From a virus: 64,000 nt of DNA. The notes under the pieces are model-generated. The model did no database searches, was not told where the DNA came from, and saw only the letters and a program-made list of their open reading frames with translations. The DNA lies in the IMG/VR virus record IMGVR_UViG_3300020477_000014, positions 64,001-128,000 of that record. The stretch is one strand, 5' to 3'. Position numbers and translations under genes: made by a program. Of the stretch, positions 1 through 64,000 are shown piece after piece (position 1 is the stretch's first letter; the number at the start of each line of letters is the position of its first letter).

Positions 1-1
1 C

Positions 2-3000
2 ACATTAAGCCAACAAAGTCCCAATCCTTATTCGAGTGCTTTTAACTATTCAAACATCTATGATGAAAATATTTATACCACCGAAGGGCTTCCTTATGAT
101 TACGGCAAAGGAACACGTCTTTCGAATTTGAGAGCCAATTTTGACGATGGCGTGACAATAGAAACATGGCTAACCACTGGTTCTCTTCATCCCAAAGCCG
201 ATGCTAGCAAACAAGTGCTTTTGGATTGGTGGAACAATAACATTCTTGCTTCTAGCGATTACGGGCGCCTTCGGGTTGAATTGACGTCTTCTAAAAATGC
301 AGCCGGATTTGGTATAAGACCATTTGTAATAACGGTGAATTCGGGCTCTCAATCCTCGATGAACAAGGCAGCCAATAGTTTTTTTCTGGGCAAAGTGACA
401 CTACATGATGATTTGGGTTCCCTATGGAAACACTATGCCATAACCCTTTATAACACTTCCTCTGCATACAACCAAGAGGGCACAACAATCAGGGCAGATC
501 TCTATGTAGATGGGATTTTGAACGATACATATCCACGCGACGGCGGTATGAGCCTAGTTCGCGAGATCCCTGGAATTCAAGCGTGGTATCGATTGAGTGA
601 GGATTATGATTCTTTAAGCTCGGTAACCGATCACAGCGGAAAAGGACACAATGGAAGCTTTGGAACTTATTCGAAACCCTCCAAATCTCAGACTACCCCC
701 GGAACCTATCTCCAATCAGCATCAAATCTCTTTGATAATAGCGGTACCGACGGAATTAACATTGGGACCCCCGCGACGTGGGACGCGCTCATAGGAGCCG
801 ATACTGGCGGAGGATCTACAGAGAAATTGACATTTGCAGCATGGGTGCGACGAACAGGCGCCGGCGCCGGCGGTAAAGGAAAAATTCTTGATTTTGGATT
901 AGCGGATTTTGGTTTCTATATAGATTCCACAAATCACTTGTGTTTAGAGGCAAAGTGGGATTCTGGAACCCCCTCTTTATTTACCTACCGCTCAGATGAT
1001 GCAGTTTGCCCAACTACAGCTAGTGGTGAGTGGGTTCATGTGGCTGTAACTTATGATCTGTCTAGTGCGGCAAACGATCCTATTTTGTATGTGAATGGGA
1101 AATCTGTTCCAGGATCCTGGGATGGCGCCGTGGCTGGAACATTTGATGGAATTATTGGTGCCGACTGTTTCATAGGAAACAATTCTTCTAAGACACGGCA
1201 TTTTAATGGGTATATAGCTGAGGTGATCATATGTAACTCCGTGCTTCTGCCGCGAAAGATTTATGCTCTTTATGCGGATCGTGGACATACAGTGGGCGAA
1301 CTTCCGTCACAAAAGGCAATGGGAAGAATTGGCGCCCTTTTAACATCCCCGGGTTGGGGAGACACAGCAGCCGTATCTGGTGATGGCAAATTATCTGGCT
1401 CATTAGATGAGTTCAGATTTTGGAAAGTAAAAAGAACACAAAAACAAATAGCTGAAAACTTTTTCACTCAAGTGGGCGGAGGTGCGAATACTGATATCGC
1501 TAACGCCGATTTGGGGGTATATTATAAGTTTAATGAAGGGAAGACGGGTAATGCGACAACGGATCAAGTTGTGTTGGATTACGCAGGTCGAGTTTGCAAT
1601 GGAGTGTGGACAAATTATACGGCAAATTCTCGATTTACGGGTTCGGCTATTCTGTTGGCTAAAGCAGCACTAAGGGAAACCCCAGACCCAATTGTTCGTG
1701 CTAATAATCCGAGATATGCCGCACTTCAAACTTCTTTATTGGAAAAAGGCAGAGTTCATGATTTAAATAACAATTCAATGTTTATTAATTATTCTCCTTC
1801 TTGGGTTATAGATCTGCATGACACTCTCCAAGGTGCCTCACAGTATGATAATACTAATTTAGAAATGATTTCCCACTTGATGGGGGCTTATTTTGATAAA
1901 TTATATAACCTCATACATGAAGTTCCAAAACTCAAACACTACAATTACCCGAGCGCTAGCGCCACGCCATTGCCGTTTTCGATGCATTTGCCGCAATCAA
2001 TGGGGTTGTATGCACCAGATCTCTTTGTCGATGCTAGTGTGCTGGAGCATTTTGAAAACAGAACAGAGACAGAACAATTCGCCGGAAGAGTTGTTGATAT
2101 TAAGAATTTAATTTATCAAAATCTTTACAATAATATAGCCAATATTTACAAATCCAAAGGAACCGAGACAGCCATAAGAAACGTGTTGCGTTGTTTCAAT
2201 ATTGATGATTCGTTGGTGAGATTCAAAACTTATTCTCGTAATAACGTTTATGATTTAAAAAATAATTTACGACAAATAGCCCGAACTAATGCGCGCCTTA
2301 ATTATAATAACTTAGCACAATCACATGGCGTGGTATATCAAGCGAACAACTCATTAAGTTACCCAAGCACAGGATATATCCACGGCACTAGAGACGGCGC
2401 CGGTTTTGGAACGTGGGCAAGAGAAGAGGTTTGCGGTGCCACCATTGAAGCCGATATTGTGTTTCCAAAATTTGATCAAAATGAACACGTATTTCCAAGA
2501 TACTTTCACACTTCGTCTTTGTTTGGGATGTATACCGTTAATACGGCTAGCGCGGGATCCCTAAGTGGACACAATACAGCGTATGTATCTCAAGATGATT
2601 GGACCAATTTTCAGGTTTATGCAATTCGGGATTCTTTGGGCTCTAAAAATGTCCGCTTTATGCTTACGTCTGATCGCAGCCCTTATCCCATTCCAGAAAT
2701 TACCAGCAGTACGTTTTTGGATGTTTATGATGACAACCGTTGGAATTTATCAGTTCGCGTTAAGTCTAAAAACTATCCTTTAGGGGGAATCGTTTCGGGC
2801 TCTGGGCCCCCTTCTTTTGATGGGCAACCATTTGAAGTAATTTTTCGAGGTGTCAATACAGTATTGGGCACTGTCGTCGATCAGTTTGAGCTTACATCAG
2901 CTTTGAGTTACACCACTGCTTCTTATTTTTTAGGAAGCACAAAAAGGCTGTATTGCGGAGCAAAGCGCTTTAATATAACTTCGTCGATACAGCACCCAGC

Positions 3001-6000
3001 GGATACTTATATATCCGATTTGAAGTATTGGGCTCATTATATTGATAATTCCGATCTGGATCAGCATTTATATGATTTAGAAAATGCCGGCATTTCACAA
3101 ACCTATCAACCACTTCTGGCACAAACAAATAGTGAGATTTTACGTCGGAGTACGTTAGGTCTACATTGGTCTTTTGAAGATGTCACCTCTTCTAATTCAT
3201 TGGGGCAATTTAGAGTTATAGATTATAGCTCTGGATCTCGTCAGATGATTACAGCCTCGGGCTGGTTGGGAGAGGTTACTCAATATAGACATCCCGGGTT
3301 GGGCTATGGGTTTGTCACATCTTCTGGCGCCGCAATTAGTAGAACCTTAGAAAACTCTTTTAAGTTTACCGATCCCGAAGAAACGATATCTAGTAATATG
3401 ATATCCATCCTTTCAGAAGATGATAAGCTTTTTAAGATAGTGGAAACTGTTCCTAATTATGTTTTTACTATTGAAAAAAGCATGTATCAGGCAATATCGG
3501 AAGAGATGATGATATTTTTAGCTGGTGTGACAGATTTCCATAATCTAATTGGAAACCCCCTTAATCGTTACCGAGATCGATATAAAAACATAGAAAAATT
3601 GCGAGAGTTATTTTTTCAACGTGTTACTGAAATAAGTGATGTTGAAAAATATATTAAATATTACAAATGGTTTGATGATGCATTGGGCATTATTTTATCG
3701 CAATTGGTGCCTGCGTCTGCCGATTTGGTACCGGATGTATTAAATATTGTCGAGAGTCACACATTAGAGAGAAACAAATACGAAACCCAGTTCCCTACGA
3801 TAGAAAACTTTTCTCCTGTTGTTGGTTCATCTATCAAGGGATTTGGAGATCGTTCGTATCCTGGTTTTTTAGGTCAAACAACGCAGCCAACTTCTCCGCG
3901 TGATACAACTCGTCATATACCTTTTTGGAAAAAACGCGCCCTTAGAGACGCTCCAGAAATTACTTCTGGCGATGCGACGATTGATAGCCAACGAGAAACT
4001 TATCGCATCGTCATCAATTCTCATCCGCGCCTTAGTCAGAGTATTCCTTTTGTTGTTGATATGGCGACTAACCAAAAGTATTTTTATCGACCTTTTTTCC
4101 AAAGAGGGAGAAAATTAACTGGATTCAAATTTGATTCGCCAGTAACCAAGGCGCCCAGCAATGCGAAAGTATTAAAGGGTGGCACCAACTTTTCACCTAG
4201 CAAAGATATTGATTTTACGTATACAGCATTACGCCCTGCTGGTCCTGTTTATACAAGTGGGGGCGTGTATGTCCCACAAAACGTTCTTTTGTCTTTAGAG
4301 GAAGATTTTGCACAAATTCCAGTAAACAACGATCCCCCGTCGGATCCAAGCGAAAAAGAATATCGAGTTGTTAAAGTGCAACACGGTCGCGATTATCAAT
4401 TAGGTTTGGGTTATAGTAATGTAAAATCGACATTGGCATATCCTTTTAATATGGTGAGTTCTTCATTGACTACTGGTTACCAGAAAGATGTGACCAACCA
4501 GGTTAAAGGTATCAACATAGTCAATCTACACAATGATGTGTATGGTCCCCATATGGAGAAGCCGATTCAAGGACCCTTTACTGAGCATAACGTTGGCGGT
4601 CATCAGTCGCGCCACGTTCCTCTTAATAGGGGCGACGATTCATGGCGAACTAGACCGGAAGCATGGATGTTGATGCTCGGTAGATGTAGCGGAAATCTTG
4701 GCGCCATTGGTATGGTGGGTCCAGATTACCCATGGCCTGACGAAAATAGCCTTGAAAGACCAGATCCGTACCCGGCTATATTGTCTCAAAAGGCTTGGTT
4801 ATATCGCGACTTTACTGCGAAAAGTCCTGTAAATATAAAAAACATACATAGATCAGGAGCGATAGGTCCTGTTTTGGGCAACTACCGCCAGCCTTACGAT
4901 ATCGTGACAACTTTTGGAAAGCATAGTAATCCGAGTCACTTAGTAAAAAATGAGAATTGGGTAGTTTATCCTCCTGATACTTTTCCGTCATATGCCACCG
5001 GAACAACGGTTGTGAACACATTGTTGGATATTCGTAGTCGGGAACATGGAAAACTTTTTATTCCCGCCGGCGGTCCTGGGCCCGGAGATCGTCATCCGAG
5101 ATTTAACGGAGAGTATGCCACCTATTATCTTCAAGGAAGAGCAAACCGGTCAGTTATTTCAAACAGGTTTGGCGCACCTGGAGGGATGGACACCACCCAA
5201 CCCGGACTTAAAGATTTTAGATCTGGCGAGTTTTCTGCATATAATGCGTTGCCATTTAGAAATTTGATGGTTATTCGACCTAACCAAGGACCTAGCGGCA
5301 CCATTGGTGCTACCGAGGGCATGAGAATATCAGATCTTCACGGTAAGGATTTCGGCATGCGCGCATTACTCGCGCGACATTGTGGAAAATTTGGTAGAGA
5401 TTCTTTATGGGTCCAAAACCCCGGCGCAACTTATAATCAGCTTCCTAGTTTCCAAAAAACCAACCGCAATCGTTTAACTATGGTTGATCGAGAAGTAGTT
5501 TATCATCACGCCACTGTGACTGCTAGTTGTCTTTCTCAGCCCCCCGCGGACACCAAGGGTTTGGTGGTGGGAGTGTTGCCGCACATTGTAGTACCTGGAA
5601 ATCAATTTGAAGTAAAGGTTCCGTACGGATGGGAAGCTCCCACAGCACCACCGAGAATTTATACTTTTAATTATCAGACAATTCTTGGTAATCCAGGCTC
5701 TTCCGATCTCATAAATGTTCAAATTGGTGGCACTAATGATATTACGATTGCCAACACTATAGATGCCATTAACGGATTGGCAATATCGACGCAAGCGCGC
5801 TATTATGATAATAATCCGATCCATCGACCGCTTCGTATTACTGCCGCGGCATCTCCCGCGATGGGCGCCAAGGGAATCGATCTTTTCGCCACCATGATGG
5901 GAGATCTTGGTAATCTATTGGTTTATTATTCTTCCACCTCTTCATTGACGCACCCCACCAAAACCGGCATAAATCAGAATTTTTCGGGGGGAGTGACTGT

Positions 6001-9000
6001 TTACAATTCAGTTCCGGGTGTTCAATATAAATATGATAATGCTTTTGTCCAGCATGCGATCCCCAGATCAACTAGTCAGTATTTGTGGATTAGTGCGTCC
6101 GCGGTTAATTTAAACGCTGCCCACACCCCGGCTTATACACCTTTCAATTTTTTAGTATCCAGCGGCACCACTCTTATCAATGCTTATGATTTTGTGAGCG
6201 CGAGTGATTTTGGTGCATTTTCTTCATCCACCGGCTTTTATTATGGTAGAGATAAGAAGGATTCATGGTTAGTTGGAAAAGACTTTCTTCCGGTTGATTT
6301 TGTAGGATCGAATACGATTATAAACGAAAATGTGGACATGTCCACCAACACTGTTGGCAACGCAAATAGTTATTATGATTATTTGAATACGAACATCATA
6401 GATAAAGGGTTTGCCCCTTCGTCTCCGACTCCTTCCGCAGTCATACTAAACAGTTTGCTTTTGAATCGCGGCGGAGCATACGGCTGGTCAGGTAGACAAC
6501 CTTTATATCAAAACAACAATATCGTGTTGCGCAATGAAAGACAGAGCAACATGTTGAGTCTTAAAAACTCCGATAACTCTCTTACGAAATATAATAATCC
6601 ACCCATCACAATGGACGGACGGCCCGTATATGTGAATTTGGACTTTATGTTAACTTCGACATTGCCTTCGACCAATGTTACTTTGGAAATGCCGCTTGGT
6701 GTTTATCAGTATTTTAATACGAATGACTTAAATAATAGATTTAGTTTTGATCAATATTCTTATATCACACAATTTGAACAATTGATGCAATTGGCGAGAG
6801 ATTACAATTACAAATTAAATTGGGTATTGTATTCAGAATGTATTTTCCCTGCTGATCGTAATGAATTTTTGTCATATTCGCGAGGGAGAATAGGATATAC
6901 CAACGATTTTTGGAGAAACAACCGCCAACAGAGAAACACTCTTGGCAGCACTCTGCCAACGACATTTGATTATACGGGATATTCTCAATCGGCATGGGTT
7001 TTGGATGCGCCTATAGATTTCTTGACACGCACTGGTCCTCAAATTCTTAGTCATTGGTGGACCGGCTCTAATCGATCGGATTTATTAAAAATTTCAGGTG
7101 CTGCCGGCGAATTACAAAATATATATAGCACCTATACTTATGTGCCTTCAGCGTATGATTTCAATTCAAAATTTGAAACCTTTGGTGGCGCCGTTCCTTG
7201 GCCCGGGGTTTTAGTTGTTGGGCAACCAGTTTCTTCTGGGGGTGCCTATAAGGTTGATTGGAAATCTAAGGCTTTAACTCCGGGACCTTTATATGCGCGC
7301 AAATCCACATTGTCGAGCCAACTTTCTGTAGTTTCCCCTCATGGTATATCAAACCCTCCTGTGTATAGGATTAATTCCATATTCAGCGCCTGGGCTACTG
7401 GAAGTAATCATGGCGGTGGTCCGACTACTCATCAATTTCGAGTTTTGGATCCCCTTAAGGCTCAAAATACAGGCAGTCTTCGACGAAGTGATGCCGGCTA
7501 CATGTCTCAAAAGAATCAACGATTAGCAGGGGAGGCAAAATGGGAAGCCAACACCCTGGCGGGAATAGTTGTACAAAGCGGAACCACCTCCCAGTTTGTG
7601 TCGCACCCAAGTGAGCCATGGTTTGATGAGTATGGCGACTTTAAATACGAATTGCAAAAAATGGCGAAAGATTATGCCATTGTGCCTGAATTCAGAATCA
7701 GTGAACATATTAAATCTTATAAACAAAATGGCTTGCTGAATGAAGGAAAAACAAATACTTTTGAAATTGTGGGAACTTCTTTTGACAGTTCTCAGGACAT
7801 GTTCTATAGAGACTATTCAAATTCAGACTTTCTTAAAGAATTTGCAAATGTGAAAGCAAATTCGCTTTTAAATGCATCAGAGATTCGATTGGTTTGCGAC
7901 GCAGCCATCCGGTTCAATCCCTATAAAGGATTTTACCCAGCCCAGCGCAGCGCACAATTGGTAGATCAATTAAAAGATAGTTATAATCGATGTTATGAAG
8001 CGCGCGCCTATTATATTGGCACGGATGGCGTTGTGCCCTTTGAGTCTTCGGTGGGGCTATCTGGGCTTGGCAGTACCACCGCACGTACTATGGTCACGGG
8101 CGCCCAGGCAACGAATTTGTTTGAAGGACAATTCCCCGGCGCCACGAGACACCTAAACAAGACCCTCTTTGCTCCTGGTATTCTGTATAATAGCATCAAA
8201 GCAGGTGTTGCGGTCGATTATCCAATTGTTTCGGATGCTCGAAAAATTGCTCGAGCCTACCCGTTTCCTTCTTTTCTCCAGGCTGGAGATGGCTATGCCT
8301 CTAATGGTTTTCCGGCCGGCGCTAACCCTAGACACAATACTGATATTTCCATGTCTTACGAGAATGCTATGGCATATTGTCAGCCTCCGATGGCTTATGA
8401 CGCCGTAGACGGTACTGCATCTTTGCTTAATACGCCTGAGTGGAATCCGTGGTACGATGAGGGTGATGAAGTTGGCATCTACAAGGACTTTTTTGATATT
8501 CGATTACCTTTTGAAACAATTATTAAGCCCGAAAACCATCTTCAAAACGTGACAGTTTGCGATCTAGAGACAGACTATGCCTTGCGAGACGGTGGTACTT
8601 ATGGACTCATGTTGAATACTTTCCGAGGTCAGCCAGCAGACAACATTTATACATCTATGGCGCGAAACTTCTTTGGCGCAATTCCATCGTTTTTCTTGAA
8701 AGACAGTTCTTTCACAACTTTGAGATCGAAAACATTTGCCGGTACGCGACAGTTTGCTTCTGGCGCCGTTTACATGGCAAGAGTAAAAATGCTGTCTTCT
8801 TATAGCGGTTCACGAAATTATACTAACGAATATATGGCATCTGTGGGCGGAACTTCACAAAATTCAGCTTCAGTGTGGCTGGAGGCGGGACCCAGAGCGG
8901 TGACTGCCTCGATCGATCCTTCCGGAACCATTACACAGCTTCAATATTTATCCGGAAATGTGTGGTTCCCCATACCTCAGCATCCACGGAACAAGATTTA

Positions 9001-11026
9001 TGATCCTTCTCGTGGCATAGACCTGACTTTCCCGGACGGTAGGAATCTATCTTTTCAGGAAAGCTTCACAATGTACAGCCGGACCGATGCTTTTGGTCCT
9101 CCTTTGGCTGGTACATATGCCGGACCCGGCGCCGAAATGAGAAGACTTCTCCCCACTGTTCAAAGATGGCTCAGTGCGTCATATGCATATGCGGGGTGGG
9201 GCTATTTTCAGCCTTACTACACTTCCGGTCCACAAATTGGAACAGCTTCATATAACAACGTGGGGAATACCGCGCCAGCAGCGCCTCGATATTTAGAATA
9301 TACTATGGCGCCATGGGATAGAGAGGCTAATAGAGAATATCCAAACATGACCCCTCTTCCTGTTTTTGATAGCTTGACAGGGTACAACTGGGCATACACG
9401 CCGCCTTATTATGATGGCGAGGCTTGGGCAGATCTGATTTTTAGACCAGATCCCACCAAACATTACGATTTACAAACGATATTAGATGAAGTTGATGTTT
9501 ACCAATGGCGCGTCGATCCTGGCTATGTTAATCCTAATCCCCGGGTTAATATATTTAATAGTACCGAATTTGTTATCAACATAACGGGCACCATCTTCAG
9601 TAGCTCTAAGGGCATCGGTGGTGCGTATCCGCAGCCATTTTCTTATGGCAACAAAGTGTTTGATTATCCAAGCTCACCATACGCCGGAAAAATGATCAAC
9701 AAGAGTGCCATGCAGCTTAATGCGTCTGTTGATTTATTTGGTGTGGAAAATGTTGGATTTGTGCAAGAATCTACAACAGGCGAAAAGTCCACTCGAAACC
9801 AATCAATCGGACAGAGGTGGGTCATACAGCCCAAATTTGAGACTCCGCATGCAAACTTTAGTGATATCGGGACGCGCCCCTTGCGCAAGTCATTCATGGG
9901 GGTAACCGGTACGGTACCCGGAAATATCACGTTGCCTTTATATGCATCGTCGGCTGTGCCTCAAGGAATGTGGCACCAATTTGGAATTATCGATCCAGAT
10001 CCTCAAAAGGGAATCTTTTTAGAGATAGGGGCTATTCCTTCGAATTGGCTGAAGTATCACTACAATGTTACTCTAGAATCTAGCCCCTACAACAACTATA
10101 ATGTGCATGACGGACCAAATGTGCACAAGAATGTCCAAAGTTTGGCTCATTTGGCTGGGTTTGATAAGAGCCGTGCTCGCTTAGGAGAACTAAAAGAGTC
10201 TATGATAGTTAAAGAAGCTGTTGTGGCTGTTCCTTATATTACAACCATCCCTGTTCCTTTAGGAAGCAAAACTAAAAAGTATTTTGAAGGAAAGCGCTTC
10301 ATTACTATTCCTCGAGAGCGAATAGATGCAGCGCAAAGCTCCTTGCGAGGAACACCCTTGGGTCAGTCGCTGGACGCGGCAGGGATTTCTATTAGAGATC
10401 AGCTAGCTAAAATGGAGAATTATATTTTCCCACCACAATTTAATTTTATAGAAAATAGCAATCTTGATCCGATGGCTATGTATATTTTTGAGTTCACCTA
10501 TGAATTCGATAAGGATGATTTAAATTATATTTGGCAAAACCTCGCACCGAGAAACTATCAAAGAGTTCACATGCAGAGCGATTCGGTATCTCACGCATTG
10601 CTAAATAGTGAACTTCTTTCTGAACATAATTTGGCGGATAATGAAAATCTGAGATGGATGATTTTTAAAGTTAAACAACGCGGACAAGATGACTACTATG
10701 ATCATGTTAAACCTCAAGGCAGTATTGCGTCGGATGATGTATTCGAGGACGACACATTGACACCCGAAGAGAAATATTTACAGTATAATTGGCCCTATGA
10801 CTACCTTTCATTTGTGGAACTAATAAAGATGGACGTTCAAGTGAAATTTGATTCACCAACGTTGGCACTTACAGGATCAGAATTAGTTGAAATAGACATT
10901 CCTATCACGGCAGAGTTTCAAGATCCAAATAGTGTTAGTTCGCTTTCCTCTTTAGAGCAACAAGTTCCAGTTAATATAGCCAATAACGCCCCTTCTAACA
11001 TGAACAAGGGCGAAGGAGAGTATTAA
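2..11026 (+). CDS. Giant virion/baseplate protein, 5'-partial (at least 3674 aa), with LamG (concanavalin-A-like) domains near the N-terminus
   Basis: The frame of ORF 128..11026 is open back to base 2 (TLSQQSPNPY...), so the TTG at 128 is not the true start. LamG motifs: WKHYAITL, LYVDG, LDEFRFWK, WVHVAVTYD, LYVNG, FNGYIAEV. It sits at the head of the structural block. Confidence 0.7.
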   Translation, partial: TLSQQSPNPYSSAFNYSNIYDENIYTTEGLPYDYGKGTRLSNLRANFDDGVTIETWLTTGSLHPKADASKQVLLDWWNNNILASSDYGRLRVELTSSKNAAGFGIRPFVITVNSGSQSSMNKAANSFFLGKVTLHDDLGSLWKHYAITLYNTSSAYNQEGTTIRADLYVDGILNDTYPRDGGMSLVREIPGIQAWYRLSEDYDSLSSVTDHSGKGHNGSFGTYSKPSKSQTTPGTYLQSASNLFDNSGTDGINIGTPATWDALIGADTGGGSTEKLTFAAWVRRTGAGAGGKGKILDFGLADFGFYIDSTNHLCLEAKWDSGTPSLFTYRSDDAVCPTTASGEWVHVAVTYDLSSAANDPILYVNGKSVPGSWDGAVAGTFDGIIGADCFIGNNSSKTRHFNGYIAEVIICNSVLLPRKIYALYADRGHTVGELPSQKAMGRIGALLTSPGWGDTAAVSGDGKLSGSLDEFRFWKVKRTQKQIAENFFTQVGGGANTDIANADLGVYYKFNEGKTGNATTDQVVLDYAGRVCNGVWTNYTANSRFTGSAILLAKAALRETPDPIVRANNPRYAALQTSLLEKGRVHDLNNNSMFINYSPSWVIDLHDTLQGASQYDNTNLEMISHLMGAYFDKLYNLIHEVPKLKHYNYPSASATPLPFSMHLPQSMGLYAPDLFVDASVLEHFENRTETEQFAGRVVDIKNLIYQNLYNNIANIYKSKGTETAIRNVLRCFNIDDSLVRFKTYSRNNVYDLKNNLRQIARTNARLNYNNLAQSHGVVYQANNSLSYPSTGYIHGTRDGAGFGTWAREEVCGATIEADIVFPKFDQNEHVFPRYFHTSSLFGMYTVNTASAGSLSGHNTAYVSQDDWTNFQVYAIRDSLGSKNVRFMLTSDRSPYPIPEITSSTFLDVYDDNRWNLSVRVKSKNYPLGGIVSGSGPPSFDGQPFEVIFRGVNTVLGTVVDQFELTSALSYTTASYFLGSTKRLYCGAKRFNITSSIQHPADTYISDLKYWAHYIDNSDLDQHLYDLENAGISQTYQPLLAQTNSEILRRSTLGLHWSFEDVTSSNSLGQFRVIDYSSGSRQMITASGWLGEVTQYRHPGLGYGFVTSSGAAISRTLENSFKFTDPEETISSNMISILSEDDKLFKIVETVPNYVFTIEKSMYQAISEEMMIFLAGVTDFHNLIGNPLNRYRDRYKNIEKLRELFFQRVTEISDVEKYIKYYKWFDDALGIILSQLVPASADLVPDVLNIVESHTLERNKYETQFPTIENFSPVVGSSIKGFGDRSYPGFLGQTTQPTSPRDTTRHIPFWKKRALRDAPEITSGDATIDSQRETYRIVINSHPRLSQSIPFVVDMATNQKYFYRPFFQRGRKLTGFKFDSPVTKAPSNAKVLKGGTNFSPSKDIDFTYTALRPAGPVYTSGGVYVPQNVLLSLEEDFAQIPVNNDPPSDPSEKEYRVVKVQHGRDYQLGLGYSNVKSTLAYPFNMVSSSLTTGYQKDVTNQVKGINIVNLHNDVYGPHMEKPIQGPFTEHNVGGHQSRHVPLNRGDDSWRTRPEAWMLMLGRCSGNLGAIGMVGPDYPWPDENSLERPDPYPAILSQKAWLYRDFTAKSPVNIKNIHRSGAIGPVLGNYRQPYDIVTTFGKHSNPSHLVKNENWVVYPPDTFPSYATGTTVVNTLLDIRSREHGKLFIPAGGPGPGDRHPRFNGEYATYYLQGRANRSVISNRFGAPGGMDTTQPGLKDFRSGEFSAYNALPFRNLMVIRPNQGPSGTIGATEGMRISDLHGKDFGMRALLARHCGKFGRDSLWVQNPGATYNQLPSFQKTNRNRLTMVDREVVYHHATVTASCLSQPPADTKGLVVGVLPHIVVPGNQFEVKVPYGWEAPTAPPRIYTFNYQTILGNPGSSDLINVQIGGTNDITIANTIDAINGLAISTQARYYDNNPIHRPLRITAAASPAMGAKGIDLFATMMGDLGNLLVYYSSTSSLTHPTKTGINQNFSGGVTVYNSVPGVQYKYDNAFVQHAIPRSTSQYLWISASAVNLNAAHTPAYTPFNFLVSSGTTLINAYDFVSASDFGAFSSSTGFYYGRDKKDSWLVGKDFLPVDFVGSNTIINENVDMSTNTVGNANSYYDYLNTNIIDKGFAPSSPTPSAVILNSLLLNRGGAYGWSGRQPLYQNNNIVLRNERQSNMLSLKNSDNSLTKYNNPPITMDGRPVYVNLDFMLTSTLPSTNVTLEMPLGVYQYFNTNDLNNRFSFDQYSYITQFEQLMQLARDYNYKLNWVLYSECIFPADRNEFLSYSRGRIGYTNDFWRNNRQQRNTLGSTLPTTFDYTGYSQSAWVLDAPIDFLTRTGPQILSHWWTGSNRSDLLKISGAAGELQNIYSTYTYVPSAYDFNSKFETFGGAVPWPGVLVVGQPVSSGGAYKVDWKSKALTPGPLYARKSTLSSQLSVVSPHGISNPPVYRINSIFSAWATGSNHGGGPTTHQFRVLDPLKAQNTGSLRRSDAGYMSQKNQRLAGEAKWEANTLAGIVVQSGTTSQFVSHPSEPWFDEYGDFKYELQKMAKDYAIVPEFRISEHIKSYKQNGLLNEGKTNTFEIVGTSFDSSQDMFYRDYSNSDFLKEFANVKANSLLNASEIRLVCDAAIRFNPYKGFYPAQRSAQLVDQLKDSYNRCYEARAYYIGTDGVVPFESSVGLSGLGSTTARTMVTGAQATNLFEGQFPGATRHLNKTLFAPGILYNSIKAGVAVDYPIVSDARKIARAYPFPSFLQAGDGYASNGFPAGANPRHNTDISMSYENAMAYCQPPMAYDAVDGTASLLNTPEWNPWYDEGDEVGIYKDFFDIRLPFETIIKPENHLQNVTVCDLETDYALRDGGTYGLMLNTFRGQPADNIYTSMARNFFGAIPSFFLKDSSFTTLRSKTFAGTRQFASGAVYMARVKMLSSYSGSRNYTNEYMASVGGTSQNSASVWLEAGPRAVTASIDPSGTITQLQYLSGNVWFPIPQHPRNKIYDPSRGIDLTFPDGRNLSFQESFTMYSRTDAFGPPLAGTYAGPGAEMRRLLPTVQRWLSASYAYAGWGYFQPYYTSGPQIGTASYNNVGNTAPAAPRYLEYTMAPWDREANREYPNMTPLPVFDSLTGYNWAYTPPYYDGEAWADLIFRPDPTKHYDLQTILDEVDVYQWRVDPGYVNPNPRVNIFNSTEFVINITGTIFSSSKGIGGAYPQPFSYGNKVFDYPSSPYAGKMINKSAMQLNASVDLFGVENVGFVQESTTGEKSTRNQSIGQRWVIQPKFETPHANFSDIGTRPLRKSFMGVTGTVPGNITLPLYASSAVPQGMWHQFGIIDPDPQKGIFLEIGAIPSNWLKYHYNVTLESSPYNNYNVHDGPNVHKNVQSLAHLAGFDKSRARLGELKESMIVKEAVVAVPYITTIPVPLGSKTKKYFEGKRFITIPRERIDAAQSSLRGTPLGQSLDAAGISIRDQLAKMENYIFPPQFNFIENSNLDPMAMYIFEFTYEFDKDDLNYIWQNLAPRNYQRVHMQSDSVSHALLNSELLSEHNLADNENLRWMIFKVKQRGQDDYYDHVKPQGSIASDDVFEDDTLTPEEKYLQYNWPYDYLSFVELIKMDVQVKFDSPTLALTGSELVEIDIPITAEFQDPNSVSSLSSLEQQVPVNIANNAPSNMNKGEGEY

Positions 11027-12744
11027 TGGCAAAATTTTTAAATCGCAAAGAACAAGTTTATGATTTGAAGCTAACGAATTATGGTAAATATTTATTATCT
11101 GTCGGAGAATTAGAGCCGGTTTATTATGGATTTTTAGATGATAATATTATCTATGATGGTAAATATGCCGGCGTTGTCGAGGTTCAAAATGGGGTTATCG
11201 AGAGAATGAGACAAGATTCTCAATATATTGAGAGTTTAACAACCTTTGAAGATCCAGAAAACCAACAATTAAAACTAGGTGTCGCGCCGTCAAGTGAATA
11301 TCTGGTTAAGACCCTGAATTTGATAACAGACATGTACCCTACTCTAGGGGGGAGCGGCATATATCCATTGCTTGATACCATGGGAACAAGTTTTTCTGGT
11401 GTCTCAAATAATTATTTCGGTTCACTATTAGTAAATGCACTGTATAGTCATTACGACGTCGATGTAAGCCCGCAGAGAATTGAAGCGCGCGCAGATTCGT
11501 ATCCTTTTACTGCGTTAATAGGGGATGCTTATCTAGATGGAGACACACAAAATGCCCCCGCATGGAAAGTGGTTGCTTTAGAGGGGCGTATAAGTTCATC
11601 GACAAAAATAGATTCTAAAAATTCTATTTCTATTCCGCAAATAAACATAGATGTGACATATACGAAAGAGATACAAGATTATGACGCCGCCACGGTGTTG
11701 AGTGATCAGGATTTTCGTGATATTGTGAGCACTACGGAGCCTTTTGTTGATAATGCTGTAATAAAATTGGTCCCCGAGGATCTTTTGATTTATGGAGAAG
11801 AGATGAATACTCAGTTGTTAACGGAGAATTTTGAGATAGAAGTTTTTGAAGTAGTAAAAGATGCATATCCTAATAGTGCTGCTTTATATTGTGTGACGCC
11901 GGTAACGGCAAGCCTTACGGCATCTGGTGGAAGCGGGCTCCAACTTAGCTCCCCTGCTGATGGGGATGTATTTCAGATTGGAGTACCCCCGGGGTATTAC
12001 GGAAAATCCTGGAACCTTTTTGCTGCTGACGAGGATTTGCCGGCGCTCGAGACTGTTTATAAATATCAATTTCAAACCACTTTGACTTCCCCTGCCAATG
12101 AACTTCAAATTAATATTCAACGTGGCCCGAGTGAAGTTCAGAACACTATTGCTGCGATTAACGGCAATGCTAATTCCACCCAGGCGCGTTATTATAACAA
12201 TGAGAAAACAAACCGCGCGCGGCGAGTTTTAGCAACACAAATAGGATCATCCACAGAAATTAATTTAGGATCTTTAAACTCAGGAACGAAAGGCAATGGT
12301 GCTTGGTTTTCTTCGGACTTTAACAGTGCAACTCCGAATCCGGCGGTTGGGATCAAGCAAGAACTTCTTGGTGGCATCGACGGCATTTTTTGTCCCAGAA
12401 AAGATTTGCTAAAAAGAAAGTATTTTTATGATCCTCAAACTAAAATTGAAGGACAAAACATGACCACCGCAGAAGACATAGAGGGGCAAAAGATAGCGAT
12501 CGCGACTCAAAAAGGCAATCCTTCCATTTCGGCTGCTCCTTCTACTCCTAGTCATGTAGGTTATTTCTTCGACTTATTGGTGGATGAAAATGTATCAGAG
12601 AAAACTGCTTGCAAGGCAGCTTCCGCATTCAATAAAGAATCTTATTATGTGGATCTAGATTTTGATTGCGATGAGGCGGAAGAGATGGAAATTACTAATG
12701 TGGATATTTATGGAAAAGTAACGGAGCCTGAGATATGCCTGTAA
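11026..12744 (+). CDS. Putative baseplate/virion structural protein (572 aa)
   Basis: Start overlaps the upstream stop. The N-terminus (LKLTNYGKYLLSVGELEPVYYGFLDDNIIY) resembles the N-termini of ORFs 21328 and 22387. Confidence 0.55.
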   Translation: MAKFLNRKEQVYDLKLTNYGKYLLSVGELEPVYYGFLDDNIIYDGKYAGVVEVQNGVIERMRQDSQYIESLTTFEDPENQQLKLGVAPSSEYLVKTLNLITDMYPTLGGSGIYPLLDTMGTSFSGVSNNYFGSLLVNALYSHYDVDVSPQRIEARADSYPFTALIGDAYLDGDTQNAPAWKVVALEGRISSSTKIDSKNSISIPQINIDVTYTKEIQDYDAATVLSDQDFRDIVSTTEPFVDNAVIKLVPEDLLIYGEEMNTQLLTENFEIEVFEVVKDAYPNSAALYCVTPVTASLTASGGSGLQLSSPADGDVFQIGVPPGYYGKSWNLFAADEDLPALETVYKYQFQTTLTSPANELQINIQRGPSEVQNTIAAINGNANSTQARYYNNEKTNRARRVLATQIGSSTEINLGSLNSGTKGNGAWFSSDFNSATPNPAVGIKQELLGGIDGIFCPRKDLLKRKYFYDPQTKIEGQNMTTAEDIEGQKIAIATQKGNPSISAAPSTPSHVGYFFDLLVDENVSEKTACKAASAFNKESYYVDLDFDCDEAEEMEITNVDIYGKVTEPEICL

Positions 12745-15700
12745 ATCAATTTACTGGAGACTTAAATGACAAATTTGGGAATATACTGCCTATTCCTTTT
12801 ATTGATAAAGTAGAATTATTTGTTGGCAAGCTTGTTGTATATTATAGCCTATATTTGGATATGGATTATTATGGGAGAGACAACATTGAGTCATATTTGG
12901 AACATTTACATAATGAGGGTTTAAAATTTGGACTTGTAATGGGAATAGATATAGAAGATCCAGATGGGGAACAAAAACAGAGAACCTCTTATACAGATGT
13001 TATTGAAGGTAAAAAGGGCGCCCTAAGCGCCATTATTAGTACTTTCCGCCAACGATATGATCCGAACAATTCGAGCAATTCGTCGACGAATTTTCGATAT
13101 GGAACATTCTATCAAAGTAACAGCCAGAAGAGTAGTTTCTGGCACATGCCGACACTTGCAACCGTTTTGGCTGCACACAATGCGGCTCCAAATTCTGGTA
13201 TAATTACGACCACATATAGCACCGAGGACTCACCGATAGTTAAAGTTTCATTTCAAATGGATGTACAAATATCAAGCCAGGTTTCACCTTCAGCCCACTA
13301 TTACTACACGGACTCCATAGGCTGTCCTGACGCCCCAATGGGTCAACAGGGACCACCACTCACTTTCACTGACGCAACCAAATTGCCGGACATTCTTTCA
13401 TCGTTTCTGCAACCGGGGTATGTCGATTCGGTCACTGGCTTCGAATATGTACAGCCGGTTACTAAAATGGGGTTGATAAGCTTTTCTTATGTTGCTGATA
13501 AAAGGCAGTATGGATATGCAGAATTATTAGATAAAATTTTTACCCATGGCTGTCAACAGGTTGCAGTTGACAATTATCCTGAGATCGAGACCGAGGGACA
13601 CTTAGGAGATGCACCTCTTGTGAACTCTTCGATATCTGATATATCTTATTTGACTGTGGTAGAGAATGCGGCTTTGGATATTAAACCAGAGGTAGTGTTT
13701 TTAGATTCAAATGATAACCTAGTTCAAGAAGTTATGCAGACTATTGATGGTTCTTATTATAAAGTATCTCCGAATTTACATGTCCAAATTCAAGAAGATG
13801 TATTAAGTTTAGTATCAAATCCCACTAACGATGAGCCTTTACAAGCTTTGTTTAATAGTGTGGCGACAACTACGTCTATCTATGCTAATTTGGCTGCATT
13901 GGTGCCAGAATTAAACAATTTAAGGCAAACGATAGTAGACAAAAGCAGCGTGACTGCTATTGGAAAATTTTATAATAATCTTAAGTTAAAGATTTTGCGC
14001 GCAAATGAGGCAATTGGTCGCGGCGAAAAAGTTCGAAAACAATTGATGAACAATCCACGTCTTTTCAATTTTCGATCCGGTATCGACGGGAGCGCGTCAC
14101 CGCCCCTCGAGGGTTCCGAGACCCACAATTTGTCTTCTTGGGATGATTGGGAGATGCGCCTAGACCCCCAGTTAGAGCAAGTGTACCCTGGTTTCGAAGT
14201 TTCTTTTAAAGGTTGGCCAACGCCGACTTCTTTTAATGGCACTCAGCCAACATTTGCAAACAAAGATGCTTATATTTATCCTGGTGCCACTAGATTTCGA
14301 ACGGAAGAATTTCAATGGTATATTTATGGATCCAACAATCCCGACTATAAACGATTACTGCAATGTTATGTAGATCACGGATATTGGTATTTTGATTACG
14401 AAAAGGCTCTTAAAACGAGAAGCGCACTTTCTCAATTGGTTAATGTAGAAAAATTTGAAACTTTATTTGGGACTGGGATGACAGGAGCAGAATTTCGTTT
14501 AGCCGACACATATGTGCACTACAAAAGACTTAAGACGGCAGAGGACAGAGACGCAGAAGACAAAGAAGAGAGTGGACCCTTCGTATTGAACACTCCACTT
14601 CCACAATATGTAACGGGAGATTCTATTCCAAAAGAACACTTTGCGTTTGAATTTAGTATGAAAAATACGTGGTTTTTTCCACCCGAGCGCCAAAACTCGC
14701 CGCATCTTCCCGACGGCATGACGTTCGATCTCGAGGATTATTGGTACGGATCCCGCGAGATTGATCCCCACGGTTGTATTATTAATTACTATTATGGATC
14801 CCGACACCCAGATCTCGGTGGTAATGAGCAAGATGAATTTGAACGCGATCACAATAATTCGTATTTAATGTTCGATGACCCTATGCAAACACCAAGGGAT
14901 CCAAATGGGCGCCCCCTCAAGCCCTGGAATGCCCTACGAGCGGAAAACCCTAGAGACATAGATGGTTTTCATGAACTGTTTGGGGAAACACAAGAATCCA
15001 GGCGATATCGTTTAATGACATTTGAATTTGAAAAATATAAGACATTTATGACCCCTTGGGAACTCGACCAGCAAGATTGCAAATTTGATTCCTCAACGAA
15101 GGACGACAAAAAGAGATTTCATGAAACTCGAAGATTTATGTTTTGGGAGTTCAATGTTTATATACAAGACGGTACCCACCGACTTTATCAGGAACTAATG
15201 GAGATATATCGCATCATCGATGAGTTGTTGGAATTATATTCGTTAGCAGCCGCAGAGCCGTGCGCTTTCGATGAGGCATCTGGATTTTTTACGTCAATTT
15301 TTATAAATGGTGTTAATGAAATGTATTTATCAGCGGAATCACCAATGGATCCGCCGTGGGTTTCGGCGCCTTTTTACTATGAATTTATGTTAGATTTGTT
15401 GTTCAACACTCACGATGGAGAGATGGCGTTAATTGAGAAAGCCGCGGCAGACCAATCAGCGTTGATTGGTCCAACAACCGGATCTCCAACCGCGATCGCG
15501 CGGTTTCTTGATGGATGGAAAATCTTGTGGGAGTATTACATTGGGAACCAGACCCCAGATCGGTTTTATCCACCGGCTGACATGTATTCCCCCGGCGCTA
15601 AATTTTTTCATCATTACTACGGACAGAGGGGTGTTAATTATTGTCGAAAATTTGGTCCCGATCTCCAAACTTCCGGTTTCCACGACTTTCCAAGTGGGAT

Positions 15701-16460
15701 TAATCATCCGGACGTAAGCACTCGCACGAGTAAATATACATACTTACATTATAAGATTGATGATGAATCTTACGAGCTTGAGGATCCATGGTGGATTGAT
15801 CAAGAGCCGGAGTTTAGTGCTTTCGGCGGAGAAAAAGAAGAAGCGGGACTAGTTGCAACCCCGGGCCCTTGGAGTACAGAGTTTGCTGACGTGTCTGGCG
15901 AAGAGCCAATTTGGGTCTGGTCGCAAGAAAATGCGGCGTGGTCCAAACGCCAACACGACATCATTAATATGGCAGTTAATCAGTATCAAGACATGTCTCA
16001 ATATTATTCTTCTTATGATCTTTATACGGAGGGGCGCACGTGGAACATCTTCTCGATGTTGCCAACTTGGGTGACAGAAGACATGTCTAAAGAACAAATT
16101 GCAGAAATGGAACTAATGAGAGAAGCGCAAAAAGATCAACTAGCCTCACTCCTTGATCAAATGGTTAACACTGCCATTGCTGAGCAAAGTTCTACCTCCC
16201 AGGAGGATTTAGTTAAATCTTTAAAATCTCAGTCGGAGCTTTTGTCGGAAGCTGTGATTCATTTAACAAAACTGATGGAAATCGCCTTGGGGGGCCAATC
16301 AAATGACAATCAGACCGCCGCGGGCGATCCTATTTATATACAAGAAAATCGGAGACTAACCGAAGAAGAAAAATATGCACTAACCGATTCCGAACGAAAG
16401 GAATATAATGCATGGCTGACAACATTTGAGCCCGGAAACACGATCCATGAGAACTCATAG
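12735..16460 (+). CDS. Large hypothetical protein, probably virion/baseplate (1241 aa)
   Basis: Long uninterrupted ORF overlapping the upstream gene, within the structural block. No catalytic motif recognised. Confidence 0.5.
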   Translation: MPVNQFTGDLNDKFGNILPIPFIDKVELFVGKLVVYYSLYLDMDYYGRDNIESYLEHLHNEGLKFGLVMGIDIEDPDGEQKQRTSYTDVIEGKKGALSAIISTFRQRYDPNNSSNSSTNFRYGTFYQSNSQKSSFWHMPTLATVLAAHNAAPNSGIITTTYSTEDSPIVKVSFQMDVQISSQVSPSAHYYYTDSIGCPDAPMGQQGPPLTFTDATKLPDILSSFLQPGYVDSVTGFEYVQPVTKMGLISFSYVADKRQYGYAELLDKIFTHGCQQVAVDNYPEIETEGHLGDAPLVNSSISDISYLTVVENAALDIKPEVVFLDSNDNLVQEVMQTIDGSYYKVSPNLHVQIQEDVLSLVSNPTNDEPLQALFNSVATTTSIYANLAALVPELNNLRQTIVDKSSVTAIGKFYNNLKLKILRANEAIGRGEKVRKQLMNNPRLFNFRSGIDGSASPPLEGSETHNLSSWDDWEMRLDPQLEQVYPGFEVSFKGWPTPTSFNGTQPTFANKDAYIYPGATRFRTEEFQWYIYGSNNPDYKRLLQCYVDHGYWYFDYEKALKTRSALSQLVNVEKFETLFGTGMTGAEFRLADTYVHYKRLKTAEDRDAEDKEESGPFVLNTPLPQYVTGDSIPKEHFAFEFSMKNTWFFPPERQNSPHLPDGMTFDLEDYWYGSREIDPHGCIINYYYGSRHPDLGGNEQDEFERDHNNSYLMFDDPMQTPRDPNGRPLKPWNALRAENPRDIDGFHELFGETQESRRYRLMTFEFEKYKTFMTPWELDQQDCKFDSSTKDDKKRFHETRRFMFWEFNVYIQDGTHRLYQELMEIYRIIDELLELYSLAAAEPCAFDEASGFFTSIFINGVNEMYLSAESPMDPPWVSAPFYYEFMLDLLFNTHDGEMALIEKAAADQSALIGPTTGSPTAIARFLDGWKILWEYYIGNQTPDRFYPPADMYSPGAKFFHHYYGQRGVNYCRKFGPDLQTSGFHDFPSGINHPDVSTRTSKYTYLHYKIDDESYELEDPWWIDQEPEFSAFGGEKEEAGLVATPGPWSTEFADVSGEEPIWVWSQENAAWSKRQHDIINMAVNQYQDMSQYYSSYDLYTEGRTWNIFSMLPTWVTEDMSKEQIAEMELMREAQKDQLASLLDQMVNTAIAEQSSTSQEDLVKSLKSQSELLSEAVIHLTKLMEIALGGQSNDNQTAAGDPIYIQENRRLTEEEKYALTDSERKEYNAWLTTFEPGNTIHENS

Positions 16461-16519
16461 GGGCAGTACTTTAATTATAAAATCTGCAAATAGACTAGTT
16501 ACACCAAGAGAGATAAAAC

Positions 16520-17101
16520 ATGGCCTTTTTAATAAGAAAAGTAAGTAATAATCCACGCAAAGCTTCAGACAAACAGAAAGTCCAAGCACTCAAAAAGCAA
16601 AACAAATTTCAAGTTACTATTGGAAATTATACCGTTCCGAGCACCCCAGAAGACATTGGAACTTTAGTGGGGACATTGCGGCTAGTGGACGCAAGAACTT
16701 TAAATGAACTTTCTTATAATATTAATTCCAAACAGATGGCCACAATGATGCTGGGGGCTCTCGATATGGTTGTGCGAAATGATATGGGAAAAAACTACAG
16801 CATCGTAGGGGACCAAAACAATCCTTATATGATAGATAATCCCAATATTGTTCCCTCTTCTATTGGGGATATTTCTAATTCTCTAAGTGATCCATCAAAG
16901 CAATCATTTAAGTCCCACTCTGATCCTTTTTATGAGTTAGATGAGGGCGCCCCAGAATATTATAAAGAACAGCAGAATCTCCTGAAAACCTTTAATGAAA
17001 AGGATTTGACTCAACTTGCGGCTGCTTTTAATCGATTGAATAATAATATTTCCTCCCCTGGAACTAAAAATCTCAAACAATTTAACGTTTTGCAGAAATA
17101 A
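16520..17101 (+). CDS. Hypothetical protein (193 aa)
   Basis: ORF track; ACTAGTTA motif 26 nt upstream. Confidence 0.5.
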   Translation: MAFLIRKVSNNPRKASDKQKVQALKKQNKFQVTIGNYTVPSTPEDIGTLVGTLRLVDARTLNELSYNINSKQMATMMLGALDMVVRNDMGKNYSIVGDQNNPYMIDNPNIVPSSIGDISNSLSDPSKQSFKSHSDPFYELDEGAPEYYKEQQNLLKTFNEKDLTQLAAAFNRLNNNISSPGTKNLKQFNVLQK

Positions 17102-17123
17102 ACATTATCGGAAAAACACACAC

Positions 17124-18173
17124 ATGCCTTCAAATGAAATCTTCGACTCTAGTCACATACACAAAGAATATGTAATTACGCAATTCAAGACCGGCATCAT
17201 CTCTGCTATGGACTACAACTGGGTGCAAGGAAAGCAAAAGTTTATTAGTGTCAACAAGCAGGCACAAAAACTTTTCGAGGAACAGTTTTATTATTCCATA
17301 AAATATTACCTCTTTGTTTCGACAGCTTTTTCGGTCGACCCAGGAACCGCCCGCAGGGCTGGCGAACTAGAAACCGTCACGACGGGGCAGAGCCTTTTGG
17401 ATCCGCCAACAGGCGGCGGTACCGGCATTGTGACGATAGACACCGGCGGAAATTCACAGCCAGTGATGCTCGATGGGCTGAGCACACCTGAGACCCTTAC
17501 AGAGCCTTTTATTACAACCGCTAAGGGAACTTTTACTGCTCTGAGAATGATAGAGATAGATCTGGATACCGGTGTAGGTGGAGGATCTTATCATGCGAAT
17601 GTTCAACGGGATCCCGTAACCAACACATATCATCAGCCAAGCACTCATGGCTACACGGGCTGGACCCACTTGGACCGCGAAGACTACGTTCCCGCCATAA
17701 AGACAGAAATCCATCAATATGTAACCAGCACCGGCACTGCTACACTGCGTTGGATAAAATATGTACAGAGATATATCTCTTTCGTGGAGGACACATCCAA
17801 TCCCAACTGGATGGATCTGCCACCTGATGGAAACATTGATAATCATACTCCCGAAGCATGGGTGTTGCGATATTGGTTCGGAAGCGGCTGGTTCCGCGAG
17901 TTGATCGAGGGACAAGATCTTAGTGGTCTTGGACCATTCCCAGATATCCTCGGTACCGGTCGCCCCACTGTGCCTCATAGTCCTCAAAATGCAATGAGAT
18001 ATTTTTTCCTTCGCCGCGGCGAGCAAAATGAGAAATTAAAGCTTAATCGAAAAGCTTTAATATCCAAGCGCACACCTAATCGTCTAAAAGCAAAAAACTT
18101 TAGTGCCCTGGACCCATCCGAAATAGTTCCACGAACACGAACGGGTAATGAAAACTCAGCGGGAGGATATTAA
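17124..18173 (+). CDS. Hypothetical protein (349 aa)
   Basis: ORF track; co-directional and tightly packed with neighbours. Confidence 0.5.
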   Translation: MPSNEIFDSSHIHKEYVITQFKTGIISAMDYNWVQGKQKFISVNKQAQKLFEEQFYYSIKYYLFVSTAFSVDPGTARRAGELETVTTGQSLLDPPTGGGTGIVTIDTGGNSQPVMLDGLSTPETLTEPFITTAKGTFTALRMIEIDLDTGVGGGSYHANVQRDPVTNTYHQPSTHGYTGWTHLDREDYVPAIKTEIHQYVTSTGTATLRWIKYVQRYISFVEDTSNPNWMDLPPDGNIDNHTPEAWVLRYWFGSGWFRELIEGQDLSGLGPFPDILGTGRPTVPHSPQNAMRYFFLRRGEQNEKLKLNRKALISKRTPNRLKAKNFSALDPSEIVPRTRTGNENSAGGY

Positions 18174-18175
18174 AT

Positions 18176-21100
18176 ATGCCAGCACCAACACTCTCGTATG
18201 TGACGCCACTGTCTCCCCCAACAACTACGACTTATTGCAGATCTCGACGTGTTATGTATAGATCATCCAACTTTCTTTATGGAAGCGAGGATAAGGTGCG
18301 CAACGCATTTGGGGGTAGCTATGCCTACTTTAACATAAGTAAGTATTTTGAATCTTACAGTGAAGACCCTTATATTAGCGTCTTGTCTACGGCTTTAAAA
18401 AGCTTGGGATCGATGATTAGCGATGATGTAATCGGCACAACATGGATAGATACCCAAGGGGCAAACACGGCTAATTATTGGGCTGTTTCTGCATTGGATT
18501 TGATAGGAAGCATGGGTCAGTTTCCACCCGCCGATATGCCGGCAGTTGATATATTTTCAGAATATGATCCTGTTACTGAAACATACAATACAACCCCTTT
18601 TGTTCAAGAGGTATATGTAAAGCCTCAAGAATGGGTAGGAGAGATCTCGGATGATTTAATATATCCGAGTTTATCTGCGCCTGTTTTATTGATTGGCAAT
18701 GAATTCTCTATTGTTGATGATCTCCATTGGAAGAAAATCATCGCCGGCGGTCTCTATAATCAGAGAGAATACGCAGGGATCAACACTCACGATCAGGTAT
18801 TCCCAGGACTTAACACTTCAATAACACTGCCTTATGAGAAGTTGGAGTCCCGCCTATATGCGGCTGAACATGATAAAGATTATATAACCTATGAATATCT
18901 TCAGATTGAAAGCAAATATAACATATATGTACCGGAACTACAGAACAAAGAGTGTACCATATATGAGCTTCCGAATCTTTATCTTTTGACGTATTATTCA
19001 TCTTATCCGGCCCTCAGTAATCAGCCGATAGCTTATTCGGACGAATTAAAGGAATTTTGTAGTCTTAATGGTTATTATACCTCGGGTATACTTGAAACGA
19101 ATCTTGGATTAAACGGAAGGCAGTATCCTTTTCCTCCCCCTGTACCGGCTAAAGGTACAATGATGCATGGTGGTGATTTTTTAGATGATCAATATTATAT
19201 GCGAGAATACTATTGGAAATGGGCACAAACAGACTTTAGTGAGAAGACACTTGATGCAGTTAGTGAGCAAATGAAAAACATCTTTCTAGAACCTAAAGCC
19301 ACTAAGGGCGTCGCTCTCGGGGTGTTAAATTCAGAAGAAAACATTCCTTTGGGAGTAGATATTCAGATCCCTCGAGAAAAACAATCTACTGGCTGTGGAC
19401 TCATCCATTCGATTTTTAATGATCAGTTCCAGCATGTTTTGATGTTTCACATCAAGGATAAGTTCGTCAACAATACGCCTCTTCAATTGGATGTTTTAGA
19501 GGTAGCCAAAAGCGAAGAGGAAGAACAAACTGGAGCGGGCATTTCGCAACAAGAGACATATGACAGATTGCGCGCCACGATGGGCGGAGATGCAATGATT
19601 CGATATATGGTAGAACGAGGTACTATGCTGGACGGAAAGGGTGGCGAAACAAAATTAAATTATGTTGATTTTAGTAAAATTTTATTAGAAGAAGTCAATA
19701 ATCCTAAATTTGGAATTAAAGATTTTATATACATCGGCGGCAGTACTGGTTTTAATATTGAAATGATTAAAGATAATGAAAACGCAGCTAATTATCGCTA
19801 TCTTCGAACTAGTTTAGCCAACACAATGATTCTTAATACTCAAGATTATCTCAAGGGGATAATGGACACGCAAGGTGATGATATCTTTCCTGTTAATCAT
19901 CGTCATGATGGCTCCAACTGGACTGCCGGACCAGATCCCTGGTCTTTAAATGATTTTTTGTGGCAGCCAGAAATGATAGATGAATCCTTATATGGTGGGT
20001 GTGTCGGCTTTCGAATTGAAAAAACAATGATCGCCCCTTCTCAAAACAATACAGCAAAGTCGGCAGTAGTTCAAAATATTTATATACCGTCGGATCCCAA
20101 CCAGGCTGACATTCTGCGTTATTTTGACACCCAAGTACATTATGGAGAAACGTATAAGTATAAAATTTATCGTTACGAATTGGCAGTGTCGTATAGATAC
20201 TCTTATAAAGATCTAAAGATTTCAGAACAAATAGCCATAAATAATAAAAAATATTGTTTAAGTTTTTATGATCCAGTTACCAATCAAAGTAAAAATTTGG
20301 CATGGTATATTAATCCCGAAGATCCGTCATGGGTACCGGGATCTCCCATAGAAAATGTGGCTGCCCACGCAATTACCACAGGCGCACCAACTTTTGCATC
20401 GGACGCCGAGGCAATATCTGGGCACCCATATATAGCAGAAATGGTTCTACAAATAGAACCCAATATTGCGATATATGAAATTCCTACTCATGAGAAAGAA
20501 ATAACAATTTTAGATAATCCCCCTCAAAGCGTCGACATAACCCCCTTTCAGCGTAAGGATGATTCTCAGATAATTGGATTTTTGGTAAGAAAAGAAGAGT
20601 TTTATAAAGCTCTCTATCCGTCACCTTTGAACTCCAAAGAAACCAAGCTGGGTCAATCTTATTTAGAGTCAAATAATTTGTTACCTTCTGAAGAAATAAT
20701 AAAGCCTTCGATTTCTGCATTAAGATATTTACAAGTTTTCCGATTAGACAGAAAACCAAAAAGCATTAAAGATTTTGACAACTTTATGATAGAAGAGAAA
20801 GACTTAAAGATAATGCCTGACAACGCATTTGAAGAAGAAGCAAACACTTCCTACCCTTTCTATCATACTACGCAGGCTTCCCCGATTTGTTTTTATGAAG
20901 AAAAGATTCAATCTAATAAAACTTATTATTATTTATTTAGATTTTTGAATGAACACCGCATGCCCGGGAGAGTCGGTCCGATCTATGCAATAACTTTGAT
21001 GGATGATGGTGGGTATAAATATTTACAATCTGAAGTGATACAAGAATCAGATTTAAGTCACAATTCTGATGTTTATAGCGCAAGCAAAGATTTTAAAAAA

Positions 21101-21319
21101 ATATTTCAATTTCTCCCCACCATTGAACAGATTCAATTAGAAACAAAAGCTGTTGACCATGAAGCCACAGCTTTGAGTCAGCTTGACAAAATAGAAATAG
21201 GAGACCCTACATTGAAAGAGTCCATCTGGGGAAAAACATTCAAGATTCGACTAACCTCTAAGAAAACAGCGAAAAAAGTTGACTTGAATGTTACTTATAA
21301 TTTAAAAGACAGGTATTAA
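18176..21319 (+). CDS. Large hypothetical protein, probably virion/baseplate (1047 aa)
   Basis: Long ORF in the structural block; no catalytic motif recognised. Confidence 0.5.
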   Translation: MPAPTLSYVTPLSPPTTTTYCRSRRVMYRSSNFLYGSEDKVRNAFGGSYAYFNISKYFESYSEDPYISVLSTALKSLGSMISDDVIGTTWIDTQGANTANYWAVSALDLIGSMGQFPPADMPAVDIFSEYDPVTETYNTTPFVQEVYVKPQEWVGEISDDLIYPSLSAPVLLIGNEFSIVDDLHWKKIIAGGLYNQREYAGINTHDQVFPGLNTSITLPYEKLESRLYAAEHDKDYITYEYLQIESKYNIYVPELQNKECTIYELPNLYLLTYYSSYPALSNQPIAYSDELKEFCSLNGYYTSGILETNLGLNGRQYPFPPPVPAKGTMMHGGDFLDDQYYMREYYWKWAQTDFSEKTLDAVSEQMKNIFLEPKATKGVALGVLNSEENIPLGVDIQIPREKQSTGCGLIHSIFNDQFQHVLMFHIKDKFVNNTPLQLDVLEVAKSEEEEQTGAGISQQETYDRLRATMGGDAMIRYMVERGTMLDGKGGETKLNYVDFSKILLEEVNNPKFGIKDFIYIGGSTGFNIEMIKDNENAANYRYLRTSLANTMILNTQDYLKGIMDTQGDDIFPVNHRHDGSNWTAGPDPWSLNDFLWQPEMIDESLYGGCVGFRIEKTMIAPSQNNTAKSAVVQNIYIPSDPNQADILRYFDTQVHYGETYKYKIYRYELAVSYRYSYKDLKISEQIAINNKKYCLSFYDPVTNQSKNLAWYINPEDPSWVPGSPIENVAAHAITTGAPTFASDAEAISGHPYIAEMVLQIEPNIAIYEIPTHEKEITILDNPPQSVDITPFQRKDDSQIIGFLVRKEEFYKALYPSPLNSKETKLGQSYLESNNLLPSEEIIKPSISALRYLQVFRLDRKPKSIKDFDNFMIEEKDLKIMPDNAFEEEANTSYPFYHTTQASPICFYEEKIQSNKTYYYLFRFLNEHRMPGRVGPIYAITLMDDGGYKYLQSEVIQESDLSHNSDVYSASKDFKKIFQFLPTIEQIQLETKAVDHEATALSQLDKIEIGDPTLKESIWGKTFKIRLTSKKTAKKVDLNVTYNLKDRY

Positions 21320-21327
21320 TTAAACTT

Positions 21328-22317
21328 ATGGCATTACAGAAAGATTGCGGCACCATTATTATAGACGCCTTGCTGACCGACGTCGGCCGCCAAAAATTGG
21401 CGCGCGGTGATTTTCAAATTACTGCCTTTGGCTTAGGTGATGATGAAATAAATTATGAAATAGGAAATTCTAGCACCGGAACATGGATGCTTACATACGA
21501 TGCTCCTATTTTTGAAGCGACCGGCAAAGGGGCTCCGAGTATTCGTTATGGGTTGATGAATTTAAACAACCGATCTGATATTTTATATTTGCCTCGTCTC
21601 TATACTAATGAAAAAATTCCTGGTGCTGTAAATTTAGTTACTGGTAGTATGAAATATTGGATAGCTGCCAACAGTGAAACAACTCTCAAACTACAACAGC
21701 AATCCGGAAGCAATTACGTATTAGAAAACAATGAAAGCTTACGGAACTTTATATTGGTGGAGTCCATGATATTACAATCTCCTACGTCCACCTTGGTGGA
21801 TGACACAGCAGCATACAAAGAAAGATATTTAACTAATCTTGATTTATTGGATGAATATATGTTTATTTATGCCGATGGTCGCTTTATTGATAATTTGCTG
21901 ATCAATGGAAAAGACGCTGTTCTTAAAAATGATATAGGAAACAATCTTTATTCAACGATTTTGCCTCTCGAAAAAGCTGTCAAAGTTTCTATAGATTCTG
22001 GTTTGGAATATTACGAAACATATAAAGCCCGGGCTATTGATAATGATATTTTTAATGATAACGATTTGTCTCATACGGATCACGTTGGGTGTCACGGATC
22101 GGCTCTAGCGTTTAATTTTCAATTAAACCAGCGCCTAGGAGAAAGCTCATCTTCATTGCCTGATGAGAGGTATACTTCGTTTGGTACGACAGGCGCGCCT
22201 CTTTTCGGCTCTGATGATAAATATGACTATATTGACACTAATGTATTATTAGAAGGGGCATCCAGCGCAGCACAGTTAGTTGTGCCGCTACGCATTGTTC
22301 GTTATGCGGGTAAGTGA
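21328..22317 (+). CDS. Virion structural protein, paralog of 22387 (329 aa)
   Basis: IIIDALLTDVGRQKLARGDFQITAFGLGDDEINY at the N-terminus and YDYIDT...PLRIVR at the C-terminus are shared with the next gene. Confidence 0.6.
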   Translation: MALQKDCGTIIIDALLTDVGRQKLARGDFQITAFGLGDDEINYEIGNSSTGTWMLTYDAPIFEATGKGAPSIRYGLMNLNNRSDILYLPRLYTNEKIPGAVNLVTGSMKYWIAANSETTLKLQQQSGSNYVLENNESLRNFILVESMILQSPTSTLVDDTAAYKERYLTNLDLLDEYMFIYADGRFIDNLLINGKDAVLKNDIGNNLYSTILPLEKAVKVSIDSGLEYYETYKARAIDNDIFNDNDLSHTDHVGCHGSALAFNFQLNQRLGESSSSLPDERYTSFGTTGAPLFGSDDKYDYIDTNVLLEGASSAAQLVVPLRIVRYAGK

Positions 22318-22386
22318 GTTATTTTCTTTTTTATAAAAGGAATACAAATAAAATATGAACTATTTATGTAAAGAGAGGAAGAATAT

Positions 22387-23454
22387 ATGGCTTTTTTAGA
22401 CAACTCAGGAGATATCATTTTAGATGCAGTTCTTACTGACACAGGCAGGCGCAGATTAGCCGAAGCCGCCAATGGGCTTGGATCTGCTGGCGCCGCCCGG
22501 ATTTCTCATTTTGCTTTGGGCGATGATGATATTAATTATTCCCAATATGATCTTAATAATCCTAGTGGATCCAACTATGCTGATTTATCCATTTTGCAAA
22601 CACCGGTACTAGAGGCATTTACACAAGATAACGCCAACATAAATTATGGACTGTTAAGTTTGCCCAATCCGTCAATTTTATATTTGCCGGCGCTTGTTGT
22701 TAATGAAAAACAGTCGGGAACTACTTTTCCGGCTATGCAATCAAAGAGCGGAGTTTTCTATTTGGCAGTAAACACTACGACCTGGGACACCCTTGTCAAC
22801 ACTGAAGCTGGTATTGGAGCAACACAAGTGATGGCTGGCGATCCAACTTCGGGCGGCAGCAGAAGCCCCTTTGTGTTTGTTGAGGGAGGAATAGATTCTG
22901 CACTAGTGGCAAAAACAACTGCTAATCGAAATTCCTATATAACGAACATGGGAACCTCAAACACAACTTATGTACTAGGGGTTGATAGTCGCCTAGGCGG
23001 AAGTGTTTATACTCTAAATAATGGTATATTTGCAAATAATGCATCAAATGCTGACAGTCGGACGTCCTTTAGTGTAAAGATCACTAATCCTAATTCTGCC
23101 GGCTATATGGGATTGGAGAATTATAATTTTTACTCATGTGCTTCTGTTGTGAATGGTGTTCTAGAACCACAAAGCGGAGGTTCTGCTACACAGTATTCTG
23201 CAATAGGGGGAGTAGGCGACACAGTTACGTGTTTTAAATTTTTGGTACCTACTCCGCTTTCGTCAGATGGAACCGCCGGCGGCTTGAGAGACGTCTTGTA
23301 TGATCAGTTGGGTCAAGTAGGAGTTAGTAGTGCTGTGTTGTTTGGCTCAGCAGGTCGCACATATGATTATATAGACACTATGGTATATTTATTTGGTACC
23401 ACTACCGGCGCAATGATTTCTATCCCGATCAGAATTATTAGAAGAGCAACATAA
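22387..23454 (+). CDS. Virion structural protein, paralog of 21328 (355 aa)
   Basis: DIILDAVLTDTGRRRLA...ISHFALGDDDINY; YDYIDT...PIRIIR; GAGAGG Shine-Dalgarno upstream. Confidence 0.6.
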   Translation: MAFLDNSGDIILDAVLTDTGRRRLAEAANGLGSAGAARISHFALGDDDINYSQYDLNNPSGSNYADLSILQTPVLEAFTQDNANINYGLLSLPNPSILYLPALVVNEKQSGTTFPAMQSKSGVFYLAVNTTTWDTLVNTEAGIGATQVMAGDPTSGGSRSPFVFVEGGIDSALVAKTTANRNSYITNMGTSNTTYVLGVDSRLGGSVYTLNNGIFANNASNADSRTSFSVKITNPNSAGYMGLENYNFYSCASVVNGVLEPQSGGSATQYSAIGGVGDTVTCFKFLVPTPLSSDGTAGGLRDVLYDQLGQVGVSSAVLFGSAGRTYDYIDTMVYLFGTTTGAMISIPIRIIRRAT

Positions 23455-23468
23455 AACGGAGAATATAG

Positions 23469-24521
23469 ATGCCAGTAATAAACTTACAACAAATCAACCC
23501 CCTGACCGACATAACCACAACCAACACATTGTTACACGAGGTTATACCGATTACGGGTACTATTTTGGCGGGAACCTATGGAGGATTCCCCAACGAGAAT
23601 AACGTAAAGAATTATATACACGGAATGTTTCAGTCCATATATGACTATCCTTATTTGAGTTCTTCTGCTAATCACCTAATGGATTTGACCATGGGATATG
23701 ATGAGCAGTCGGCGTTATATAATCCCTCACACGTTCAGAATTCCAAGAAAACGAACATGTACAACCAGATGGCTCAAATTCTTTTGGGATACACTTCGTC
23801 TACTGCCGATTCTATCAGAAAATTTGAGAAAGATTTACAACTGGATGGATCTGGAGCAATGCAAAATGTGTTCTTTATGTCTTTATCGCGTTTGTTGACT
23901 AAAGATGAGATTAAGAGAAATTCTTTTAGTATCACACTGGGAAAAGGAAACTGGGCAACCCCATGGTCCAGTTTAATGACGCTAGCCGACATGTCTGCCT
24001 CCTATGGAAGCAACGGAGGTGTGGGATCGAGTGTTGGTGGTGATTATGGCGTATTGTATGATGTTACAAGCAGTGGAGTAACACACGGCGTGGTGTTTTA
24101 TCAGGCTGGAATTGTTGCCTTAAGTTCTTCGATTTTTCGTGGAGTTGCGCAATTTAATCAGAAGGGAGCCAGTTATGATTCCGTCGCTGCTTCTTTTACG
24201 GGTTCTAGCATGACTAGCTCATGTAATGCTTTTCGCCGACGAATTAAAACGATGTCCTTCAACAATACAACAGAAATCAATTCTACCATTTATTTTTGTC
24301 GCATTCCTCATAATCAATTTAACTATAGTTCTAATCCTACATATGTGACCGGGAGCAAAATTAGAGTTAAGAACGTCGCATCCGATCCGCCAGTATCTTA
24401 TCTGACAACAGTGGGTCTCTATAATGCTGCCGGAGAAATGTTGGCAGTTGCTAAAGTTTCAGAACCTCTCAGAAAAGATAATGCCAACGATATTACCATT
24501 AGAGTAAGACTGGACTACTAA
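23469..24521 (+). CDS. Virion/baseplate structural protein, paralog of 24523 (350 aa)
   Basis: C-terminal FNYSSNPTY...YLTTVGLYNAAGEMLAVAKVSEPLRK...RLDY; GGAG SD. Confidence 0.6.
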   Translation: MPVINLQQINPLTDITTTNTLLHEVIPITGTILAGTYGGFPNENNVKNYIHGMFQSIYDYPYLSSSANHLMDLTMGYDEQSALYNPSHVQNSKKTNMYNQMAQILLGYTSSTADSIRKFEKDLQLDGSGAMQNVFFMSLSRLLTKDEIKRNSFSITLGKGNWATPWSSLMTLADMSASYGSNGGVGSSVGGDYGVLYDVTSSGVTHGVVFYQAGIVALSSSIFRGVAQFNQKGASYDSVAASFTGSSMTSSCNAFRRRIKTMSFNNTTEINSTIYFCRIPHNQFNYSSNPTYVTGSKIRVKNVASDPPVSYLTTVGLYNAAGEMLAVAKVSEPLRKDNANDITIRVRLDY

Positions 24522-24522
24522 A

Positions 24523-25824
24523 ATGTCTTTAAAAAAGTTCGGTGACAAAGATGTCTTTGTTAACACGATGCGAGCCCATCCGACTAGTCAATTTATTATT
24601 TTTGATGGAAAAGTAATATACAATCATATACCTGAATTGAGCGGATCCCGAAACGATCAAGTATATAATGTGGACTCCGGAAAAGGATTTGTAAGTCTTT
24701 ACGAATATAATATTGATCGTCCATCATCTTCGGCGAATTCTCCTGTACAATTTGTGGGCTCCAAGGTATTTGGGGAATCTTTGGTTGACTACGGCCGTAT
24801 ATATCCTTGGATTGCGAAAGATAGCGCACGTGCTAGTTTTAAGTCTATTAGTCAAACATCTTATGATAACGAGTTTATTTATGGGGATATACTCACAGGC
24901 TCTTATCCTCTTTCGGCGTCTATAATCCGCGATTATCTAGCACTAAACTCCTATCTTGGACCGGGTTATGCTTATCCGCCTTATGTATCATTAAGGAATC
25001 AATTAAATTTTTATAGTGTTTTATCGGATCACTATAAAGTATCTTCATCATACGGAGATAAAGATAGGCAACCTCTTAATCTTGTTTCGGTGCCGTCTAT
25101 TTTTTATGGATCCAGAATTAAAAAAGGATCTATTTCGTTGAAGTGGTATTTTACGGGCTCTTTAATAGGAGAACTACAAGATGTCCGACAGAATGGCGAA
25201 CTTATCCAAGTTGGACCGCACGGATCCCCGGGTTCTGGTTCGGTAGCTGGGGTAGTTCTGTATAATGAAGGCATATTTGTATTAACTGGATCTTGGGAAC
25301 TTAATCAAGAAACGATAGCTATGAGGTACTCGTCCACGATGCTCGCGTCGGAAATAAATGCTAAACCAAAATGGATTTATTTTGCCGCCGGCTGCAATGA
25401 TGTCATCAGTGATAACAAAAATAATGCCACGTGGCAAAGTACGTACAATCCAACCTTTGTGTCTGCTTCTTTTGATATGTCTTTCAAGGGAGAATCACAG
25501 ACACAGGTAATGACAATGTTCGCACACGCCAAACGAGGTGAGGTGAACTATTCCAACAATCCTACGTATATCGAACATGGTCAATCCGACCGGCTGTTTT
25601 TTACTTCGTCGCACGTCTATGAGGAAAAGAAAGATATAAAATTGAAAAATTTTGTTAGCTCTTCTCATTCACACTATTCTGCATCTTTTGAGAGACAAGT
25701 TGTGATATCTCGCGTTGCCATCTATGATAAAAACAAGAATTTGATTGGAATTGCTACATTGGCGAATCCGGTAATAAAAAAAGAATCAGAAGATATTTCT
25801 TTTAAATTAAAACTTGACATTTAA
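24523..25824 (+). CDS. Virion/baseplate structural protein, paralog of 23469 (433 aa)
   Basis: C-terminal VNYSNNPTY...VISRVAIYDKNKNLIGIATLANPVIK...KLDI. Confidence 0.6.
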   Translation: MSLKKFGDKDVFVNTMRAHPTSQFIIFDGKVIYNHIPELSGSRNDQVYNVDSGKGFVSLYEYNIDRPSSSANSPVQFVGSKVFGESLVDYGRIYPWIAKDSARASFKSISQTSYDNEFIYGDILTGSYPLSASIIRDYLALNSYLGPGYAYPPYVSLRNQLNFYSVLSDHYKVSSSYGDKDRQPLNLVSVPSIFYGSRIKKGSISLKWYFTGSLIGELQDVRQNGELIQVGPHGSPGSGSVAGVVLYNEGIFVLTGSWELNQETIAMRYSSTMLASEINAKPKWIYFAAGCNDVISDNKNNATWQSTYNPTFVSASFDMSFKGESQTQVMTMFAHAKRGEVNYSNNPTYIEHGQSDRLFFTSSHVYEEKKDIKLKNFVSSSHSHYSASFERQVVISRVAIYDKNKNLIGIATLANPVIKKESEDISFKLKLDI

Positions 25825-25842
25825 TAATAAATATGTTATATT
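25814..25842 (+). promoter_or_regulatory. Sigma70-type promoter with extended -10
   Basis: TTGACA (25814-19), 17-nt spacer, TGt-TATATT (25837-42). Confidence 0.75.
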
Positions 25843-25848
25843 ATAATA

Positions 25849-26397
25849 ATGATTTTAGGCGTTGATGTATCCACTAGCATAACAGGATTTGCGGTTATCG
25901 ATGATGATGGCAAATTGATAGAAGCGTCGGCTTGCGATCTTCGAAAGCACAAAGATTTCTTCGAAAAATGTTTACATTTTCGTGAGTGCTCTTTAGATTT
26001 AGCTGACAAGCACTGTAAGCTTTTTAATAGAGTAGGGGTGTCTCACATCTACATTGAACAACCTTTTACGTTCTTTAACTCCGGAGGTTCGAGTGCCAAG
26101 ACCATGGCAGCCCTACAGCGGTTTAACGGCGTGGTCTCTTGGATGTTGTATGAGATATTCGAAATAGTACCACAGTATGTGGGCGCCACACAAGCTCGCA
26201 AGAAAGTCGGGATCAAGGTCCCACGAGGGCAGAAAGCCAAGAAGGTCGTGATGGAACACCTTCTTAAGGATGATGAAGACTTTAAAATTGAATACACTTA
26301 TCGCGGAAATCCAAAACCACAATACTATGATATGGCAGACGCACTCGTAATCGCACGTGCTGGACGAATTATAGAAAAAGAGAAAGAATCTTCTTGA
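25849..26397 (+). CDS. RuvC-like Holliday junction resolvase (RNase H fold)
   Basis: Acidic catalytic motifs ILGVDVSTSITGFAV, YIEQPF and DMADALVIA. Confidence 0.75.
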   Translation: MILGVDVSTSITGFAVIDDDGKLIEASACDLRKHKDFFEKCLHFRECSLDLADKHCKLFNRVGVSHIYIEQPFTFFNSGGSSAKTMAALQRFNGVVSWMLYEIFEIVPQYVGATQARKKVGIKVPRGQKAKKVVMEHLLKDDEDFKIEYTYRGNPKPQYYDMADALVIARAGRIIEKEKESS

Positions 26398-26422
26398 CAT
26401 ATATACTAATACATGATATATT
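26394..26422 (+). promoter_or_regulatory. Sigma70-type promoter with extended -10
   Basis: TTGACA (26394-99, containing the upstream TGA stop), 17-nt spacer, TGa-TATATT (26417-22). Confidence 0.75.
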
Positions 26423-26438
26423 TTCTTTATGAGGAAGT

Positions 26439-27377
26439 ATGAATAGACAACAAGCTAAGAAGATTTTACATGAAACTTTTGGATACTACAGCGACAAAGG
26501 AAACGAGCTTCTTTTCGCGTGTCCGGCATGCGATCATCACAAGCGCAAACTCTCTGTTAATTTGGACAAAAATGCTTTTAAGTGTTGGGTATGTGATTAT
26601 CGCGGTCGTAATATTAGGCATCTTGTTAGGCGTTTTGGCTCGTATCGACAGCTACAAAAGTGGGACGAGATTTCAGGTCGGGCCGATCTTAGCGGCTTTG
26701 ATTCTTTATTCATGGTTTCGAGTGAGCGAAATGAAAAGCAGAAGCTCGACTTGCCAGAAGAATTTGAAACACTGACATCAACAAAAATTCCAGCCACAGG
26801 GACATATGCTCATAAATATTTGATGTCTCGTGGTCTTAGCCGGTCAGATATTGTCCGGTGGAAAATTGGCTATTGCTTTAGCGGAGAATATAGAAATAGG
26901 ATAATTGTGCCGTCGTTCGATGAAGACGGTGATGTAAACTATTTTATGGCTCGTTCATACAATGGTGACTCTTATAAATATAAGAATCCTAAAGCATCTA
27001 AAGATGTTGTCTTCAATGAGCTTTATGTGGATTGGGATACCGACTTGGTATTGGTAGAAGGAATATTCGACGCAATAATTGCGGGGAATGGAGTGCCTAT
27101 TCTCGGCAGCACTCTTCGTTCTGATTCCAGGCTCATACAAAAGATTGTCCGCAATGATACACCAGTGTATGTAGCCCTTGATTCTGACGCAGCCGACAAA
27201 GAAAGAAAGATTATTCAGACTCTTTTAAAGTATGATGTAGAGCTTTATAAAATTGATGTTTCTGGATATGAAGATGTGGGGTCGATGTCTAAAGAAATAT
27301 TCACAGAGCGCAAAAGGGATGCTGCGTTCGTGGATCGAGAAGATTATCTTCTGCGAGATTTGCTTTCTGCAATTTAG
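26439..27377 (+). CDS. DNA primase (DnaG-type; zinc-binding domain plus TOPRIM)
   Basis: CPACDHH...CWVC zinc ribbon; LVEGIFDAI and ALDSDA TOPRIM motifs; GAGGA SD. Confidence 0.85.
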   Translation: MNRQQAKKILHETFGYYSDKGNELLFACPACDHHKRKLSVNLDKNAFKCWVCDYRGRNIRHLVRRFGSYRQLQKWDEISGRADLSGFDSLFMVSSERNEKQKLDLPEEFETLTSTKIPATGTYAHKYLMSRGLSRSDIVRWKIGYCFSGEYRNRIIVPSFDEDGDVNYFMARSYNGDSYKYKNPKASKDVVFNELYVDWDTDLVLVEGIFDAIIAGNGVPILGSTLRSDSRLIQKIVRNDTPVYVALDSDAADKERKIIQTLLKYDVELYKIDVSGYEDVGSMSKEIFTERKRDAAFVDREDYLLRDLLSAI

Positions 27378-27380
27378 TCC

Positions 27381-27409
27381 TTGACAGGTCTACCACAACA
27401 TGTTATAAT
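27381..27409 (+). promoter_or_regulatory. Consensus sigma70 promoter with extended -10
   Basis: TTGACA (27381-86), 17-nt spacer, TGt-TATAAT (27404-09). Confidence 0.85.
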
Positions 27410-27440
27410 ATGTTAACGGACAGATCCGTTTGGAGGGAAA

Positions 27441-30400
27441 TTGAAGTTTGCGCATATTAGCGATACTCATATTAAGAATTTAAAATATCACTTTGAGTAT
27501 CGTGAGGTCTTCCGTCAGCTTTATGAGCGATTAAGACAAGAAGAAGTAGATTATATCATTCACTGTGGAGACATTGCTCACACAAAAACTCAGATCTCAC
27601 CTGAGTTCGTAGAAATGTGTTCGCAGTTCTTTCGTAGCTTAGCGGCGATTGCACCCACTTATATCATCTTGGGTAACCATGATGGCAACTTGAAGAACAG
27701 CAGCCGTCAGGACGCATTAACGCCCATTGTAGAGGCACTTAATCTACCAGATCTGCATCTACTGAAGAATTCGGGTGAGACTCATATTGATGACACGTTT
27801 TGCCTGAATGTGTTGTCTGTATTTGACCGGGGAAATTGGACAAATCCAACCAATCCCGATAAGATCAATATCGCTCTCTATCACGGATCTATTTCACGTT
27901 CCAGAACCGATATGAACTGGGTAATGGAGATTGGCGAAGACACACTAGACATATTTAAGCCTTTCGATTTTGCAATGTTGGGCGACATTCATCGTCGCCA
28001 ATTCTTAGATGAAGAAGGTCGCATCTGGTATGCCGGCTCTACCGTTCAACAGAATCACGGCGAGACGAACGACAAGGGCATTCTCATCTGGGACATCACA
28101 TCTAAAGACGACTGGGATATTGAGCCTATAGTTCTAAGGAACCCTAAGCCATTTACAACCATTCAACTTACTCCCACCGGTCGAATGCCACCGCGAGTAA
28201 ATATTCCAACCGGCGCTCGATTGCGGCTAGTTAGCAACAACAATCTTCCTTTGGGAACGATGCGTCGAGCGATGGAGATAGCCAAACACCGCTTTAAGCC
28301 CGAAAGTATTTCGTTTCTTAATCGTGCCGCTGGCCAGCGTGGTAATGTGGAAGAGATAGCGGACACACTAAAGACCGAGAATCTTCGCGATCCTAAAATT
28401 CAAGAACAATTAATAAGAGAATATCTTAAAGAATATCAAGCACCAGAAGATATGTTAGAAAAAGTATTTGAAATTAATCGTCATTACAATAAGCTAGCCG
28501 AGAACAGCGAAGATATATCGAGAAACATAAATTGGAAGTTACGGTCTTTTAAGTGGGATAATCTCTTTAATTATGGTACTCAGAATTCTATTAATTTTGA
28601 TAACTTAAATGGCATTATTGGCATATTTGGTAAAAACTTTTCAGGCAAAAGTTCGATTGTTGATGCTGCGCTCTATACCTTGTTTAACACAACCTCCAAA
28701 AACGAAAGAAAAAATCTCAATGTTATTAACCAGACTGCCAACAAGTGTTGTGGTGAGCTTGTAATTGAGGTTGGTGAAAAAGTGTACACTATCCATAGAC
28801 AGTCGGAGAAATATACAAAACGCCTCAAAGGCGAAGAAACTCTTGAAGCGAAGACAGATTTGAATTTTGAAGTCTATGATAACATTACAGGAGAAACTAC
28901 CTCATTAAACGGCAATACTCGCAATCTAACGGACGCTAACATCAGAAAGCACTTTGGGTCCCTTGAAGACTTTTCAGTGTCTTCTCTGGCGTCTCAGCAC
29001 GGTTCTCTGGCATTTATTGATGAAGGGTCAACAAGACGTAAAGAAATCATCGCCAAATTCTTAGATTTGGAGGTTTTTGATAAGAAATTTAAGCTAGCAA
29101 AAGAAGATTCGGTTGATATGAAAGTTTTGTTGAAAAAACACCAAGATCGCAATTTCGATGAAGAGATAGAAGAGATAGACGATCGCCTTCGTGGCTATCG
29201 ACAAAGTGTGGAAGAAAACCGAGCGATGTGTTTGCAGTTGAGGGCTGAGCTTAAAAAGATTGATGCCTCTATAGCGACTATAGATGAGACTATTGGTGCG
29301 ATTCCGAATGAATACATAGATATTGCTCGTTTAATTAAACTACAACAACAGAAAGAGAATACGATAGCTTCCCTACATCAGAAAATTGTTGAAGACTCTA
29401 AGGTTATTGATCTTAAAAAACAGGAGATTAGAGCCTCTAAGGAATTGTTATCTGATATCGATTTTGAAGAACTACAATCTCAACAATTACAGATTGAAGA
29501 GTTGAGACAGAAAGAAAAAGAATACATTCAAGAGCTTCAAGATATCGAAAAGAAACGGAAACTTCTAGATGGGATCCCATGCGGAGACTCCTATCCTACA
29601 TGCAAGTTTATTCGAGATGCAAATATTGCTGTTGTATCGAAAGACTTGGTGGAGGGCGATCTTAATTATGTCGGCACACAATTGGAAAAATTGGCTCCCG
29701 ATGATGTGCCTGGTCGTATTGAAGAATATATCAATATCCAGGCTGTGATCGATGAAGCCCACAAGATGGTTGCTGATTTAAGTTTGCGGAGAGAAAGAAA
29801 CAAGGGACTTAAACTTTCTCATGAAGCAAAATTGCATGCTACTGAGGCTAAGATAGAAGAATATAACTCAAATAAGGAGGCAATAGAAAATTTGGAAAGA
29901 CTCTTACAGATGAAAGTTGATCATGATTTGATGGCTGTGACTAAAGAAGAAAAGATATGCGAGTGTGACGAGCAAACCTTAGAGTTGGTTAAATTGGTAG
30001 GATCTTGCGAGCAACAAATAGAAGACCTTGCGAATCAAAAAAATGAACATAAAGAGTTGCAAGAATCCTTTTCGGCTTATGATCTGTTTATGCGTTGCAT
30101 GCATCCTAATGGGATAGCTTATGACATTATTAAGAAGAAGATTCCAGTGATTAACCAAGAGATTGCTAAGATTTTGACCAACATTGTTGAATTTGAGGTG
30201 ATTTTTGAAAGCAATGGTAATAAATTTGACATTTTTATTAAGCATCCAAAATACGAAGCAAGACCAATTGAGATGGCGTCCGGATCTGAGAAAACCATGG
30301 CAGCCATGGCAATTCGTCTTGCGTTGCTTAGTGTGTCATCGCTTCCTAAAGGCGACTTGTTTATTCTTGATGAGCCCGGTACCGCATTGGATGAGGAAAA

Positions 30401-30548
30401 TTTAGAGGGTTTTATTCGTATTTTGACACTAATTAAGATGTATTTTAAGAACGTTCTTCTCATCTCTCATCTTGATTCGCTTAAAGATTGTGTTGATCAG
30501 CAGATTGTTATAGAGAAATACAAAGATCAAGCAAGGGTTAATCAATGA
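27441..30548 (+). CDS. Fused SbcD/Mre11 nuclease and SbcC/Rad50 ATPase (gp47-gp46-like)
   Basis: Metallophosphoesterase motifs HISDTH, HCGDIAH, LGNHD, LYHG and LGDIH; Walker A GKNFSGKSS; coiled coil containing CGDSYPTC; signature ASGSE; Walker B FILDE; H-loop ISH. TTG start with GGAGGG SD. Confidence 0.9.
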   Translation: MKFAHISDTHIKNLKYHFEYREVFRQLYERLRQEEVDYIIHCGDIAHTKTQISPEFVEMCSQFFRSLAAIAPTYIILGNHDGNLKNSSRQDALTPIVEALNLPDLHLLKNSGETHIDDTFCLNVLSVFDRGNWTNPTNPDKINIALYHGSISRSRTDMNWVMEIGEDTLDIFKPFDFAMLGDIHRRQFLDEEGRIWYAGSTVQQNHGETNDKGILIWDITSKDDWDIEPIVLRNPKPFTTIQLTPTGRMPPRVNIPTGARLRLVSNNNLPLGTMRRAMEIAKHRFKPESISFLNRAAGQRGNVEEIADTLKTENLRDPKIQEQLIREYLKEYQAPEDMLEKVFEINRHYNKLAENSEDISRNINWKLRSFKWDNLFNYGTQNSINFDNLNGIIGIFGKNFSGKSSIVDAALYTLFNTTSKNERKNLNVINQTANKCCGELVIEVGEKVYTIHRQSEKYTKRLKGEETLEAKTDLNFEVYDNITGETTSLNGNTRNLTDANIRKHFGSLEDFSVSSLASQHGSLAFIDEGSTRRKEIIAKFLDLEVFDKKFKLAKEDSVDMKVLLKKHQDRNFDEEIEEIDDRLRGYRQSVEENRAMCLQLRAELKKIDASIATIDETIGAIPNEYIDIARLIKLQQQKENTIASLHQKIVEDSKVIDLKKQEIRASKELLSDIDFEELQSQQLQIEELRQKEKEYIQELQDIEKKRKLLDGIPCGDSYPTCKFIRDANIAVVSKDLVEGDLNYVGTQLEKLAPDDVPGRIEEYINIQAVIDEAHKMVADLSLRRERNKGLKLSHEAKLHATEAKIEEYNSNKEAIENLERLLQMKVDHDLMAVTKEEKICECDEQTLELVKLVGSCEQQIEDLANQKNEHKELQESFSAYDLFMRCMHPNGIAYDIIKKKIPVINQEIAKILTNIVEFEVIFESNGNKFDIFIKHPKYEARPIEMASGSEKTMAAMAIRLALLSVSSLPKGDLFILDEPGTALDEENLEGFIRILTLIKMYFKNVLLISHLDSLKDCVDQQIVIEKYKDQARVNQ

Positions 30549-31696
30549 GCAAAAAGAAAAAAGAAGCTAAGAACGAGTTTGATTTTCTGCCACCGGCAGA
30601 GCCACCACCATCTTTCGTACAAGAGAAAGACACATACCACGAAAAAGTGGAAGCTGAAGACTTTGGAATGGTGGAAGATTTTGGACTCCAAATGGAATAT
30701 GCAGATGAAGATCTCCTTCCAGATAATACCGCGCCATCTTCGCTAAATATCGGATTTGTGGGTGTCGGCGGTGGTGGCAACAAAATGGCCAATGCATTTT
30801 TGCAGCTTGGTTTTAATAAAACGCTTTTGGTTAATTCTACAGGAAAAGACATCCCTAAGAATGTAGCTGAAGAACACGTATGTCTTATTCCCGATTCAGA
30901 TGGGATCGGCAAGAATATTGAATATGGTAAAGAAATACTTTCTCAGAACGGCGCAGTCGTAGAAGACGCATTGCGAATTAGGTTTGGGAAAGTCGATTGG
31001 TTATTTGTTTTTGCTGGCGGTGGTGGTGGCACCGGATCGTCAGTTGCAGCACTTCATAATGTTTTTGAGCGATATATGCAGTCGGTTCAGTCGACCGGTA
31101 AGGTCGTTTATATAGTTTCATGGCCGACTGCCCAAGAGGCACTAAACCCTACTATTGCCAAAAACGCACTCACCCTCCTTAATGATGTGTCTGTCTATCC
31201 TCACTTTGTATTGGATAATGAAAGAGCTACGCGGCTTCTGCGTGGTAGGATCGGGATGCTTGGTTTATATCCCGTTGCTAACACACAATTTGCCAAGTCA
31301 CTAGCTCAGGTGCTCAAACTCTCAGATGAAGATTCGCCGATCCAGTCTTTCGACTCAAAAGATTTGGAAACGTGTCTCGGAAACAACGGCCGAGGCTTTG
31401 TGGGATCGACAATGATTAAAGATCCGAACACTGCAAAGCTTGGGTCGGTGATTCTTCACAACTGTATGAACCGCTCTCCTTGTCCTCCGCCGAAAGGAAA
31501 GGCAGCAGCCGGCTCTCTCGTATTGGTGGCTTCCGAAGAAATGGTTGCAGATCCTCGCATCAGCAAACATTTGGAATCTGCGATCGCATACGTAGGTGGT
31601 CGATGTGAAACACTCTTTTCGGGAGTATATGTTCGGCAGAACGTACCTGGGTTGATTGCTATACTAGGTATGAATGGATTACCTAGTGGAGAATAA
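30545..31696 (+). CDS. Tubulin/FtsZ-family GTPase (PhuZ/TubZ-like)
   Basis: GFVGVGGGGNKMA, GIGKN, signature GGGGGTGSS and T7-loop-like SFDSKDL; ATGA overlap with the SbcCD fusion. Confidence 0.85.
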   Translation: MSKKKKEAKNEFDFLPPAEPPPSFVQEKDTYHEKVEAEDFGMVEDFGLQMEYADEDLLPDNTAPSSLNIGFVGVGGGGNKMANAFLQLGFNKTLLVNSTGKDIPKNVAEEHVCLIPDSDGIGKNIEYGKEILSQNGAVVEDALRIRFGKVDWLFVFAGGGGGTGSSVAALHNVFERYMQSVQSTGKVVYIVSWPTAQEALNPTIAKNALTLLNDVSVYPHFVLDNERATRLLRGRIGMLGLYPVANTQFAKSLAQVLKLSDEDSPIQSFDSKDLETCLGNNGRGFVGSTMIKDPNTAKLGSVILHNCMNRSPCPPPKGKAAAGSLVLVASEEMVADPRISKHLESAIAYVGGRCETLFSGVYVRQNVPGLIAILGMNGLPSGE

Positions 31697-31698
31697 CA

Positions 31699-32421
31699 AT
31701 GAAACTAATAATGGAAAATTGGAACAAGTTCGTGACCGAGGAAGAAGCCGAAGATCCGTCGACTAATCTGATCGAATTGCTTAAACAAGCATGGGAGAAT
31801 ACTTCTGAGGCACACCTTGCCAAAGGTTTTGGACAACGGTCTCCCGGTGGTGCAGGTAGCACTTTTGATGAAGGAACAACTTTGGATACGCTTAAGGACG
31901 CCTCATGGCAGCCTTTTGAGCATAAATATGTAAGACAAAATCCTGAAAACGGGTACCCAAAAGCATTTAAAGCAGATATTGGCGGAGTTTTGGGGATGCT
32001 GCCGGTTTCTGCGTTAGCTGAATCTAATCCAAATATGAAGGTGCGCTTTCAGCCGGCACATATGGGTCAAGCAAAAACACCAGACGGAGAAACGGTTTAT
32101 GAAGTTGTTACATCCTTTGAAGGTGGTCGACCACAAATGAACATGACAACATTGCTAATAGGCCCGAAATGGTATCCGGGTCATGCAAAAGATGACGATA
32201 AGCCAGTCATTTGGACTTTCTATCCCGGTGAGCCGACTCCACCTCCCAATCCAAAATCCCCCAGATATATTCTTGAGAAAGATATCACCAAATATACCAC
32301 CGACAGCGTTGACTCTGGTTTTAAGGATGAGGAAGGGAATTCAATGGCAGCTTACATAGGTACGATTGGGGATGCAGCGAAGTTGGGTTATGGCAACATT
32401 AAACATGTAGAAGGAAACTAA
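31699..32421 (+). CDS. Hypothetical protein with MKLIMENW leader; putative head-internal protein
   Basis: Leader motif shared with 33187 and 42024; GGAG SD. Confidence 0.5.
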   Translation: MKLIMENWNKFVTEEEAEDPSTNLIELLKQAWENTSEAHLAKGFGQRSPGGAGSTFDEGTTLDTLKDASWQPFEHKYVRQNPENGYPKAFKADIGGVLGMLPVSALAESNPNMKVRFQPAHMGQAKTPDGETVYEVVTSFEGGRPQMNMTTLLIGPKWYPGHAKDDDKPVIWTFYPGEPTPPPNPKSPRYILEKDITKYTTDSVDSGFKDEEGNSMAAYIGTIGDAAKLGYGNIKHVEGN

Positions 32422-32423
32422 CC

Positions 32424-32900
32424 ATGAAAATCACAAAAGCACAACTTAAAAAACTTATCGCCGAAGAACTTGAAGAGATTCGCGTTGGCGGCATGGGAGG
32501 TTATCTCCCGGGAGAAACCGGAGGCATGCGTGGACGCGTTCGCGCGGATGTTCCTGGTACAGAAGAGTCTCCTTGTGCCATGGCAGCAGCCGAAGAGCCT
32601 CCCGATCTCGAAACACGTGTGGCGGCTATCGAAGACAAGCTTGATATGATCTTGTCTCAATTGCAGATATCAGAAGAAGCCAATCGCACAGCTAAAGGAA
32701 ATGTTACCCAGGCTGCTCGCGAAAAGTATGCGACTGTCGGTGATGATGGGTTTCCCATTTTTGATAAGAAGTCTGCGAAAGCGGCGATAGATTTGCGAGG
32801 CCATGCGCCCGAAGCAGATCGATCAAAGATTATTAATAAGGCTGCCAAGCGCGCCCCTGAAGCTGCCAAGAAAGCAAGAGAAGCTGACAAAAAGAAATGA
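32424..32900 (+). CDS. Hypothetical protein with MKITKAQLKKLIAEEL leader
   Basis: Leader shared with 32897; basic helical C-terminal module FPIFDKKSAKAAIDLRGHA. Confidence 0.5.
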   Translation: MKITKAQLKKLIAEELEEIRVGGMGGYLPGETGGMRGRVRADVPGTEESPCAMAAAEEPPDLETRVAAIEDKLDMILSQLQISEEANRTAKGNVTQAAREKYATVGDDGFPIFDKKSAKAAIDLRGHAPEADRSKIINKAAKRAPEAAKKAREADKKK

Positions 32901-33190
32901 AGGTTTCTAAGTCCAAACTTGAACAGATCATTCGTGAAGAACTAAAGAGCGTTTTATCTAAAACTACGTCACCGTTTCAGGTACCGACTTATCTTATTCA
33001 AGATCCCGAAGGTGATGCGATAGATGACGAGGAAGATATCGAAGAAGTGCTTGGTCCCGATGATGATGTGGGCGACTATATAGATGATTTCTCTGATTCA
33101 AATGCTCCGTCTTTAAAAGGCAAGAGCAAGGAGAAGAGAAAAGAGATGGCTATAGCCGCTCACTATGCTGCGAAGGAAAAAGACTCATGA
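32897..33190 (+). CDS. Small hypothetical protein with MKVSKSKLEQIIREEL leader
   Basis: ATGA overlaps on both sides; C-terminal DYIDDFSDSNAPSLKGKSKEKRKEMAIAAHY module. Confidence 0.55.
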   Translation: MKVSKSKLEQIIREELKSVLSKTTSPFQVPTYLIQDPEGDAIDDEEDIEEVLGPDDDVGDYIDDFSDSNAPSLKGKSKEKRKEMAIAAHYAAKEKDS

Positions 33191-33954
33191 AGTTGATAAT
33201 TGAAGGTTGGCGGGGCTACCTATCTGAACTTAAGCGCGCCGAAGACGAACAACAAGTTGGGCCCATTTATGATAATGTTGCGCTTCTTGTCGCCTTATCA
33301 AACATCGATCAGATCGATGAGGCTAGTTGGAAAAAAGGACTCGCCGGTCTTGGTTTGGCTACGGCACTTGGCGTGGGCGGTGGAGCGGGAATCGGTTCGG
33401 CAATAACAAGCCATGATGGCACGTCCAAAGCTCCACAAGTCCACCAAGATGTTGGCGGCTTGACTGATATGCCCACCTTCGGAAAAAACGACAAGGCCGG
33501 CGATGAGATGCCGATTGACAAAAACTGGACCAGATCTCCCACGCGCGGAGAGTATGTCTGGGTATCCCCGGATCAGTTTGAGGGAGGCTTTGTTCTTCCG
33601 TTGGGCAACGTCACCGTAGATGATTATAGAGAGTATCTATCTGCGTGGAATATCGACGATCTCTATAAACTGCTTTATGGAAGCAGTGGGCAATGGTCTT
33701 ACACCAAAGAAGCTCCCAATTTACCTAAAACTTTCGACAACCATCCTGGTTCTGGGCTCGAAATGTTGCCTCCTGACTGGTCGATCGCTTTTGATGTTTA
33801 TAAAGAAAAAGTGGAAGGAGCCACTGAACACATTCAAGATCGCATTAGTGATGCAGAAGACGGCGGTCTTTCAATCGCGAAAGGACTTGGGCACGAGGAT
33901 GTGGAAAGCTTACTTCAAGATCTTCAGAAATTAAACAGATCTGTTGAATATTAA
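33187..33954 (+). CDS. Hypothetical protein with MKLIIEGW leader and a Gly-rich hydrophobic segment
   Basis: Leader motif; GLAGLGLATALGVGGGAGIG is a transmembrane-like stretch. Confidence 0.5.
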   Translation: MKLIIEGWRGYLSELKRAEDEQQVGPIYDNVALLVALSNIDQIDEASWKKGLAGLGLATALGVGGGAGIGSAITSHDGTSKAPQVHQDVGGLTDMPTFGKNDKAGDEMPIDKNWTRSPTRGEYVWVSPDQFEGGFVLPLGNVTVDDYREYLSAWNIDDLYKLLYGSSGQWSYTKEAPNLPKTFDNHPGSGLEMLPPDWSIAFDVYKEKVEGATEHIQDRISDAEDGGLSIAKGLGHEDVESLLQDLQKLNRSVEY

Positions 33955-33955
33955 C

Positions 33956-33984
33956 TTGACAACTGTGGAATAATATGATATATT
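33956..33984 (+). promoter_or_regulatory. Sigma70-type promoter with extended -10
   Basis: TTGACA (33956-61), 17-nt spacer, TGa-TATATT (33979-84). Confidence 0.75.
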
Positions 33985-34005
33985 ATTAATAGGAGTGGAA
34001 AAAAG

Positions 34006-34164
34006 ATGAAAAGAAATATTATTTTAGGACTATTTTTTGTTACAGGTGTGTGTGTTAGTTCGTATCTCACATATGAGGCATTAAACAACAATGACATTGG
34101 CTCAACTTACGAGAACACCGAAACGATTAAAAACATTTCAGATTACGAAAGGAGTAATAAATGA
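34006..34164 (+). CDS. 52-aa membrane-anchored protein (below the ORF-track cutoff)
   Basis: MKRNIILGLFFVTGVCVSSYLTYEAL...; AGGAG SD at 33991-95; the TGA stop overlaps the holin start. Confidence 0.55.
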   Translation: MKRNIILGLFFVTGVCVSSYLTYEALNNNDIGSTYENTETIKNISDYERSNK

Positions 34165-34358
34165 TGCAATATGCACAAGGGAAACTTGATAAACTAGTTG
34201 AGAAGGCAATTTCTCGAAAGTTTTTGGTGTGGTTGACTGCCACAGCTTTGATGGCAACGTCCGGATTAGAATCCGGAGATTGGGTTATCATCTCTGCGCT
34301 TTATATTGGAGGCCAAACTGTTATCGATGGGATTGCAAAATTAAAAGGTCTTGAATGA
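34161..34358 (+). CDS. Putative holin (two transmembrane segments)
   Basis: 65 aa with SRKFLVWL... and a second hydrophobic helix; AAGGAG SD; followed by spanin-like genes. Confidence 0.6.
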   Translation: MMQYAQGKLDKLVEKAISRKFLVWLTATALMATSGLESGDWVIISALYIGGQTVIDGIAKLKGLE

Positions 34359-34747
34359 TCACGGTTAACTTTTTGCAAATTTTGTCTCTCTTCAAAAAGT
34401 ATTGGAGAGAGATTTTAATTATTGTGTTGTCTGTCATTGTTGTTGGTAAAATGAGAATAGATCACAACAGGATAGAAAAAACTTACAAAACTACCCAGGA
34501 AGAATTGCAAAAACAAATTACTGAGCTTAACAGGATCCACGTGCACGAAATGAAAGAGAAAGAGAAAGCAATAAAACTTTACAAAGAGACACTGGTTAAT
34601 ATAGAAAAAGATTATGAGGAACAAAAAAAAAAGAATAAAGAACTGAGCACCCAAAGAAAAACAAAACTAGAAAAACAATTCACTCGTGATAAGGATCAGC
34701 TAGCACATGAAATTAATAAAACTTTTGGCATTAAATATATTCCTTAG
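34355..34747 (+). CDS. Putative inner-membrane spanin-like protein
   Basis: N-terminal TM (ILIIVLSVIVVG) followed by a long charged coiled coil. Confidence 0.5.
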   Translation: MITVNFLQILSLFKKYWREILIIVLSVIVVGKMRIDHNRIEKTYKTTQEELQKQITELNRIHVHEMKEKEKAIKLYKETLVNIEKDYEEQKKKNKELSTQRKTKLEKQFTRDKDQLAHEINKTFGIKYIP

Positions 34748-35135
34748 TTCAACATCATACGCCACCGAAGGAAAATTTACATTTTTGGGACAAGGACAAT
34801 GTGCCTTATACGAGGGGGGTCTTTTTGATCCTTCTGCCATGGCACAAATGGTTGTTGTGGTGGAGGATTTGCAGACTGATTGTGATTTAAGAATGGAATA
34901 TGAATTAGACAAATCGGCCACACAACATCAGTTGGAAATAGAAAACCACCACATAGCCTATAGAACCCTTCAGAAGAAATATGATTTACTTGAAAATTAT
35001 AGTAATACTCAAATTACAAATCTTCAAAATGCTTTGGACTCTATTTCATCTACTAACAAGTGGCGGTGGTTTGGTGGGGGAATCGTAGTGGGCGTTGTTA
35101 CAACTTATGCTGGTTATCGAATGTTTAATGAGTGA
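34707..35135 (+). CDS. Secreted coiled-coil protein with C-terminal TM; spanin partner candidate
   Basis: Signal-peptide-like MKLIKLLALNIFLSSTSYA, coiled coil, C-terminal WRWFGGGIVVGVVTTYAGY; overlaps the upstream gene by 41 nt. Confidence 0.45.
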   Translation: MKLIKLLALNIFLSSTSYATEGKFTFLGQGQCALYEGGLFDPSAMAQMVVVVEDLQTDCDLRMEYELDKSATQHQLEIENHHIAYRTLQKKYDLLENYSNTQITNLQNALDSISSTNKWRWFGGGIVVGVVTTYAGYRMFNE

Positions 35136-35517
35136 TAAATATAATAAAATAGCTGCTATTGAACAAGCCATATCTAAAAAGTATGGGGACGATGCCATAC
35201 AAAACCCAAAAGCAAACTGGGATGAAGAAAAAGAACGAGAATACTTAGAGCAATCAAAAGAGTTTTATCGCAAAGTTCGTCGAAATGACGAGTGGCAAGA
35301 AAAAGTAGAGGTAAATGGTGTAAAGGTTTCAAAAAAACTACTTAATAGAGAATCTTTAATTTCTTGTCCTATTTGCGGGAATTTCCCCAAAGGCGTGATG
35401 GATGATGTGTGTTTATCAAAATTTGATTGCTGCAACAATTGTTATGTAAAATATGTAGAAGGACGAGAAGATAGATGGCTAAAAGGATGGAGACCCGATA
35501 ATGGCAACAACTTATGA
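35128..35517 (+). CDS. Hypothetical protein with Cys-rich (zinc-finger-like) C-terminus
   Basis: CPIC...C...CCNNC. The ATG at 35128 overlaps the upstream stop and is preferred over the track start at 35095. Confidence 0.55.
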   Translation: MSDKYNKIAAIEQAISKKYGDDAIQNPKANWDEEKEREYLEQSKEFYRKVRRNDEWQEKVEVNGVKVSKKLLNRESLISCPICGNFPKGVMDDVCLSKFDCCNNCYVKYVEGREDRWLKGWRPDNGNNL

Positions 35518-36034
35518 AATTATACAAGGATTGGCACAAGCTGCCGCAAATTCCTATGATGGAGCACTTGGCGAAGATTATGAGCCTGTAAATGATGGCA
35601 TTCTTCGAAGAGAAGAAGGGAACGCCCTCATTGATCAACGCGTGATGGATGGATTTAATGTTAAATTTTATGGCAACATGATGTGTCTTAGTTATCAAGC
35701 CGAGATCAAACTTAAAGAAGTATACGCCGGCGGATTTGAAGAAGAGACGGATCAGCGCCTGACTGATATTGCTGGATGGCTCAAGAAAGAGTACAAAAAG
35801 ATTACAGGCAACAGCGTTACTCTGACTGCCAAAGGCGAGGTGGACATTCGAGTAGAAAATTCTTCACGAGTACGATCGTGGGTGACAGCAAAAAAACATT
35901 ATCAAATTGGCGGTCTGAAAGAAGATATGGCTATCGAACAACCATCTGAAGACAGGGTAGAAAACAGTTGGCAAACCTTTTTGGGCCAGGGCGGATGGGG
36001 GAAGCGCCCCAAAAATGATACGAGAAAAAAATAA
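35501..36034 (+). CDS. Hypothetical protein (177 aa)
   Basis: ORF track; directly upstream of the terminase. Confidence 0.55.
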   Translation: MATTYEIIQGLAQAAANSYDGALGEDYEPVNDGILRREEGNALIDQRVMDGFNVKFYGNMMCLSYQAEIKLKEVYAGGFEEETDQRLTDIAGWLKKEYKKITGNSVTLTAKGEVDIRVENSSRVRSWVTAKKHYQIGGLKEDMAIEQPSEDRVENSWQTFLGQGGWGKRPKNDTRKK

Positions 36035-36042
36035 GATGACAC

Positions 36043-37626
36043 ATGAGCTTCAAGTTAACGAAAAAACAACAAGTTTCTGAAATTATTAAATGTGGAAAAA
36101 ACCCTTCTTATTTTTTGAAGACATATGCTCGCATTTCTCATCCTATGCATGGATTGATTTTATTTGATACCTATGATTTTCAGGACGATCTTCTTAAAGA
36201 TTTTAATGATTACCGATTTAATGTTATATTAAAAGCTCGACAGCTTGGTATTTCAACCATTACTGCCGGCTACATTGTTTGGATGATGCTTTTTCATCGA
36301 GATAAGAATATTCTCGTAATGGCTACCAAATTTGCGACAGCAGGTAACTTAGTAAAGAAAGTCAAGAGTATTATGAAGAATCTTCCTGTTTGGTTGACGA
36401 TCGCCAAAATTGATGTCGACAACAGAACGTCTTTTGAACTTTCAAACGGATCTACAATTAAGGCTACTTCAACATCTGGCGATGCTGGTCGTTCGGAAGC
36501 CTTGTCTTTGCTTGTTTTAGATGAGGCGGCACATATCGAGGGTCTCGAAGATTTGTGGACAGGTCTGTACCCCACGTTGTCTACTGGTGGTCGATGTATT
36601 GCTTTGTCTACCCCGAATGGTGTCGGAAACTGGTTTCATAAAACCTGTGCTGATTCGGAGTCTGGTGCTAATAATTTTAAATTAACAGTATTGCCTTGGA
36701 TTGTTCATCCGGAACGGGATGAAGAGTGGTTTAAGAAAGAAACCAAGAACATGTCCCGCCGCCAAATCGCCCAAGAACTTGAGTGTAATTTTAATACATC
36801 TGGAGAAACCGTTATCGATCCAGATTGCATGGAGTGGTTATTAACAAATGTCCGAGAACCTAAACACAGAACAGGGTTTGATAGAAACTTTTGGATCTGG
36901 GAAGAATTTGATCCTACTTGTAATTACCTTATCGTTGCTGACGTGGCTCGCGGAGACGCTGCTGACTATTCCACTTTCCATATTCTTAAGTTAGAGACAA
37001 TGGAGTTTGTCGGCGAATATCAAGGTAAACCAACACCGGACCTATATGCCAACATGCTTAATCAAGTAGGAAGAGAGTTCGGAAACGCCATGATGGTAGT
37101 AGAAAATAACAACATTGGTTACACGGTTTTAGATAAATTGTTAGAGCACGGATATCCCAACCTATATCACTCTATTAAGTCGACCCACGAGTATATCGAA
37201 CAACATCAAGCCGAAATTAGAACCAACTCAGTAGCGGGATTTACGACGACGATGAAAACCCGACCCCTAATAATTGCAAAATTAGAAGAGTTTATAAGAA
37301 ATAAACTAATTACTCTATATTCTTCTCGAACTATTAACGAGATGAAGACATTTATTTGGAGTCATGGAAAACCACAAGCAATGAAAGGATATCACGACGA
37401 TTTAATTATGGCACTTGCGATCGCCTGTTGGGTGCGCGACACCGCAATTCAATCTAATGCTCGTGATTTAAACTATCAACGTGCTTTTGTGGATGCTATC
37501 TATACGACTAGAACAACTATGAATACACAAATAAAAGGACAAATAGGCTACAAAGCAGACAATTTTGCAGATTCTGTAAATGAAGCTAAAAGTCTTTACG
37601 ACGAATTTAAATGGATTATAAAGTGA
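36043..37626 (+). CDS. Terminase large subunit (T4 gp17-like)
   Basis: Walker A LKARQLGIST, Walker B LVLDEAAH, coupling motif STPNG, and RNase H-type ADVARG and HDDLIMA. Confidence 0.95.
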   Translation: MSFKLTKKQQVSEIIKCGKNPSYFLKTYARISHPMHGLILFDTYDFQDDLLKDFNDYRFNVILKARQLGISTITAGYIVWMMLFHRDKNILVMATKFATAGNLVKKVKSIMKNLPVWLTIAKIDVDNRTSFELSNGSTIKATSTSGDAGRSEALSLLVLDEAAHIEGLEDLWTGLYPTLSTGGRCIALSTPNGVGNWFHKTCADSESGANNFKLTVLPWIVHPERDEEWFKKETKNMSRRQIAQELECNFNTSGETVIDPDCMEWLLTNVREPKHRTGFDRNFWIWEEFDPTCNYLIVADVARGDAADYSTFHILKLETMEFVGEYQGKPTPDLYANMLNQVGREFGNAMMVVENNNIGYTVLDKLLEHGYPNLYHSIKSTHEYIEQHQAEIRTNSVAGFTTTMKTRPLIIAKLEEFIRNKLITLYSSRTINEMKTFIWSHGKPQAMKGYHDDLIMALAIACWVRDTAIQSNARDLNYQRAFVDAIYTTRTTMNTQIKGQIGYKADNFADSVNEAKSLYDEFKWIIK

Positions 37627-37634
37627 GATAACTT

Positions 37635-39635
37635 ATGGCACCTCCCTTAAAAAATGGCAAAAACCCTGCGAATGATCAGTCTCAGTTATTTAAAGCACTA
37701 ACTAGGTTGTTCTCCGGGCCGATTATAAATTATAGATCGCAGTCCGGGCGCCGTATTAGGCGTCAACATTTGGACAAATTTTCGTCCCGCTTTAAGACCG
37801 CTTCCGGACAACAATTCAAAAAGGCTCTCTACAATCCTTTAGATGTTATTGCCTCCAACGCGATGCAGAACCAACGCCGCGGCGAAAGATATATTGATTT
37901 CGATCAGATGGAATACATGCCCGAGATTGCCTCTACTATGGACATCTATGCTGATGAGATGACAACTTATTCTGAGTTACGTCCAATGCTTAATATAAAA
38001 TGTGCCAACGAAGAGATAAAAGCGGTTTTGGCTACTTTGTATAGCAACATTCTTAATTTAGAGTACAACTTGTTTGGGTGGTGCCGTACGATGTGTAAGT
38101 ATGGTGATTTTTTCCTTTATCTAGATATTGATGATAAATATGGAGTAAAATCTGTTATAGCTCTCCCATCGGCTGAAATAGAAAGATTAGAAGGCCAGGA
38201 TGCAACCAATCCTAATTACATTCAATATCAATGGAATTCTGCTGGAATGACTTTTGAGAATTGGCAGGTCGCACACTTCCGCATTCTTGGTAACGACAAA
38301 TATGCCCCATACGGAACTTCCATTCTTGAGCCGGCTCGTCGTATTTGGCGACAACTTGTTCTTATGGAAGATGCTATGATGGCTTATCGTGTTATTCGTT
38401 CTTCAGAAAGGCGCGTGTTCAAAATTGATGTCGGCGGCATTAATCCGCAAGATGTTGAACAATACATGCAGAAGATCGTTACTCAACTTAAGAGGCATAG
38501 CGTTGTGGACCCCACCACTGGGCGTATCGATTTGCGTTACAATCCAATGTCCATTGAGGAAGATTATTTTATTCCTGTTCGTGCTGGTTCTGTTACAGAT
38601 ATTCAAAGTCTTGCCGGCGCCACAAATATTACAGCTATCGATGATATTAAGTATTTGCGTGATAAATTGTTCTCTGCATTAAAGGTACCTCAGTCTTATC
38701 TTACGATGGGCGAAGGGGCAGAAGAAGACAAAACAACGCTAGCGCAAAAAGATATTCGTTTTGCTAGGACTATACAAAGACTCCAACGGGTCGTTATAGC
38801 TGAGCTAGAAAAGATCGGAATTATCCATCTTTATACTCTCGGTTTTCGCGGCGACGATCTCTTGTCGTTTAATCTTTCACTTAATAATCCTTCGAAGATC
38901 GCAGAACTCCAAGAACTTGAGCACTGGAAGCAGAAATTTGATATTGCAGCCTCTGCCACAGAGGGGTACTTTTCTCGTCGCTGGGTTTCCGAGCACGTGT
39001 TCGGCATGTCTCACGAAGATTTCGTGAGAAACCAGAGAGAGCTTTATTTTGATCGCAAACAAGACGCTGCACTCCAAGCGGTGGCGGAAGCTGCTGCTGG
39101 TGCTGAACTAGGTGGCGGTGATCTTGGCGGTGATCTTGGTGGCGACTTAGGCGGTGAGGCTGGTGCTTTTCCGCCCGGCGATGAATTAGCCGGCGATGAT
39201 ATCGGCGGTGGTCAAGAAATGCCTGCCGGCGAAGCTGGCGCGCCAGAAAGCCCATTGTTGGCGGTACCTCCTGGTTCTCGCAAGGCGCCCACAGTTAAAT
39301 CACTAGAGCCTCAAGCTAAGGGCAAGCGCCACTTTCCCACGACAGTCGATAAACGTCAAGCTGGTGCGCGCTCTCGGTCCTATAGCGCACATGGCGGTAG
39401 TCAAAAAGGTAGTTCGGGTATTCGTAATGTGGTACCGGGATATTCTGATTTGAAAGGCATGGCGCGCATGGATGGCATCTCCGCTGGGATTTATGAACAA
39501 GAGGTGCCTACTTATAATATAAGAGAACAAACTGAAGAGAATCAAATATTTCAACGTAGCAACGATATTCGGCTTTTAATTGAGGATTTAGAAAATAATT
39601 TATTGGAGAATGAAGATAATGAAAATAAAACATAA
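37635..39635 (+). CDS. Portal protein (T4 gp20-like)
   Basis: QLVLMEDAMMAYRVIRSSERRVFKIDVG, EEDYFIPVR, YLRDKLFSALKVP, DIRFARTIQRLQ. Confidence 0.95.
   Translation: MAPPLKNGKNPANDQSQLFKALTRLFSGPIINYRSQSGRRIRRQHLDKFSSRFKTASGQQFKKALYNPLDVIASNAMQNQRRGERYIDFDQMEYMPEIASTMDIYADEMTTYSELRPMLNIKCANEEIKAVLATLYSNILNLEYNLFGWCRTMCKYGDFFLYLDIDDKYGVKSVIALPSAEIERLEGQDATNPNYIQYQWNSAGMTFENWQVAHFRILGNDKYAPYGTSILEPARRIWRQLVLMEDAMMAYRVIRSSERRVFKIDVGGINPQDVEQYMQKIVTQLKRHSVVDPTTGRIDLRYNPMSIEEDYFIPVRAGSVTDIQSLAGATNITAIDDIKYLRDKLFSALKVPQSYLTMGEGAEEDKTTLAQKDIRFARTIQRLQRVVIAELEKIGIIHLYTLGFRGDDLLSFNLSLNNPSKIAELQELEHWKQKFDIAASATEGYFSRRWVSEHVFGMSHEDFVRNQRELYFDRKQDAALQAVAEAAAGAELGGGDLGGDLGGDLGGEAGAFPPGDELAGDDIGGGQEMPAGEAGAPESPLLAVPPGSRKAPTVKSLEPQAKGKRHFPTTVDKRQAGARSRSYSAHGGSQKGSSGIRNVVPGYSDLKGMARMDGISAGIYEQEVPTYNIREQTEENQIFQRSNDIRLLIEDLENNLLENEDNENKT
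39114..39158 (+). repeat. 12-bp tandem repeat (GGDL) in the portal C-terminal tail
   Basis: ggcggtgatctt x2, then ggtggcgactta and ggcggtgag. Confidence 0.8.
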
Positions 39636-40446
39636 CAAAAAAAGAAACACTGCCTTTGTTTTTGAATCGTTGATTAAAGAAATAACACTTGCCATATTAA
39701 AAGAGGATGCGCCAAGGAAAGATAAAGCCGTCTCCATAGTGAGGAAACATTTTGCTCCCGATTCTATTCTTTCCCGACAACTACAGTGCTATCGCTCGTT
39801 GTATGAAAATCAAAATACAGACAGGATAACTTCTGAAAAGATAATGCGAGAATCGAAAATGGCAAATCGCCTTATTGATCCCGACGGGCTTTTTAAGAGC
39901 CAAACTAGCTTAATCAAAGATATAAATAAAGAACTAGATCCATCGATTTTTAATAATTTTGTTCCTAACTATAAAACTTTGGCAACGATTGATCAGATAT
40001 TTTCTGGAAAATTGTCACCGCGAAACACAATAATCTTAGAAAATCAAATTATTTCTAATATGATCAAGCCATCACAAACTAAAGATCAAATAGAGACCAT
40101 TGACGATTTAGCAGTTACTTCTTTCATAAAAAAGTTTAACACCAAGTACGAGGGTGGTTTGTTAGAAAACCAAAAGTCTTTGTTGAATCATTATATTTCA
40201 TCTTTTAGTGATAATTCTTTAAGTTTGAAAATGTTTTTAAATGAAGAATTATTACGGCTAAAAACAAGACTTAAAGAGGCTCTTGAGATAGAAGAAATTC
40301 GTAGCGATGAAGACATGCTTGCCAAAGCCGGCTTAGTTATTCAAAAGCTTGACGAGTTTAAAAATTGTCAATTAAGCGACACCGTAGTGTTGACAGTTTT
40401 GAAGACTCAACAACTAGAAAAGGAAATTTTCAACAATGACAATTAA
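39619..40446 (+). CDS. Hypothetical head-morphogenesis-region protein
   Basis: MKIKHNKKRNTAF...; GGAG at 39605-08 favours ATG 39619 over 39610. Confidence 0.55.
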   Translation: MKIKHNKKRNTAFVFESLIKEITLAILKEDAPRKDKAVSIVRKHFAPDSILSRQLQCYRSLYENQNTDRITSEKIMRESKMANRLIDPDGLFKSQTSLIKDINKELDPSIFNNFVPNYKTLATIDQIFSGKLSPRNTIILENQIISNMIKPSQTKDQIETIDDLAVTSFIKKFNTKYEGGLLENQKSLLNHYISSFSDNSLSLKMFLNEELLRLKTRLKEALEIEEIRSDEDMLAKAGLVIQKLDEFKNCQLSDTVVLTVLKTQQLEKEIFNNDN

Positions 40447-40978
40447 GGTCACCATTGGAAAGAACGAAACTAAGGCGACTGTTCGCCTCGAAATGGATAT
40501 CCGAAAATCGATTAATGGAGATTTGATGATTTTTGATCATGGCGATATCGACATTGTTTTGTCTACCACTTCTAATAGGGTATTGGCTTTTCCTAAAGAA
40601 AATATGAATGATTTGGTATATGGCGCTCAAAATAGACTGTTTACTCATCTTCATAGGCGCGGCGTGGTTATACCCGAATCTATTCAAGCTGCATCTTTTG
40701 CCGGCGCTTTCGAAGCAACGTTGCAGAAACCATTTACTGAAAGTATTAGCGCGGCTAAGTTTGCTTTAATTAATATTTCGCAATTTATCAACGAAGAGCG
40801 CCCTTATTTTGAGTCGACTGAGGCAATAATTTCTATGACGGATGATGAATTAGTCCACCCAGATAAGACAGACTCTACTGAGCTTGGGGACGTCCCACAG
40901 GCAGCCCAAAAGGGTTCTATACGCCCGGGCTATTCTCGAGATCCTTATGCTCTCAATTATTTATATACGCTAGAATAA
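40436..40978 (+). CDS. Hypothetical protein (180 aa)
   Basis: ORF track; overlaps the upstream gene; GGA SD. Confidence 0.55.
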   Translation: MTIKVTIGKNETKATVRLEMDIRKSINGDLMIFDHGDIDIVLSTTSNRVLAFPKENMNDLVYGAQNRLFTHLHRRGVVIPESIQAASFAGAFEATLQKPFTESISAAKFALINISQFINEERPYFESTEAIISMTDDELVHPDKTDSTELGDVPQAAQKGSIRPGYSRDPYALNYLYTLE

Positions 40979-40989
40979 GAGGTCTCAAA

Positions 40990-41361
40990 ATGGAGCTTAT
41001 ATATTTTATATTAATAGCATATGGATTAACTCAAATTGTGGTTTACGGGGATATGCCTCTGATAAGGAAGTTGCGCCCCTCTAAAGAGTTTTTAAAGGGG
41101 TATGGTAAACTTTTTCATTGTCCTATGTGTATGGGTTTCCATGTTGGATGGCTTTTAATGTTACTTTCTCCGTACACTGAACTATTTAGTTTTGATGTTT
41201 CTATAGCCAACTTTTTCCTTTTGGGGTGGTTGTCGTCGGGAACGTCATATATTCTCAACATGCTTATTGGAGATCGGGGAATTAAAATTTTACGTAACGT
41301 AGAGGTAGTTAAAGATGAAGAATGGTATTTACATGACAAAGTGGATGATTCAGCCAGTTAG
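40990..41361 (+). CDS. Small membrane protein with CPMC (CxxC) motif
   Basis: Several hydrophobic stretches; LFHCPMCMGFHVG; GAGGT SD. Confidence 0.55.
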   Translation: MELIYFILIAYGLTQIVVYGDMPLIRKLRPSKEFLKGYGKLFHCPMCMGFHVGWLLMLLSPYTELFSFDVSIANFFLLGWLSSGTSYILNMLIGDRGIKILRNVEVVKDEEWYLHDKVDDSAS

Positions 41362-41425
41362 GCGATGCAAGTCAGGCTGTTGACTCACGCGGGTAGCGCC
41401 CGTTTTTTAAAACAAGGATAGCAAA

Positions 41426-42031
41426 ATGGCTAAGAAACTTTTACGAGAGTATTATCAATTGTGCGAGGGAGGCGTTTGTCAAGATTTATTAACTGAAGAA
41501 GAAAAACGTTTCGTTGCCAATGGTGGCATGATCTTATCGGGTATTATGCAAATGGCAGAAACAGTCAATGGCAATGGTCGCATTTATCCCCAAGCCGTCT
41601 TGATGAATGAAATCAAGAATTATCAAAAACTAATTAAAGAAAAGAGAGCTTTGGGAGAATTAGATCATCCTGAAGATTCTGTTATAAATTTAAGAAATGC
41701 TTCTCATTTGGTAACGTCATGCTGGATGGAAGAGAAAAATGTAATGGGGAAGATTCAAGTGTTGAATACGCCATCTGGCAAAATTTTGCAAGAGCTTGTT
41801 CGTGGAGGTGTCAGTATAGGGATTTCATCAAGAGGAATGGGCTCCGTTACAGAAAGTAACGGACAAACAATTGTAGAAGACGACTTCCAGTTAATTTGTT
41901 TTGACATGGTTTCTGAACCATCCACCCCTGGCGCCTTTATGATGCGCGAAGCAAAAGACTATGACAACCAAGTGTTTACAAGAGCCGATCGAATCAACAG
42001 GCTGTTAAACGAGGTTTTGGGAGATGAATGA
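41426..42031 (+). CDS. Prohead maturation protease (T4 gp21-like)
   Basis: NGNGRIYP, ALGELDHP, GISSRGMGS, FDMVSEPSTPGAF. Confidence 0.92.
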   Translation: MAKKLLREYYQLCEGGVCQDLLTEEEKRFVANGGMILSGIMQMAETVNGNGRIYPQAVLMNEIKNYQKLIKEKRALGELDHPEDSVINLRNASHLVTSCWMEEKNVMGKIQVLNTPSGKILQELVRGGVSIGISSRGMGSVTESNGQTIVEDDFQLICFDMVSEPSTPGAFMMREAKDYDNQVFTRADRINRLLNEVLGDE

Positions 42032-42734
42032 TTGGTCCAGTTTTCCTAAAGATAAACAACTGATGGACTCATGGAGAAAACATTTAAACGAGGGACCTTT
42101 GGATGCTATGGACGATTTCACCGATTGGTGGCGAGATAAAGAAGAGTACGACTTCGGATATAAGGGCGCTCAGCAAGGTGTTCCCCAAGACGATGTTCGC
42201 TTACCGGCGCCAGCCGCGGACGTGGAGTGGGTACCAAATGCTGAAGTAGAGTGGGAAGAAGATGAGCCCGATCTAGAAACTCTCCCTTATTTGTTGCACC
42301 ACTCTTTCGGTTCTACCCAAACCAAAAGCGACGTCTATAAGACATATAAAAATCGATATAATAGAGCCTTTAAGGAAGGCAACATTGAAACAAAAAATCA
42401 GTTTGAAAAAGACTTGACTTATTTTGTTAATTTTGTAGGGCCCTTTTTGCGGTATTATGATAAACGCAAGAGTGTTTCTGAAGAAAAAGATATTAAGGAT
42501 ATTAAAAAAATGATCAGCGTCTCTCATCGATTCGCTCAAGACAATGAGAATATATCAAATATCATAAACACCTACCGAGCAACAAAAATAGAACACCCAA
42601 ATAGTGCACAATCAGTAGCAAGAATGGCAAAACTCTTTGCTGACACGGCGGCTAAAAGACATTTGGGAAATTTGATAACTTATATTAAAAAGAGAAATAG
42701 CAATGAAAAAACAAGATCTAAAGAAACTCATTAA
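42024..42734 (+). CDS. Hypothetical protein with LMDSWRKHLNE leader variant
   Basis: ORF track; GGGAG SD; leader similar to 31699 and 33187. Confidence 0.5.
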   Translation: MNDWSSFPKDKQLMDSWRKHLNEGPLDAMDDFTDWWRDKEEYDFGYKGAQQGVPQDDVRLPAPAADVEWVPNAEVEWEEDEPDLETLPYLLHHSFGSTQTKSDVYKTYKNRYNRAFKEGNIETKNQFEKDLTYFVNFVGPFLRYYDKRKSVSEEKDIKDIKKMISVSHRFAQDNENISNIINTYRATKIEHPNSAQSVARMAKLFADTAAKRHLGNLITYIKKRNSNEKTRSKETH

Positions 42735-43140
42735 ACCATTAGTAAAAGAATGTATTCATGAAGTTCTTATCGAAGAGGGGCACCTTTCTGATATCGTAAG
42801 TGAAGTTGCAAAGGGGATGAACAGACAGCCCCTATTGGAGTCGCGGAGCCCAAAACCCTCACGCCGCCAGGAAAAAGAAGTAGAGCGCGAAAAAACACAA
42901 TACACAGAACGAAGGCGCCGCAAATTAACCGAACAGCGACAACAGTTGGCTGATGCGATTGGGCGCGACGCCTATAATGGTGTTAATTTATTTGAGGGAA
43001 CGGAGCCTTTGCGCCGTGGTGGAAAAGCCGGCGGAGATCCAGAAATGCCAGATGTGCTAGGGGATGACCACCGAGACTCCGGGGTCGATATTAGTTCTTT
43101 GTTGGGCGGAGCCACTAAAGTCTGGAAAGCAATCAAATAA
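42703..43140 (+). CDS. Hypothetical protein with MKKQDLKKLIKPLVKECIHEVL leader
   Basis: ORF track; leader similar to 32424 and 32897. Confidence 0.55.
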   Translation: MKKQDLKKLIKPLVKECIHEVLIEEGHLSDIVSEVAKGMNRQPLLESRSPKPSRRQEKEVEREKTQYTERRRRKLTEQRQQLADAIGRDAYNGVNLFEGTEPLRRGGKAGGDPEMPDVLGDDHRDSGVDISSLLGGATKVWKAIK

Positions 43141-43148
43141 GGTGTGAA

Positions 43149-43400
43149 ATGAAAAAGAAGCTAGTTTATGCAAGTGTGACTGCGAAGGAGTGTAAGGGGA
43201 ATATAGACCGCATGATTCGGAAGTTTATGAAGAAAGTTAAGAAAGAAAGAATTATTGAGCAAGTTCGAGATCGACGCTTTCACAAAAAGCCGTCGGTGAA
43301 GAAAAGAGAGAAGCGCATTAGAGCCGAACGCGCGCGTAAACGAGAGGAAGCAAAGCGTCAACGGAGATTGAAAAAACAAATGCGAAACTACAAAAAATAA
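43149..43400 (+). CDS. rpsU: Phage-encoded ribosomal protein bS21
   Basis: NIDRMIRKFMKKVKKERIIEQVRDRRFHKKPSVKKREKR matches the bS21 pattern (xLRRFKR...EVRRRE(F/Y)(Y/H)EKP); very basic; TAAGGTG SD. Confidence 0.8.
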   Translation: MKKKLVYASVTAKECKGNIDRMIRKFMKKVKKERIIEQVRDRRFHKKPSVKKREKRIRAERARKREEAKRQRRLKKQMRNYKK

Positions 43401-43439
43401 CTACTTATCTAATAGTTATTACATTTTCCGGGTTAATTT

Positions 43440-43793
43440 ATGAGTTCAAACATTTATACAGCAGGGTTAAGAAATGTCGGTAGTTATCAAGTGGCTGGCA
43501 TACCCTATCTTACAGCGTCTTATCTTATTGAGCAAGAAAAGCAATTTACATTTCCGTATGTTACTAAAAACATTTTAGTTCAAAATACAGGCTCTAATGA
43601 GTTGTATTTGTATTTTTCTGGTTCTTCAATAAACAAGTTGATAATTCCTCCGGGAAAAACTATAAATATGGATGTGAAGTGTGTGCTTATTTATGCATCG
43701 GCATCTAGTCAGACAGGCATGCAGATGGCAGCCGAATTGACCACCATAGGCACTAATCACATGTATTCATTAGATGGATTGGAGGGAGTATAG
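43440..43793 (+). CDS. Small virion protein, paralog 1 of the NVGSYQV family (117 aa)
   Basis: GLRNVGSYQVAGIPYL...FPYVTKNILV...MDVKC...ELTTI. Confidence 0.6.
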   Translation: MSSNIYTAGLRNVGSYQVAGIPYLTASYLIEQEKQFTFPYVTKNILVQNTGSNELYLYFSGSSINKLIIPPGKTINMDVKCVLIYASASSQTGMQMAAELTTIGTNHMYSLDGLEGV

Positions 43794-44161
43794 TGGCTGA
43801 TTTTATTTATAGTGTGGGCATCAACAATGTCGGATCTTATCAAGTGTCTGGGCGCCCATTTTGTGTTACTGGTACGGTGAACAATAGTGGTAGAAGAGTT
43901 GGGTTTCCGCACGTAACCAAACAATTGATAGTCATCAATCGTCATTCGGTTAACCCAATGCAGGTTTATTTTCATGTTGCTTCTCCTGATCCCAGTTGTC
44001 GATATAGCATTAATGCCGGAGAACAACAGACTTTTAATATGAAATGTAAAGAGGTTTTTGTAAGTTCGTCGGCTGCCGTAGACTATACTTTATATGCTTC
44101 TTTGACCGGTATCCCTGCTCAGCGAATGTACGCACTAACTGGATCCGGAATAACGAGTTAA
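43793..44161 (+). CDS. Small virion protein, paralog 2 of the NVGSYQV family (122 aa)
   Basis: GINNVGSYQVSGRPF...FPHVTKQLIV...FNMKCKEVFV...LTGSGITS; GTG start overlapping the upstream stop; GGAGGG SD. Confidence 0.6.
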   Translation: MADFIYSVGINNVGSYQVSGRPFCVTGTVNNSGRRVGFPHVTKQLIVINRHSVNPMQVYFHVASPDPSCRYSINAGEQQTFNMKCKEVFVSSSAAVDYTLYASLTGIPAQRMYALTGSGITS

Positions 44162-44163
44162 GC

Positions 44164-47100
44164 ATGGCCAAAAAGTATACCCCCAGCACTGGTTTGAGAA
44201 ATGTTGGTAGCTATCAAGTGTCCGGCACTCCCTTTATAAAGCGAGCCACACTTGCGTCCGGTGATGAAGTTAAAATTGAGTTTCCTTCGGTGGCGCGTAA
44301 TATAACAGTACAGTTGGATTCGGAGGTTGGTGGTGAAATTGACAACGGATCTTATAAGGTAACCAACAATGATGGCGGTGCGGTCACTCAAGGTCAAGCT
44401 TGGACAACTGACGGAAAAGAGTTCACTGTTTCATTTTGGGCTAAAGTAAATGCAGCCCCCGTGTACTCTACTATAGTTGGGTTTGCGGCATCCCCGTCGG
44501 GGCAAAACGAGGGTCGTTGGAGTTTGCGGGTCCTAGGCGCCAACAACTATAGGATGCGATTCAGAACCGCTGATAATAATTTGGTGACTGATGATTGGAC
44601 ACCTAGCTTTACCTCTACGGATTGGAATTTTTATACGCTTGTTCAAACTAAAAATCAACTTTCTCTTCATATGAACGGAAATACGACTCCGGAGAAAACT
44701 ATAACAGCAAATCCAGGAGAGGTGATAGATACTGGTAATTTAGTTAGATATCTTCAAATAGGGGATCCAAATAATACTAACGAGAGCGCACAAATCAATA
44801 TAATAGATTTGGTCGTTTGGGATCGCGCATTGAAAGATGCGGATATTACTGCTATCTATAATTCTGGCGACGAATACGATTACAAGACTGCCCTCCCTAA
44901 TCGCGATTATCCTTCTTCCAGCTTCTCGTTTGCTGATGGTACAGCATACACAAGAACCATAGCGTCCCGCGATGGACCACCCCCTAGTAGTGTGTCTTAT
45001 CCCGATCAATATACTTATACATCAGGCGATAAGGGCTGGCGCTTTATGGCACCAAAGTCGGATTCCACCGTACAGATTCGTTTGCCGATCGGCTGGAAAC
45101 ATAACGGTGTAACCCTCACCGAATACAAAGACATAAATATTCGCCTTACTGGACAAACAGCCACCCCCCTTGCAGCCCCCACATATGATGATATGTTGGT
45201 GCGCGTTTGGACGGGAGAAGCCGGCGAAAACAGCCCTATCACACCTTTAAGTAGCTCAGTCAATTTTGTCGACGCTATCAACGGATTAGGAACAACTGAT
45301 CAATATAACGTTAATACCAGCACGATGCCGGGAGGGATGACAGAAGGTCTCCCAGGATTTTCAGCATCTGTAAGTCCCAATATTCAAGGCGGCGTTGATA
45401 TGTGGGTTGCCGAAGATCAAGATCAATCACTGGCTCAATATCTGCGCATACGCACCCCTTACACCGATGATCGCGGTGCATTCATGACACCGAATGCTGT
45501 AGCCAACATGCCTTATAGTTCGGACGATGGGTGTTACGAGATTATTGCTAGCGGAAGTGGTGGCTTCAAAGCACAAGCACCGCCATGGCTTACTGACGGT
45601 CGAGAATTCACAGTATCGTTTTGGGCAAAAGTGACGTCGCGTAGCACAACATGGGGAGAGCCCGGAAACGGCAAGCGCTCACTGGTCGGCTTTGCTACCA
45701 ATCTAGTCAATCCGGGCGGTAGTGCAGAAAATACTTGGTATTTTCGTATTTATGGCGCCAACAATCCGGGCGAAAACTATTCTTTTTGTCCCAAGAAAAG
45801 CTACGATCCAGCCACACAGTCAGACACCACCGAATCTGAAACCGGTTTCAGCCTGGCGGGGACCGACTGGTCTAAGTGGCAATTTTACACCATTGTACAA
45901 AAGCGCGATTCGGCGGTGATTTACGTTGATGGCGTGGAGCGAAAGACGTATAATTTGACTGCCGGGCACGTAATTGCCACATCTCAGTATCGCTATTTGA
46001 CCTTTGGAGATCCTAGTAATCCTCAAGATGAGTCCGCCCCAATGCAAGTTCGCAATGCAGTACTCTGGGATCGCCCTCTGAGTACAGATGACATAGCTGC
46101 CATTTTTGCAAAACACAACAATGTCGATTATGAAACACCTCTCCCGGTGAGAACTTCTTATCCATCGTCAAGCTTTGTGTATTCTTACGAAGGGGCATAT
46201 CAGCACACATTTGGAAGCAAGTCAGACGAAAGTGCGTTGTCGATACTTGATCAATATACATATACCGGAGGCAATAAAGGGTTTAATTTAGAGAACTCTC
46301 AAGACGGAAGCAATTTTCAACTTTACCTTCCAGCCGGCTGGAAACAAAATGGCGCCACTTTATCTGAGCCCAAATTTATAACGTTGCAACAAGCCGGCAC
46401 AATTCCCGGCTCGATCCCAGCCGGGATTGACATGGTGGTGAAGTGTGCAACCGGCGATCCAGCCGCAGATGCCATTAACCTTGTTGATGCAATCAATGGG
46501 CTCGGAACAGTGGCTCAATATAAGGTGAGTGCCCCCACGATGCCGGGAGGAATCCAAGAAGGAGTCCCGGGACTGTCTGCTTCCATGAGTCCGAACACCG
46601 AAGGGGGAGTCGATGTGTGGGTGACCTCCGAACAAGATTCAAATTTAGCGCAATATGTGAGAGTGCGCGCACCCACTTCTGCGTCGGTCACTGGGTGGAC
46701 CGGTCTGCCGGCATCGACAGCAGTTCCAGCCGCCGCCGGTGAAATGCCTAAAGGTGTGGCACAATCATGGGAGAATAAAGATGTAGATCATGGTGGTTTT
46801 ATTGCAAAGAACCCCAATGCACCCGAAGCGTGTTTTCCAGGATATAATAGCGCCGGACAACTTCAAGGGATGACTACCTCTCTATCGTTTTGGATGAAAA
46901 TGACAGGCGATCCTTCGACGTCGGGATATACTTATGACGGCGATCCCATGATGTTAGTTTATGGATTTGGATTAGAGGATGGATCTCCGGGGTCTCATTT
47001 CTTTGGCTTTTCAGATTGGGGTACCCCCGGTGGTACCGATGCTGCTGCTAGTTTTAGAATTCAAACTCAATCTTCTTATCGTCTAAACAAGCAATTCACA

Positions 47101-49017
47101 AACATGCCCGATCCTCGCCAATGGCGCCATTATACGATTGTGTATGATCGCCTAAACGTGGTCATTGGCAATAAGATGGCGTTTTATATTGATGGTGTTC
47201 TGCATGATAGTTGGGTTGGTACCTCGCCATACCCAACTCAATATCGAAACGACGTCGCCTGGAATGTCGATTACACCCCTCAGATTGGTTCTCCGTGGGG
47301 AGGCGCCAACGCATCTAATATTGGCGTTTATAAAGATTTTATAATGTGGAACAATCGCGCCCTGAATGCTGATCAGGTTGCAGAATTGTACAATGCTGGC
47401 AATTATAACGAAGATCTCACTACCATATTTCAGACCGGAAGCGCAGGGGATCCTGTCAAGTACGGCTGTTTTTATGATAATGGTACTGATGGAACCTTTT
47501 ATAATGGAGCTAAGGGGTTTGTTGTTACGAGTAGTAATGCGGTAGCCAACACACGTTGGGGAATCCGCATACCCCCGGAGTGGCATGCAGGCTGGGGATT
47601 TAAAGATTATTGGTGGAGATTTTATGCCGATGTTTCTACACAAGCAGATCCGTCGTACAACGCTAATCAAGGTATTAAAGTCCAACTTGGGGCGACCGCC
47701 GAGGAATCAGCAGATAATTTTAGAAAATGCCTTAATAGAACCGTGGACACCAATTATTGTCGGTATTACAATGGAGATCCCACCGTGCCCGGTGGCGCCC
47801 CACAGTACCTCTCTGGCGCCATTAATGATCTTTATCCGCGCGCCGTAGATATACATGTAAGCGCTAGTTTATCTGGTGACGAGGTATACCGACAAGCAAT
47901 TTGTCCTAAGATTAGTTTCAAGCTGGTTTCCATGGTGAACCCAACAGTTGATGAAGATTTTGTTTTTCCTCCCGGCTACTATGAGGCCCTAAATGATCGG
48001 CAGCCTGGCAGTCCGCATGCTTTTTATATGACAGATTGGTTTGGGTGCACACACCCAGACAAAAGAATCTGGTGGTTATCGGATTCTGGTTCTTCCCCAG
48101 GTTCGGATATTCCCCAGGATACCCTTTCTTATCTATATAATCACGCAACAGGCACCGCAGCACAGAGTACGTTTGACGTTAGTGGTCTTGCTGACCATGA
48201 TCATCGTTTCACACACATGACGGGAACCATACGTCATGATGATAGAGGCGGCTTCACTACCGATGTTCCCTACGCTTATCCAGTTGGATTTGAGTCTTGG
48301 GTAAGTTGGAACTGGGACTGGTTCACTGACGACGTTAACGCACAAAAATTGATCTGGTATGATTGCAATCGAAATAGCGGCGATACCACGGGCTCATTAT
48401 ACAATAATTCTACGGACCCTCGGGCTATTACCGGCAGTTGTGCGACTTTTCCTAATGCTTCTGCGAGCATACCGATTTCTGATGATGGCAGATTCTATAT
48501 CGCCACGCCAACAGGATCGGCGCTAGACAAAGAGAAGTGGAACTGGAACTGGACACTAGATAACGTGAACGCACAAAAGTTGATTTGGTATGATTTTGAT
48601 ACCAATGCCAGCCCTAAACCAGATGACACAACCAGCAAATTTTGGAATCGTTCTACGGAGCGTCGAGCCATTCTGAATGGTAATCCTGATTTTCCCAACG
48701 CATCTGCGAGCGTTACAACGCCGGCTTACGGGGAATACGAGGCTAATGTTCCGCCGGGATATCCGACAGGTAGTGAGTCCGGAGGCGGTATTGCCTATAT
48801 GGGATTCAAATCCACAGGATCTTATCCGGGAGTAATCTCCAACAAGCACTATTGGAAGCTTGAGAACAAAAACGACAAATTATCTATGAACATAAAAGCA
48901 AAAGAAATCTATTTATCTGCAACAGATGGAGATTGTACTTATTCGGTACAAGCAGATCTTACTTCTATTTCTACTGAGAGCATGTTCGAGCTAACTGGCT
49001 CAGGAATAGATTCATAA
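44164..49017 (+). CDS. Large LamG-repeat virion protein, paralog 3 of the NVGSYQV family (1617 aa); probable receptor-binding/decoration protein
   Basis: Family N- and C-termini flank three LamG-like domains (FTVSFWAKV; WNFYTLV/WQFYTIV/WRHYTIV; DRAL/DRPL/NRAL) and internal repeats. Confidence 0.7.
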   Translation: MAKKYTPSTGLRNVGSYQVSGTPFIKRATLASGDEVKIEFPSVARNITVQLDSEVGGEIDNGSYKVTNNDGGAVTQGQAWTTDGKEFTVSFWAKVNAAPVYSTIVGFAASPSGQNEGRWSLRVLGANNYRMRFRTADNNLVTDDWTPSFTSTDWNFYTLVQTKNQLSLHMNGNTTPEKTITANPGEVIDTGNLVRYLQIGDPNNTNESAQINIIDLVVWDRALKDADITAIYNSGDEYDYKTALPNRDYPSSSFSFADGTAYTRTIASRDGPPPSSVSYPDQYTYTSGDKGWRFMAPKSDSTVQIRLPIGWKHNGVTLTEYKDINIRLTGQTATPLAAPTYDDMLVRVWTGEAGENSPITPLSSSVNFVDAINGLGTTDQYNVNTSTMPGGMTEGLPGFSASVSPNIQGGVDMWVAEDQDQSLAQYLRIRTPYTDDRGAFMTPNAVANMPYSSDDGCYEIIASGSGGFKAQAPPWLTDGREFTVSFWAKVTSRSTTWGEPGNGKRSLVGFATNLVNPGGSAENTWYFRIYGANNPGENYSFCPKKSYDPATQSDTTESETGFSLAGTDWSKWQFYTIVQKRDSAVIYVDGVERKTYNLTAGHVIATSQYRYLTFGDPSNPQDESAPMQVRNAVLWDRPLSTDDIAAIFAKHNNVDYETPLPVRTSYPSSSFVYSYEGAYQHTFGSKSDESALSILDQYTYTGGNKGFNLENSQDGSNFQLYLPAGWKQNGATLSEPKFITLQQAGTIPGSIPAGIDMVVKCATGDPAADAINLVDAINGLGTVAQYKVSAPTMPGGIQEGVPGLSASMSPNTEGGVDVWVTSEQDSNLAQYVRVRAPTSASVTGWTGLPASTAVPAAAGEMPKGVAQSWENKDVDHGGFIAKNPNAPEACFPGYNSAGQLQGMTTSLSFWMKMTGDPSTSGYTYDGDPMMLVYGFGLEDGSPGSHFFGFSDWGTPGGTDAAASFRIQTQSSYRLNKQFTNMPDPRQWRHYTIVYDRLNVVIGNKMAFYIDGVLHDSWVGTSPYPTQYRNDVAWNVDYTPQIGSPWGGANASNIGVYKDFIMWNNRALNADQVAELYNAGNYNEDLTTIFQTGSAGDPVKYGCFYDNGTDGTFYNGAKGFVVTSSNAVANTRWGIRIPPEWHAGWGFKDYWWRFYADVSTQADPSYNANQGIKVQLGATAEESADNFRKCLNRTVDTNYCRYYNGDPTVPGGAPQYLSGAINDLYPRAVDIHVSASLSGDEVYRQAICPKISFKLVSMVNPTVDEDFVFPPGYYEALNDRQPGSPHAFYMTDWFGCTHPDKRIWWLSDSGSSPGSDIPQDTLSYLYNHATGTAAQSTFDVSGLADHDHRFTHMTGTIRHDDRGGFTTDVPYAYPVGFESWVSWNWDWFTDDVNAQKLIWYDCNRNSGDTTGSLYNNSTDPRAITGSCATFPNASASIPISDDGRFYIATPTGSALDKEKWNWNWTLDNVNAQKLIWYDFDTNASPKPDDTTSKFWNRSTERRAILNGNPDFPNASASVTTPAYGEYEANVPPGYPTGSESGGGIAYMGFKSTGSYPGVISNKHYWKLENKNDKLSMNIKAKEIYLSATDGDCTYSVQADLTSISTESMFELTGSGIDS

Positions 49018-49030
49018 TGAGGTACATACA

Positions 49031-49705
49031 ATGAGTTTTGGATGGGCATATATAAACTGTAGCGGAAGCGGTGGTGATCACGTTGGTGGACCTCAGAGTT
49101 CGATTCAATTTATTAAACAACCCTACCATTCTACGGGATCTGCGAATTTAGTTTTCTATACTAGTTCTTATGGAGGTTACGGGCCAAACACAATGAGGCT
49201 CAAAGGCACACTGCACGTCAGTGGCACTATTAGCGCTAGCCATTATCACATTGAAAACGTTACCGAGATCGACGCTAGTGGATCTACGTACTTTGGTAAC
49301 ACAAATGACGATGTTCATATTAGGACCGGGAGCCTAGAGGTTGTTAAGGCAGACGGTAGTTATATTCTCCAGTCTTTAACTGCCACTCGCCAAACCAAAA
49401 TCAAGGCATTGCGACTAGGATTAGACATAGTGGATACAGCTATCTATACAGCCTCACAAGATACTTGTATTTTGGGTATTGCACAACCTAATGATGTGTA
49501 TATTCAATTGCTAACAGCTTCGGTAGCCGGTTCTGGATCCGTAGTGGTAATTAAGGATCAGATTGCACCCAACCGCGGCCCTTATTCTATTTATTTGTCA
49601 GCTTCGAGTTCAGATAGGATTGATGGCTCTACTATCTATGAAATGACTGGTTCTATGCTAGCCATTAATTTATATTCAGATGGGCGGAACTGGTACGTAT
49701 TCTAA
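49031..49705 (+). CDS. Fibre-like virion protein (224 aa)
   Basis: GGPQSSIQF motif; C-terminal VVIKDQ...RIDG...LYSDGRNWYVF domain shared with the next two genes. Confidence 0.55.
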   Translation: MSFGWAYINCSGSGGDHVGGPQSSIQFIKQPYHSTGSANLVFYTSSYGGYGPNTMRLKGTLHVSGTISASHYHIENVTEIDASGSTYFGNTNDDVHIRTGSLEVVKADGSYILQSLTATRQTKIKALRLGLDIVDTAIYTASQDTCILGIAQPNDVYIQLLTASVAGSGSVVVIKDQIAPNRGPYSIYLSASSSDRIDGSTIYEMTGSMLAINLYSDGRNWYVF

Positions 49706-49720
49706 GGGGAGCACACTTTA

Positions 49721-50467
49721 ATGGCATTTAACCAATTATCCGGTACCATTATTGCTCCAGAATACTTTGGACCCTCCCCGGGGAGTGGTCTGAATAATGT
49801 TATTGTGGGAACTGTCTCTGGTACTCTCCAAGGCAATGCCGCAGATATTGAGGGGGTTCCTCGTATTGTGGCGAATGCCACTGAAAACAACCTTTTAACC
49901 GTTGGGGTAGATGCCGATTCGCTTGTGGGGGAACCAACCCTAACTTTCGATGGTGTTCGATTAAACATATCCGGGCAATTGACCGCAAGTTCTGCTATTT
50001 CCGCTTCGGTCTTTTATGGTTCCGCCGCGGGGTTAACGGACTTGCCAGCCGCAAATGGCGGCGGTCCTTCTGGCGCAATTCAATTTATGACTAATGCCGG
50101 ATCCATTAGTGGATCTGGTGGGTTTTTGTTTCAGAATAACAATTTAAAGATAGATGGCGGTGTAATTGGCAGACGAAGAAACATAGCCTCCAATGTACAA
50201 GGTGCCACTGCATCAGTTAGCGATTACATTATTGGAGTGGACACCACAGCTACTTCTACGGGGATAAGACTTCAGCGCGCCATCACACTTGAGAATGGGC
50301 AAATGCTTGTCATTAAAGACGAGGGAGGATCCGCAAATATTAATAATATCACAATTAATGCATCAGGATCTGATAAAATTGATGGTCAAAGTTCGGTCAT
50401 TTTGCAATCACCTTATGCATCAATCCAGTTATTTTGTAATGGGTCAGGATCCTACTTTATTTACTGA
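49721..50467 (+). CDS. Fibre-like virion protein (248 aa)
   Basis: GGPSGAIQF motif; C-terminal LVIKDE...KIDG...LQSPYASIQL. Confidence 0.55.
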   Translation: MAFNQLSGTIIAPEYFGPSPGSGLNNVIVGTVSGTLQGNAADIEGVPRIVANATENNLLTVGVDADSLVGEPTLTFDGVRLNISGQLTASSAISASVFYGSAAGLTDLPAANGGGPSGAIQFMTNAGSISGSGGFLFQNNNLKIDGGVIGRRRNIASNVQGATASVSDYIIGVDTTATSTGIRLQRAITLENGQMLVIKDEGGSANINNITINASGSDKIDGQSSVILQSPYASIQLFCNGSGSYFIY

Positions 50468-50603
50468 CGAAAATTAAATTACTTTTCGTTGCACTGCTCT
50501 CTAATTAAAGACGATTGGGTGGAATATCCATCCATTCATCCATGAACGGTTGCGACTGTTCATTGGATAGCTTTAAAAACTATATTTATGGAGGGTTTTT
50601 TAT

Positions 50604-51809
50604 ATGGCTTATAAATTTCAATTAGGACCCGCTCTTTTAAGCGGTTCCGTAACACAAAAGGGTGTTGCCCCTGGTTTCATCCAGTTGGTGGACGAAAACT
50701 TTGCTACCAAAATCGAACTTGATGCAGGTCCCGGCGCGATTTCGGGCTCTGGAGCAGCTAAGTTTGGGCTAGATCTTACTGCTAGCGCTGTACACGCAAA
50801 ATCAGAAATTCATGCAAATACAAATGTATCATGTAATGGTGCCATGGTCACCAATAGAATTTCGGACAAAGGTGGGCTTCTGGCTATGACCGGATCTAAT
50901 CAACTGGCTTTTCGTGCCGGTGGCGGCGGTAATGCGTATATAAAGTTCTATAACTCAAGCACTGGCACCAGTGCTGATCACGAATTCTACTCTGGGTGGT
51001 TTCAAAACAGAACCGGTAAAACTTTACTCGGAGCCGATATGTCTCAAGATTCAATATGTACGTTCAAGGAAGGAAATTTTGATAGATTTACTATCGGAAA
51101 CGACACTAGTAAAGACACATTTAGTATCGATTCGGGGAATTCCTTGAGTGATACTCCGTTGCTCTCTGTCGGACCTTTTGATAAAGGCGGCGTTAAAACA
51201 ACAATGGGAATTACTGCTCAGTTGGGTCTAACCGGCGCTTTAAAGTACAGAATGGATCTTGCCCCGGGTGGCGGTCTTGTTAATTCCGGTACCGGAGTTG
51301 GTCCTTTCGACAACACTGGCAACTATAGCTTGGGTCTAAGTGCCTCTGTGTTGAATGCTGCGGCTCCATCTGTTGGTGGTGATTCGATGTTGTTTTATAA
51401 TAACGCTGGTGTGGCTAAGCGGATGAGTATGATTGACTATGCTAACAATATTGCAGGTAATGGTATTACTGCTGTTAGTGGTGTGCTTAGTGTCGATACA
51501 CAGGCGGGAGACCGTATCAGCGCCTGGTCTCATGGAGATGCAAATGCCAACATGAAGGCAGGTATTAACTATGCTAGTGCACAGTTAACTCAAAATCGTG
51601 TGTGGACGCTTCCTTCTGGATCGGCTAATGTCAAAGATGGCGAAGTCTTTCACGTGAAGCTTGCGACTCTTGCTGCGCAGAAGGCTCTAGTTGTTACATG
51701 TCAAGGCGCTGCTAGAATCGATGATAGTCATTTGACAGTTGTTCTCGGTGCAGAATATACTTCTGTTGCTTTTGTGTACGTTGGTGCAGATAAGTGGCGA
51801 ATCGTCTAA
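50604..51809 (+). CDS. Fibre-like virion protein (401 aa)
   Basis: Gly/Ser/Thr-rich; C-terminal WTLPSG...RIDD...LGAEYTSVAFVYVGADKWRIV; GGAGGG SD. Confidence 0.55.
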   Translation: MAYKFQLGPALLSGSVTQKGVAPGFIQLVDENFATKIELDAGPGAISGSGAAKFGLDLTASAVHAKSEIHANTNVSCNGAMVTNRISDKGGLLAMTGSNQLAFRAGGGGNAYIKFYNSSTGTSADHEFYSGWFQNRTGKTLLGADMSQDSICTFKEGNFDRFTIGNDTSKDTFSIDSGNSLSDTPLLSVGPFDKGGVKTTMGITAQLGLTGALKYRMDLAPGGGLVNSGTGVGPFDNTGNYSLGLSASVLNAAAPSVGGDSMLFYNNAGVAKRMSMIDYANNIAGNGITAVSGVLSVDTQAGDRISAWSHGDANANMKAGINYASAQLTQNRVWTLPSGSANVKDGEVFHVKLATLAAQKALVVTCQGAARIDDSHLTVVLGAEYTSVAFVYVGADKWRIV

Positions 51810-51845
51810 TCTTTACTGTTATTTATTAGAAAGCAATGCTTTCAG

Positions 51846-51870
51846 GCACCCCCTCGTGGGGTGCTTTTTT
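51846..51870 (+). terminator. Rho-independent terminator
   Basis: gcacccc-ctcgt-ggggtgc followed by T6. Confidence 0.8.
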
Positions 51871-51882
51871 ATAAGGAGATAT

Positions 51883-52101
51883 ATGAAGACGTTAGATTTA
51901 CATGGAGAAAGGCATTCCGATATTGCTCGAAAGGTAGCAAATTTTATTCTTTTAAACAAACCCCCTTTAAAAATAGTGACTGGGAAATCGCAAAGGATGA
52001 TAGCCATAGTTACACAAATTTTAGACAAATATGATTTTGATTACTATCCGGAATATTTTATCAATTATGGGGCTTATATTGTACAGGAAAAAAGAAGATA
52101 A
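51883..52101 (+). CDS. Mini Smr-like domain protein (72 aa)
   Basis: MKTLDLHG...LKIVTGKS resembles the Smr LDLHG...I(I/V)(H/T)GxG pattern. AAGGAG SD at 51873-78 supports ATG 51883 over the track start 51739. Confidence 0.55.
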   Translation: MKTLDLHGERHSDIARKVANFILLNKPPLKIVTGKSQRMIAIVTQILDKYDFDYYPEYFINYGAYIVQEKRR

Positions 52102-52131
52102 TCGCCCTATTTATAGTGAAGAGGGTTATTT

Positions 52132-53280
52132 ATGGCTTATTATGGTAATCAAAAAACTGATTCAAATAAACACAACACCAAGAATAAAAAAACGGAAGTG
52201 TCCGACACTCATTATCTGGGCGCCGTTACCGCTAGCGCGTTTTATGATTCTTTCGAAAGAAAAACATTACGCCCCCCGGCCATAACCAATATAATCAACG
52301 ATCATCGGAATCGGGTATTGGTGTCGCGCGGCGATGGTACCGCTGTTGCGTTCAAGGGGCTAAGTTTTAATGGAGACTCTTTGCTAGCATCTGCTTATTT
52401 TGGTTCTGGTGTAGGTTTGACGAATCTTCAAGCTAGTGCTTTGGTGGGAAATGTACCATTAAAGAATATTAATTACGGCGCTGGCTTGGTGGCTGCCAAT
52501 AACCAACTTCAGGTAAACATAGCTGAGGGATTGGTGTTAACCAATAACCAGGTTGGTATTAAGACTACGGCGAAAGGAGGTCTTCGGTTGACTCCCGACG
52601 GGATTCGTGTAGATCCTAGCATGGCACCTGAAAAAAGAGCAGTAAGCATTAATGATAGATTTTTGATTTCAGATAGTGATAACCAAGATGCAGCTAAAGG
52701 AGTGGCTATACGATATCTATCTAATTATTTTCAGAACACACTTAATTTTTCGCAGCCTAGTGGCAGAGATGCCCACATTCAGTTTAACAATAATGGGAGA
52801 TTTGGCTCTTCCCCTCATTTGACCTTCCGGGGAGAGACTTTGGCTACTATTAATGTATCCGCGCGCGGACATATACAAGTGGGGACCAATTTATTGAAGG
52901 CTGATCGTACGATGCTAGCATTGCCAAGTGTGCCTATCGATAATTCTACATTACCAAACAATGGTCTTTGCATGTATATAGATGAAGAGCAAAACAAGCT
53001 GATGTTAAAGGTGAAATATTCTACGGGAGTCGTTAGGAACATTGCTGTCGATCTTATAGAGAGGGCGATAGTGCAAGAAGAGGATGATGAATCAGAAAAC
53101 CAAGGCTTCATAATGGATGATGAAAGTATGGATGAAAAAATAGGGATTAACAACCCGAATGACTTGGAAGAGTTGGACGATAAGTCGTTTCAGGATATCG
53201 AATCTCCCGAGATCGAAATGACATCTTCCTCGTCGGGGGGCATTTTGGGTTATTTTAAAAGTGCGTTTACTAAAAAATAA
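52132..53280 (+). CDS. Fibre-like/virion-associated protein with acidic C-terminal tail (382 aa)
   Basis: SAYFGSGVGLTNL and GRDAHIQFNNNGRFGSS resemble segments of 49721; GAGGG SD. Confidence 0.5.
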   Translation: MAYYGNQKTDSNKHNTKNKKTEVSDTHYLGAVTASAFYDSFERKTLRPPAITNIINDHRNRVLVSRGDGTAVAFKGLSFNGDSLLASAYFGSGVGLTNLQASALVGNVPLKNINYGAGLVAANNQLQVNIAEGLVLTNNQVGIKTTAKGGLRLTPDGIRVDPSMAPEKRAVSINDRFLISDSDNQDAAKGVAIRYLSNYFQNTLNFSQPSGRDAHIQFNNNGRFGSSPHLTFRGETLATINVSARGHIQVGTNLLKADRTMLALPSVPIDNSTLPNNGLCMYIDEEQNKLMLKVKYSTGVVRNIAVDLIERAIVQEEDDESENQGFIMDDESMDEKIGINNPNDLEELDDKSFQDIESPEIEMTSSSSGGILGYFKSAFTKK

Positions 53281-53324
53281 CACTATTTAGATAATGGAAA
53301 AGTATTTTATTAGGAGAGTTCTCT

Positions 53325-54509
53325 ATGTCAAGTTTACTTAAAGAAGCGATTGTCGATGCGGCCGCTCTTAAAGAGGCAGCGTTGAAAAACGCAGAAGCAG
53401 CAATTATCCAAAAGTATTCTGCTGAAGTAAAAGACACAATTGATAAATTGTTAGAACAAGATGATTTAACTGCCGAACTAGGCGGAGACCTAAGCGGTGA
53501 AGAAATGGGCGACCCCGGCATGGGTGAAGACCCTGCGGTGGCTGCGGATGCTCCACTGGAAGAGGTTGAAGAAGTTACTGAAGACGATATTCCTTTGGCT
53601 AGCACTAATGGGCTTTCTAAAGAGGTGGGCGTTGGTTTAAACGAAGCCCCTACCGAGGGAGAAAACGTCGAGTTTAATGTCAACTTAGAAGCTCTCCATG
53701 AAGCAATTCAAGAACTGCAAGCGGAATTAGATGAAGAGATTGAAATTACCGAGGAAGATTTAGAAGGATTGCTGGAAGACCCGGAACAACTTGCAGAAGC
53801 AGACCCAACAACTGCCTCTGCTGCGGCAGAGGATGCTGACGTTAACGCAATGGATAGCCTGGAAGACACACCTAATCCACAAAAAGACGAAGAAGGCGAA
53901 GCTGTTGATGCTTCTGTGATGGGCGAAAACGAAGTTGAAGAGATTTCGGAAGATCTCATCGATGCAGTAATGGAAAAACTTACAGTCGATATGGGAGCTA
54001 CCCTATCCGGATGGGCGGGACGCTCATCTGAGTCTATGAAGTGGGAGATTGAAAAAGCTCTTGCACATAGAAGAAGCTCCGATTTCGATGAAGAATTTGA
54101 AGATTTGAAAAAAGCTCACAAAGAATTGGTTTTCGAAAATAACCAAATCAAAGAGCATAATGATAAATATAAGCAGACAGTTGCGCAACTTAAGGAGAAT
54201 CTACAGGATATTAATCTCTCCAACGCGCGACTGCTTTACACGAACCGTGTTCTTAGGAATACCTCCTTGAATGAGCGACAGAAACAGAAAATTGTCGAAG
54301 CTATTTCAAACGCCGGTTCAGTTACGGAGGCAAAGACAATATACAAGACCCTTCAGAGCACAATGGAGACCAAGCAAACAAAGCCCGGTCCACAATCGTT
54401 GAGCGAAGCAATTGGTAGTCGGCCTTCTTTTGTTCGTGCTACTCGCAAAGAAAGTAAACCTGTTGATACTTTAAGCGATAGGATGAAGAAACTAGCTGGA
54501 ATTAAATAA
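53325..54509 (+). CDS. Prohead core/scaffolding protein
   Basis: Highly acidic and coiled-coil; immediately upstream of the major capsid gene; GGAG SD. Confidence 0.65.
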   Translation: MSSLLKEAIVDAAALKEAALKNAEAAIIQKYSAEVKDTIDKLLEQDDLTAELGGDLSGEEMGDPGMGEDPAVAADAPLEEVEEVTEDDIPLASTNGLSKEVGVGLNEAPTEGENVEFNVNLEALHEAIQELQAELDEEIEITEEDLEGLLEDPEQLAEADPTTASAAAEDADVNAMDSLEDTPNPQKDEEGEAVDASVMGENEVEEISEDLIDAVMEKLTVDMGATLSGWAGRSSESMKWEIEKALAHRRSSDFDEEFEDLKKAHKELVFENNQIKEHNDKYKQTVAQLKENLQDINLSNARLLYTNRVLRNTSLNERQKQKIVEAISNAGSVTEAKTIYKTLQSTMETKQTKPGPQSLSEAIGSRPSFVRATRKESKPVDTLSDRMKKLAGIK

Positions 54510-54530
54510 AAATTATGGAGGTATTTAAAT

Positions 54531-56330
54531 ATGTCTAGTATTATTGAAAGACTGACTGAAGGCGTTGTCAACCGCGACATGAAAGCCGAAGGTCATGCTC
54601 TACTTAAAAAATGGGAACGCACTGGTCTCCTTGAGGGATTAACCAATGAGCGTCAAAAAAATTCTATGGCTCGATTGCTTGAAAACCAAGCTAAAGAGCT
54701 TCTTCGCGAAGCAAGTACTATGGCGATGCCAAGTAGCGACGTGGAAGGTTTTGCATCTGTTGCATTTCCTATCGTCCGTCGTGTTTTCGCAGGTCTGATC
54801 GCAAACGATCTTGTTTCCGTTCAGCCAATGAGCCTTCCAAGTGGACTCATCTTCTTCCTTGACTTTACGTTCAACAGCACCCGTATGGATGGCACTGAGG
54901 ACAAGTCAATTTATGGTGGCGATGAGGTTGGTTCAGAGATCACCGGCGGCGTAGACTTGGTGGGAGCCTTGAAGCAAGATTTTGCTGGTCCCCGTACAGT
55001 CGCGGCTCGTGGTTATGCTTACGCATCTCCAACCGGCTCTGGCGCACCAACTGAGGTTACAAAGATAAGTTGTTTTTCTCTGACTTCTTCAACAAATGCT
55101 CAACGACGAGATACTTTGATTTATGATCCTGATATTTTGTCTCTATCGGCTTCTGCTGGTAAATATACTGCTCTTTCTGTTGTGGTGGCCAAAGAAGCTA
55201 TTACAGGTTCTCAAGCTGGCCAACCGGCTGATTATGACAATCTTGGTGCTTTCACTTTGTCAGGGATTACTGCTCTTACCAATGTTGCATCAACCGCAGT
55301 TCAAATTAAACGACTGACCCAGTTGACAACTCTTGCTGGTAAGCCAGATCCTGCCGGCGGTTATGTTCAATTTGTGTTGTTCGGTACCGATGACTCTAGC
55401 GGAATCAAAAACATTGCCGGCACTGCCGCTAATGCTGATGGTTCTTTACACCCCAGTATTACAATCACTTATCCTATTAAAGATAATATCGTGGATGCAA
55501 ACGCTGTTGGCGCAGTTAAGGGTACTCAATTGTGGGGGCTCGAAAACAATACAGCCATCCCTGAGATCGACATCAAGGTCGATAGCATCGCTGTCACCGC
55601 GCAAACCAAGAAACTGAAAGCCAAGTGGACACCTGAATTGGGTCAAGACTTGAATGCTTATCATAACTTGGACGCAGAAGTTGAGTTGACTTCGATCCTT
55701 TCTGAGCAAATTGCTCTTGAAATCGATCGTGAGATCTTGGCTGACCTTGTGAACGGCGCGAAAGCTTCTACCTATTATTGGTCACGTTCTCCTGGTTTGT
55801 TTGTAGATCGTGTCACCGGCAACGAGGTGGGTGCTGCTTCTAAAGCTCCCGACTTTACGGGTACGGTTTCTGAATGGTATGAGACTCTTATTGAAACAAT
55901 TAATGACGTCTCGGCTCAGATCCACCGCAAGACTCTTCGGGGTGGCGCTAACTTTATCGTCTGCGGACCTGAAGTGGCTAATATCCTTGAGTTCACTGCT
56001 GGCTTCCGTGCTTCTGTCACTAATGATGACGAAAGCGGCTCGGTTGGTGCTGTGAAAGTTGGTAGTCTTTCTAAGAAGTTTGACGTTATCGTCGATCCTT
56101 ACTTCATTCGGAATGTTATTCTCGTTGGTCGTCGGGGTTCTAGCTTCCTTGAAAGCGGATATGTGTATGCACCGTATGTGCCACTACAAACTACTCCCAC
56201 AATCTTCGGGCCTGAAGACTTCGTGCCAAGAAAGGGTGTCATGACCCGTTACGCGAAGCAGATGGTTCGTCCAGATATGTATGGATTGGTTATCGTTCGT
56301 GGTCTTCTTGGTGAGGACGGAGGCGCTTAA
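54531..56330 (+). CDS. Major capsid protein (T4 gp23-like)
   Basis: LLENQ, RRVFAGLIANDLVSVQPM, KLKAKWTPELGQDLNAYHNLDAEVELTSILSEQI, YAPYVPLQ, GVMTRYA; GGAGGT SD. Confidence 0.95.
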   Translation: MSSIIERLTEGVVNRDMKAEGHALLKKWERTGLLEGLTNERQKNSMARLLENQAKELLREASTMAMPSSDVEGFASVAFPIVRRVFAGLIANDLVSVQPMSLPSGLIFFLDFTFNSTRMDGTEDKSIYGGDEVGSEITGGVDLVGALKQDFAGPRTVAARGYAYASPTGSGAPTEVTKISCFSLTSSTNAQRRDTLIYDPDILSLSASAGKYTALSVVVAKEAITGSQAGQPADYDNLGAFTLSGITALTNVASTAVQIKRLTQLTTLAGKPDPAGGYVQFVLFGTDDSSGIKNIAGTAANADGSLHPSITITYPIKDNIVDANAVGAVKGTQLWGLENNTAIPEIDIKVDSIAVTAQTKKLKAKWTPELGQDLNAYHNLDAEVELTSILSEQIALEIDREILADLVNGAKASTYYWSRSPGLFVDRVTGNEVGAASKAPDFTGTVSEWYETLIETINDVSAQIHRKTLRGGANFIVCGPEVANILEFTAGFRASVTNDDESGSVGAVKVGSLSKKFDVIVDPYFIRNVILVGRRGSSFLESGYVYAPYVPLQTTPTIFGPEDFVPRKGVMTRYAKQMVRPDMYGLVIVRGLLGEDGGA

Positions 56331-56355
56331 TTAAGAGCATTCTGAAAATTATCAC

Positions 56356-56382
56356 AACCCCCGCCATTTGGCGGGGGTTTTT
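56356..56382 (+). terminator. Rho-independent terminator after the capsid gene
   Basis: aacccccgcc-attt-ggcgggggtt followed by a T-run. Confidence 0.85.
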
Positions 56383-56457
56383 GTTTGTGAAGATACTACT
56401 TAAAGATGTATGCCGATGGATATTCTCGGCGCTTTCATTTTAAGGAGAAATAAGAAA

Positions 56458-56892
56458 ATGGCTGTATCACCGAACTTGGCGAGATTAAAGAAGTTGCTCA
56501 GTGACTTTACTGTGGGAAAAATTAATACGGACAAAAGCGTATCGTTGATGAATTCAACTATCCACCTTAAAGGCGGGGGTGCCGTCGTTCAAACCAACAA
56601 TAAAAGCGAACCAGTGACTTTGAATCGGAATGCCGGCAAAATTACCATGCGCGGAGATGATGCTATGAATTCCGGGGATGTAAGGCACTTTACCCTCAAT
56701 AATGTATACATTAGCGAAGATAGCGTGGTTCTCTTAAATCTTGTCGACAATACTCACGGAAACAAATATATTGCTTGGGTCACTCACTTGAACAACAACG
56801 GATCATGCAGAATAACAGTAGAGAAGATATCTGGCGGCTCAGAAACAGACGCGGTTGTGATCAATTTCGCTGTCTTTCATATCCAAACCTGA
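56458..56892 (+). CDS. Putative head decoration/fibre protein (144 aa)
   Basis: Beta-rich VVQT...VTLNRNAGKIT...FTLNN pattern; AAGGAG SD at 56442-47 favours ATG 56458. Confidence 0.5.
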   Translation: MAVSPNLARLKKLLSDFTVGKINTDKSVSLMNSTIHLKGGGAVVQTNNKSEPVTLNRNAGKITMRGDDAMNSGDVRHFTLNNVYISEDSVVLLNLVDNTHGNKYIAWVTHLNNNGSCRITVEKISGGSETDAVVINFAVFHIQT

Positions 56893-56923
56893 TATTATAT
56901 TCTTAGTATATTCTTAGTAAAAT

Positions 56924-56946
56924 CCCTCCCGAATGGAGGGTTTTTT
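56924..56946 (+). terminator. Rho-independent terminator
   Basis: ccctcc-cgaat-ggaggg followed by T6. Confidence 0.7.
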
Positions 56947-57038
56947 GTTAAAATGTCGATCTGTCAAATTTTACCGCCGGCAAATTTTTGAGATTTTTGC
57001 TTTTTTGTACTAATTACTATACAAAATAGGAGTTTTTT

Positions 57039-57305
57039 ATGGGTAAGCCTTGGAAAAGAATGAAATTTAGACGCAAGCGACAGAAAGCAGCGCAAACCCG
57101 AACACAAGAAGTGTTAGTGTCGGATCCGCCGGCTGTTTCTCCACCCGTGGTAGAGAATTCTCCACCCGTGGTAGAGAAAGTAGAACAAACAACAGAAGAG
57201 AAGCCTGCAATCAAAAAGCCAACACGAAAGCGCACAACTCCTACGTCCAAACCCAAGGTCACAAAACGTGCCGCAAAGAAGACCACAAAAAAGGTCGCAA
57301 AATAA
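57039..57305 (+). CDS. Small Lys/Pro/Thr-rich basic protein (88 aa)
   Basis: AGGAG SD; KKPTRKRTTPTSKPKVTKRAAKKTTKKVAK tail. Confidence 0.55.
   Translation: MGKPWKRMKFRRKRQKAAQTRTQEVLVSDPPAVSPPVVENSPPVVEKVEQTTEEKPAIKKPTRKRTTPTSKPKVTKRAAKKTTKKVAK
57137..57178 (+). repeat. Perfect 21-bp tandem duplication
   Basis: ttctccacccgtggtagagaa x2, encoding SPPVVEN/SPPVVEK. Confidence 0.9.
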
Positions 57306-57368
57306 AACGCTATTACATTTTGAGTTTTAGCTCTATCACAACTATTTAGGATGTAGGAGTGTTTATGT

Positions 57369-58637
57369 ATGCCGACCAATTTAAGCCCAAAATCTCAGAC
57401 AAGTGCTGTAGTATTAACTAGCACAGGATCAGCCGCCGATGTAGCGGCTGCGTTGCCTTTTGGTATTTATGCTAGTTCTGATGCCTTTCTTAGCGGCGCC
57501 GCCTCTCAAGTAGCTTATATATATAAGAAGCTTGGTGGCGATGTTGTTGATATAGAATTAACGCCGGCAAATGTATATGCTGCCTATGAAGAAGCGGTCT
57601 TAGAGTATTCATACATTGTTAATTTACACCAAGGCAAGAATGTCCTCTCTAGTGTTTTGGGAGAACAGACAGGCACATTTGATCAGTATGGAAACCTAAC
57701 TTCAGGACCGAGTGGAAGCAATTTGCGATATCCTCGCTTTTCGTTGGGTTATGCTCGGCGAGTGGGTGACGGCGCCGCGGCTGCCGGTGGTTTTGGTGGG
57801 ACAATTCCCGAATATTCAGCTTCGTTTCAGCCAAAAGACAATCAACAAGATTACGATCTACAAGCGATCATACAGAGCGCCTCTGTCAATGGCGTTGATG
57901 ATTCGGGTCGCCCTGTTGCATATGCTGGCAAGGTGGGAGATAAACGGGTTATAGTAACTCAAGTCTATTATCGATCTCCCCGCGCCATGTGGCGTTTTTA
58001 CGGCTATTATGGTGGCGTTGGAGTGGTAGGTAATCTGACTACGTATGGGCAATATGCGGATGATGCGACATTTGAGATTATTCCAACTTGGCAAAACAAA
58101 ATGCAAGCTATCATGTATGAGGACTCTATCTACACTCGCACATCTCACTATTCTTATGAGCTTATTAATAATAAATTACGACTATATCCTACTCCAAGTT
58201 ATTGGGGATATGACGAATCTAATAGAATATGGGTGAGATTTTATGTTGATTTGGGAGCTTTCGAAACCGGATCGTATAACGTGGGCATAGAGGGAATCAA
58301 CAATCTGAATACATTGCCGTTCGATAATGTACCTTATATTAATATTAATTCTATTGGCAAACAGTGGATCAGGAAATTTTCATTAGCAGTCTGTAAAGAA
58401 ATGTTGGGCCAAATTCGAGGAAAGTTTGCAACTATCCCCATCCCAGGAGATTCAGTTACTTTAAATGCTTCAGATTTGTTAAGTCAAGCTAAAGACGAAC
58501 AAGAACGCCTCAAAGATAAGCTGATGGAACTCCTGAAAGAAACTGAGTACACCGCATTAGCTAAGTCTGATCAAGAGTTGACGGATGCGGCTACCAATAC
58601 TTTAAAAGTGAGTCCGTTGCCAATTTTTGTAGGATAA
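57369..58637 (+). CDS. Neck protein (T4 gp13-like)
   Basis: LGGDVVDIEL, WIRKFSLAVCKEMLGQIRGKF..IPIPG..VTLN; position after the capsid gene. Confidence 0.75.
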   Translation: MPTNLSPKSQTSAVVLTSTGSAADVAAALPFGIYASSDAFLSGAASQVAYIYKKLGGDVVDIELTPANVYAAYEEAVLEYSYIVNLHQGKNVLSSVLGEQTGTFDQYGNLTSGPSGSNLRYPRFSLGYARRVGDGAAAAGGFGGTIPEYSASFQPKDNQQDYDLQAIIQSASVNGVDDSGRPVAYAGKVGDKRVIVTQVYYRSPRAMWRFYGYYGGVGVVGNLTTYGQYADDATFEIIPTWQNKMQAIMYEDSIYTRTSHYSYELINNKLRLYPTPSYWGYDESNRIWVRFYVDLGAFETGSYNVGIEGINNLNTLPFDNVPYININSIGKQWIRKFSLAVCKEMLGQIRGKFATIPIPGDSVTLNASDLLSQAKDEQERLKDKLMELLKETEYTALAKSDQELTDAATNTLKVSPLPIFVG

Positions 58638-58644
58638 TTAATGA

Positions 58645-59133
58645 ATGTCGAATGAATGGAAAAGACCAAAACAACCACCTCCGCCGCTGTTTTTAGGAGA
58701 GAAAGAGCGCAATCTAGTTAAACAGGTTAATGACGAACTTATAGAGAAGGTCATAGGTCAACAAATTCTCTATTATCCTATTGATCTAGAAAGTACTCAT
58801 TTTCACGATTTGTATGGCGAGGCTATCACTAAGAGCTATCTGCCTCCCGTAAGAGTATATGCCTTGGTGGAGTTTACCAAAGAAGGCACTGAGTACCTAG
58901 AGAATGCCGGAGTTGACAAAACGTGGGAAATTATGGTCAATTTTCATCGTCGACGACTAACAGAAGATCAGAACTTGTATGTTCGTGAAGGAGATTTTGT
59001 CTTATATGGGGATTATTATTATGAGATTGTATCTCTTTCGGAGCCACGTAAATTATTTGGCCAAGTAGATTATTCGTTTGAAATTGCTGCTACTTGTAAG
59101 AGATCTAGAAAAGGATTATTCGATGCTACCTGA
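58645..59133 (+). CDS. Neck/head-completion protein (T4 gp14-like)
   Basis: LYGEAI.K.YLPPVRVYAL, VREGDFVLYGD.YYEI; synteny. Confidence 0.65.
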   Translation: MSNEWKRPKQPPPPLFLGEKERNLVKQVNDELIEKVIGQQILYYPIDLESTHFHDLYGEAITKSYLPPVRVYALVEFTKEGTEYLENAGVDKTWEIMVNFHRRRLTEDQNLYVREGDFVLYGDYYYEIVSLSEPRKLFGQVDYSFEIAATCKRSRKGLFDAT

Positions 59134-60007
59134 TAACTTTAACTTCGCACAGATGCCAACGGGCTCCGGACCCTTTTCTTTGAAAGAGGTGGGAATGCTT
59201 TCGTCCACTATCGAGGACATTGACCAAGCTATGACCGCATGGGTTAAGGATGACTTACGTTTGACGACGCGCACCAACGAAGGATTGATTACGGTTCCTG
59301 TTTTGTGGCAGGCGCCCGAAAGAGCTTATCAAATCAAGCACAAGAAGGATTTACGAGATGATGCCGGCGCCCTTAAGCTTCCCTTGGTATCCGTTGAGCG
59401 CACCAATATCACCAAAGATCCATCAAGAAAAGGATCTTTCCAGGCGCACCTGTTTTCAGCTAATCGTAATGGCAGGTCGGGAAGATTCGTGATCGCCAAG
59501 CGTATAGTGCCGAACAAGACGCGCAACTTTGCTGTAGCAGCCGGCACTCGAGTTGAAGATGTAGCTGACGGCGAGCGACAAAGATATTTTCCAAGAGTTA
59601 ATAAAAAAGTAGTTATTCAGACTGTTTCTATCCCGATCCCTGTGTATGTAAGCGTGGATTACAAAATTACTCTTAAATCTGAGTACCAACAACAAATGAA
59701 TGATTTGGTGGCTCCCTTTGTTGCGCGCACCGGACAGATTAATGCCTTTACACTATACAGAAAGAACCATTCTTATGAGGCTTTTATCCAACAAACCTTT
59801 GCTCACAATAATAATGTTTCTAATTTAGCGGAAGATATGCGGATGTTTGGAACGGAGATAACAATCAGTGTTTTGGGGTATCTAATCGGGGAAGGGGAAA
59901 GCGACGATCGTCCCATTGTTCGCATTGACGAAAACACAGTAGAGTTTCAGTTTCCTAGTGAGTCGGTGGTACCACCGGGTAATCCAAATTTATTTAGTTC
60001 AAAGTAG
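59123..60007 (+). CDS. Tail terminator/sheath stabiliser (T4 gp15-like)
   Basis: VPVLWQAPERAYQ, LPLVSVER, IPVYVSVDYKITL...QQQMN; located between neck and sheath; start chosen at ATG 59123. Confidence 0.6.
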   Translation: MLPDNFNFAQMPTGSGPFSLKEVGMLSSTIEDIDQAMTAWVKDDLRLTTRTNEGLITVPVLWQAPERAYQIKHKKDLRDDAGALKLPLVSVERTNITKDPSRKGSFQAHLFSANRNGRSGRFVIAKRIVPNKTRNFAVAAGTRVEDVADGERQRYFPRVNKKVVIQTVSIPIPVYVSVDYKITLKSEYQQQMNDLVAPFVARTGQINAFTLYRKNHSYEAFIQQTFAHNNNVSNLAEDMRMFGTEITISVLGYLIGEGESDDRPIVRIDENTVEFQFPSESVVPPGNPNLFSSK

Positions 60008-60134
60008 ATCAGGAAGTGAAAACAATCTTTTATTGGTGTGGGTCCGCCTTTTGAGAATAAAAATACTATTTATTTAATGATTGAAGTGGCAAATAACAGA
60101 CCATTTTTTAGACATCTTAAAAGGAACCATAATC

Positions 60135-63122
60135 ATGTCAGTGAAAAGTTTTAAATTTGTATCTCCTGGAGTGTTTATTCACGAAATAGATAATTCCTTT
60201 GTGCCGAAATCGGCGGAAGCCATTGGTCCCGTTGTTATCGGGAGGGCTGCCAGAGGGATATCAATGCAGCCGGTAAAGGTGGAGTCGTATTCTGAGTATG
60301 TTGAAATGTTCGGCGATACGGTACCTGGATTTGCCGGTGGTGACATTTCCCGAGATGGAAATTTCCAATCTCCGATGTATGGAACTTATGCTTCGAAGGC
60401 TTTTTTGCGGGCTAATGTGGCTCCATTAAATTATATTCGTCTTTTGGGACAACAAAGCACAAACGCTAGTGCCGAGGGCTACGCTGGGTGGCAAACTGAA
60501 AACAATGTTAATCCCCAACTAGACTCAAATGGTGGCGCCTATGGGATGTTCTTGTTTAAAAGCAGTAGTGCCACCCAAGGGAAACTCCTGGGTCAGGTAA
60601 ATTTGGGAGAAGGACGCCTAGGGGCTATCTTTTATGTTAACAATTCGGCATCGTTACAGTTGTCGGGCAACTTTATTTCGGGTACCCGAGGCGACTGGGA
60701 CGCGAACAACGCCGGCCAAGGAATCGGAACAGTTATCTATAATCACGATGAGGGTGACCGCCTTTTTACGGTTGTTCTTACTTCATCGAATGGAACGTAT
60801 AATGAGAAAGTCCAATTTAACTTTGATGACACTTCGGATTTTTACATCAGGAAGAGAATCAACACCAATCCTCAATTGACTAGTGCTCCTGGTTCCTTTT
60901 ATCCCACCAGTTCTCACAAGCCGTATTGGTTAGGGGCGACATATGATCAATTTTTACGCGAAGGTGGTTATATCCCGGGCAAAAATTTGTCCGCAGTTAT
61001 ATTGCCCTTGGCAAATACCGCAAGTACATCCATCGGACCTCATAACTTGCGCGAAGCATCTAGAGAGGCTGCGACTGGCTGGTTCGTTGGTCAAGATACT
61101 GGTCCTCACGGCACATCCTTCGTAATTCAACATTTAAAGAACAACAAACTATTTCGCCTTAAAGGTCGCGGTCACGGAGAATGGCTTCATAGGAATCTGA
61201 AAGTTTCTATTGAGAAAATACGAGTTTCTAATTCCTCTCTTACCGACTACGGTACATTTTCGGTAGTTTTGCGCAGCCTGCTGGACACAGATAACAATGT
61301 GCAGGTAGTTGAGAGATTCGATAACTGCACATTAGATCCATCTTCTCCTAATTTTGTTGCACGAAAGATCGGCGATATGTATCTTAAGTGGGATGACAAC
61401 AAGAAAACACTTCAACAGGTAGGGGAGTATCCTAATAATTCTCGCTTTGTGTATGTTGAATGTAATCCGGATGTGGAAGCCGGCGCAACAAACCCGGCGC
61501 TTTTGCCAGTAGGGTTTTTGGGAATTCCTAAATTTACCAACGTGACAGACCTCTTCGCCGGAGCAGTTGTGGGAGCAGGCGTCGGCAATAATTCTCTAGC
61601 GAACAAGTATATTTATTGGACCACCACCGCCGACGGGTTCATTGGACTAGGCATGCCGGGTACCCTCCCCAGGACACATCTCAACAGATCAATATTGAGC
61701 GGCGGCGCCGGGACAACCAACGTCGTAGCTGGCTCCGGACACCATTCGGCGTCTTTGATGGCATTTCCCTCTAGTTCTTATAGACAGAACGCCTCCGATG
61801 GTGGACTGTCAGATCCCACAAATGCTTATTGGGGATTTAGTACTACACGGACTGTCGACTCGAGTCGAAGTGATCATAGTGTTATGGATTTGGGGAACCT
61901 GCTTAAAAGCGACTTTAAGGATGATTGGTCGACCTATGATGCCGCGACTGACGGAATCGACCCATGGGACTTGATTTTCACCTTACAAGATCTTTCGGCT
62001 TCGGGAGGTGTTTCGGGAACAGGGACATATCATTGGGTTAGCGGCTCTCGACGAAATGAGCTAGCTGTCCCCTTGAACAAGACTTTGGAAAACGGATATG
62101 GACAATTTACTGCTCCCTTCTTCGGAGGGTTTGATGGATTTAATAATCGAGTACCCGATCCTCTTTATAATATGGGGATGAAAAATGCTACCGAAACCAA
62201 CAACTCTGCTTATTACACATGGAAGCGCGCAATTGACACCATAGCGGATCCTGAATATATTAATATGAACTTGTTGGCCGCGCCAGGATTAACTAAAAAT
62301 AGACTAACGAGACATATGATTAATGTATGTGAAGATCGCGCCGATGCCATGGCATTGGTTGATTTGGGAGATGTTTACAAGCCTCCACACGAAGAGTACT
62401 TCTCAAACAAGTCACAGCGTGTAGGTGCTGGACCCACACAAGTGGCCAAGAGCCTCAAAAATCGCGCGATTGATTCCAGTTATGGATGTACGTTCTATCC
62501 ATGGGTTCAGACTAGAGATGAGTCTTCCGGACAGTTAGTGTGGATCCCGCCCTCTGTGGCGATGATGGGGGTTCTTGCAAGCTCTCAAGCTAAATCGGAC
62601 GTTTGGTTTGCCCCTGCTGGGTTTAATCGCGGCGGATTAACTGATGGTGCGGCTGGAATTCCAATTATCAATGTGACTGAAAGGGTGGTATCTAAAGATC
62701 GAGACACACTATATGAAGCACGGATTAATCCAATTGCTTCTTTCCCCTCTACAGGGCTTGTAGTTTTCGGTCAAAAAACACTCCAGGAACGACAATCTGC
62801 GCTTGACAGAATTAATGTTCGACGACTTGTTATTTATCTTAAGAAGCAGATTTCTATCTTAGCATCACAAGTATTGTTTGAGCAGAATGTTCAAGCTACA
62901 TGGAATCGTTTCCGTGCTTTGGTTGAGCCTTTCTTGGCGAATGTAAAAGTTCAGTTTGGTATTACGGACTACAAGTTGATTCTTGATGAATCAACCACTA
63001 CTCCTGACCTTATTGACCAAAACATTATGTATGCCAAGATTATGGTTAAGCCTGCGCGCGCAATCGAGTATATTGCAATCGACTTCGTAGTTACCTCTAC
63101 TGGTGCTTCGTTTGACGATTGA
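60135..63122 (+). CDS. Tail sheath protein (T4 gp18-like)
   Basis: FVSPGVFIHEID, WFAPAGFNRGGL, INPIASFP, FGQKTLQ, LDRINVRRL, KPARAIEYIAIDF; AAGGA SD favours ATG 60135. Confidence 0.95.
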   Translation: MSVKSFKFVSPGVFIHEIDNSFVPKSAEAIGPVVIGRAARGISMQPVKVESYSEYVEMFGDTVPGFAGGDISRDGNFQSPMYGTYASKAFLRANVAPLNYIRLLGQQSTNASAEGYAGWQTENNVNPQLDSNGGAYGMFLFKSSSATQGKLLGQVNLGEGRLGAIFYVNNSASLQLSGNFISGTRGDWDANNAGQGIGTVIYNHDEGDRLFTVVLTSSNGTYNEKVQFNFDDTSDFYIRKRINTNPQLTSAPGSFYPTSSHKPYWLGATYDQFLREGGYIPGKNLSAVILPLANTASTSIGPHNLREASREAATGWFVGQDTGPHGTSFVIQHLKNNKLFRLKGRGHGEWLHRNLKVSIEKIRVSNSSLTDYGTFSVVLRSLLDTDNNVQVVERFDNCTLDPSSPNFVARKIGDMYLKWDDNKKTLQQVGEYPNNSRFVYVECNPDVEAGATNPALLPVGFLGIPKFTNVTDLFAGAVVGAGVGNNSLANKYIYWTTTADGFIGLGMPGTLPRTHLNRSILSGGAGTTNVVAGSGHHSASLMAFPSSSYRQNASDGGLSDPTNAYWGFSTTRTVDSSRSDHSVMDLGNLLKSDFKDDWSTYDAATDGIDPWDLIFTLQDLSASGGVSGTGTYHWVSGSRRNELAVPLNKTLENGYGQFTAPFFGGFDGFNNRVPDPLYNMGMKNATETNNSAYYTWKRAIDTIADPEYINMNLLAAPGLTKNRLTRHMINVCEDRADAMALVDLGDVYKPPHEEYFSNKSQRVGAGPTQVAKSLKNRAIDSSYGCTFYPWVQTRDESSGQLVWIPPSVAMMGVLASSQAKSDVWFAPAGFNRGGLTDGAAGIPIINVTERVVSKDRDTLYEARINPIASFPSTGLVVFGQKTLQERQSALDRINVRRLVIYLKKQISILASQVLFEQNVQATWNRFRALVEPFLANVKVQFGITDYKLILDESTTTPDLIDQNIMYAKIMVKPARAIEYIAIDFVVTSTGASFDD

Positions 63123-63191
63123 TAAGGAAAGGGGGCGAAAAACCCCCTATCACACTATTTAAAAATAGAACTTAAAAGGAGTTACAAGACA

Positions 63192-63785
63192 ATGGCATTC
63201 TGGTCAGAAAATTTCGGTCAAAATAGTACTTTGAAGGATCCGAAAAGAAAATTTAGATTTACTGTTGAATTTCAAGGAATTCAATCGGCACAAGGGGGTG
63301 CTACTTTGTGGTATGCCAAAACAGTCACAAAGCCCGGATTTACTATCAATACGGCAGAGCACAAATTTTTGAATCATACGTTCTTTTACCCAGGATCTGT
63401 TTCTTGGCAAGAGATTAGTTTAACGTTGGTGGACCCAGTTCAGCCTGATATGACCGCAACTCTATCCGATATCGTGGTAGCTAGTGGTTATACGCCGCCC
63501 ACTGATTCTACAACAGCTTCTTTGACTAGTATTTCTAAAGCCAAAGCAGCCACATCGTTGGGGACCGTGTATATTCAGCAGATAGATTCTAATGGTAATC
63601 CCATTGAAACATGGACTCTGTGGAACTCCTTTATTCAAGATCTTAAATTTGGAGACTTGGCATACGGAGACGACGAATTGAATGAACTTTCTCTGGTCCT
63701 TAAGTATGACTGGGCTCGAGTCGAAACAACCAATCCTTCAGTCGCCGTCAATGGTACACAGGGCACTGAATTTTTCAACGTATAA
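63192..63785 (+). CDS. Tail tube protein (T4 gp19-like)
   Basis: DPKRKFRF, WQEISLTLVDPV, ETWTL..SFI...FGDLAY...L.YDWA; follows the sheath gene; AAGGAG SD. Confidence 0.85.
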   Translation: MAFWSENFGQNSTLKDPKRKFRFTVEFQGIQSAQGGATLWYAKTVTKPGFTINTAEHKFLNHTFFYPGSVSWQEISLTLVDPVQPDMTATLSDIVVASGYTPPTDSTTASLTSISKAKAATSLGTVYIQQIDSNGNPIETWTLWNSFIQDLKFGDLAYGDDELNELSLVLKYDWARVETTNPSVAVNGTQGTEFFNV

Positions 63786-63810
63786 AATATAGACAAAAGA
63801 GAGGTGTTAT

Positions 63811-64000
63811 TTGTCACGTAATAAAGATAGGCTTGGTGGTGGGTTTTCCCATCCACACAATGCCCCAACTCCGCCCCAGCAGGTGAACTCTCCTGGCACA
63901 AGTGGTGGTTTTTCATTTGTGGTGCCTACAGAATTTGTAGAACTTCCTTCAAAGGGGAAGTTTTATTCCCCTGATCACCCCCTGTACAACCAGGAGACCG
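63811..64000 (+). CDS. 3'-partial baseplate hub assembly-like protein (T4 gp26-like)
   Basis: TTG start after GAGGTG; open to the window end; ...FSFVVPTEFVELPSKGKFYSPDHPL. Confidence 0.55.
   Translation, partial: MSRNKDRLGGGFSHPHNAPTPPQQVNSPGTSGGFSFVVPTEFVELPSKGKFYSPDHPLYNQET

What the first reader, a model, noticed from the sequence alone, without database searches (positions are those of the whole stretch)
43440..49017. Three tandem paralogs of a ~120-aa scaffold, one carrying a ~1490-aa insert in a single loop
ORFs 43440 (117 aa) and 43793 (122 aa) align end to end with only the termini of ORF 44164. Residues 1-53 match (GLRNVGSYQVSGTPF...FPSVARNITV), and residues 1542-1617 match (YMGF...MNIKAKEIYLS...ADLTSI...LTGSGIDS versus VYF...FNMKCKEVFVS...ASLTGI...LTGSGITS). 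The termini sum to 129 aa. Everything between (44323-48786) is a passenger of three LamG domains and repeats. Inference: two bare subunits and one loaded subunit form a heterotrimeric capsid or tail anchor that displays a large, exchangeable glycan-binding array. This would be a natural display platform and a likely host-range hotspot. It is my best candidate for an undescribed system in this window.
Basis: partly seen in the sequence, partly recalled or inferred. Interest (0 to 1): 0.8.

Follow-up and report, generated by a model that had tools for sequence, protein, structure and literature searches.

The report
Split jelly-roll phage anchor displaying lectins
An uncultured marine T4-like phage carries three adjacent copies of a small, unnamed jelly-roll virion protein, and the third has about 1,490 residues of sugar-binding-type domains inserted in one loop, so it probably serves as a head-borne, exchangeable adhesion display.

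Summary
P0001 (117 aa) and P0002 (122 aa) are paralogs (34% identity, E 2e-19). A family profile matches the 1617-aa P0003 only at residues 4-53 and 1545-1616, and the two pieces are contiguous in profile coordinates.

AlphaFold models P0002 as an eight-strand jelly roll. The insert replaces the hairpin loop between strands 40-49 and 56-59.

The family is large (1,689 clusters at 50% identity). It has no Pfam, PHROG or NCBIfam model and no hit in 50,697 cultured-phage records.

In about 85 related loci the gene always lies between the head protease and core genes and the scaffold and major capsid genes. Genomes carry one, two or three domains. Paralogs 1 and 2 are sometimes fused into one chain. 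The last paralog carries inserts of 191-1459 aa, at two different loops. A phage about 80% identical in DNA has a different 1.6-kb cassette inside the insert.

I read it as a clade-specific capsid decoration or anchor that forms hetero-oligomers and displays lectin-type (LamG) arrays. Virion location and stoichiometry are inferred. A strict heterotrimer is not supported, because one- and two-paralog genomes exist.

The parts
43440..43793 (+). Paralog 1 (P0001, 117 aa): bare jelly-roll subunit of the position-1 type, ending in LDGLEGV
   Evidence: profile E 7e-38. Falls in the position-1 clade. The last codons contain GGAGGGAG, the Shine-Dalgarno site for paralog 2.
43793..44161 (+). Paralog 2 (P0002, 122 aa, GTG start overlapping the stop of paralog 1): bare jelly-roll subunit ending in LTGSGITS
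   Evidence: AlphaFold gives an eight-strand jelly roll, pLDDT 79, pTM 0.68, with residues 1-18 below pLDDT 50.
44164..49017 (+). Paralog 3 (P0003, 1617 aa): loaded subunit, starting 2 nt after the stop of paralog 2
44164..44322 (+). N-terminal half of the split jelly roll (residues 1-53): the conserved arm GLRNVGSYQVSGTPF and the first strands
   Evidence: Profile positions 5-54, E 4e-15.
44323..48786 (+). Insert (residues 54-1541). It replaces the 6-residue hairpin loop that lies between strands 40-49 and 56-59 of P0002.
44341..45459 (+). Insert module A (residues 60-432): LamG domain (Pfam residues ~73-228) followed by an unassigned ~200-aa domain
   Evidence: Laminin_G_3 E 4e-13. Homologous to the single LamG of short loaded relatives.
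45523..46674 (+). Insert module B (residues 454-837): a duplicate of module A
   Evidence: 41% identity over 399 aa, E 6e-89. Laminin_G_3 E 2e-7.
46702..48310 (+). Variable cassette (residues ~847-1383), including the divergent LamG-like module C (residues ~902-1080). It has no nucleotide similarity to the otherwise ~80%-identical relative L006.
48208..48672 (+). Two ~75-aa tandem repeats (residues 1349-1422 and 1429-1503) that lead back to the scaffold
   Evidence: 41% identity, E 1e-14. About 88% identical to L006 from residue ~1400 on.
48787..49017 (+). C-terminal half of the split jelly roll (residues 1542-1617) with the conserved tail ADLTSI...LTGSGIDS
   Evidence: Profile positions 60-127, E 1.6e-16.
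41426..43400 (+). Conserved upstream context: T4-type prohead protease (41426-42031), a variable 236-aa gene, a charged 145-aa core-like protein (42703-43140) and a bS21-like gene (43149-43400)
53325..56330 (+). Conserved downstream context: a very acidic, helical, scaffold-like 394-aa protein (53325-54509) and the gp23-type major capsid protein (54531-56330). In eight relatives the single family gene lies 67-158 bp upstream of this pair, with no ORF of 70 aa or more between.

Best explanation
Shown: the three genes encode paralogs of an unnamed, about 120-145-aa, eight-strand jelly-roll protein. The family is specific to a large clade of uncultured marine T4-like myophages. In the third paralog one hairpin loop is replaced by a 1,490-aa array of two LamG modules, a divergent third module and tandem repeats.

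Inferred: the jelly roll is an accessory head protein of the decoration or cement type. It probably binds the capsid shell and its neighbours through its extended N- and C-terminal segments. These are the most conserved parts of the family and are not folded in the monomer model. In genomes with several paralogs the subunits co-assemble into one hetero-oligomer in which bare subunits space out one loaded subunit. The loaded subunit then projects a lectin-type array from the particle surface. The array would give reversible adhesion to host or environmental glycans, as proposed for T4 Hoc and the HFTV1 turrets. It evolves by internal duplication and cassette exchange while the anchor stays constant. 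The oligomer is more likely a ring or lattice that tolerates 1, 2 or 3 subunit types (for example six-fold, or one subunit per capsid protein) than an obligate ABC trimer.
For: Paralogy and the split domain are supported.

The jelly-roll fold comes, and only generic jelly-roll or cupin matches were found (Z up to 8.9).

Of 11 invariant columns, 10 lie in residues 9-20 and 102-119. Residues 1-18 have pLDDT below 50, and pLDDT falls to 69 and then 53 over residues 111-122.

Head-module position: terminase, portal, protease, core proteins, [family], acidic scaffold-like protein, gp23-type capsid protein. This order is conserved in about 85 loci, and in eight of them the single family gene lies within 158 bp of the scaffold and capsid genes.

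The family is absent from the nearest cultured relatives, which share the synteny (immuto, Mel-JY01). It is therefore accessory rather than core.

Evidence for one complex: position-specific paralog clades, 23 natural fusions of paralogs 1 and 2, and overlapping or 2-nt-spaced genes with no terminator inside the unit.

Evidence for surface display: LamG domains. Inserts range from 191 to 1459 aa at two loops, and some relatives carry C-terminal extensions with Ig-like or TSP3 domains. A cassette is swapped between phages about 80% identical in DNA.

Precedent: the BPP-1 cement protein Bbp16 is a 140-aa jelly roll encoded next to the capsid gene. [quoted passage not shown]
Against: There is no direct evidence that any family member is in a virion. 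The clade has no cultured member, no proteomics and no structure.

No sequence or profile similarity to Bbp16 was found (hhalign probability 0.1), and no specific structural match to any known decoration protein.

The genes just downstream include one with weak similarity to T4 baseplate and fibre-attachment domains (PHROG baseplate protein E 8e-8; Pfam T4_gp9_10_N E 7e-4, below threshold). The block could therefore be a fibre module lodged in the head region.

AlphaFold of the natural two-domain fusion gave no confident packing.

Glycan binding by these LamG domains is assumed from the family name only.
Confidence: 0.55

Rival explanations
1. One reading: an obligate 1:1:1 heterotrimer (two bare subunits plus one loaded) sitting on three-fold positions of the capsid or on the tail.
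For: The window and 20 of the surveyed loci have exactly bare+bare+loaded. Fusion of paralogs 1 and 2 plus a loaded gene still gives three domains. The three genes are tightly coupled. Many decoration proteins are trimers (general knowledge; decoration-protein review PMC7602432 listed, not read).
Against: Complete loci exist with one domain (at least 23), with two bare domains, or with bare plus loaded only. A trimer cannot be built with equal stoichiometry from two subunit types. No multimer prediction was possible, and the fusion model was uninformative.
Confidence: 0.2
2. The jelly-roll proteins are part of the neck or collar, or an adaptor for fibres (whisker-, head-fibre- or tail-fibre-like). 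They would form a 6- or 12-fold ring from which the LamG array and the large neighbouring proteins project.
For: Six- and twelve-fold rings accommodate 1, 2 or 3 subunit types equally (inference). The stretch between the family and the scaffold gene is a 0-8.5-kb hypervariable island of large proteins. The 248-aa neighbour resembles T4 gp9/gp10-type attachment domains weakly. The phage has another LamG-bearing giant protein of more than 3,600 aa.
Against: In minimal loci the gene is wedged between prohead-core genes and the scaffold and capsid genes, with no fibre genes nearby. The neck and adaptor genes lie after the capsid gene.
Confidence: 0.17
3. The jelly-roll oligomer caps or fills the five-fold vertices, like the PRD1/PR772 penton in which bare P31 and spike-bearing P5 share one jelly-roll ring.
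For: The genome has a single gp23-type gene and no gp24-like vertex paralog. Several of the better structural matches are vertex or turret jelly rolls: STIV A223 Z 8.5, SH1 Z 7.8, HCIV-1 Z 7.8, PR772 Z 7.2. PR772 sets the precedent of bare plus loaded paralogs in one ring.
Against: These Z-scores are at the background level for this search, and cupins and Ena pilins score the same. Five-fold rings do not fit equal amounts of two or three paralogs. No HK97-type capsid is known to use a jelly-roll penton, and T4-type capsids can close vertices with gp23 itself (general knowledge).
Confidence: 0.06
4. The proteins are not structural: a cupin-type enzyme or an assembly chaperone that happens to be encoded in the head module.
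For: Cupin enzymes are among the fold matches.
Against: No invariant or near-invariant His, Asp or Glu exists that could bind a metal. Conservation is concentrated in the extended termini, not in a pocket. Giant lectin-type inserts and cassette exchange are typical of exposed virion proteins.
Confidence: 0.03

Closest known systems
Bordetella phage BPP-1 cement protein Bbp16 (PMC3863775)
   Same: It has about 140 aa and an eight-strand jelly roll on an HK97-type capsid. Its gene lies in the protease and capsid block. It binds the shell mainly through its extended N- and C-terminal segments plus one loop, and it lies flat so that both ends of the barrel are exposed. Here the conserved termini, the size, the fold and the head-module position all match.
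   Different: No sequence or profile similarity was found (hhalign probability 0.1). BPP-1 has one gene, no paralogs and no inserted domains. It is a podovirus and its gene follows the capsid gene. The location of the present family is not shown.
PR772/PRD1 vertex: P31 plus the N-terminal domain of spike protein P5 (PMC6750898)
   Same: Two paralogous jelly-roll domains of about 125 aa, one bare and one carrying the host-recognition part, share a single hetero-oligomeric ring of three P5 and two P31. This is the logic proposed here. PR772 chain 6q5u_O is among the fold matches (Z 7.2).
   Different: P5 carries its load as a C-terminal extension, not in a loop. The virus is membrane-containing with a double-jelly-roll capsid, not a tailed HK97-type phage. 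The fold score is at background level.
Capsid turrets of Haloferax tailed virus 1 (bioRxiv 10.1101/2024.12.09.627619)
   Same: This is a tailed virus whose capsid hexamers carry a ring of a small base protein topped by a carbohydrate-binding head, proposed to give the first, reversible adsorption step. The base-protein chain 8qpg_TD is a weak fold match (Z 7.0).
   Different: Base and head are separate proteins there (a hexamer plus a trimer). Here the binding domains are inserted within the anchor's own fold. There is no sequence relationship.
T4 Hoc and adenovirus penton base (general knowledge, not tested here)
   Same: Hoc is a dispensable T4 head protein that displays Ig-like domains for weak adhesion. 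The adenovirus penton base is a single jelly roll whose large functional domain is inserted in jelly-roll loops.
   Different: Hoc has no jelly-roll anchor, and no Pfam or PHROG hit links it to this family. The adenovirus penton base is a homopentamer of a eukaryotic virus.

Membership tests
Jelly-roll cement or decoration protein of HK97-type capsids (BPP-1 Bbp16 type) | Eight-strand jelly-roll (BIDG/CHEF-type) beta-sandwich of about 140 aa | tested here: met
   The AlphaFold model of P0002 has eight strands, pLDDT 79. All fold matches are jelly rolls or cupins.
Jelly-roll cement or decoration protein of HK97-type capsids (BPP-1 Bbp16 type) | Gene within the protease, scaffold and major-capsid block | tested here: met
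   compare BPP-1 bbp18-bbp17-bbp16.
Jelly-roll cement or decoration protein of HK97-type capsids (BPP-1 Bbp16 type) | Detectable homology to Bbp16 | tested here: not met
   hhalign of the family profile against Bbp16: probability 0.1, E 0.55. I therefore file this as 'works like', not as a member.
Jelly-roll cement or decoration protein of HK97-type capsids (BPP-1 Bbp16 type) | Bound on the outer capsid surface through its N- and C-terminal segments | not testable with these tools
   Only indirect evidence: the termini are the most conserved parts of the family and are not folded in the monomer model.
Laminin_G_3 / concanavalin A-like lectin domain (PF13385) | Score above the Pfam gathering threshold (27.6 bits) | tested here: met
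   Module A scores 50.1 bits and module B 31.7 bits; the whole protein scores 88.7 bits with 3 stretches. Module C alone gives no hit at E 0.05, so the third domain is inconclusive.
Laminin_G_3 / concanavalin A-like lectin domain (PF13385) | Carbohydrate binding | not testable with these tools
   This needs glycan arrays or binding assays.
Cupin metalloenzymes | Conserved His/Glu/Asp metal-binding motifs | tested here: not met
   The invariant and near-invariant columns contain no His, Asp or Glu.
PRD1/PR772 penton proteins P31/P5 | Structural or sequence relationship to P31 | tested here: inconclusive
   6q5u_O gives Z 7.2, rmsd 2.9, 88 residues aligned, which is within the background range. 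The profile search of PDB sequences found nothing.
PRD1/PR772 penton proteins P31/P5 | Host virus with a double-jelly-roll capsid and an internal membrane | tested here: not met
   This genome has a gp23-type HK97 capsid protein, a T4-type portal, protease and terminase, and a tail sheath.
Known phage protein families (PHROGs v4, Pfam-A, NCBIfam) | Any profile hit for the jelly-roll scaffold | tested here: not met
   No PHROG, no significant Pfam and no NCBIfam hit for P0001, P0002 or the termini of P0003. There was no tblastn hit in 50,697 phage records with three different members.

The most novel reading that the evidence does not exclude
The genome has only one gp23-type gene and no gp24-like vertex paralog. 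The jelly-roll paralogs might therefore form the five-fold vertex complex of an HK97-type capsid, as a PRD1/PR772-style hetero-oligomeric penton or turret with a built-in lectin spike on a tailed phage. That would be a hybrid of the two great capsid lineages that has not been described.
Probability: 0.06. Interest if true: 0.9.

Novelty: new variant of a known kind. Interest (0 to 1): 0.58.

Why it matters
The family is abundant in ocean metagenomes (1,689 clusters at 50% identity; 525 loci in IMG/VR) and has no name in any library searched.

If it is a capsid anchor, it would show three things. First, a whole clade of marine T4-like phages carries head-borne lectin arrays. Second, these arrays are renewed by cassette exchange while the anchor stays fixed. 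Third, a 120-aa jelly roll can tolerate 200-1,500-aa insertions at two loops and at its C-terminus.

This gives a concrete, testable candidate for how uncultured marine myophages make first contact with cells or particles. It is also a naturally validated loop-display scaffold. The series of one, two, fused and three paralogs is a clean example of how a homo-oligomer becomes a hetero-oligomer with a specialised subunit.

Tried and rejected
- **Nucleotide search.** The locus gave no match against cultured phages.
- **tblastn.** P0002, P0117 and P0068 gave no match against cultured phages.
- **Nearest cultured relatives.** The family profile found nothing in Flavobacterium phage immuto or Microcystis phage Mel-JY01. 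At the syntenic position Mel-JY01 has an unrelated Lys-rich 388-aa protein.
- **PDB sequence search.** The profile search gave only chance hits, E about 1.
- **Fold searches.** Foldseek against PDB, VIA-align wide and the VIA second look returned only generic jelly rolls or cupins, best Z 8.9 (Ena pilin). BPP-1 Bbp16 was not among the rows shown, which proves nothing.
- **BFVD.** The search returned only uncharacterised phage proteins.
- **ESM Atlas.** It returned only unnamed viral clusters for P0002, and nothing for the unassigned domain at residues 236-445.
- **Complex prediction by proxy.** AlphaFold of a natural paralog-1/2 fusion (P0139, 23-sequence alignment) gave pLDDT 53 and pTM 0.36, which is unusable. 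No true multimer prediction is available, and P0003 exceeds the 1,200-aa limit.
- **Cupin enzyme idea.** Rejected for lack of metal ligands.
- **Protease-processed internal head protein.** No conserved L/I-x-E site was seen by inspection of the three sequences. Lectin inserts also argue for an exposed protein.
- **Self-BLAST.** Full-length P0003 against itself returned nothing, probably because the full-length self hit masks off-diagonal matches. Comparing segments solved this.
Full report
**1. Observation**

The window is bases 64001-128000 of a 189.7-kb IMG/VR viral contig that CheckV rates complete. ORFs 43440-43793 (117 aa, P0001), 43793-44161 (122 aa, P0002) and 44164-49017 (1617 aa, P0003) are present on the + strand.

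P0001 and P0002 align over 113 residues at 34% identity, E 2e-19. P0003 matches them only at its extreme ends.

A profile built from 55 family members (A1) matches P0003 residues 4-53 to profile positions 5-54 and residues 1545-1616 to positions 60-127, with E 4e-15 and 1.6e-16. The two ends are therefore the two halves of one domain, and about 1,490 residues lie between them.

**2. The scaffold**

AlphaFold with the family alignment models P0002 as an eight-strand beta-sandwich, pLDDT 79 and pTM 0.68.

Fold searches return only generic single jelly rolls and cupins. The best are:
- Ena pilin 7a02, Z 8.9
- STIV turret protein A223, Z 8.5
- SH1 and HCIV-1 vertex proteins, Z 7.8
- PR772 penton chain, Z 7.2
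- HFTV1 turret chain, Z 7.0

These values are in the range the tool calls background. The fold class is clear, but no specific relative is.

The insert of P0003 replaces the six-residue hairpin loop between strands 40-49 and 56-59 of P0002.

Of 11 invariant columns, 10 lie in residues 9-20 (motif GLxNVGSYQVSGxP) and 102-119 (ASLTxIP..RMY.LTGSGI). No invariant or near-invariant column is His, Asp or Glu. Residues 1-18 are modelled below pLDDT 50, and confidence falls to 69 and then 53 over residues 111-122.

This pattern argues against a cupin enzyme. It fits a protein whose conserved function is contact with partners through extended arms.

**3. The insert**

- Module A (residues 60-432) and module B (454-837) are 41% identical over 399 residues, E 6e-89.
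- Each contains a Laminin_G_3 domain above the Pfam threshold, followed by about 200 unassigned residues.
- Module C (residues ~902-1080) is only 23% identical to B and does not score on its own.
- Two 75-residue repeats (1349-1422 and 1429-1503) precede the return to the scaffold.
- The single LamG of short loaded relatives aligns with module A contiguously with the N-terminal scaffold half.

P0003 therefore looks like a one-LamG ancestor that was enlarged from within.

**4. Genomic context**

The neighbouring genes, in order, are:
- large terminase (36043)
- T4-type portal (37635)
- three small unassigned genes
- T4-type prohead protease (41426)
- a 236-aa gene
- a charged 145-aa core-like protein
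- a bS21-like gene
- the trio
- five unassigned genes
- a very acidic, helical, scaffold-like 394-aa protein (53325)
- the gp23-type major capsid protein (54531)
- an adaptor-like gene
- the tail sheath (60081)

Strong intrinsic terminator-like sites flank the unit at 41389, 51844 and 56356, and none of comparable strength lies inside the trio. Paralog 2 starts on the last base of the stop codon of paralog 1, with GGAGGGAG just upstream. Paralog 3 starts two bases after the stop of paralog 2.

The genome has only one gp23-type gene.

**5. The family elsewhere**

The scaffold has no Pfam, PHROG or NCBIfam hit. Three different members gave no tblastn hit in 50,697 cultured-phage records.

It is nevertheless abundant:
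- 234 near-length homologs, mostly from marine metagenomes
- 1,689 representatives at 50% identity with E up to 0.001
- 525 confirmed stretches in IMG/VR

The closest cultured phages by capsid and portal proteins are Flavobacterium phage immuto and Microcystis phage Mel-JY01, at about 39-48% identity. They share the gene order but lack the family. The family is therefore a clade-specific accessory gene, not a core T4 head gene.

**6. Comparative anatomy**

I surveyed about 85 loci. In every one the family sits after the protease, the 145-aa protein and usually bS21, and before the scaffold and capsid genes.

| Architecture | Loci |
|---|---|
| One bare gene | 47 (at least 23 have the scaffold gene downstream, so they are not truncated) |
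| Two bare genes | 2 |
| Bare plus loaded | 5 |
| Bare, bare, loaded (includes the window) | 20 |
| Fusion of paralogs 1 and 2, plus loaded | 3 |
| C-terminally extended, bare, loaded | 1 |

In eight of the single-gene loci, 67-158 bp and no ORF of 70 aa or more separate the gene from the scaffold gene.

The loaded gene is always the last. Insert lengths are 191-1459 aa.

Clean breakpoints fall at two sites, profile positions 51-54 (the window's site) and 69-73 (the next loop). A third way of loading is a C-terminal extension with Ig-like or TSP3 domains in proteins of 813-865 aa.

A domain tree groups sequences by gene position. Each half of the fusions falls with the corresponding free paralog, and single-copy genomes form their own clade (short alignment, moderate support).

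Between the family and the scaffold gene lies a hypervariable island of 0-8.5 kb that encodes large proteins.

**7. Exchangeability**

The relative L006 is 72-80% identical in DNA across the locus. It shows no nucleotide similarity from window 46702 to 48310. At protein level, residues 1-500 and 1400-1617 are about 68-100% identical. Residues 850-1400 are 12-34% identical, with only remote domain-level similarity. A cassette inside the insert has therefore been replaced while the anchor and the neighbouring modules were kept.

**8. Interpretation**

Shown:
- one jelly-roll domain is split by an insert in a single loop
- the paralogs are old and position-specific, and are sometimes fused
- insert size and content vary while the termini are conserved
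- the gene has a fixed place in the head module

Inferred:
- the protein is on the particle surface, most likely on the capsid
- it is held by its conserved arms
- multi-paralog phages build a hetero-oligomer in which one subunit displays a lectin-type array for reversible adhesion

The best precedent is the BPP-1 cement protein. [quoted passage not shown] It lies flat, so both ends of the barrel are free. A flat orientation would also explain how two loops on either side of a short strand, and the C-terminus, can all carry cargo. I could not inspect coordinates, so this last point is speculation. There is no detectable homology to Bbp16, so this is a functional analogy and not membership.

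PR772 shows that bare and loaded jelly-roll paralogs can share one ring. HFTV1 shows a tailed virus with glycan-binding turrets on its hexamers.

**9. Stoichiometry**

It does not fit the two-domain genomes if subunits are made in equal amounts. Six-fold or twelve-fold rings, or one subunit per capsid protein at distinct quasi-equivalent sites, fit one, two and three subunit types. I could not test this.

**10. Rivals**

- **Neck or fibre adaptor.** This is plausible because the 248-aa neighbour weakly resembles T4 gp9/gp10-type attachment domains and the adjoining island encodes large proteins.
- **Vertex complex.** This is suggested by the absence of a gp24 paralog and by vertex jelly rolls among the weak fold matches.
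- **Non-structural role.** This is unlikely.

**11. Verdict**

This is a new, widespread and unnamed family. It combines known principles (jelly-roll cement protein, loop insertion, bare-plus-loaded paralogs, head-borne lectins) in an arrangement not described for tailed phages. I rate it a new variant of a known kind, with interest 0.58. L013, with an 810-aa insert, is of that type.

Noticed in passing
window 2-11026 (+): A giant ORF of more than 3,630 aa runs off the left end of the window and also carries a Laminin_G_3 domain (residues 231-378, E 1.6e-17). It is followed by further large unassigned ORFs of 572, 1241 and 1047 aa. It is probably a fibre or adhesin, and a second LamG-bearing virion protein in this phage.
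   Followed up: partly
window 54531-56330 and the whole genome G000: The gp23-type major capsid protein has 599 aa, and the Pfam Gp23 match is split into two pieces, which suggests an extra inserted domain. It is the only gp23/gp24-type gene in the 189.7-kb genome, so there is no dedicated vertex paralog.
   Followed up: partly
window 49031-53280; loci L008, L010, L022, L046, L073 and others: The stretch between the jelly-roll genes and the scaffold gene is a hypervariable island. It is 0 to 8.5 kb long in relatives and holds proteins of up to about 1,400 aa. In the window it holds a conserved 224-aa gene, a 248-aa gene with weak T4 gp9/gp10-like similarity, and 401-aa and 382-aa genes.
   Followed up: partly
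window 42024-42734 versus L006 7773-8966: The gene just after the prohead protease has 236 aa here and 397 aa in the ~80%-identical relative. DNA similarity breaks off exactly there (window 42078-42952). This is a second replaced segment in the same operon.
   Followed up: no
L093 (Microcystis phage Mel-JY01) 7430-8596: At the syntenic position, after the protease, a 154-aa protein and bS21, this cultured relative has an unrelated 388-aa protein with a very Lys-rich N-terminal third instead of the jelly-roll family.
   Followed up: no
window 43149-43400 and relatives L008, L010, L093: A bS21-like ribosomal protein gene is conserved immediately upstream of the family in most loci, inside the head gene block. 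It scores in Pfam Ribosomal_S21 in relatives, and only as a PHROG hit at E 2e-4 in the window.
   Followed up: no
P0123-P0145 (for example L031, L042, L044): In the natural fusions of paralogs 1 and 2, the second domain still begins with a copy of the N-terminal leader (…LKNQVPNVYSVGL…). The fusion therefore arose by simple loss of the stop codon between two adjacent genes.
   Followed up: partly
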